DNA of 32,000 nt from Pseudoalteromonas tetraodonis (GTDB lineage: Bacteria; Pseudomonadota; Gammaproteobacteria; Enterobacterales; Alteromonadaceae): the NCBI RefSeq assembly GCF_002310835.1, contig NZ_CP011041.1:1980001-2012000 (forward strand), read 5' to 3'. A program made the translations under genes and the position numbers. Position 1 is the first letter of the stretch; each line of letters opens with the position of its first letter. Shown piece by piece: positions 1-32,000 of the stretch. Under the pieces are notes generated by a model. It worked only from the letters and a program-made list of their open reading frames with translations, did no database searches and was not told the origin of the DNA.

Positions 1-496
1 GTGCAGTGCCCGATGGCGCATCAATTTTATGACGATGATGTGCTTCAAAAATTTCTATATCTAAATCATCGCCTAGTTTTGTCGCTGCCGTTTGCACTAA
101 GTTAAGCAGTAAATTTACGCCCACGCTATAATTACGCGCAAATACAATCGGAATATGTTTAGCGGCATCCGTTAATAGCGCCATATCGTCATGAGTTAAG
201 CCGGTGGTGCCAATTACCATAGGTGTTTTTTGCTCAACGGCTGTTTTTAAATGATTTCTCATGCCTTCAGGCAAAGTAAAGTCTATAAGCACATCTACAT
301 TTTCAACCTGCTGTTCACTGCTAAACTTAATCTCTTTTGCCGCTGCGCTATTAAGCTGATTAACGGGCAGGTCTAATAACGGTGACTGACTGCGCACATA
401 GGCCGCCGCTAATTGTGAATTTTTATTGATTGTTGCTGCTTCTACAAGTGCCAGTCCCATACGGCCATTCGCACCAAACACACCTACTCGATTCAT
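1..496 (-). CDS. dapB: 4-hydroxy-tetrahydrodipicolinate reductase, N-terminal ~165 codons; the 3' end runs off the window
   Basis: This gene is not in the ORF track because it is open at the window edge. Reverse-strand translation from the ATG (complement of cat at 494-496) gives MNRVGVFGANGRMGLALVEAA...VLIDFTLPEG...PMVIGTTGL...IPIVFARNYSVGVNLL...IEIFEAHHRHKIDAPSGTA. That shows the N-terminal GxxGxxG fold plus the EAHHRxKxDAPSGTA DapB signature. Confidence 0.85.
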   Translation of the reverse strand, partial: MNRVGVFGANGRMGLALVEAATINKNSQLAAAYVRSQSPLLDLPVNQLNSAAAKEIKFSSEQQVENVDVLIDFTLPEGMRNHLKTAVEQKTPMVIGTTGLTHDDMALLTDAAKHIPIVFARNYSVGVNLLLNLVQTAATKLGDDLDIEIFEAHHRHKIDAPSGTA

Positions 497-590
497 CTTT
501 TTACAACCTATGTATTTTTTAGTTAGCTAGATTTTATCTAAAACTCATGTAATAGTCAGGAAAGCTTATAAAAAAGCTTCGATTATTTTA

Positions 591-854
591 GGGTCTGTTG
601 ACCTTTGCGGATTAAAATTTGTTCAAACTAGGAGCGATTTAATCGTGGCGCGAGGTTTGTAACCTAGTGGGCTAAGTAAAAACCGAGCAACAAAGAGTAA
701 ATCGCCCCTAGGCAGAACCCTTCGGGCAGCGCCTGTTTGGCATTGATGCTGAGTTATCGCCTATTTATGGGGAACAACCACACCACATAGGCTCTGCCTT
801 GCCTAAATACCAAACAGACTGCTGCAAATTTAACCTTGAAAGATCAACAGACCC
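591..854. repeat. Imperfect-palindromic intergenic repeat element (MITE/ERIC/BOX-like), long mosaic variant, copy 1 of 4
   Basis: Terminal inverted repeats are gggtctgttgac (591-602) and tcaacagaccc (844-854). The 29-nt block 604-632 is identical to 7296-7324. An internal stem pairs ctaggagcgattta (628-641) with taaatcgcccctag (698-711). The 34-nt core 652-685 matches 7344-7377 at 31/34, 25507-25540 at 30/34 and 8470-8503 at 26/34 (hand alignment). It carries about 93 nt extra (747-839) relative to copy 2. Confidence 0.8.
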
Positions 855-1064
855 TCATAATAATAACAGATAGTCTTTGCATTTAGCCATCTATACATTT
901 AAACTTCTTTTTTTGCGCCGATTTGGTCTTTGGCTTGCGGGCGCTGTTGGATTACTTATCTGGTTAGATAGTAAAACAAACAACTAAATTCAGCTAAAAG
1001 AGGGATGCTTTGGCTGTTTAATATATCAATCGACTTCGATTGCTATGAATAATTAACGAGGATT

Positions 1065-2381
1065 ATGATGCAGCCATCATTTGATAAAAATAAAGCAAGA
1101 TTTTCTTTGCTTCCCCTACTCACCTTTGTTGCTATTTTTTTAGGCTCAGGCTTATATTTACAATCTCAAGGGGTTGATTACGCGTTTTATCAACTCCCAG
1201 CACCAGTCGCTATTTTACCCGCGATTGTTTTAGCCTTTATTTTAAATAAAACCAACATCAACCAAAGCGTAGAAACCTTTATAAAGGGCGTAGGTAATAA
1301 CAATATTATTACCATGTGTCTTATTTACTTACTAGCGGGTGCTTTTTCGGCGGTTGCTGGTGCTACCGGCGGTGTAGATGCGGTTGTTAATGCCGGACTT
1401 TCACTTATTCCCCCTTCGTTACTACTACCTGGTTTGTTTTTAATAGCGGCGGTTATTTCTACTGCTATGGGCACATCAATGGGAACTATTGGTGCTATTG
1501 GCCCAATTGCCTATGCAGTATCTATTAAAACAGGAATTGATCCTGCTTTAATGGCCGGTACCATTGTATCTGGTGCTATGTTTGGTGATAACTTATCAAT
1601 AATTTCTGACACCACGATTGCTGCTACGCGTACGCAAGGCTGTGAAATGAAAGATAAGTTTAAAGAAAACCTTAAAATTGCTGTTCCGGCCGCCATACTC
1701 ACTATTGCATTGCTATTATTTTTAACGCCTGCAGCACAAGTAGTTGATACCAAAGACTACGATATTTTATTAGTACTTCCTTATGCCTTTATTTTAGTCC
1801 TGGCGGTAATGGGCTTTAATGTGTTTGTAGTGCTGTTAAGCGGTATTGTGTTTGCCGCATTAATGGGCTTTACCGGCAGCTATGAAGGTGCAAGCTTTGT
1901 AAAAGATATTTACAAAGGCTTTAGTGAAATGCAGGAAATATTTTTACTGTCTATGTTTATTGGTGGCCTCTCTGAGTTTATTCGTATTAATGGCGGCCTC
2001 GACTATATCGCTCAAAAAATTCAAGCTATTACTAAAGTTATTGCCAAATGGCACCGTAAAGTAGCCGATCAGTTAGGGATCGCGGCATTAGTTGTAACCA
2101 GTAATATGTGTATTGCCAATAATACCGTGTCTATTATTGTGACAGGCCCTATTGCTAAAAAACTGGCTGATGATGGCGAAATTAGTGGTAAACGTTCTGC
2201 CAGTTTATTAGATATTTTTGCCTGTGTTACCCAAGGGTCTTTACCTTATGGCGCGCAAGCATTATTACTCGGTGCTACATTTAAAATTAGCCCGTGGGAT
2301 GTTTCAACCTCATCTTACTACTGCTTTATTTTAGCCTTTACTGCTATTGCTGTTATTTGTTTGCGCCGCAATAAAGCATAA
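1065..2381 (+). CDS. NhaC-family Na+/H+ antiporter (polytopic membrane transporter)
   Basis: The 438-aa ORF is very hydrophobic with about 11-12 predicted TM segments. Motifs MGTSMGTIGAIGP and FGDNLSIISDTTIAATR are typical of the NhaC / Na_H_antiporter C-terminal family. The GAGGA at 1058-1062 favours the second ATG (1068) as the true start. Confidence 0.8.
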   Translation: MMQPSFDKNKARFSLLPLLTFVAIFLGSGLYLQSQGVDYAFYQLPAPVAILPAIVLAFILNKTNINQSVETFIKGVGNNNIITMCLIYLLAGAFSAVAGATGGVDAVVNAGLSLIPPSLLLPGLFLIAAVISTAMGTSMGTIGAIGPIAYAVSIKTGIDPALMAGTIVSGAMFGDNLSIISDTTIAATRTQGCEMKDKFKENLKIAVPAAILTIALLLFLTPAAQVVDTKDYDILLVLPYAFILVLAVMGFNVFVVLLSGIVFAALMGFTGSYEGASFVKDIYKGFSEMQEIFLLSMFIGGLSEFIRINGGLDYIAQKIQAITKVIAKWHRKVADQLGIAALVVTSNMCIANNTVSIIVTGPIAKKLADDGEISGKRSASLLDIFACVTQGSLPYGAQALLLGATFKISPWDVSTSSYYCFILAFTAIAVICLRRNKA

Positions 2382-2392
2382 TCTCCCTTTTT

Positions 2393-2427
2393 ACAGTGTA
2401 TTAGCTGCGTGCTAATGCACTGTTTAT
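2393..2427 (+). terminator. Probable intrinsic terminator or stabilising hairpin after the NhaC-family gene
   Basis: A 13-bp stem pairs acagtgtattagc (2393-2405) with gctaatgcactgt (2411-2423), including one G-U pair. The loop is tgcgt and the short U tract is tttat. It lies 12 nt after the stop codon. Confidence 0.45.
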
Positions 2428-2439
2428 CACAATAAATAA

Positions 2440-2467
2440 TTAACAAATTAACCGTGTTTGCTATAAT
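2440..2467 (+). promoter_or_regulatory. Sigma-70-type promoter candidate for the Tsx-like porin gene
   Basis: TTAACA (2440-2445), a 16-nt spacer, then TATAAT (2462-2467) with an extended -10 TG (tgcTATAAT). It is followed by the inverted repeat atgtga-N9-tcacat (2466-2488). Confidence 0.45.
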
Positions 2468-2493
2468 GTGATATTCAGCGTGTCACATAAAAT

Positions 2494-3288
2494 ATGGTTA
2501 TGAAAATTAAAAACTTACTTCCTCTCGTTGCACTAAGTGCGTGTGCATTAAGTTCAACAGCTACCGCTGCTAATTGGAGCAATACGGCGCTTCATATTAA
2601 TAACGGCAACCACAAAAACCCATTTACTGAACAAAAATCTAATACCACGGTGTACTCAATTGAGCATGCTTCTGGGCATGATTATGGCGATAACTTTTTC
2701 TTTATTGATTACAGTACCGACAGCAACGATGATGGCTTTCAAGATCAAGACTTTTACTTTGAAGGTTACTCTACCCTTAGTTTATCTGCGGTAATGGACG
2801 AAAAAGTAGCGTCAGGGGCGCTTGTTGATGTTGGCCTAACCATGGGTATTAATGCTGCAGGCGATGCCAAAGTAGTTAAATATTTACCAGGCGTAAAATT
2901 AAGCTGGGATGTGCCTGGTTTTAATTTCTTTTCAACCCTTATCAGTGCATACATTGATGATAGCGAAGGCGTTGCAAAAGGCGGTGCACCCATTGAAACT
3001 AACAGCTGGATGTTTGATGTAGCCTTTGATTACCCGTTCATGATTGGCTCGCAAAAGTTTAACGTAAAAGGACATGCAGAGTACATTGCTGAACGAAAAG
3101 ATGAGTTTGGTAACGATGTGCGTGCTTGGTTTTTAGCCCAACCTATTATTGTATGGGATATGGGACATGCGCTAGAAATGAAAGAAAATACCTTACTGTT
3201 AGGTATGGAATGGCAATACTGGCACAATAAATTTGGTACTGATGTTAGTGAATCAGTACCGCAAGTTCATTTAGAGTGGACTTTCTAA
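2494..3288 (+). CDS. Tsx/OmpK-family outer-membrane channel (nucleoside-specific-channel-like beta-barrel)
   Basis: It has a signal peptide (MKIKNLLPLVALSACALSSTATA/ANW) and alternating aromatic/hydrophilic beta-strand patterns. It contains an YGDNFFFIDY...FYFEGY motif reminiscent of Tsx, and a C-terminal ...HLEWTF ending in Phe as in OMP barrels. An alternative start is at 2500. Confidence 0.6.
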   Translation: MVMKIKNLLPLVALSACALSSTATAANWSNTALHINNGNHKNPFTEQKSNTTVYSIEHASGHDYGDNFFFIDYSTDSNDDGFQDQDFYFEGYSTLSLSAVMDEKVASGALVDVGLTMGINAAGDAKVVKYLPGVKLSWDVPGFNFFSTLISAYIDDSEGVAKGGAPIETNSWMFDVAFDYPFMIGSQKFNVKGHAEYIAERKDEFGNDVRAWFLAQPIIVWDMGHALEMKENTLLLGMEWQYWHNKFGTDVSESVPQVHLEWTF

Positions 3289-3320
3289 TATATAATTGAA
3301 TGTTTTAATTATAAAAAATA

Positions 3321-3347
3321 AAACCTGTCATTAGACAGGTTTTTTTA
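3321..3347. terminator. Bidirectional intrinsic terminator between convergent genes
   Basis: The stem pairs aaacctgtc (3321-3329) with gacaggttt (3334-3342) around the loop atta. It has an A-run upstream and a T-run downstream. It sits between the porin stop (3288) and the M48 stop (3355). Confidence 0.75.
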
Positions 3348-3354
3348 TGGCTGA

Positions 3355-4152
3355 TCACAACTTACACTGCGGATTTTTACCTTGTGCTTTAGCTGTTTTT
3401 TGCTCGCTAAGCGCTTTACTCATTTGCGATTGTAAATTTGCAATACGGCTCGTTGGTGCTGGGTGAGTTGATAAAAACTCTGGCGTAGCCCCACTGCCCG
3501 CTTGGCTCATATTTTGCCAAAGTGTTACAGACTCTTTGGGATTAAACCCTGCTTGCGCCATAAGATCTAAACCAATTGTATCTGCCTCTGACTCATGTGA
3601 GCGACTAAAGGGTAAAACCACACCATATTGAGCGCCTAAACCAAGGCCTTGCATAATTTCATTACGGTATTGCACGTTACCCATTTCAAGCGCCGCATTG
3701 CCCAGCTGCATACCCGTTTGTAAAATAGAACTTTGTGAGACCCGTTCATTTGAATGCTCAGCAATCACGTGTCCAACTTCATGACCTAAAACAGTGGCAA
3801 CCTGATCTTGATTTGTGGCTATTTTTAAGAGCCCCGTATGTACACCAATATAACCGCCAGGCAATGCAAAGGCGTTTGCAGATTCATCTTCAAATACCAC
3901 CACTTCCCAATTTTGAGATGCATATTCTGTAGGAAGCACGGCCACTACTTTTTCAGCAATGCAATTGACGTAACTGTTTACTTTTGGATCTTTATTTATC
4001 GGCTGCGTTTTTTTCATCTCTGCAAAACTGGCAGTACCCATTTGAGTCATTTGTTGATCTGAGTAAAGCGCAATTTGCGTTCGCCCAGTTGGTGATGTTT
4101 TACAACCTGCTAATACTGCACTGGCTAGAACTACCAAAACCAATTTTTTCAT
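3355..4152 (-). CDS. M48-family zinc metallopeptidase, lipoprotein (LoiP/YcaL-like)
   Basis: The 265-aa ORF has a lipobox signal peptide (MKKLVLVVLASAVLAGC) and an HExxH zinc site (GHEVGHVIAEH). It also has the downstream SRSHESEAD glutamate typical of M48. Confidence 0.85.
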   Translation of the reverse strand: MKKLVLVVLASAVLAGCKTSPTGRTQIALYSDQQMTQMGTASFAEMKKTQPINKDPKVNSYVNCIAEKVVAVLPTEYASQNWEVVVFEDESANAFALPGGYIGVHTGLLKIATNQDQVATVLGHEVGHVIAEHSNERVSQSSILQTGMQLGNAALEMGNVQYRNEIMQGLGLGAQYGVVLPFSRSHESEADTIGLDLMAQAGFNPKESVTLWQNMSQAGSGATPEFLSTHPAPTSRIANLQSQMSKALSEQKTAKAQGKNPQCKL

Positions 4153-4322
4153 TGTGTTACCCTAAAAAAGTTTGTTACTAAGTATAGAATAGCAAACGCG
4201 GTGTTAGTTTAAAATCTTTGCTTTTTGCAATTAAACAATTAAGTTAGCAGGCAAACTAAGTTTATCCAAGGCTATTGCCCTGCTATAATGCTGGGCCTAT
4301 ATTCGTTGTTTTGAGTTTTTAA

Positions 4323-5522
4323 ATGAGCGCTTCGGCTTCTTCTTTTAATACCCGTATTTTATTGCCTTTATTAGCCAGTATTGTCGCGATCACGCCTTTA
4401 GCCATTGATATGTATTTACCGGCGATGCTGGTGATTGCCAATGATCTCAATACCAGCATGCCAAATGTTCAAATATCGTTGAGTATATACTTAGCGGGTT
4501 ATGCATTGGGCATGTTATTTTTTGGCCCCATAGCCGATCAAATTGGCAGGCGTAAACTGGCACGGATAGGTCTCAGTTTATTTGGCTTAAGTTCACTGGC
4601 GTTAGCATTTACCACTGAAGTGCATACTTTTTGGCTGTTAAGAGCTGTACAGGCATTTACAGGCGCGGCCGCTACGGTTGTCGTCCCTGGGATCATTAGG
4701 CATATATATCAAAAAAATACTGCTAAAGGTATGTCTTACGTGTCTATGATTATGATGATAGCACCGTTACTTGCCCCCTCTATCGGCTCGGTCATTTTAG
4801 GCTTTTCGGTATGGTCGACTATTTTTATTGTTTTAGCGACCTATAGCTTTGTTATTTTACTTTTTGTGCAACGTTACTTAATCGATATTCCAATATTTAA
4901 AAATGAGCGAAAAGGATTAGCATTATTCTTCTCAAGTTATAAAGTGGTATTAAGTAATACGCACGCCCGCGCCGATATTTTAAGCTCGATGTTTGTGTCG
5001 TTTGGCTTTTTTTGCTTTTTAACGTCCGTCCCTTATATTTACCTCGACCTATTTAAAGTATCAGAACAATTGTTTGGCCTGTTATTCGCTTTTAATGTAA
5101 TGGCGTTGATGTTTGGTAATTTTTTAAATACTCGCGTAGTGCCACGTATTGGCTCACGCAAAATGCTTTATTATGGCTTAATGTGTGGCTTTATCTCTGG
5201 CGCAGCATTACTTAGCTTTAGCGTATTAAACTTGTCACTTTACTTTATTGTTGCGGCTATTGCTCCGTTGATGATGAGCCTAGGTATAATAGCAAGTAAC
5301 GCAGATTCATTGATTTTGATGAAATTTGAGCAAAATACAGGGACTGCAACGGCGGTTATTGGCACCTTACGTTTTGGTAGTGGCGCATTAGTAGGCCCTA
5401 TATTAGCGGTAATGCATGCACAAAGTGCAGTTCCATTTTCAAGTTTAATGTTCAGCGCAGTTGTACTCACTATCCTAGTGCAGTTAGTTCATTATTTTAA
5501 AGACAAAAAAAATGCCTCATAA
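4323..5522 (+). CDS. Bcr/CflA-family MFS multidrug efflux transporter
   Basis: The 399-aa ORF has about 12 TM segments. The N-terminal LAIDMYLPAM and the GPIADQIGRRK motif (MFS motif A) are characteristic of the Bcr/CflA subfamily. Confidence 0.85.
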   Translation: MSASASSFNTRILLPLLASIVAITPLAIDMYLPAMLVIANDLNTSMPNVQISLSIYLAGYALGMLFFGPIADQIGRRKLARIGLSLFGLSSLALAFTTEVHTFWLLRAVQAFTGAAATVVVPGIIRHIYQKNTAKGMSYVSMIMMIAPLLAPSIGSVILGFSVWSTIFIVLATYSFVILLFVQRYLIDIPIFKNERKGLALFFSSYKVVLSNTHARADILSSMFVSFGFFCFLTSVPYIYLDLFKVSEQLFGLLFAFNVMALMFGNFLNTRVVPRIGSRKMLYYGLMCGFISGAALLSFSVLNLSLYFIVAAIAPLMMSLGIIASNADSLILMKFEQNTGTATAVIGTLRFGSGALVGPILAVMHAQSAVPFSSLMFSAVVLTILVQLVHYFKDKKNAS

Positions 5523-5535
5523 TGAGGCATTTTTT
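5504..5535. terminator. Bidirectional intrinsic terminator (MFS pump / grpE)
   Basis: The sequence aaaaaaaATGCCTCAtaaTGAGGCATttttt has a stem that includes the MFS stop codon. A-run and T-run flanks allow it to serve both convergent genes. Confidence 0.7.
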
Positions 5536-5549
5536 AATTGTATACTTAA

Positions 5550-6161
5550 TTAAGCATCAGCTGCTTTAGATACCATAACCATTGCAGGACGTAATAAACG
5601 ACCGTTTAATGTGTAACCTTTTTGCATTACTGCTAACACAGTATTAGGCGTCACATCATTACTTGGCTGAATCGACATTGCTTGATGAAAATCTGGGTTA
5701 AACTGCTCACCTTGTGGGTTTACAATTTCAACGCCAAATTTAGCCACTGCATCGTTAAAGCTTTTTACTGTCATATCAATACCTTCTAACAAAGGCTTAA
5801 GCGTTTCATTTTCTTTATCAGAGAACTCAATAGCACGCTCTAAGTTGTCTATAACAGGAAGTAATTCGTTAGCAAATTTTTCAAGTGCAAATTTGTGCGC
5901 TTTCTCAACATCTTGTGCAGCACGACGACGCATATTGTCAACGTCAGCAGCAGCGCGAACGACGCTATCTTTTTGATCTGCAATAGTTTGTTTTGCCGCT
6001 TCTAACTCAGCATATAACATTGCAATTTCTGCTTCAGGGCTTTGCTCTTGCTCGGCGTGTTGTTCTGCTGCTTCTACTGCAGCCTCAACGTCGGCTTCCA
6101 TTTGCGCCACTTCTTCGTTCAATTCTACTTCTTGCTCTGGGTTTTGTGTCTGCTCAGACAT
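5550..6161 (-). CDS. grpE: Nucleotide exchange factor GrpE
   Basis: The 203-aa ORF has an acidic N-terminus. The central segment [33 protein letters not shown] and the C-terminal [21 protein letters not shown] match the GrpE family closely. Confidence 0.95.
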
Positions 6162-6195
6162 AAAATATACGCTCCAATTCTTTACAACTGCGGTA

Positions 6196-6224
6196 ATTAT
6201 GGGGATTGAATAAAAAGATTCAAG
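6196..6224 (-). promoter_or_regulatory. Sigma-32 (RpoH) heat-shock promoter for grpE
   Basis: The minus strand reads CTTGAA (6224-6219), a 14-nt spacer, then CCCCATAAT (6204-6196). The consensus is CTTGAA-N13-15-CCCCATNT. The -35 hexamer overlaps the hrcA TGA stop codon. The -10 element ends 34 nt upstream of the grpE ATG. Confidence 0.65.
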
Positions 6225-7185
6225 AGCCCGATGGCTCTAATAATTTAAATTCTTGGATTATTTTCTCTAATTGCGCTGATTTCGGACAAATAACACAAAA
6301 ACGACTTTGATATTCCTGATTTTGAAAGTACGGCACAGTGATCACAATGAGATCATCACAGGTGCTAAAAGGTAAGTTTTCAGCACTGAGAATTGAGACC
6401 CCATTTTTAAATGCGAGCTTATCTTCCACAAAATTTAAAAATGAAACACCAATATTAAGACTTTGCTCGCAATCTATTTTTTTATAAAGGTAGTTTTCGC
6501 CCACCACGATACTGTTATCTGAGCCTAATTTTTGGCTTAGTTCACGCGTCCATTGAGTTAAAGAGTCATGACAATTACGCGGTGCCGTATTTGCCATTGC
6601 CTGCATTCTGTATAGCCCTTCAATGAGCGTTTGCTGGCTAAATACAGTGTTAAGCCAAGTGGCAAACTCGTAGCGTTGGCCGTCACTAGGATCATCAGGC
6701 TTGTTAATGCAAATATTATGGCTTTGCCCTGCTCTGTCTAAAAGTAAGATAAGCCAGTTATTTGCGTCAAAGTCGAGTACTTCTACTCTAAATACCTGTT
6801 GAGTTCTAACTTGAGGTAGCCCCACACAACAGCATACTTGGTAACGTTGACTCAAGCCATGTGCCAATTCGACTAACTCAGCCTGCTCAGGTTGCCAGTA
6901 ATTAGCAATAGCATCCAAAGTAAAAAACTCATCAAACCAATACTCAAAGCCATCATTGGTAGGGACTCGCCCAGCAGATGTATGTGGTGAATACAATAAG
7001 CCTATTTTTTCAAGGCGTGCCATCGCGTTGCGAACAGTGGCAGAACACACCGCCATACCTTTTTGTTTTGCAATTTTTGTTGAAGGCACAGGTAAGCCAT
7101 CACCATTACAGTACAGGCTCATAACAGCGGCAAAAATTTGCTGGTCTCGAGGATTTAGTTTCATGTTATCTACATCTATACGCAT
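6220..7185 (-). CDS. hrcA: Heat-inducible transcription repressor HrcA-like protein
   Basis: The N-terminal winged-helix region ([16 protein letters not shown]...[44 protein letters not shown]) matches the HrcA signature (SxATIRNxMxxLExxGLLxxPHTSAGRxPT). It is adjacent to grpE, as in hrcA-grpE operons. The sigma-32 -10 element at 7193-7201 makes the internal ATG at 7164 (MKLNPRDQQ...) the more likely start. Confidence 0.8.
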
Positions 7186-7192
7186 GACTGTT

Positions 7193-7221
7193 ATATCGGG
7201 GCTAGGTATTATTATTTCAAG
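7193..7221 (-). promoter_or_regulatory. Sigma-32-like promoter for hrcA
   Basis: The minus strand reads CTTGAA (7221-7216), a 14-nt spacer, then CCCCGATAT (7201-7193). Confidence 0.5.
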
Positions 7222-7284
7222 TATAAGAAATTTAATAAATCTAAATTTTACAGTGAATTAATTAAATCAATTAGTCACTATTAA

Positions 7285-7453
7285 GCTCTGTTATTTTTGC
7301 GGATTAAAATTTGTTCAAACTAGGGGCGATTTAATCGCGATACGAGGTTTATAACCTAGTGGCCTAAGTGAAAACCGAATAACAAAAAGTTAATCGCCTC
7401 TAGTCAAAACCCTTCAGTCAGTGTCTGTTTCGCATTGAAAGGCCAACAGACCC
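7285..7453. repeat. Imperfect-palindromic intergenic repeat element, short variant, copy 2 of 4
   Basis: It is collinear with 591-746 plus 840-854. It has the same left block (7296-7324), the stem ctaggggcgattta / ttaatcgcctctag, the core 7344-7377 and the right terminus ggccaacagaccc (7441-7453). Confidence 0.8.
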
Positions 7454-7524
7454 TAAGATCTGTGTTTTCAAACACTTCTGTTTTAGGTTACTCTACTAAT
7501 ACCGAAACTTTCAGTGTATATATT

Positions 7525-8409
7525 ATGGACTCTCCCTTTAACACTATTGGCTTGATTGGTAAGCCAAATCATCCTAATGCAGCCGCTACGTTACAACGAT
7601 TACATACGTTTTTATTAGCTTTAGGCTTTGAGGTGATTGTTGAAAAACGCACGGGAGGTCAACTTAGTGATGTACCTGAGGACAAGCTCGTAAAACTCGT
7701 TGATTTGGGAGCGCGCGCCGATTTAGCCATTGTGGTTGGTGGTGATGGCAATATGCTTGGCGCTGCAAGAGTACTCGCTCGTTTTGATATTGCGGTAATC
7801 GGTGTAAACAGAGGCAATTTAGGCTTTTTAACCGATTTAAATCCAGAAGGATTTGAAGGCAGTTTAGAACAAGTACTCAGTGGCGATTACATTGAAGAAA
7901 AACGTTTTTTATTAGAAGTAGAAGTGTACCGTCATAACGAACTTAAAAGCGCTAATTCGGCAGTAAACGAAGCGGTGCTTCATGCTGATAAAGTAGCACA
8001 CATGATTGAGTTTGAAGCATTTATTAACGATGATTTTGTATTCTCACAACGCTCTGATGGGTTAATTGTATCGACTCCAACAGGTTCAACTGCCTACTCT
8101 TTATCGGGCGGCGGCCCTATTTTAACCCCAGAACTCAACGCCATGTCATTGGTTCCTATGTTCCCGCATACTTTATCAAGCCGCCCTTTAGTGGTAGATG
8201 CCGATAACGAAGTACGTTTAAAGCTTAGTTTAGAAAATACCGATAGCTTACAGGTAAGTTGCGACAGCCATGTTGTACTTGCCGTATTACCCGGTGATGA
8301 GGTCGTTATTCGCAAAGCAGATAGAAAATTACGATTAATTCACCCAAAAAATTACTCTTATTATAATGTGCTTCGTAAGAAGTTAAACTGGGGTAGCCGT
8401 TTATACTAA
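7525..8409 (+). CDS. nadK: NAD(+) kinase
   Basis: The sequence [20 protein letters not shown]...[17 protein letters not shown]...[12 protein letters not shown]...[17 protein letters not shown] contains the GGDG and NAD-kinase motifs. The N-terminus aligns with enterobacterial NadK. The ORF-track TTG start at 7435 lies inside repeat copy 2 and is rejected. Confidence 0.9.
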
Positions 8410-8429
8410 AAACGGTTGAGCTTTTAGGA

Positions 8430-8609
8430 CTGAGAGTTGTTTAATTGAGGGGCGATGTAATCGCAGCAAGAGATAGTTAATCGAGTGGGCAAAGTAAAAA
8501 GCGATTAAAACTACTGCGCATGCTCATATCCCTTGCCTCTAAACAGGTAGGCAAGGCTGAGTCTCTTTAAGTGCGCATGTTTCACCCCAAAATATAAACA
8601 ATCTCTCAG
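8430..8609. repeat. Imperfect-palindromic intergenic repeat element, second terminus type, copy 3 of 4
   Basis: Its termini are ctgagagttgttta (8430-8443) and taaacaatctctcag (8595-8609). The divergent core 8470-8503 matches copy 1 at 26/34. The internal hairpin pairs ccttgcc (8531-8537) with ggcaagg (8550-8556), a module also seen at 797-817 in copy 1. Confidence 0.7.
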
Positions 8610-8684
8610 TTATTGCCAAACATGCAACTTTAGAGCAAAATATCGGGCTAGATTATTAATCATCACCATCAGGAAATTGTAGCA

Positions 8685-9242
8685 ATGACTTATGTAGTAT
8701 TTCTTGCTTTATTATTGTTAATTACTTTACTTGGCAGTTACTTACTCATTGAAAGTAATCGTAAAAAGACTATTGAAGCAAAGAAAAAGCTGTTTAACGA
8801 GCGCGTTGCAAGTACTCAATCACGTTTAAAAATAAAACTTAACGAGTTACTTGATGCAAAAGTCATTAGTGCTAAACACCTTCCTCGAATTCAAGCCGTT
8901 GTCAGTAATTTTTTTGTAGTACAGCCACACACTGATGAAAATTTAAACAAGCTAGAGTCGCTATGCGATTTACTTATTAATATACTTAACGAAGAACTAA
9001 TAAAAACCTATAAAAATAATAACAGCCAAGCTTTTTCCGATACCACTCAATATTTTATAGCAGAGTTACCAGCTCAAGGTATTTTATATAATAAAAACTT
9101 TTATCAAGAAGTCCTTCCTACGCTAATTTTAAAGTTAAAAACTGAAGACATAGCGCAACCAGTTGATAGTATTGACCTTAACGATGAAAACCTCCCTATT
9201 GATGAAGAAAAAAAAACATTAATTGAGTCCAGCCTTGCTTAA
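8685..9242 (+). CDS. Hypothetical N-terminally membrane-anchored protein (185 aa), no recognisable family
   Basis: The ORF lies in a gap between nadK and recN. It has an N-terminal TM helix (VVFLALLLLITLLGSYLLI), then a K/E/L/N-rich probably helical region and an acidic tail. It has only a weak SD (aggaaa, about 10 nt upstream). I recognised no motif. Confidence 0.5.
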   Translation: MTYVVFLALLLLITLLGSYLLIESNRKKTIEAKKKLFNERVASTQSRLKIKLNELLDAKVISAKHLPRIQAVVSNFFVVQPHTDENLNKLESLCDLLINILNEELIKTYKNNNSQAFSDTTQYFIAELPAQGILYNKNFYQEVLPTLILKLKTEDIAQPVDSIDLNDENLPIDEEKKTLIESSLA

Positions 9243-9274
9243 AATATAGAAATTTAATTTGCAAAAAACCAAAA

Positions 9275-9294
9275 CACTGTATAAATTAACAGTT
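9275..9294. promoter_or_regulatory. LexA (SOS) box upstream of recN
   Basis: caCTGTataaattaACAGtt matches the gammaproteobacterial consensus CTGT-N8-ACAG exactly, 24 nt upstream of the recN start. A weaker second box, CTGGatggatgaACAG, lies at 9301-9316. Confidence 0.8.
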
Positions 9295-9317
9295 AATTCA
9301 CTGGATGGATGAACAGT

Positions 9318-10991
9318 ATGTTAATTGGTTTAGAAATTAAAAATTTTGCAATCGTAAGTAATTTAAGCACAGAATGGCATTCGGGTATGACCGCTATCAC
9401 CGGTGAAACGGGAGCAGGTAAATCAATCGCCATTGATGCATTATCATTGTGTCTTGGAGAGCGAGCAGAAGCGTCTGCTGTGCGCCCAGGTACTGATAAA
9501 GCAGAGGTAAGTGCACAATTTGATTTAAGCAATTTACCACTCGCTCATGCTTTTTTAGAAGAGAACATGCTTAATAACGACGACAACGAATGTTTACTTC
9601 GTCGAGTTGTTTGTAAAAATGGTCGCAGTAAAAGCTACATTAATGGCAGCCCAGTTACCGCTGCACAACTAAAAGAGCTAGGCCAATATTTAATTTCTAT
9701 TCATGGTCAACATGCGCACCAGCACCTATTAAAGGCAGAGCATCAGCTACAATTACTCGATGCATATGCAGGCCATCATAATCTTGTTAATGCTGTAAGC
9801 CAGTGTTATAAACAATTTGCTGACTTACAAAAAGAATTTAAACAGCTAGAACAACAGCAACAGCAACAAGCCGCACAAAAGCAACTATTGGAGTATCAAG
9901 TCGCAGAGCTTGATGAATTTGCATTACAGGCAGATGAATTTGAGCAAATAGAAGCCGAACATTATAAACTCAGCAATAGCCAAACTATATTGCAAGTCTG
10001 CCAGCGCGAGTTGCAGCATTTATATGAAAATGATGAACAAAATGCGTGTTCCATTTTACAGCACAGCGCCCAACAATTTACTGAACTTGCACAGTATGAT
10101 GAAAGCTTAGCCAGTGTGGCAACATTATTATCAGAAGCCGCTGTTCAAGTTGAAGAAGCAAGCCGAGAAGTACGTAATTACACTGAACAAGCCGACTTGG
10201 ATCCTCAGCGATTAACTGAAGTAGAAAACAGACTCAGTGGTGCAATGGACTTAGCCAGAAAACACCATATAAAACCCCAAGAGCTTGTTGGATTTCATCA
10301 AACTATTGCACAAGAGCTTGAGTCGATAAGTAATAACAGCTCACGTCTTGAGCAACTTGAAGGTGAAATTGAACATGCCCTTGAGGATTATCAAAACGCC
10401 AGTGAACAATTAAGTGCAAGTCGCCACCAGTATGCGAATACATTAAATGGATTGATCAGCGAAAGCATGGCTAATCTATCTATGGAAAATGGCGTATTTG
10501 AAATAGCATTGACTGCACAAAACGATCGCGCTCCAAATAGCTTAGGCTTTGATAATGTTTCGTTTTTAGTATCAACAAACCCAGGGCAACCATTGCAACC
10601 TTTAGCAAAAGTAGCCTCTGGTGGTGAGCTATCACGCATTAGTTTAGCTATTCAGGTTATTATTGCGCAAAAAGTCACGACCCCTACGCTTATTTTTGAT
10701 GAAGTGGATGTTGGTATTTCTGGCCCAACAGCTGCTGCTGTTGGTAAACTACTGCGCCAACTAGGTAAGTCTACGCAAGTAATTTGTGTGACCCATTTAC
10801 CGCAAGTGGCCAGTAGCGCTCATCAGCAGTTTTTTGTTGCCAAAGAAATTGCAGACGGTGAAACATTTACGCATATGCTGGCGTTGAATAAAGATGGTCG
10901 AGTAAATGAGATTGCTCGATTACTGGGTGGTGATAACATTAGCAAAACAGCTAAAGCAAATGCAAAAGAGCTTATAAAAGCGCACGGATAA
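9318..10991 (+). CDS. recN: DNA repair protein RecN
   Basis: MLIGLEIKNFAIV...ITGETGAGKSIAIDAL (Walker A), a long coiled-coil middle and the C-terminal ASGGELSRISLAIQV...LIFDEVDVGISG identify RecN (an SMC-like ATPase). Alignment to E. coli RecN (MLAQLTISNFAIV) favours ATG 9318 over the ORF-track start at 9309. Confidence 0.95.
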   Translation: MLIGLEIKNFAIVSNLSTEWHSGMTAITGETGAGKSIAIDALSLCLGERAEASAVRPGTDKAEVSAQFDLSNLPLAHAFLEENMLNNDDNECLLRRVVCKNGRSKSYINGSPVTAAQLKELGQYLISIHGQHAHQHLLKAEHQLQLLDAYAGHHNLVNAVSQCYKQFADLQKEFKQLEQQQQQQAAQKQLLEYQVAELDEFALQADEFEQIEAEHYKLSNSQTILQVCQRELQHLYENDEQNACSILQHSAQQFTELAQYDESLASVATLLSEAAVQVEEASREVRNYTEQADLDPQRLTEVENRLSGAMDLARKHHIKPQELVGFHQTIAQELESISNNSSRLEQLEGEIEHALEDYQNASEQLSASRHQYANTLNGLISESMANLSMENGVFEIALTAQNDRAPNSLGFDNVSFLVSTNPGQPLQPLAKVASGGELSRISLAIQVIIAQKVTTPTLIFDEVDVGISGPTAAAVGKLLRQLGKSTQVICVTHLPQVASSAHQQFFVAKEIADGETFTHMLALNKDGRVNEIARLLGGDNISKTAKANAKELIKAHG

Positions 10992-11039
10992 AGTGAATCG
11001 CTTTATAGTGCGTTACCTTGATACGGTGAGGATACATTA

Positions 11040-11357
11040 ATGCAAACGACGGTCATTTATTTTGGCTTAGCAATTAACTGGCTGCTACTGATTGTCAGTA
11101 TACTTTTGGCTGTTTTTAGTAAGTTTAAACATACACAATTTAAGCAGAGCTTATATCGCTTTTTAAATGTAGCATTAATTGTACATATTGTTATTGCTGT
11201 TATGTTAGTTTTTAGCAGCACAGCTATTAGTGGCTTAATAACACTAAGTTGGTTAGTTATTGGCCTACAGCTTGTTTGTAACGTTATTTGCTATAAAAGT
11301 GTGAAACGCCGACAAGCCAGAGTGAAACCGAGCCTAGATCACTTCTCGATGGATTAA
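11040..11357 (+). CDS. Small hypothetical integral membrane protein (105 aa, about 3 TM)
   Basis: It has a good SD (gagga at 11026-11030, 9 nt before the ATG) and three hydrophobic segments. It is followed by a clean terminator. I recognised no family. Confidence 0.55.
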   Translation: MQTTVIYFGLAINWLLLIVSILLAVFSKFKHTQFKQSLYRFLNVALIVHIVIAVMLVFSSTAISGLITLSWLVIGLQLVCNVICYKSVKRRQARVKPSLDHFSMD

Positions 11358-11377
11358 CTAACAGCGCGTTTAAAAAA

Positions 11378-11407
11378 GCCCACAATCTATGTATTGCGGG
11401 CTTTTTT
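11378..11407 (+). terminator. Intrinsic terminator after the 105-aa membrane-protein gene
   Basis: The stem pairs gcccacaat with attgcgggc (one mismatch) and is followed by tttttt (11402-11407). Confidence 0.7.
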
Positions 11408-11524
11408 ATTTGTAAAATCTTATAATTGTAAATAGCTAGGTCAAAACCTACGTCCCTTTTTGTAGACCTTAAACACCGACTATGGAACCATAAATATTTA
11501 CCTTTGTTTGTAAAACTGAGGAAA

Positions 11525-11550
11525 TAAAAAAAGCAAACCCGAAGGTTTGC
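11525..11550 (-). terminator. Intrinsic terminator of gltBD
   Basis: A perfect stem pairs gcaaacc with ggtttgc (11533-11550) around the loop cgaa. The minus strand then carries an 8-nt U-run (11525-11532). It lies 30 nt past the gltD stop. Confidence 0.85.
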
Positions 11551-11579
11551 TTTTGACTCCATTCTAACAAAAGCATTAT

Positions 11580-13004
<1,425 letters not shown>

Positions 13005-16000
13005 TTATTGCGCCTGAACACGTAGTTCGGCGCTACTGCGAGCGCGGTGCCCGAGTAAACTTTTTACGTCACTTGATTTAGGTTTTACTAATTTGAACAT
13101 CGGTAAATAAAGTTCAAAGTTAGCTAAAATAGTTTCTGCTCTGCATGAGCCTGTTAGCTCTAAATGATCAGCAATTAAGCCGCGTAAATGCTCTTGATGT
13201 GAACTTAAGTCATCTAAAGTAACCACTTCAACCAACTCTGGGTTAATGCGTTTCTCAAAATCACCTCGTTCATCTAAAATGTAAGCGAAACCACCGGTCA
13301 TACCTGCACCAAAGTTCACTCCTACATTACCAAGTACACACACAACGCCACCGGTCATGTATTCACAACCGTTATCACCTACGCCCTCAACAACAGCTTG
13401 CACGCCTGAGTTACGTACAGCAAAACGCTCGCCTGCACATCCTGCTGCAAACAATTTACCGCCGGTTGCACCATATAAACAGGTATTGCCAATAATTGTT
13501 GCTTTATGACTTTCAAATGACGAACCCAATGGTGGGCGAATAACTAGCTTACCGCCAGCCATGCCTTTACCAACGTAATCGTTAGCATCGCCAACCAAAG
13601 TCATTTCAAGGCCACCGGCATTCCATACACCGAATGACTGACCAGCTGTACCATGTAATTCAATAACTACCGGATCTGCGGCCATGCCTTGATTACCGTG
13701 TTTATCAGCAATATACCCAGAAAGCATGGCACCTACTGATCTGTCGGTATTACAAATACGACTTACTAATGAAATGCCGCTTGAGTTATCTATTGCCTCT
13801 TGTGCCTTGCCTAGTAAGCTCTCATTTAACTCACCTAAATAATGCGAGCTATTTGGTGCACTGCAAAACAGTGTTTCACCTGTTGGGTTATTTGGCTGAG
13901 CGATAACCGCTGATAAATCTATTTTTTGCTGCTTCGCTGTTTTGCCTTCAATGGCTTCGAGTAAGTCTAAGCGACCAATTAAATCGGTTAGGTTTGCAAC
14001 CCCTAAACTTGCCATAATTTCACGCGCTTCTTGAGCAATAAACTTAAAGTAGTTCATCGCCATTTCTGGCAGACCATGATAATGCTTTTGACGTAATGTT
14101 TCGTCTTGTGTTGCCACACCTGTCGCACAGTTATTTAAGTGACAGATTCGTAAGTATTTACAGCCTAATGCAACCATAGGCCCTGTGCCAAAGCCAAAAC
14201 TTTCGGCGCCTAAAATGGCCGCTTTGATGATATCAAGGCCGGTTTTTAAACCGCCATCTGTTTGCAGGCGAATACGATGGCGAAGGCCATTTTCTACCAA
14301 TGCTTGTTGTGTTTCAGCAAGTCCCAACTCCCATGGGCTGCCAGCGTATTTAACTGAGGTTAATGGACTTGCACCTGTGCCACCATCATAGCCTGAAATA
14401 GTAATTAAGTCGGCATACGCTTTTGCTACACCGGTTGCAATTGTGCCAACACCCGGTTCAGATACCAGTTTTACTGAAATCAATGCATTCGGGTTTACTT
14501 GTTTTAAGTCAAAAATCAGCTGGGCTAAATCTTCGATAGAATAAATATCGTGATGCGGCGGAGGTGAAATAAGAGTCACACCCGGTACCGAGTAACGAAG
14601 CTTGGCAATATAGGGAGTGACTTTTTCACCCGGTAATTGTCCGCCTTCCCCAGGTTTAGCGCCTTGTGCCACTTTTATTTGAATAACATCAGCGCTACGT
14701 AAGTAATGTGGGGTGACACCAAATCGACCCGAAGCTACTTGTTTAATACGTGAATTTTTTTCTGTACCGTAACGCAGCTTATCTTCGCCACCTTCACCAG
14801 AATTTGAGCAGCCACCTAAACGATTCATGGCAATTGCGAGTGCTTCATGCGCTTCTGGCGATAATGCACCAATACTCATGGCGGCTGAGTCAAACCGTTT
14901 ATAAAGCTCAGTGGCAGGCTCTACCTCATCAATGCTTATACCCTTTTCTGGCAGTTTTAAAGCCAACATATCACGCAGAGTCGCGACTGGACGGTGATTA
15001 ACTAGCTTTGCGTATTCGCTGTAATCACTGTACTCGCCGCTACGTACTGCTTTTTGTAACGTTTGAATCACATCAGGGTTGTAAGCATGGTACTCGCCGC
15101 CGTGTACGTACTTAAATAAACCACCATGGCTTAACAATTTACGTTTACTAAGCGCCAGTTTATGCAAGCTTTGCTGATCGTCATCAAAGTCGCTAAAACA
15201 CGCCCCTTTAATACGACTCGCCACGCCTTTAAAACACATCTCAACAATAGCGTCCGATAGACCAACTGCTTCAAACAGCATTGAACAACGATATGAAGCC
15301 ACGGTACTAATGCCCATTTTAGACATGATTTTGTACAAGCCTTTATTAATTGCTTGACGATAAGCCAGTGTAACTTCACAGTATGACTTATTAATTACCT
15401 TGGTATCGCTCATAGCCACAAGTGACTCGTACGCTAAATACGGGTAAATTGCGGTTGCACCAAATCCAAGTAGTACCGCAAATTGATGCGCATCGCGAAC
15501 GCTGCCAGTTTCAATAATAATATTTGACTCACAGCGTAAGTTATTATCTACCAAGCGTTTTTGTACCGCACCCACCGCCATAGCAGCAGGGATAGGTAAT
15601 TGATTGTCATCAAAGTTACGATCCGTTAATACCAGCATAATGCAGCCAGATGCGGCTTTTGCTTGTGCTTCATCACAGATGCGCTTAACCGCATTCTCAA
15701 GGCCTTCTTCTACGGTGTAAGTAATATCAATCTTACAATAGCTGTAGTGCGCTTCATCGGCGTTAAGTAGCTGCTGCATATCAGCGTACATTAAAATAGG
15801 CGTATCAAATTGCAGGCGTTTAGCGTGACCTGTTGTTTCATTAAATACGTTTTGCTCACTGCCAATACACGTTGCAAGCGACATTACATGGTTTTCACGT
15901 AACGGATCAATTGGCGGATTAGTAACCTGAGCAAACTTTTGACGGAAATAATCATAAAGTGAACGGTGCCCTTCACTCAGTACGGCAAACGGCGTATCGT

Positions 16001-17462
16001 CACCCATTGAGCCAGTGGCTTCTTGCCCATTTTCACCCATGACACGAATGACGCTGTCTAGCTCTTCGTTAGTATAGCCAAACATCTTTTGGTATTTGAC
16101 AAGGGTTTCATCATCAAATGAGCGATTGCCCGCATCTTGCTCGGTAAGTGCTTCAAAAGGCGTTAATCGTTTAACGTTTTCTTCTAACCACGACTTATAA
16201 GGGTGGCGTGATTTTAAATCTTGGTCAATTTCATCTGAATGCCAAATTTTACCCAATTTAGTATCAATAACGAGGAGTTCGCCCGGGCCAACACGTCCTT
16301 TTTCGACCACTTCGTCAGCGGTGTAATCCCATATACCCACTTCAGAGGCTAAAGTAATAAAGCCATCTTGAGTAATAATATAACGCGCTGGACGTAAACC
16401 ATTTCGGTCTAGGTTACAGGCTGCAAAACGCCCATCCGACATAACGATGCCTGCAGGGCCGTCCCACGGTTCCATATGCATAGAATTAAAATCATAGAAT
16501 GCACGTAAGTCGTCATCCATAGCACGGTTTTTTTGCCATGCTGGCGGCACTAGCATGCGCATCGCACGGAATAAATCCATACCACCAGCTAAAAACAGCT
16601 CTAGCATATTATCGAGGCTAGATGAGTCAGACCCTGTTTCATTAACAAACGGCGCTGCGCTTTGTAAATCAGGAATAAGCGGCGAAGCAAATTTATAAGA
16701 GCGTGCACGGGCCCACTGGCGGTTACCTTCAATAGTATTAATTTCACCATTGTGCGCTAAATAACGAAATGGTTGCGCTAAAGGCCAGCGAGGCTGTGTG
16801 TTTGTAGAGAAGCGTTGATGAAAAACACAAATAGCACTGGTCATGCGAATATCAGCAAGATCGAGATAAAAATTTGGCAAGTCAGCAGGCATCATTAAGC
16901 CTTTATAGATGGTGACTAGCCCAGATAAGCTCGCAATATAAAATGATTCATCATCCATCAAGCGCTTTTCTGCACGACGACGTGCAACATATAAACGTCG
17001 CTCTAAATCTTTAGAACGCCAACCTTCAGGCGCACTAATAAAAATTTGTTCAAACCCAGGCAATTGCTTTAGGGCTATAGGTCCTAGCATTGATGGATCG
17101 GTAGGGACAACACGCCAACCTAAAATATTAAGCGTTTCTTTTTCTAGTTCTTCGCTTAAAACATCTTTAGCTGCTTGTGCTAATACCGGATCAGCATTGA
17201 GGAAAATCATCCCAACGGCGTAATTTTTACCTAAATGCCAATTATTTTCAGCAGCAATAGCACGAAAGAAGCTGTCTGGTTTTTGAAGTAACAAGCCACA
17301 ACCATCACCCGTTTTACCATCAGCAGATATACCGCCGCGGTGCTGCATGCGATCTAAACCGGTGATCGCCGTACGGATGAGTCGGTGACTCGCTTGGTTA
17401 TTTACTTGGGCTATTAAGCCAAAGCCACAATTATCTTTTTCTAGTTTTGAGTCATATAACAT
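13005..17462 (-). CDS. gltB: Glutamate synthase (NADPH) large subunit
   Basis: It is collinear with E. coli GltB throughout. Shared elements include the MLYD..L..DNCGFG amidotransferase Cys, the FMN and 3Fe-4S regions and the C-terminal GXGXG domain ending AELRVQAQ. A strong SD (aaGGGGAGGGG, complement of 17466-17476) precedes the ATG at 17462, so the ORF-track GTG at 17483 is probably not used. Confidence 0.97.
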
Positions 17463-17563
17463 GGACCCCTCCCCTTGCTGCACTGTTAACGTGGATGAAC
17501 GGCTCGACGATTTGCTAACAGACGATCAAAATTAGCGTTATTCCTAACCTGAGTCAATATCTT

Positions 17564-17581
17564 TCTGAATACATATTCATT
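17564..17581. promoter_or_regulatory. ARG-box-like palindrome (candidate ArgR operator) upstream of gltB
   Basis: tcTGAATacatATTCAtt fits the ARG box core TGAAT-W4-ATTCA. A degenerate second copy (TGAATatatTTCA, 17586-17599) lies 20 bp away. The site is about 100-140 bp upstream of the gltB ATG. Confidence 0.35.
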
Positions 17582-17949
17582 ATATTGAATATATTTCAAC
17601 TTCATTAAAAATTATAAAATAATGCTAAATATTAACATTTGAGTAGATATTGGATCGAAAACTTTAATGACACCGGTGTTATTTTTAAGAACTTGTAAAT
17701 AAAACCTCCTCACAACAGGCAGTTTACGTAAACGTAAAGGAGGCTTAAAATGAATAACTATTCACTAGATATCATTCCATCATTTTTGCTTTATTCGTAA
17801 TACATCTAAACATGACATTTAATTACATCGACTTCTATTAGCACATAGTTTATTCAATGAATTTGCACGTTAGTCTTATGCTATGCATTAATTAACAACT
17901 TTCTTTGCTTTACGTTGAGGTAATCTCACCCCACAGCCAAATCAAAAAA

Positions 17950-17984
17950 GTGCCCGCAGCGGACACTTTTTATGTCCGCGGACA
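17950..17984. promoter_or_regulatory. Tandem GC-rich palindromes; candidate enhancer (UAS) for the sigma-54 activator encoded at 22814-24142
   Basis: The first palindrome is GTGcCCGCaGCGGaCAC (17950-17966, 17 bp, one mismatched pair). The second is the perfect 12-bp TGTCCGCGGACA (17973-17984). Both contain GCGGACAC, and their centres are about 20.5 bp apart. They are the only GC-rich islands in a very AT-rich spacer and lie about 55-105 bp upstream of the TGGCACG element. Confidence 0.45.
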
Positions 17985-18037
17985 CATAAAAAGAAAGTTT
18001 AAAAATAAAAAGTAATTAAATTCAAAAAGATAAAAAA

Positions 18038-18053
18038 TGGCACGCTATTCGAA
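18038..18053 (+). promoter_or_regulatory. Candidate sigma-54 (RpoN) promoter of the ABC-efflux operon
   Basis: TGGCACGctatTCGAa compares with the consensus TGGCACG-N4-TTGCW. The -24 element is perfect. The -12 element matches 3/5 and has GA instead of the conserved GC. The -12 element lies about 36 nt upstream of the micro-ORF ATG. Confidence 0.4.
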
Positions 18054-18088
18054 TATCCCATAACTATATAAATTTTGAGGGCATTTGA

Positions 18089-18172
18089 ATGTTTACTATT
18101 GGCTTATTTTTAATTTCACCAATTATTCTGTTTATTGCCTCGCTAATGATTACTGTGTTTGAAAAACACTAA
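18089..18172 (+). CDS. 27-codon hydrophobic micro-ORF (single predicted TM): MFTIGLFLISPIILFIASLMITVFEKH
   Basis: It is below the ORF-track size cut-off. GAGGG (18077-18081) lies 7 nt before the ATG. It ends 16 nt before the adaptor gene ATG and is the first reading frame downstream of the predicted sigma-54 promoter. Confidence 0.35.
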   Translation: MFTIGLFLISPIILFIASLMITVFEKH

Positions 18173-18188
18173 GCAAAGAGAACAAATA

Positions 18189-19445
18189 ATGATTAAAGAC
18201 ACTAGCGGGCAAGACACGCAAATCTCACGACCTATAAATTTTAAAAAAAACATATGGCTGTTTATATTTACTGTGGGCTTAGTTGCTCTATGTGTATATG
18301 CATTATTAAATACTGATCAAGAAGGTACTATCTCGGTTGATAGAGTAAGCCTACAAATAGCCACAGTGGTGCGCCAATCACTAATACGTGATGTTGCAGC
18401 CAGCGGTAAAATTGTAGCCGCCAGAGCACCAAAAGTTTACAGCCCTGAACGAGGCTTTGTTTCATTGAAGGTAAATGCTGGTGACTCAGTCAAACTGAAT
18501 GATGTAATAGCCATGGTTGAGAGCCCCGAGCTCACAAACGAATTAAAGCAGCAACAGTCTGTTTTAGCTCGTCTTGAGGGCGAGCTACAACGTAAACACC
18601 TTGAGGCACGCCGCCAATCATTAAGCTTAAATAAAGCGCTTGATCTAGCACAAGTAGAATTAAACGCTGCCGATAGAGAAAATCGCAGAGCGACTTTGTC
18701 AATGCAAAAAAATGTGATCAGTCAAATTGATCATGAAAAAGCCATTGATGAGCTTGCCCGTGCAAAACTTTCTTATAAACATGCAGAGCAAGAAGTTGAA
18801 TTGTCCAAAGATACACTTGCTTTTGAACTACAGGCCGCTAAACGAGATGTCACTCGTCAACAACTGATTGTCGATGATCTACTTCGCAAAGTTAATAACT
18901 TAACAATTAAAGCCACTGTGTCAGGGATTGTAGGTAACTTACTAGTTCAACAAAGAGAAGCGGTAACACAAAGCCAACCACTAATGACTTTAGTTGATTT
19001 GAGCAATTTTGAAGCAGAACTACAAGTCCCTGAAAGTTATGCAAATGACCTTGGTTTAGGTATGGACGTAGAGATAACAATGGGCGCTAGCAAAGTGATG
19101 GGTACCCTTTCTGCCATTTCACCAGAAGTCAATAATAGAGAAGTCACAACACGTGTACGTTTTAACAAAGACATGACGGGCATCAGACAAAACCAACGAT
19201 TAACCGCACGTATTTTATTAGAAAATCGTGACGATGTTTTACAGGTTAAGCGTGGGGCATTTTTACAACAAGGCGGCACACAGGTTTATAAAATTACCGG
19301 TGATACAGCTCAGCTCATTGATATTTCAATTGGTGCAACCAGCATTAATGCGGTTGAGTTAATTTCAGGGGTTCAAGCTGGCGATGAATTGATTATCTCA
19401 AGCTATAACAGTTTCAAACACACACACACGTTATTACTTCGCTAA
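18189..19445 (+). CDS. HlyD/MacA-family periplasmic adaptor (membrane fusion protein)
   Basis: It has an N-terminal TM anchor (IWLFIFTVGLVALCVYALL), then a biotinyl-lipoyl-like segment (VNAGDSVKLNDVIAMVESPEL). These are followed by a long coiled-coil hairpin and beta-barrel segments. I chose the start at ATG 18189 because the ORF-track TTG at 18159 overlaps the micro-ORF. Confidence 0.85.
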   Translation: MIKDTSGQDTQISRPINFKKNIWLFIFTVGLVALCVYALLNTDQEGTISVDRVSLQIATVVRQSLIRDVAASGKIVAARAPKVYSPERGFVSLKVNAGDSVKLNDVIAMVESPELTNELKQQQSVLARLEGELQRKHLEARRQSLSLNKALDLAQVELNAADRENRRATLSMQKNVISQIDHEKAIDELARAKLSYKHAEQEVELSKDTLAFELQAAKRDVTRQQLIVDDLLRKVNNLTIKATVSGIVGNLLVQQREAVTQSQPLMTLVDLSNFEAELQVPESYANDLGLGMDVEITMGASKVMGTLSAISPEVNNREVTTRVRFNKDMTGIRQNQRLTARILLENRDDVLQVKRGAFLQQGGTQVYKITGDTAQLIDISIGATSINAVELISGVQAGDELIISSYNSFKHTHTLLLR

Positions 19446-19480
19446 CAATCGCGTAGAACCAAATAATAAAAGGAAAAAGC

Positions 19481-20191
19481 ATGTTAAAGATGAATAATAT
19501 AAGTAAAGTATATCAAACTGAAATGGTGCAAACCCATGCATTACGTGACTTTAATCTGCACGTTGATGAAGGCGAATTTATTGCTGTAACAGGCCCTAGC
19601 GGGTCAGGAAAAACGACCTTTTTAAATATCGCTGGAATGTTAGAGCCCTTCTCCGCAGGTGAATACTTACTTGATGGAATTGATGTCGGTAAGTTAAACG
19701 ATAATCAACGTGCAGATTGTCGAAATCAAAAAATAGGCTTTATCTTCCAAGGGTTTAATTTAATACCTGACTTAAACTTATATGAAAATATTGAAGTACC
19801 GCTACGTTATAGGGGTATTAAAGCCGCAGAGCGTAAACGTCGCATTGAAAAATGCTTAGAACAAGTTGGCCTTGCCTCTCGGGCAAAACATTTGCCACAG
19901 CAACTCTCTGGCGGACAGCAACAACGAGTGGCCATAGCACGGGCGCTTGCTGGCGAGCCACGATTTTTATTAGCCGATGAACCTACCGGTAATCTCGACA
20001 GCCTTATGGCTCGTCAAGTAATGGAGCTGCTTGAACAAATCAATCGCGATGGCGCAACCATTGTCATGGTCACCCATGATGCAGAACTTGCTCGGCGTGC
20101 CCCTCGAAATATTCAAGTTGTAGACGGTCAACTTGCTGATTTCACCTTGTACCAAGGTGCACAAAACCTTAAAAATGTTGCTGGAGCCTAA
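19481..20191 (+). CDS. ABC transporter ATP-binding protein, MacB/LolD-type (stand-alone NBD)
   Basis: It has Walker A (GPSGSGKTT), a Q-loop region ([19 protein letters not shown]), the signature [15 protein letters not shown], Walker B ([11 protein letters not shown]) and an H-loop (VTHD). An AGGA lies 6 nt upstream of the ATG. Confidence 0.92.
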
Positions 20192-20194
20192 GCC

Positions 20195-21508
20195 ATGCTT
20201 CTACATTACCTCGATTTAAGTTGGCGCAGCTTCAAGCGCACACCGTTAGTAAGCTTTTTAATGGTACTGGCGATTGCCATTGGTATTGGCATCACTATGA
20301 CGAGTTTAAGCGTTTATCACATGATGTCAGCGGATCCCATTGCGCATAAAAGTAGCCAGCTCTATGCTGTGCAGTTGCAAGTAATGGATGATGGCCACAC
20401 TTGGTGGACGTCTGATAACCTCCCGCTACAACTAACTTATCAAGATGCTGCAAACCTATATAAATCAGAGATAGGTGGCCAGCGTTTAAAAATGGTGCGC
20501 AGTGGATTCTCTGTTTACATAGACTCTGACACAGTAAAACCTTTTAGCCAAAGTGCGAGACTAACAACCCCAGAATTTTTTAATATGTTTGATCTTGAGT
20601 TTCTCTATGGTGAAAAATGGTCTCTGCAGCAAGAAGAAAACGCGACCCCCGTTGTTGTGATCAGTGAAGAGTTAAATAATAAGCTTTTTGCTGGCGAAAA
20701 TTCAGTGGGTAAAATTATTTACCTTGATGATGCGAGTTATGAAGTGGTTGGGGTTACTAGAAACTGGCCATTAACCATCAAATACTACGATTTAAATAAT
20801 GGTTCATTTAATGACCCTGAACAACTTTTTATGCCATTTAGTCTTCTTGAAGCAAAACAGCTTGGTAATTGGGGGAATACCAATGGTTGGAAACATGAGG
20901 ATGTTAGAAGCTTTAGTGCCAAGTTACAGTCAGAAATGGTGTGGATTCAATTCTGGGTTGAATTAACTAACGAACAACAAAAAAATGATTATGAAAATTA
21001 TTTATTAGCCTACATGCAAGAGCAACAAAAGCTTGGTCGTTTTAATCGCAAAGAGTTAGCTTACAGTATTCGAGATGTTAACCAGTGGATGGCCTATAAC
21101 AACGTGGTCAGTGAAGATAACAAAATTTTAGTCGCACTTAGTTTTATGTTTTTGGCTGTATGTTTGGCGAATATTCTCGGCTTATTACTTGCAAAATTTT
21201 TACGTCGAGCTCCAGAAGTCGGTGTACGCCGTGCACTTGGAGCCAGTAAGCGACAGATTTTTATGCAACATATTATCGAAGTCGCCATGCTAGGACTATT
21301 AGGTGGGCTACTTGGTATTGTCCTTGCCCAGTTTGGCTTATTGGGTGTTCGCCAAAGCTATAGCTACTACGAAAGCTTAGCGACCATGGATTTAACCATG
21401 TTATTGAGCGCCCCACTCATTGCAATTAGCACCTGCATAATAGCTGGGCTTTACCCTGCTTGGCTGGTATGTAAAACCAATCCTGCAATTTACCTAAAAA
21501 GCCAATAA
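20195..21508 (+). CDS. FtsX/MacB-type ABC permease with large periplasmic domain (paralog 1)
   Basis: The 437-aa ORF has TM1, a periplasmic domain of about 270 aa (MacB_PCD-like), and then three C-terminal TM segments with the GVRRALGASKRQIF amphipathic motif typical of FtsX-family permeases. Its start lies 3 nt after the ATPase stop. Confidence 0.85.
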   Translation: MLLHYLDLSWRSFKRTPLVSFLMVLAIAIGIGITMTSLSVYHMMSADPIAHKSSQLYAVQLQVMDDGHTWWTSDNLPLQLTYQDAANLYKSEIGGQRLKMVRSGFSVYIDSDTVKPFSQSARLTTPEFFNMFDLEFLYGEKWSLQQEENATPVVVISEELNNKLFAGENSVGKIIYLDDASYEVVGVTRNWPLTIKYYDLNNGSFNDPEQLFMPFSLLEAKQLGNWGNTNGWKHEDVRSFSAKLQSEMVWIQFWVELTNEQQKNDYENYLLAYMQEQQKLGRFNRKELAYSIRDVNQWMAYNNVVSEDNKILVALSFMFLAVCLANILGLLLAKFLRRAPEVGVRRALGASKRQIFMQHIIEVAMLGLLGGLLGIVLAQFGLLGVRQSYSYYESLATMDLTMLLSAPLIAISTCIIAGLYPAWLVCKTNPAIYLKSQ

Positions 21509-21519
21509 GGACGAACACT

Positions 21520-22728
21520 ATGATGTTAGAAATTAAACCTATTTTCCATGCACTGTGTCGATCTAAAGTTGGTGCGCTGTTGTTACTTATCCAAATAGCT
21601 ATTACTACTGCTATTGTCAGTAACGCAGCGTTTATTATTCAAGATAGAATGACTTATCTTAATCAGGATACAGGATACCCCGAAGATGAAATACTTGCTT
21701 TTCATGTCATGCACTTTGGCAAAGATGTCAAAAGCCACCAACAATTTGAACTTGATGAAGCGATGTTAAGAGCTTTACCCGCAGTGAAAGACGCCGCCTA
21801 TATAAACAACATCCCCTTATCGGGAAGTGGTAGCTCTTCTGACTTCAGTATAAATTCAGCCCCTGAGCCTGGGCTTTCTGCAAGAACTGCTTACTTTTTT
21901 ACAGATGATCATGCAATTAACACGCTTGGGGTTGAACTTATTGCTGGACGCAATTTTAGAGAAGACGAAGTTGTTGTAACTAACGATAATGATCAGCGAG
22001 CCAATGTTACCATTGTGACACAGGCATTATTAAATGAGCTATTTCCTGATGAAGATGGATTAGGAAAAACAATATTCCTTGGTGATATTCCAATGAAAGT
22101 CATTGGTGTAATTAAGCATGCAAAAGGCCCATGGCTCAAAGACAGCCGCCCAAATAATGTCGCATTAATTCCTTATATAAATCCTAATATTTCGGGGAAT
22201 TTTTTAGTTCGCACAGCAGCCAATGAGCGGGCAAATATTGCTAAACGAATTGAAGACGAGATGCTAGAAAATTACAACAAACGTGTAATTATCCGAGTTC
22301 GGGGCCTTGACCAAGATAAAGCCCAATACATGGCTGAAGACACATTGATGATGCGTATGTTAATTGTGCTCATAACCATACTGGTATTGGTAACCGCACT
22401 GGGCATTTTTGGTTTGACGCTATTTAATATAAACAAACGTACCAAGCAAATTGGAACCCGTCGTGCTTTAGGCGCTCGTAAATCTGCAATTGTTAATTAT
22501 TTTTTAGTTGAAAATGCGCTGATTTGCATTGCTGGCTTATTTTTAGGTGCTATTTCAGCACTTTTACTCGGTCAGTTATTAATGCAACATTTTTCAATAG
22601 CGGCATTACCATCAAGTTATATTGCTGTCACGGCAATCATGGTGTTCACAATGAGTCTTTTGGCTGTATTTGGCCCAGCTAAACGCGCGGCAAATATTTC
22701 GCCGAGTATCGCAACCCGAACCATATAG
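21520..22728 (+). CDS. FtsX/MacB-type ABC permease with large periplasmic domain (paralog 2)
   Basis: The 402-aa ORF has the same architecture as paralog 1. It carries the GTRRALGARKSAIV motif, and an AAGGA lies 8 nt upstream of the ATG. Confidence 0.85.
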   Translation: MMLEIKPIFHALCRSKVGALLLLIQIAITTAIVSNAAFIIQDRMTYLNQDTGYPEDEILAFHVMHFGKDVKSHQQFELDEAMLRALPAVKDAAYINNIPLSGSGSSSDFSINSAPEPGLSARTAYFFTDDHAINTLGVELIAGRNFREDEVVVTNDNDQRANVTIVTQALLNELFPDEDGLGKTIFLGDIPMKVIGVIKHAKGPWLKDSRPNNVALIPYINPNISGNFLVRTAANERANIAKRIEDEMLENYNKRVIIRVRGLDQDKAQYMAEDTLMMRMLIVLITILVLVTALGIFGLTLFNINKRTKQIGTRRALGARKSAIVNYFLVENALICIAGLFLGAISALLLGQLLMQHFSIAALPSSYIAVTAIMVFTMSLLAVFGPAKRAANISPSIATRTI

Positions 22729-22743
22729 CACAGCTCCCAACCT

Positions 22744-22776
22744 ATGCTACACTGGCTAAACGCGGTGTAGCATTTT
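22744..22776 (+). terminator. Hairpin between the permease and regulator genes (possible partial terminator, attenuator or processing site)
   Basis: A perfect 9-bp stem pairs atgctacac (22744-22752) with gtgtagcat (22765-22773) around a 12-nt loop. The following U tract is short (ttt). Confidence 0.35.
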
Positions 22777-22813
22777 CAATATTTAAATAATAATAAACAG
22801 CGATTAAATTAAC

Positions 22814-24142
22814 ATGGAAAAAATACTTATCGTTGATGATAATCCTGCAATTTTAGATGCTCTGTCATTATTGCTAGAGATTCACGACTATAAAGTGGTT
22901 ACTGCAAATAGCCCATTTGAAGCTATTCAAATTGTGCAATACCAGCGTATTGCACTTGTACTTCAAGATATGAACTTTAGTAACGACACAACTTCAGGAG
23001 AAGAGGGAAAGTTACTCTTTTATCAACTTAGAGAGCTAAATCCCCATCTGCCCATTATTCTGATCACTGCATGGACTGAGCTTGAAACAGCCGTTGAACT
23101 TGTCAAAGCCGGTGCGGCTGATTATTTACCAAAACCATGGGATGATGCCAAGCTTCTTACCTGTGTTAATAACCTAATTGAACTAGGAAAGACAAAAAAA
23201 CAAAATCAAACCTTATTGCGCCACCAGCAAGAGCGTGAGGCATCTATAGAAAATGCTAATTTAGTAGGTTTAATTTATCGCAGTACGGCCATGGAGCAAT
23301 TAGTTAAAATGGCATTACAAGTCGCCAAATCTGATGTCTCAGTATTAATAACAGGCCCAAATGGCAGTGGTAAAGAGCGCATAGCACAAATTATTCAAGC
23401 AAACTCACCTCGCCAAAATGCTGCGTTTATTACGGTCAATGCAGGTGCCCTTCCCCATCAACTAATAGAAGCAGAATTATTTGGTGCAGAAGCAGGTGCT
23501 TTTACAGGGATCACAAAACAAAGGATTGGTCGATTTGAAGCAGCTGACGGTGGCACATTATTTTTAGATGAAATAGGTAATCTCCCTTTATCAGGGCAAA
23601 TGAAGCTCCTACGGATTTTACAAACGGGAGAATTCGAGCGCTTAGGTTCAACCCAGACCCGAAAAGTTAATGTCCGTGTAATATCAGCGACCAATGAAAA
23701 CCTAACAGATGCAATCAGCAAAGGACAGTTTAGAGAAGACTTATACTACCGCTTAAATGTAATTGAACTTAACTTACCAAGTCTTAACCAACGACCGGAT
23801 GACATACTTCCTCTTATTCGTCATTTTTTAGAAGAACGTGAGCTGGATTTACAATGCGAAAACCTACTTTTAGCCCATTCATGGCCCGGTAATGTTCGTG
23901 AACTTGAAAATGCATGTAAACGAGTCAGTGTGCTTAAACCCAGCGGTGAGATAAGCATCGATGACTTTGGTTTAACTCCTATTACGCCTCAAACACTGAC
24001 TCAAAAAATAGAGCCTAACAAACAACAAATTGAGGATGCCATGCGTTTACATAAAGGGGTGATTGCCAAAGTAGCACGTGAGTTTGGCCTTAGCAGACAA
24101 GCACTCTACCGTCGCCTTGATAAGTTTGAGATTGCCTACTAA
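22814..24142 (+). CDS. Sigma-54-dependent response regulator (NtrC family: REC + AAA+ + Fis-type HTH)
   Basis: The receiver domain shows ILIVDDN...VLQDMNF...KPW. The AAA+ domain has Walker A (GPNGSGKE), the GAFTG sigma-54 contact loop, Walker B (LFLDEIG) and WPGNVRELEN. The C-terminal HTH is IAKVAREFGLSRQALYRRLDKF. Confidence 0.92.
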   Translation: MEKILIVDDNPAILDALSLLLEIHDYKVVTANSPFEAIQIVQYQRIALVLQDMNFSNDTTSGEEGKLLFYQLRELNPHLPIILITAWTELETAVELVKAGAADYLPKPWDDAKLLTCVNNLIELGKTKKQNQTLLRHQQEREASIENANLVGLIYRSTAMEQLVKMALQVAKSDVSVLITGPNGSGKERIAQIIQANSPRQNAAFITVNAGALPHQLIEAELFGAEAGAFTGITKQRIGRFEAADGGTLFLDEIGNLPLSGQMKLLRILQTGEFERLGSTQTRKVNVRVISATNENLTDAISKGQFREDLYYRLNVIELNLPSLNQRPDDILPLIRHFLEERELDLQCENLLLAHSWPGNVRELENACKRVSVLKPSGEISIDDFGLTPITPQTLTQKIEPNKQQIEDAMRLHKGVIAKVAREFGLSRQALYRRLDKFEIAY

Positions 24143-25446
24143 TGGTTAAATCAAGATACCGCTTTTCTTTAACGTCTAAAGTGATTTTAGTATGTGTATT
24201 TTCCTCTGCGATCCCTGTTTTTATCTGTTGCTGGCTGCTGGATGTTGACGGTATAAAAACAGCACTAAGTGTTATTTTTACAGCCACTCTGAGTAGCTTT
24301 TTAGCTCATCGACTCAGTGGTAAACTGGTTCAAGGTATTACTTCATTAGAAACTGGCTTATTAAATTTTAAGGATGGGGAACTATCAACTTTACTGGCCT
24401 ATAACCATAATGATGAATTAGGTCATTTGTGCCAGCTTTATAACCAAACTGCAAAGCAATTAAGACAAGAAAAACAATGGGTTTACCAACGAGAGTTAAT
24501 GCTTGATAAGGTATTACAAAACTCCCCTCAAGCTGTATTATTAGTTAATGATAATGATTTTATTGTTTATAGTAACCACAGTGCGAGAGATTTTTTTAAT
24601 GCAAGTACAGCCCTTGAAGGCGAAAAAATCTCACCATTATTGTCTAAAGCCCCACAGCAAATAATTAATGCCGTTAATAAAGGCGTAGATGGTTTATTTA
24701 TTCTTGATAAAACAGAACAAGAACCGCAAACATGGCATCTTTCAATGGGTCGCTTATTGCTTAACAACCAACACCATAGGTTGTTTGTTTTTAAACAATT
24801 GACCCGCGAATTGAGCCGCCAAGAAGTTGAAGTTTGGAAAAAGGTTATTAGGATCATTAGCCATGAACTCAATAACTCACTAGGGCCTATGTCATCCATG
24901 TTACATAGTGCACAACTGTTAACGCAAAAAGTGGATGAACCTCGTTTAAAGCGCGTTTTCACTACCATTGAAGAGCGAATAAAGCATTTAAACGAGTTCG
25001 TTCAAGGCTATGGTAGGTTTGCTAAACTTCCACCACCTAAAATAACAACGGTTGACTGGCATTCATTACTCGATCAATTACAAAGCCAATGGCAATTTAA
25101 TTTCGACCTTCAAAAAGACATCACTACAAAAGCCGATCAAACCCAAATAGAACAATTGCTCATTAACCTGTTGAAAAACGCACATGAATCAGAGTCGCTA
25201 GCGGAGCATATCAGCTTAAAAGTAACACAAGATAGCCTCGGCACTCATATTAATGTGAGCGATCAAGGAAAAGGTATGAGTGAAACAGTTATGGCCAGTG
25301 CGCTTATCCCTTTTTATTCTACCAAGGTGGCAGGAAGTGGATTAGGTTTGGCACTGTGTCGAGAAATTGTTGAAGCCCATCATGGGCAAATTAGCCTACA
25401 CAATCGGGACGTCGGCGGGATCAGTGTTTTTGTAAGTTTACCTTGA
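24142..25446 (+). CDS. Sensor histidine kinase (2 TM with minimal periplasmic loop, HAMP, PAS-like, HisKA, HATPase_c)
   Basis: Its ATG overlaps the regulator's TAA (taATGg), which suggests translational coupling. Hydrophobic segments at residues about 14-33 and 41-55 are separated by only DVDGIKT. It has an H-box (ISHELNNSLGPM), an N-box (LLINLLKNAHES), G1 (DQGKGM) and G2 (GSGLGLALC). Confidence 0.85.
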   Translation: MVKSRYRFSLTSKVILVCVFSSAIPVFICCWLLDVDGIKTALSVIFTATLSSFLAHRLSGKLVQGITSLETGLLNFKDGELSTLLAYNHNDELGHLCQLYNQTAKQLRQEKQWVYQRELMLDKVLQNSPQAVLLVNDNDFIVYSNHSARDFFNASTALEGEKISPLLSKAPQQIINAVNKGVDGLFILDKTEQEPQTWHLSMGRLLLNNQHHRLFVFKQLTRELSRQEVEVWKKVIRIISHELNNSLGPMSSMLHSAQLLTQKVDEPRLKRVFTTIEERIKHLNEFVQGYGRFAKLPPPKITTVDWHSLLDQLQSQWQFNFDLQKDITTKADQTQIEQLLINLLKNAHESESLAEHISLKVTQDSLGTHINVSDQGKGMSETVMASALIPFYSTKVAGSGLGLALCREIVEAHHGQISLHNRDVGGISVFVSLP

Positions 25447-25590
25447 GAGTTGTTTAACTTTAAGGCTGAAAACTCATCCAATTTAGAAATGATACAATCG
25501 CGTTCTGAAGTTTATGACCTAGTGAGCTAAGTAAAAACCGCGAAAAGCTGCCTACTCATTCGGTACTGTCATCGTATAAGCAACTATGAG
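25444..25590. repeat. Imperfect-palindromic intergenic repeat element, second terminus type, copy 4 of 4
   Basis: The left terminus tgagagttgtttaa (25444-25457) is identical to 8431-8444. The core 25507-25540 matches copy 1 at 30/34. The right end is ...aagcaactatgag (25590). The kinase TGA stop codon (25444-25446) is the first three bases of the repeat. Confidence 0.7.
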
Positions 25591-25608
25591 TAAATACTTT
25601 ATAGACAT

Positions 25609-25638
25609 AAAAAAAGCTGCAAATTGCAGCTTTTTTTT
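25609..25638. terminator. Bidirectional intrinsic terminator (kinase gene / grxD)
   Basis: The sequence aaaaaaaGCTGCAaatTGCAGCtttttttt has a stem flanked by a 7-nt A-run and an 8-nt T-run. Confidence 0.75.
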
Positions 25639-25648
25639 ACCTAAACGC

Positions 25649-25987
25649 TTATTCAGCGTCTGCAGGTTTATGCTTTGCAGCTGTTTCAGTGATCAGTGGT
25701 TGTAATTCACCACGTTGAAACATTTCAATGATAATGTCACAGCCACCAATTAACTCGCCTTCAACCCAAAGTTGCGGGAAGGTAGGCCAGTTAGCGTAAG
25801 CAGGAAGCTCTGCACGAATGTCTGGATTAAGTAAAATATCCACATATGCAAACGGTTCACCGCACGACATTAATGCTTGTGATGCTTGTGAAGAAAAACC
25901 ACAATTAGGCAGTTTTGGTGATCCTTTCATGTATAAGATGATTGGGTTTTCAGCAATTTGCTGTTTAATTTTATCGATGGTTTCCAT
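25649..25987 (-). CDS. grxD: Monothiol glutaredoxin (Grx4 family)
   Basis: The 112-aa ORF has the CGFS active site (PKLPNCGFSSQA) plus the WPTFPQLWVEGELIGGCDI motif. Confidence 0.92.
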   Translation of the reverse strand: METIDKIKQQIAENPIILYMKGSPKLPNCGFSSQASQALMSCGEPFAYVDILLNPDIRAELPAYANWPTFPQLWVEGELIGGCDIIIEMFQRGELQPLITETAAKHKPADAE

Positions 25988-26251
25988 TTACAACCTCAAA
26001 ATGACGATAGCGAACACATTAGGCCTTGAAAAAGTTTCACTGTGGCCTCAGATATATAGATTAACATAGGCAATTAAAGCCTCAATCTTAAATAGCTTTA
26101 GCAAGAGCATTGCTGTTTGCTAAAACTTGAGTAAAATACTCAACAATTATAGTAACACTATATTCCTGTTTGGTATAGATAAGTGCCCTGTTTGCGCAGG
26201 CATTACGTATTACTAAATAGACTATCAACCAAAAGAAGATGGAGATAAAAA

Positions 26252-26833
26252 ATGGCATTTGAACTACCGTCACTACCGTATGCAATTGATGCACTTGAGC
26301 CACATATTTCACAAGAAACGTTAGAGTTTCACCATGGTAAACACCACAACACTTATGTGACTAAACTTAACGGTTTAATCCCAGGCACTGAGTTTGAAGG
26401 TAAATCACTTGAAGAGATCGTATGTTCTTCAGAAGGCGGTGTATTTAACAACGCAGCTCAAATCTGGAACCACACTTTCTACTGGAACAGCCTATCTCCA
26501 AATGGCGGTGGCGCTCCAACAGGTGCAATTGCTGATGCAATTAACGCTAAATGGGGCTCATTTGACGCATTTAAAGACGCGTTAAACGACAAAGCAGTAA
26601 ATAACTTTGGTTCAAGCTGGACGTGGTTAGTTAAACTAGCTGATGGTTCACTAGACATCGTTAATACATCTAACGCTGCAACACCATTAACAGATGCAGG
26701 TGTTACACCAATCCTAACCGTGGATTTATGGGAACACGCATACTACATTGATTACCGTAACGTGCGTCCAGATTACCTTAAAGGTTTCTGGTCACTCGTT
26801 AACTGGGAATTCGCGAACGCTAACTTCGCATAA
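26252..26833 (+). CDS. sodB: Iron superoxide dismutase
   Basis: [20 protein letters not shown]...FHHGKHH...[11 protein letters not shown]...[13 protein letters not shown] is nearly collinear with E. coli SodB. From my recollection it also matches the Pseudoalteromonas Fe-SOD. Confidence 0.97.
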
Positions 26834-26856
26834 TTAGTTTTAAACTAATCTTTAAA

Positions 26857-26879
26857 AAGACGCTTAGGCGTCTTTTTTT
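26857..26879 (+). terminator. Intrinsic terminator of sodB
   Basis: The stem pairs aagacgc with gcgtctt around the loop ttag, and is followed by a T-run ending at 26879. Confidence 0.8.
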
Positions 26880-27042
26880 ATGTCCGCTACTTTATTTGAT
26901 TAGGGTTATACGTAGGTTGTTTTCTAAAAGTGCATCATGATCATTTTTCATATAAATTTTTAATTTTATTGCACAAAAATTTAAATTCGTGACTAGACTT
27001 TAAATAGTGAATACATTTTCCAAGTAGGTTTCGGAGGTCATT

Positions 27043-28965
27043 ATGACTATTTTTGATCACTACCAAGCACGTTATGAATCAACACAAGAAGAAGAGTACA
27101 GTGTTGCTGAGTTTCTAGAAATTTGTAAAACCGATAAGTCTGCTTATGCCAGTGCTCCTGAAAGATTACTGATGGCCATTGGCGAGCCTAAAATGGTAGA
27201 TACCGCTACCGATACTCGTTTAAGTCGCTTATTTTCGAACCGTGTTGTTGCACGTTACCCTGCATTTGCCGATTTTTATGGTATGGAAGACGCCATTGAG
27301 CAAATTGTTTCTTATCTAAAACACGCCGCGCAAGGATTAGAAGAGTGTAAACAAGTGCTTTACTTGCTTGGTCCGGTGGGTGGCGGTAAGTCATCGATTG
27401 CTGAAAAGCTAAAGTATTTAATGCAACGAGTGCCTATTTATGCAATTAAGGGCTCCCCGGTTAATGACCATCCGCTGTCATTATTTGATCCCGTTGAAGA
27501 TGCCAGCCTACTCGAAAAAGAATATGGAATTAAGTCTCGTTACCTCAAAACGGTAATGTCGCCATGGGCCGCAAAACGTTTACAAGAATTTAATGGTGAT
27601 ATTAGTCAATTTAGAGTGGTTAAACGCTTCCCATCAATTTTAAATCAAGTTGCGATTGCTAAAACAGAGCCCGGAGATGAAAACAATCAAGATATTTCTG
27701 CTCTTGTCGGTAAGGTCGATATTCGCCAACTTGAACACTTTGCACAAAATGATCCTGATGCTTATGCCTATTCAGGCGCATTATGTTTAGCCAACCAAGG
27801 CTTAATGGAATTTGTGGAAATGTTTAAAGCCCCCATAAAAGTGTTACATCCGCTTTTAACAGCTACCCAGGAAGGTAACTATAACGGCACAGAAGGCATA
27901 AGCGCCCTGCCATTTAACGGCATGATACTCGCCCACTCCAACGAGTCAGAATGGCAAACCTTTAAAAACAATAAAAACAACGAAGCCTTTTTAGACCGTG
28001 TTTATATTGTTAAGGTCCCTTATTGCTTACGAGTGACCGAAGAAATTAAAATTTACGATAAGCTTATTGAACACAGTGAGCTTTACAACGCCCCCTGTGC
28101 GCCAGGTACACTTAAAATTTTAGCTCAATTTACCACTCTTTCGCGCTTAAAAGAACCGGAAAACTCAAGCATTTACTCTAAGATGCGAGTTTACGATGGT
28201 GAAACCCTTAAAGACACCGATCCAAAAGCGAAGTCGTATCAAGAGTATCGTGATTATGCTGGTGTTGATGAGGGCATGACCGGTCTTTCAACCCGTTTTG
28301 CGTTTAAGATTTTATCGCGAGTATTCAACTTTGACACCACCGAAGTGGCCGCCAACCCTGTGCATTTGTTTTATGTGCTTGAGCAACAAATTGAGCGTGA
28401 ACAATTTAGTGCCGAGGTTGAAGAACGTTATTTAAGCTTTTTAAAAGGCTATTTAATTCCACAATATGTTGAGTTTATAGGTAAAGAGCTACAAACCGCG
28501 TACTTAGAGTCATATTCAGAATATGGCCAAAATATTTTTGACCGCTACGTTATTTATGCTGACTTTTGGATTCAAGATCAAGAATACCGCGACCCTGATA
28601 CAGGGCAATTATTTGACCGTGATGCACTCAACGCTGAGCTTGAAAAAATAGAAAAGCCTGCAGGTATTTCAAACCCTAAAGATTTTAGAAATGAAATTGT
28701 TAACTTTGTACTGCGTGCTCGCGCTCATAACAATGGCAAAAATCCGCTGTGGACAAGTTATGAAAAACTACGCACGGTTATTGAGAAAAAAATGTTCTCA
28801 AACACGGAAGACTTACTCCCTGTTATTTCATTTAATGCAAAAACATCAGCTGAAGATCAGCAAAAGCATGAGGACTTTGTTAATCGTATGGTTGAAAAAG
28901 GCTACACGCAAAAACAAGTGCGCTTGCTATCTGAGTGGTATTTACGGGTTAGAAAATCGCAATAA
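27043..28965 (+). CDS. yeaG: PrkA-family serine protein kinase (YeaG)
   Basis: The 640-aa ORF has a Walker A-like GPVGGGKSS. Its length and sequence (MTIFDHYQARYE...EFLE..., ...LSEWYLRVRK) are typical of the PrkA/YeaG AAA-kinase family. It is followed by yeaH and spoVR homologs. Confidence 0.92.
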   Translation: MTIFDHYQARYESTQEEEYSVAEFLEICKTDKSAYASAPERLLMAIGEPKMVDTATDTRLSRLFSNRVVARYPAFADFYGMEDAIEQIVSYLKHAAQGLEECKQVLYLLGPVGGGKSSIAEKLKYLMQRVPIYAIKGSPVNDHPLSLFDPVEDASLLEKEYGIKSRYLKTVMSPWAAKRLQEFNGDISQFRVVKRFPSILNQVAIAKTEPGDENNQDISALVGKVDIRQLEHFAQNDPDAYAYSGALCLANQGLMEFVEMFKAPIKVLHPLLTATQEGNYNGTEGISALPFNGMILAHSNESEWQTFKNNKNNEAFLDRVYIVKVPYCLRVTEEIKIYDKLIEHSELYNAPCAPGTLKILAQFTTLSRLKEPENSSIYSKMRVYDGETLKDTDPKAKSYQEYRDYAGVDEGMTGLSTRFAFKILSRVFNFDTTEVAANPVHLFYVLEQQIEREQFSAEVEERYLSFLKGYLIPQYVEFIGKELQTAYLESYSEYGQNIFDRYVIYADFWIQDQEYRDPDTGQLFDRDALNAELEKIEKPAGISNPKDFRNEIVNFVLRARAHNNGKNPLWTSYEKLRTVIEKKMFSNTEDLLPVISFNAKTSAEDQQKHEDFVNRMVEKGYTQKQVRLLSEWYLRVRKSQ

Positions 28966-28996
28966 CCTTCATAATTGCAGTTTTTAGGAGGTCATT

Positions 28997-30280
28997 ATGG
29001 CGCATTTTATCGACAGGCGTTTAAATGGCAAAAACAAAAGCACAGTTAACCGCCAGCGTTTTATTAGACGTTATAAAAAGCAGATCAAAGAAGCGGTGTC
29101 TGATGCGATCAATAAACGCAGTGTCACTGATTCAAGCTCTGGAGAGAGTATCTCTATTCCGCAGCGTGATATTAGCGAACCTACTTTTCATCAAGGTAGA
29201 GGCGGTAATAGAGAGCAAATACACCCTGGGAACGATCAGTTCTCTACTGGCGACAAAATAGAACGCCCTAAAGGAGGCAAAGGCGGTGGCGCAGGCGAAG
29301 GTGAAGCAAGTGACTCTGGCGAAGGCCAAGATGAATTTGTTTTTTCTATCTCTAAAGATGAATACCTTGATTTGTTATTTGAGGATTTAGAACTCCCTAA
29401 TTTGCAAGAAAATCAGCTTGATAAGCTAGTGCAAATGAAAACCCATCGCGCTGGGTTTTGCAGTGATGGTATGCCCAGTAATATTGATGTAGTGCGCTCA
29501 TTACAAGGCTCTCTAGCTCGTCGTATTGCAATGACCGCAGGTAAAAAACGCCGCCTTAGCGAGCTTGAGGGGCAACTAGCACTGCTGCTTGAACAACCAC
29601 ACTGTGATAAAGCCGCTGTGGCCTTATTACAAAAAGAAATCGACACACTCAAACAGCAAATAAAAACCGTGCCCTTTATCGATAATTACGACTTACGTTT
29701 TCGTAACTACGACAAGCAACCACACCCAACCAGTAAAGCGGTGATGTTTTGTATTATGGATGTGTCAGGTTCAATGGATCAAGCAACAAAAGACATGGCA
29801 AAACGCTTTTACATTTTGCTTTATCAGTTTTTAACTCGCAGCTACAAAGACATCGACGTTGTGTATATTCGCCATCATACCCAAGCCAAAGAAGTTGATG
29901 AGCAAGAGTTTTTTTATTCACAAGAAACAGGCGGTACCATTGTTTCAAGTGCACTAAAACTGATGAATGAAATAATAGCTGAGCGCTATAATGCTGATGA
30001 ATGGAATATATACGCAGCACAAGCTTCTGATGGTGATAATTGGGCCGATGACACGCCCCAATGTGGACACATTTTACGTAATAAAATACTTAAAGCTGTT
30101 CGCTATTTTGCCTATATAGAAATTACCACACGTGCTCATCAAAGTTTATGGCGCGAGTATCAAAACATTAGTCAAACGAACAGTAATTTTGCCATCCAGC
30201 ATATCCAAGGTGTTGAAGATATTTACCCTATATTTAGGGAGCTATTTAAAAAAGGTCGTCAACAGCAAGGGGCTGCATAG
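28997..30280 (+). CDS. yeaH: YeaH/YhbH-family protein (DUF444, vWA-like)
   Basis: The N-terminus is [27 protein letters not shown]. There is a Gly-rich acidic linker, and the C-terminal [11 protein letters not shown] motif is a vWA MIDAS-like DxSxS. Its position directly after prkA also supports the call. Confidence 0.9.
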
Positions 30281-30298
30281 CCAAAGCGAGGTAGCATT

Positions 30299-31813
30299 AT
30301 GAAAGATAATCGAATAAGTGATGGGCCCGATTGGACCTTTGAACTATTGCAACAATACCAAGACGAAATAGCGCGTGTGGCTGAGCACTATAAGCTAGAC
30401 ACCTACCCTAACCAAATTGAAGTGATCACCGCAGAACAAATGATGGATGCCTACTCAAGTGTAGGCATGCCCATTGGCTACACTCACTGGTCGTATGGTA
30501 AAAAATTTATTCAAACGGAGCAAAATTATAAACGCGGCCAAATGGGACTTGCGTATGAAATTGTGATTAATTCGAACCCCTGTATTGCTTACCTAATGGA
30601 AGAAAACACCCTTCCGATGCAGGCACTGGTTATGGCACATGCTTGCTATGGGCATAACTCATTTTTTAAAGGTAATTATTTATTTAAAACTTGGACTGAT
30701 GCAGGCTCAATTATTGATTATTTATTGTTTGCTAAAAACTATATTAGCCGCTGTGAAGAAAAATACGGTATTTCCGAAGTAGAAAGCATACTCGACTCAT
30801 GTCATGCATTAATGAGTTACGGTGTTGATAGGTACAAACGTCCACAACGAATTTCGTTATTTGAAGAGCAAAAGCGTCAGCAAGAACGGGCTGAGTATTT
30901 GCAATCACAAGTTAACGAATTATGGCGTACCATTCCTTCTCAACAGCAAGAGTCAAAAAAACACGAACGCCACTTCCCGCAAGAGCCACAGGAAAATATT
31001 CTGTACTTTATTGAAAAAAATGCTCCTTTACTCGAGTCATGGCAGCGAGAAATCGTCAGGATAGTGCGAAAAATATCACAATACTTTTACCCGCAAAAAC
31101 AAACCCAAGTAATGAATGAAGGTTGGGCCACTTTTTGGCACTACACTATTTTGAACCATTTATATGATGAGGGAAAACTAACCGACTCATTTATGTTGGA
31201 GTTTTTACAAAGCCATACTAATGTTGTGTACCAACCTCCATACAATAGCGATTATTACTCAGGTATTAACCCCTATGCACTGGGCTTTAATATGATGGTT
31301 GATATACGTCGTATTTGTGAAAACCCAACAGAAGAAGATAAACGCTGGTTCCCTGAGCATGCGGGCAGTGACTGGCTCGAGACACTGCACTTTGCAATGC
31401 AAAATTTCAAAGATGAGAGTTTTATTAGCCAATTTTTATCCCCTAAGCTGATTCGGGATTTTAAATTATTCACCATAGTCGACCATGCTAGTAACCCACA
31501 TTTAGAAATAGGCGCTATTCACGACGATAATGGCTACAAAGCGGTTAGAGAAGCACTTTCTGCACAATATAACCTTAGTAATCATGAGCCTAACATACAA
31601 GTTTACGATGTTGACTTACGCGGCGACCGCTCTTTAACCCTACGATATGTACCTCATAATGCCGTTCCACTGGCTAACTCCCATGGGGAAGTATTAAAAC
31701 ACCTTTACAGACTATGGGGCTTTAAGGTAAAACTGGAACAGGAGTCAAATTCTGGTGAGATTTCAACCATTGGTCAATGTCCAATTGATGATTCACGCCA
31801 TACAACAGAGTAA
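30299..31813 (+). CDS. ycgB: SpoVR-family protein (YcgB)
   Basis: The 504-aa ORF has motifs (YPNQIEVITAEQM, HACYGHNSFFK, NEGWATFWH) characteristic of the SpoVR/YcgB family. It is the third gene of the prkA-yeaH-spoVR module. Confidence 0.9.
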   Translation: MKDNRISDGPDWTFELLQQYQDEIARVAEHYKLDTYPNQIEVITAEQMMDAYSSVGMPIGYTHWSYGKKFIQTEQNYKRGQMGLAYEIVINSNPCIAYLMEENTLPMQALVMAHACYGHNSFFKGNYLFKTWTDAGSIIDYLLFAKNYISRCEEKYGISEVESILDSCHALMSYGVDRYKRPQRISLFEEQKRQQERAEYLQSQVNELWRTIPSQQQESKKHERHFPQEPQENILYFIEKNAPLLESWQREIVRIVRKISQYFYPQKQTQVMNEGWATFWHYTILNHLYDEGKLTDSFMLEFLQSHTNVVYQPPYNSDYYSGINPYALGFNMMVDIRRICENPTEEDKRWFPEHAGSDWLETLHFAMQNFKDESFISQFLSPKLIRDFKLFTIVDHASNPHLEIGAIHDDNGYKAVREALSAQYNLSNHEPNIQVYDVDLRGDRSLTLRYVPHNAVPLANSHGEVLKHLYRLWGFKVKLEQESNSGEISTIGQCPIDDSRHTTE

Positions 31814-31818
31814 AAATA

Positions 31819-32000
31819 ATGGACAAAAAAAAGCTTCTTGTACTGATTGATTCGGTTGAATTTGCAAAAACGTCATTGAAGCATGCTAAACAAAAAGCGC
31901 TGCAAGGGAATAAACATATTGATATTGTTGCATTTAGCTTTGAAGAAACCGGCAATATTTTATTTTCTCTGTCGCCAGAACAACTACTTGCGCTGCAAGA
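31819..32000 (+). CDS. Hypothetical protein, 5' fragment (MDKKKLLVLIDSVEFAKTSLKHAKQKALQGNKHIDIVAFSFEE...), open at the window end
   Basis: The ATG lies 6 nt after the spoVR stop and the frame stays open to the window end. The N-terminus faintly resembles universal-stress-protein-like alpha/beta folds, but it is too short to call. Confidence 0.4.
   Translation, partial: MDKKKLLVLIDSVEFAKTSLKHAKQKALQGNKHIDIVAFSFEETGNILFSLSPEQLLALQ

Follow-up and report, generated by a model that had tools for sequence, protein, structure and literature searches.

Closest described systems

VarACDEF of V. cholerae (VC1563, VC1565-VC1568) is a tripartite ABC pump with shown macrolide and dye efflux, which requires an outer-membrane channel, either TolC or its own outer-membrane factor (OMF) (PMC5595328). 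A seven-gene block on the + strand of Pseudoalteromonas tetraodonis (18089-25446 of the 32-kb stretch of DNA analyzed, hereafter the window) encodes, in this order, a micro-protein, an adaptor, an ABC ATPase, two permeases, a sigma-54 activator and a histidine kinase. In their subunit sets, both systems combine a membrane fusion protein with two different MacB-like permeases of four transmembrane (TM) helices and a large periplasmic domain (VarD and VarE in V. cholerae) and a separate ATPase (the dimeric VarF). The pump architecture was known already, and the initial annotation overstated its novelty. VarACDEF differs from the cassette in having its own OMF (VarC), a divergent LysR regulator (VarR) and a link to a metallo-beta-lactamase gene; it includes neither a sigma-54 activator nor a kinase, and the text consulted mentions no micro-protein.

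MacAB-TolC of E. coli, A. baumannii and A. actinomycetemcomitans has in common with the cassette the type VII ABC fold, a membrane-anchored alpha-hairpin adaptor and, presumably, an OMF encoded elsewhere; both permeases find their best match, in structure and in sequence, in this system. MacB carries its ATPase fused to the permease, forms a homodimer and is under PhoPQ control (PMC5985334), whereas the cassette has a separate ATPase, two paralogous permeases with 23% identity (BLASTP), an insertion in permease 1 and a dedicated sigma-54 system. LolCDE forms a heterodimer of two paralogous FtsX-type permeases with a separate ATPase dimer, as proposed for the cassette, but it has no adaptor and works with LolA; assignment of the cassette as a Lol system was rejected on LolC/LolE family scores of 20-28 bits against cutoffs of 362-540. 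In the fused permeases of the ADOP (TIGR03434) and DarB types, the N-terminal half corresponds to permease 1 and the C-terminal half to permease 2 (NCBIfam), and in DarBCD the ATPase DarD is the best family match while DarC aligns end to end with the adaptor. The cassette differs from these in scores below the family cutoffs, in a permease split into two genes and in its regulation, and from DarBCD also in lacking a precursor peptide and a radical-SAM gene.

For the regulation, an analogy is given by BceAB-BceRS of Firmicutes, in which an FtsX-family ABC transporter and a two-component system have evolved together and the kinase is devoid of an extracellular sensor domain (PMC5985334). The cassette also carries a sensor-less kinase that always travels with the pump, but BceB is one permease of 10 TM helices, BceR belongs to the OmpR-type sigma-70 activators, BceS lacks PAS, and the TM region of the cassette kinase is poorly conserved. 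NtrBC-glnAp2, ZraSR, AtoSC and GlrKR share with the cassette the layout of receiver, AAA+ domain and HTH in the activator, and such classical enhancer systems likewise combine a -24/-12 promoter and an IHF-type bend with tandem palindromes some 80-110 bp upstream. The cassette activator, in contrast, falls below every NCBIfam equivalog cutoff (NtrC 356/559, AtoC 327/714, ZraR 291/760) and its orthologues mostly carry GAYTG in the L1 loop, while the -12 element is mostly GT or GA instead of GC. The initial annotation had placed sigma-54 control of such a pump outside known paradigms. No functional study of the cassette was found in the open-access literature, but the claim was overstated: a 2025 computational survey had already found sigma-54 promoters over-represented ahead of COG0577 FtsX permeases of Gammaproteobacteria (PMC12316311).

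Organization and conservation of the cassette

All six large open reading frames were confirmed on the + strand, with gaps of 16, 35, 3, 11 and 85 nt in cassette order and a one-base overlap between the activator and kinase genes (at 24142), in agreement with the tight operon claimed initially. Pfam assigned HlyD_D23, ABC_tran, MacB_PCD, FtsX, Sigma54_activat and HATPase_c as expected, HisKA being sub-threshold only, and thereby bore out the architecture of two permeases, a separate ATPase and an adaptor; no OMF gene was found in the whole 32-kb window, also as previously noted. The proposed start of the block at 17950 had to be revised, because this position is non-coding and belongs to the first of two conserved palindromes for the activator. 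A GTG frame (17950-18015) was rejected as a gene, since it runs through these palindromes; the micro-ORF consistent with the claimed range of gaps starts at ATG 18089 and ends at 18172. The genes, their domains, the micro-ORF, the synteny and the enhancer-promoter module are all directly observed in the DNA, and as judged from them the cassette is a self-contained MacB-type envelope pump operon with its own kinase, activator, enhancer and promoter.

About 80 genomes or loci from several genera were compared. The six large genes are syntenic in about 80 loci of Pseudoalteromonas, Alteromonas, Glaciecola, Paraglaciecola, Aliiglaciecola, Planctobacterium and Psychrosphaera, and the order is also kept in one relative at 49% identity. 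Since this order recurs in essentially all of these loci in different genera, the arrangement is far beyond chance; the cassette occurs across Alteromonadales. A lack of co-conservation of the two permeases had been named beforehand as a refutation, but permease 2 follows permease 1 in every locus whose contig extends that far (about 80 loci), so that the initial reading is not refuted on this point. The activator and kinase genes accompany the pump genes in every genome compared. Flanking genes vary among clades and none is conserved beyond sub-clades, indicating that the cassette is the unit of inheritance. Together with this order-wide retention, the identity of the ATPase across genera (83-97%) makes the cassette look more like a housekeeping system than an accessory resistance pump.

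Subunits of the pump

The periplasmic adaptor (membrane fusion protein; 18189-19445, + strand, 418 aa) carries the Pfam domains HlyD_D23, HlyD_3 and HlyD_2. Of two candidate starts, TTG 18159 and ATG 18189, the latter is likelier because the orthologues are 417-420 aa long. In NCBIfam it scored 93.9 bits with RND_mfp (cutoff 94.9) and matched DarC and MacA weakly. In the AF2 model, a TM helix at residues 18-40 and two helices at 113-173 and 179-236 (pLDDT 70-82) were predicted; as modeled, the adaptor is an N-terminal membrane anchor followed by a long alpha-hairpin of about 60 residues per helix.

The stand-alone ABC ATPase (19481-20191, + strand, 236 aa; ABC_tran, 5.7e-32) contains Walker A GPSGSGKT at 38, the signature LSGGQQQR at 142, Walker B LLADEPT at 163 and the H-loop VTHD at 197. 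Its best NCBIfam match is the darobactin exporter ATPase DarD (268 bits, cutoff 375), followed by FtsE, LolD and the N-terminal region of MacB. This match, the weak matches of the adaptor and permease 2 to DarC and DarB, and the strong order-wide conservation, which fits a physiological substrate, could be explained if the pump were a dedicated exporter of a self-made product (lipopeptide, glycolipid, siderophore or small peptide) with the two-component system timing the export. We consider this unlikely, because all Dar scores stay below the family cutoffs and no biosynthetic or other gene is consistently adjacent, the neighbors varying by clade. Product exporters are known to lie within their biosynthetic clusters. 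An exporter of this kind would resemble DarBCD, PvdRT-OpmQ or DevBCA-HgdD.

Permease 1 (20195-21508, + strand, 437 aa; MacB_PCD and FtsX) has four TM helices and a periplasmic domain of about 270 aa, with an insertion at about residues 190-250 that is missing from permease 2. Its NCBIfam match is the N-terminal half of the ADOP duplicated permease (157 bits), and a search for relatives of permease 1 also returned fused ones of 830-870 aa. Permease 2 (21520-22728, + strand, 402 aa; FtsX and MacB_PCD) matched the C-terminal half of ADOP (192 bits), MacB (68 bits) and the C-terminal half of DarB (53 bits), and is presumed to be the heterodimer partner of permease 1. The best Foldseek match of the permease 1 model, which does not cover the insertion, is A. 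baumannii MacB (5gko, TMq 0.66); both AF2 models, this one (pLDDT 65.6) and the other (pLDDT 56.9), are of low to moderate confidence.

LolCDE and YbbAP are also among the fold matches of the permease 1 model, and a permease heterodimer with a separate ATPase recalls LolCDE. Taken with the highly conserved ATPase, the order-wide distribution and the frequent concern of sigma-54 regulons with the cell exterior (PMC4551910), these features would suit a role in envelope maintenance, in which a stress-induced type VII extractor clears the inner membrane of lipids, mislocalised lipoproteins or hydrophobic debris. Such action would be LolCDE- or YbbAP-TesA-like, with the adaptor as a periplasmic conduit. 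The Lol family scores given above speak against this role, neither LolCDE nor YbbAP has an HlyD-type adaptor, and the long alpha-hairpin of the adaptor is a hallmark of OMF docking; envelope maintenance is therefore decidedly unlikely.

Upstream enhancer and promoter

An enhancer-promoter module, not described in the initial annotation, precedes the first gene. UAS1 (17950-17966) is an inverted repeat, the palindrome GTGCCCGC-A-GCGGACAC (family consensus GTGTCCGC-N-GCGGACAC), and is predicted to be a binding site of the cassette's own activator, centered at about -106 from the putative transcription start. UAS2 (17973-17985) is also an inverted repeat, the perfect palindrome TGTCCGCGGACA(C), and the centers of the two sites are 20.5 bp apart, about two helical turns. 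A UAS1-type sequence, TGTCCG-N3-CGGACA with at most one mismatch, was detected at -450 to -150 in 64 of 76 loci, with one match elsewhere in 1.5 Mb; the UAS2 palindrome occupies the same position in 58 of 76 loci, with three matches elsewhere. Overall, 68 of 76 loci carry the enhancer palindromes, against only 4 matches elsewhere (1.5 Mb of flanks), and no further copies were found elsewhere in the 32-kb window. Half-sites occur at 12 per kb in the upstream stretch against 0.19 per kb elsewhere (62-fold enrichment). The half-site TGTCCG/CGGACA with 0- and 3-nt spacers is not known to match the sites of NtrC, AtoC or GlrR.

The AT-rich spacer between enhancer and promoter (17986-18037) belongs to a family of spacers with a mean A+T of 0.76 and a UAS-to-promoter spacing of 42-63 nt (median 54). 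Most relatives carry an IHF-like WATCAANNNNTTR at 15-19 nt upstream of TGGCA. With at most one mismatch it is present in 54 of 77 spacers compared with 17.5% of shuffled spacers, a four-fold enrichment at a fixed position; the copy in the window is a poor match (two mismatches).

The sigma-54-type promoter TGGCACGCTATTCGAA (18038-18053, + strand; TGGCAC-N5-TCGAA) has a perfect -24 element and a -12 element with T and G, in which A replaces C; transcription would start near 18064. The element takes the family form TGGCA[C/T]-N5-T[C/G]G[T/A/C]A, and T-TGGCA[C/T][G/A]-N4-T[C/G]G[T/A/C]A-T was found in 77 of 77 upstream regions, the median distance to the adaptor ATG being 152 nt, with TGGCA, T, G and A invariant at fixed spacing among 69 distinct sites. 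Taken alone, the window promoter (two mismatches) is no better than chance, and the sigma-54-type call is made because the element is conserved across loci. UAS, IHF-like site and -24/-12 module together, upstream in about 76 genomes, give sequence-level support to the dedicated sigma-54 and two-component control proposed initially.

The canonical -12 C is missing in the window and in 53 of the 69 distinct sites. This lack, together with the insignificance of the window site by itself and the hairpin-containing 85-nt gap between pump and regulator genes, would be accounted for if the module were not a working sigma-54 promoter, the pump being transcribed by sigma-70 and the activator and kinase controlling mainly other genes or only themselves. 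Such an arrangement is quite improbable, given that in all loci TGGCA-N6-T.G.A and the palindromes, with their spacing, are kept precisely in front of the first pump gene, that the palindromes are so rare elsewhere, that the upstream region holds no better sigma-70 match, and that the regulators accompany the pump throughout.

Intergenic hairpin, activator and kinase

In the 85-nt gap 3' of permease 2 lies the hairpin ATGCTACACTG...CGGTGTAGCAT with a T-rich tail (22744-22780, + strand), consisting of an 11-bp stem (22744-22773) followed by TTTC; a simple terminator scan did not call it. Stable hairpins directly 3' of the permease 2 stop codon are present in many loci, with differing stem sequences, and are lacking in the short-gap loci L042, L049, L059 and L075; the gap between permease 2 and activator genes ranges from 22 to 197 nt (median 75). 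The hairpin is probably a partial terminator, or a 3' structure that stabilises the mRNA, by which the pump genes are expressed more strongly than the regulator genes.

The activator (22814-24142, + strand, 442 aa), an NtrC-family response regulator and sigma-54 EBP, contains Response_reg, Sigma54_activat (2.9e-67), AAA_lid_14 and HTH_8, with the receiver Asp at 52, Walker A GPNGSGKE at 181 and the L1 loop GAFTGI at 228; GAYTGA is a working variant of this loop (PMC3105312). The kinase (24142-25446, + strand, 434 aa) carries HATPase_c and sub-threshold HisKA, HAMP and PAS, in the layout TM, loop of about 7 residues, TM, HAMP (58-109), cytoplasmic PAS (120-155), DHp and CA. By hydropathy, residues 14-32 form a TM helix and 40-58 are moderately hydrophobic, and neither Pfam nor hydropathy revealed a periplasmic sensor domain. 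Conservation is lowest over the N-terminal 60 residues (about 0.2 identity), in contrast to the conserved HAMP, PAS and DHp segments, a pattern that does not favor a precise intramembrane contact.

Proposed mode of action

Taking these observations together, we read the cassette as an inducible, self-regulating efflux operon of P. tetraodonis, with a probability of roughly 0.55. No biosynthetic genes lie next to the cassette, and it brings its own autoregulated two-component system, a combination typical of detoxification modules; the pump is most likely an inducible TolC-dependent detoxification pump. From sequence, conservation and homology we infer RpoN dependence, phosphotransfer, heterodimer assembly, use of TolC and this detoxification role.

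The kinase would answer a membrane- or cytoplasm-side cue, most likely a perturbation caused by the pump substrate, and phosphorylate the NtrC-type activator at Asp52. The activator would then bind the tandem palindromes (17950-17985) at about -106 and -86 on the same DNA face, the AT-rich IHF-type spacer would bend the DNA, and with ATP the activator would open the sigma-54 holoenzyme complex at the promoter. The transcript would carry the micro-protein, adaptor, ATPase and both permeases, and the hairpin would pass part of the transcription on to the activator and kinase genes, giving positive feedback. By homology, the core may be a type VII (MacB-fold) ABC machine with two ATPase copies under the permease 1-permease 2 heterodimer, capped by the long-hairpin adaptor that would dock a TolC-like channel whose gene lies elsewhere. 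The substrate would be an amphipathic or hydrophobic compound, picked up in the periplasm or at the outer leaflet of the inner membrane and expelled by ATP-driven mechanotransmission. Antimicrobial peptides, glycolipids and lipopeptides, named in the initial annotation, would be speculative candidates.

The micro-protein

The first gene of the operon (18089-18172, + strand) starts with ATG behind a Shine-Dalgarno sequence (GAGGG, 7 nt upstream) and encodes 27 aa with one TM helix, MFTIGLFLISPIILFIASLMITVFEKH; NCBI records carry no annotation for it. Equivalents with an ATG start, a Shine-Dalgarno sequence and 26-38 aa were counted in 73 of 78 loci, the criterion being an open reading frame whose end lies at -25 to +7 relative to the adaptor ATG. 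The family has an invariant Pro, an acidic residue 14 positions on (Glu, or Asp in 2 loci) and a tail that is mostly basic, and judging from these features the micro-ORF is a real, conserved gene.

One could regard the micro-protein as cargo or signal, a hydrophobic peptide extracted from the membrane by the pump and sensed by the sensor-less kinase in an autoinducing loop: it is encoded first and its translation is coupled to that of the adaptor, the kinase lacks a periplasmic domain, and the micro-protein and the kinase TM region evolve fastest, as specificity-determining pairs do. This loop appears highly improbable, however, because the micro-protein has no leader or cleavage motif, no modifying enzyme is encoded, 4 otherwise intact cassettes lack the micro-ORF, and its partial distance correlations are low, at 0.22 for the kinase TM region and 0.26 for that of permease 1. 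The invariant Pro and conserved acidic residue within the helix better fit a structural membrane partner. Most likely the micro-protein serves the pump as an accessory transmembrane subunit or connects it to the kinase. Very short single-helix inner-membrane proteins acting on a pump or a kinase are known, such as AcrZ (with AcrB) and MgrB (with PhoQ). They resemble the micro-protein in size, single helix and expression with a pump or kinase; their sequences are dissimilar, the Pro-x13-Glu signature being specific to the micro-protein family.

Organization of the cassette

The micro-ORF of 27 codons (18089-18172, + strand) is followed on the same strand by the genes for the adaptor (18189-19445), a stand-alone ATPase (19481-20191), permease 1 (437 aa, 20195-21508), permease 2 (402 aa, 21520-22728), the response regulator, hereafter the activator (22814-24142), and the histidine kinase (24142-25446). 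The adaptor frame was listed from a TTG codon at 18159, but the ATG at 18189 is preferred because all orthologues are 417-420 aa long. The gaps measured 16, 35, 3, 11 and 85 nt, in line with the spacing given in the initial annotation, and the activator and kinase genes overlap, as it had also noted, by the single base 24142. Its domain calls, for which it had proposed HMM searches, were all recovered with Pfam: HlyD_D23, HlyD_3, HlyD_2 and Biotin_lipoyl in the adaptor; ABC_tran (5.7e-32) in the ATPase; MacB_PCD and FtsX in each permease; Response_reg, Sigma54_activat (2.9e-67), AAA_lid_14 and HTH_8 in the activator; and HATPase_c in the kinase, with HisKA, HAMP and PAS below threshold. The observation of the cassette was borne out, including the statement that no outer-membrane factor is encoded within the 32-kb window; a TolC-family channel gene was found neither there nor among the conserved flanks.

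The cassette proteins are identical to entries ATD03441, ATD03443 and ATD03445 of P. tetraodonis strain GFC, and their public names are generic without exception. On one side the cassette is flanked by gltBD (minus strand), and on the other by grx, sodB and prkA-yeaH-spoVR. An Rfam search of 17400-25600 gave no match in the cassette, and the full-text literature yielded no functional study of the cassette or of an activator-controlled pump of the MacB type.

A predicted enhancer-dependent promoter upstream of the cassette

The upstream regulatory region provides the strongest new evidence; the initial annotation gave no description of a promoter there. Two palindromes, UAS1 (GTGCCCGCAGCGGACAC, 17950-17966) and UAS2 (TGTCCGCGGACAC, 17973-17985), lie within the 700-nt upstream gap. 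Both occur upstream of the adaptor gene in other genera too, in unchanged order, with the consensus GTGTCCGC-N-GCGGACAC, then TTTTTC, then TGTCCGCGGACAC. The motif TGTCCG-N0/N3-CGGACA (up to one mismatch) was detected at -450 to -150 in 68 of 76 loci, 54 of which carry the N0 and N3 forms together, while only four matches occurred elsewhere in 1.5 Mb of locus sequence. The half-site density was 12 per kb at -450 to -150 against 0.19 per kb outside, and the 32-kb window contains no further match to either palindrome with up to two mismatches.

Two other explanations of this segment were considered and rejected. The initial annotation had begun its block of genes at 17950, but the GTG frame 17950-18015 (and the TTG frame 17905-18015) is composed of the conserved palindromes and a non-conserved AT-rich spacer, and is not a micro-ORF. 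An intrinsic terminator was likewise rejected: no + strand gene ends upstream, the sequence is conserved beyond mere pairing, and the half-site is present in two spacings.

Downstream of the palindromes, at a distance of 42-63 nt (median 54 nt), is a -24/-12-type element, which in the window is TGGCACGCTATTCGAA (18038-18053, + strand; two mismatches), its equivalents in relatives being taken as best matches. Relative to the start inferred near 18064, the palindromes are centered about 106 and 86 bp upstream, 20.5 bp apart. A search of the window with TGGCAC-N5-TTGCW (up to two mismatches) was uninformative, giving 24 matches against 22.8 expected, so that the promoter signal comes only from the comparison between genomes. 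There the equivalent site was the best match in 77 of 77 upstream regions, and the 69 distinct sites conform to T-TGGCA[C/T][G/A]-N4-T[C/G]G[T/A/C]A-T; in this element TGGCA, T, G and A hardly vary, and the spacing is fixed.

Only 16 of the 69 distinct sites have the C that is canonical in the GC at -12, the dinucleotide being GT in 31, GA in 18 (as in the window) and GC in 16. This non-canonical -12 element is counted among the points that are against the model favored below, or open in it. A few well-studied IHF-dependent sigma-54 promoters likewise have poor -12 elements. The spacer between enhancer and promoter has a mean A+T content of 76%, and an IHF-like WATCAANNNNTTR site (up to one mismatch) was found in 54 of 77 spacers, compared with 17.5% of shuffled spacers, usually 15-19 nt upstream of TGGCA; the copy in the window is weak, with two mismatches. 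The tandem palindromes, the -24/-12-type element and the spacer together form what is predicted to be an enhancer-dependent promoter of textbook geometry, a reading that rests on the palindromes, their spacing and the promoter element taken together with the adjacent gene for an NtrC-type activator. Given this arrangement on one side and the deviating -12 element on the other, we regard it as very unlikely that the module is non-functional or unrelated.

The activator and kinase pair

The activator carries the receiver aspartate at residue 52 and the AAA+ Walker motifs. Its L1 loop reads GAFTGI in the window and GAYTG in 62 of 74 orthologues; within the family, no association was found between the F/Y variant and the -12 dinucleotide. 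In HrpS, this loop occurs naturally as GAYTGA and is functional (PMC3105312). The protein scores below every NCBIfam equivalog cutoff, including those of NtrC, AtoC, ZraR and GlrR, and is not orthologous to any named regulator.

The N-terminus of the kinase contains, by hydropathy, one clear and one weaker hydrophobic segment with about 7 residues between them, followed by HAMP, a cytoplasmic PAS-like region, DHp and the catalytic domain; there is no periplasmic sensor domain. Conservation among orthologues is lowest in the first 60 residues (identity about 0.2), and HAMP, PAS and DHp are well conserved. The kinase gene adjoins the pump at each of the loci, as it does in a relative at 49% identity, and is missing from relatives at 36% or less.

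Between permease 2 and the activator gene, the gap of 85 nt includes a hairpin of 11 bp (within 22744-22780), after which comes a T-rich run. A stable hairpin with differing stem sequences occupies the same place in many relatives, and loci with a short gap lack it. We read it as a putative partial terminator or stabilizer, which would hold expression of the regulators below that of the pump. The sequence of the hairpin at 22744-22773 (GCTACAC...GTGTAGC) is itself kept, beyond pairing, in several Pseudoalteromonas species (loci L007, L015, L019, L021 and L036), which could mean a sequence-specific element and not a plain terminator.

Through the predicted promoter, the activator and kinase pair would drive its own operon with sigma-54, resulting in positive autoregulation of the pump. 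This regulatory part of the model, taken alone, is considered probable.

A micro-protein encoded between promoter and adaptor gene

Between the promoter and the adaptor gene, 73 of 78 loci have an ORF of 26-38 codons that starts with ATG, has a Shine-Dalgarno sequence and ends from 25 nt before to 7 nt after the adaptor ATG. The encoded proteins differ at two thirds of positions on average, but the hydrophobic core aligns without gaps and includes an invariant proline, with an acidic residue exactly 14 positions further on, nearly always Glu and Asp in two loci. The conserved position, the Shine-Dalgarno sequence and the conserved core residues argue that the micro-ORF is a real gene, with a single-helix membrane protein as its predicted product, for which the usually basic C-terminal tail suggests an N-out, C-in orientation. 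The micro-ORF is missing from the NCBI annotation and is contained only in a JGI gene call.

Four otherwise intact cassettes lack the micro-ORF (two loci of P. rubra, P. luteoviolacea IPB1 and a Psychrosphaera MAG), as does the relative at 49% identity, and the micro-protein counts as accessory, not as essential. In that relative, an unrelated hydrophobic ORF of 60 codons is present in the 222 nt that separate the adaptor gene from the ATPase gene (L087 7058-7240; also called at L088 1926-2108). A role of the micro-protein as a peptide signal is judged highly improbable.

A further proposal, which we consider unlikely, is that the micro-protein, the kinase without a sensor domain and the heterodimeric pump are assembled in one membrane complex, the kinase reading pump activity or occupancy by the micro-protein instead of a free ligand. 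The distance matrices of the micro-protein and of the transmembrane segments of kinase, adaptor or permeases showed only a weak partial rank correlation (0.26 or less). If true, this would be a Gram-negative counterpart, with sigma-54 output, of the 'need-based' flux sensing of Bce-type modules or of PilS sensing PilA in the membrane, and the first such kinase-pump coupling described for a MacB-type tripartite pump.

Conservation of the cassette and its relatives

A scan of one genome per species gave 80 loci, in Pseudoalteromonas, Alteromonas, Glaciecola, Paraglaciecola, Aliiglaciecola, Planctobacterium, Psychrosphaera and several uncultured lineages. After tblastn with the window proteins, the order adaptor, ATPase, permease 1, permease 2, activator, kinase was found to be constant wherever the contig was long enough. 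Identity to the window protein was 60-91% for permease 1, 47-90% for permease 2, 62-81% for the activator, 46-71% for the kinase and 51-77% for the adaptor. The ATPase (19481-20191), at 83-97%, is far more constrained than its partners across these orthologous loci (L007-L086), which may stem from its contacting two different permeases. The neighbors gltBD, grx and sodB are restricted to one Pseudoalteromonas sub-clade, and clustering of all flanking ORFs detected, beyond sub-clades, no conserved neighbor pointing to an outer-membrane factor, a substrate pathway or further regulon members. The cassette is conserved as a unit and is autonomous.

Where the regulators became attached to the pump can be read from more distant relatives. 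All six genes are retained in the relative at 49% identity, whose assembly is an unrelated one. At 36% and 32% identity the four pump genes are present and the regulators are missing, with a different gene order in one case, and fused permeases of 830-870 aa are found among more distant relatives. The pump of four genes is thus an old module of wide occurrence, and its version coupled to a sigma-54 two-component system is a sub-family. In the plasmid collection, relatives (H1-H4) were confined to Pseudoalteromonas replicons of 0.86-1.3 Mb, chromids called non-mobilizable, and none was carried by a mobilizable plasmid. Together with the location of one cassette (L034) on chromosome 2 of P. phenolica, these matches place the cassette on different replicons in different species.

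The pump and its relation to known systems

Over their C-terminal two thirds the permeases are 23% identical, and permease 1 has an insertion of about 60 residues in the periplasmic domain. Each has 4 TM helices, TM1 and TM2 being separated by a periplasmic MacB_PCD (Porter/Sabre) domain, in agreement with hydropathy, and the Walker A, Walker B, signature and H-loop of the ATPase were all located. The pump has the features examined of a type VII (MacB/FtsX-fold) ABC transporter. In the fused duplicated permease ADOP (TIGR03434; NCBIfam, below cutoff), the N-half is the part that aligns with permease 1, and the C-half the part that aligns with permease 2. By sequence, the nearest solved structures, with matches confined to the TM region, are those of MacB, S. 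pneumoniae Spr0695 and LolC. An AF2 model of permease 1 from a shallow alignment (pLDDT 65.6) has the MacB fold, with residues 192-250 of the insertion unmodelled; its best Foldseek match is 5gko (TM-score 0.66), and the top matches are MacB, Spr0695, LolE and YbbP.

The corresponding adaptor model, also from a shallow alignment, is of low overall quality (pLDDT 56.9) and can be used only for the anchor and hairpin; at pLDDT 70-82 it contains a membrane anchor (18-40) and two helices of about 60 residues each (113-173 and 179-236). With its anchor, barrel-sandwich domains and alpha-hairpin, the protein appears to have the features of a tripartite-pump adaptor. A two-helix hairpin is the element by which adaptors reach the outer-membrane channel.

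The contrast with canonical MacAB drawn in the initial annotation is correct: there the ATPase is fused to the permease, which forms a homodimer, and control is by PhoPQ (PMC5985334). With a separate ATPase gene and two different permeases, the cassette falls outside MacB proper (NF007826; 48-210 bits against a cutoff of 966). That part of the initial interpretation stood, as did the domains, and sigma-54 control gains support from the sequence, but the subunit set had already been known. One report describes V. cholerae VarACDEF as comprising, besides a fusion protein, a pair of MacB-like permeases and an ATPase of its own, and as performing macrolide efflux that needs TolC or VarC (PMC5595328). 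Unlike the cassette, VarACDEF is described there as regulated by a LysR protein and as encoding its own channel.

Among the other systems compared, the best NCBIfam match of the ATPase is the darobactin-exporter ATPase DarD (268 against a cutoff of 375), and the adaptor aligns over its full length with DarC (59 against 450); both are below cutoff, as is DarB (53 against 700). Neither a precursor gene nor a radical-SAM gene was found in the window and flanks, and the cassette is not a DarBCD exporter. Like Bce-type modules, it pairs its transporter with a co-inherited kinase that has no extracytoplasmic sensor domain. In contrast to the 10-TM BceB and the OmpR-family regulator of those modules, its permeases have 4 TM helices and its regulator is of the NtrC type, and it is therefore at most an analogue of Bce modules and not a member. 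What is new is that a pump of this type is coupled in a fixed manner to an activator and kinase pair dedicated to it; new, too, are the defined enhancer, the unusual -12 element and the micro-protein.

In the favored model, the cassette would encode a TolC-dependent pump for detoxification that is inducible and, through sigma-54, positively autoregulated; to this whole chain we assign a probability of about 0.55. The order-wide retention and the ATPase conserved at 83-97% would also suit a pump for an endogenous product, or one for envelope maintenance. The former is considered unlikely. The latter, a Lol- or YbbAP-like extraction role, is considered quite unlikely; the scores for LolC and LolE are negligible (lolCE 20.7 bits against a cutoff of 362, lolE_release 25 against 540, PRK11146 28 against 439), so the cassette is not a Lol system.

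How ABC-type tripartite pumps are regulated is far less well understood than the regulation of RND pumps. A link between sigma-54 and FtsX-type permeases has so far been proposed only from genome-wide promoter statistics: a 2025 survey of Gammaproteobacteria found an enrichment of sigma-54 promoters upstream of FtsX permeases (COG0577), which its authors presented as the first evidence for the link, without mechanism or experiments (PMC12316311). Conserved throughout the order, the cassette offers a compact experimental system with a defined activator site, promoter, kinase, two-permease pump and previously unannotated micro-protein, in which the assembly of a MacB-type heterodimer with its adaptor, the cue of a sensor-less kinase and the contribution of a micro-protein to a pump become testable. 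As the hosts (Pseudoalteromonas, Alteromonas, Glaciecola) are abundant marine copiotrophs, the substrate could bear on tolerance of algal or competitor compounds.

Other features of the window

Three ORFs, at 2494-3288 (+, 264 aa), 8685-9242 (+, 185 aa) and 11040-11357 (+, 105 aa), gave no Pfam match at E <= 1e-5. Downstream of sodB is the three-gene set prkA, yeaH (DUF444) and spoVR (27043-31813, + strand), a conserved stress-associated triad of poorly understood function. A gene for an HrcA-like repressor (6220-7185, - strand) is located directly upstream of grpE (5550-6161, - strand) and divergent from nadK and recN; to our knowledge, HrcA, with control through CIRCE, lies outside the E. 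coli heat-shock paradigm for Gammaproteobacteria.
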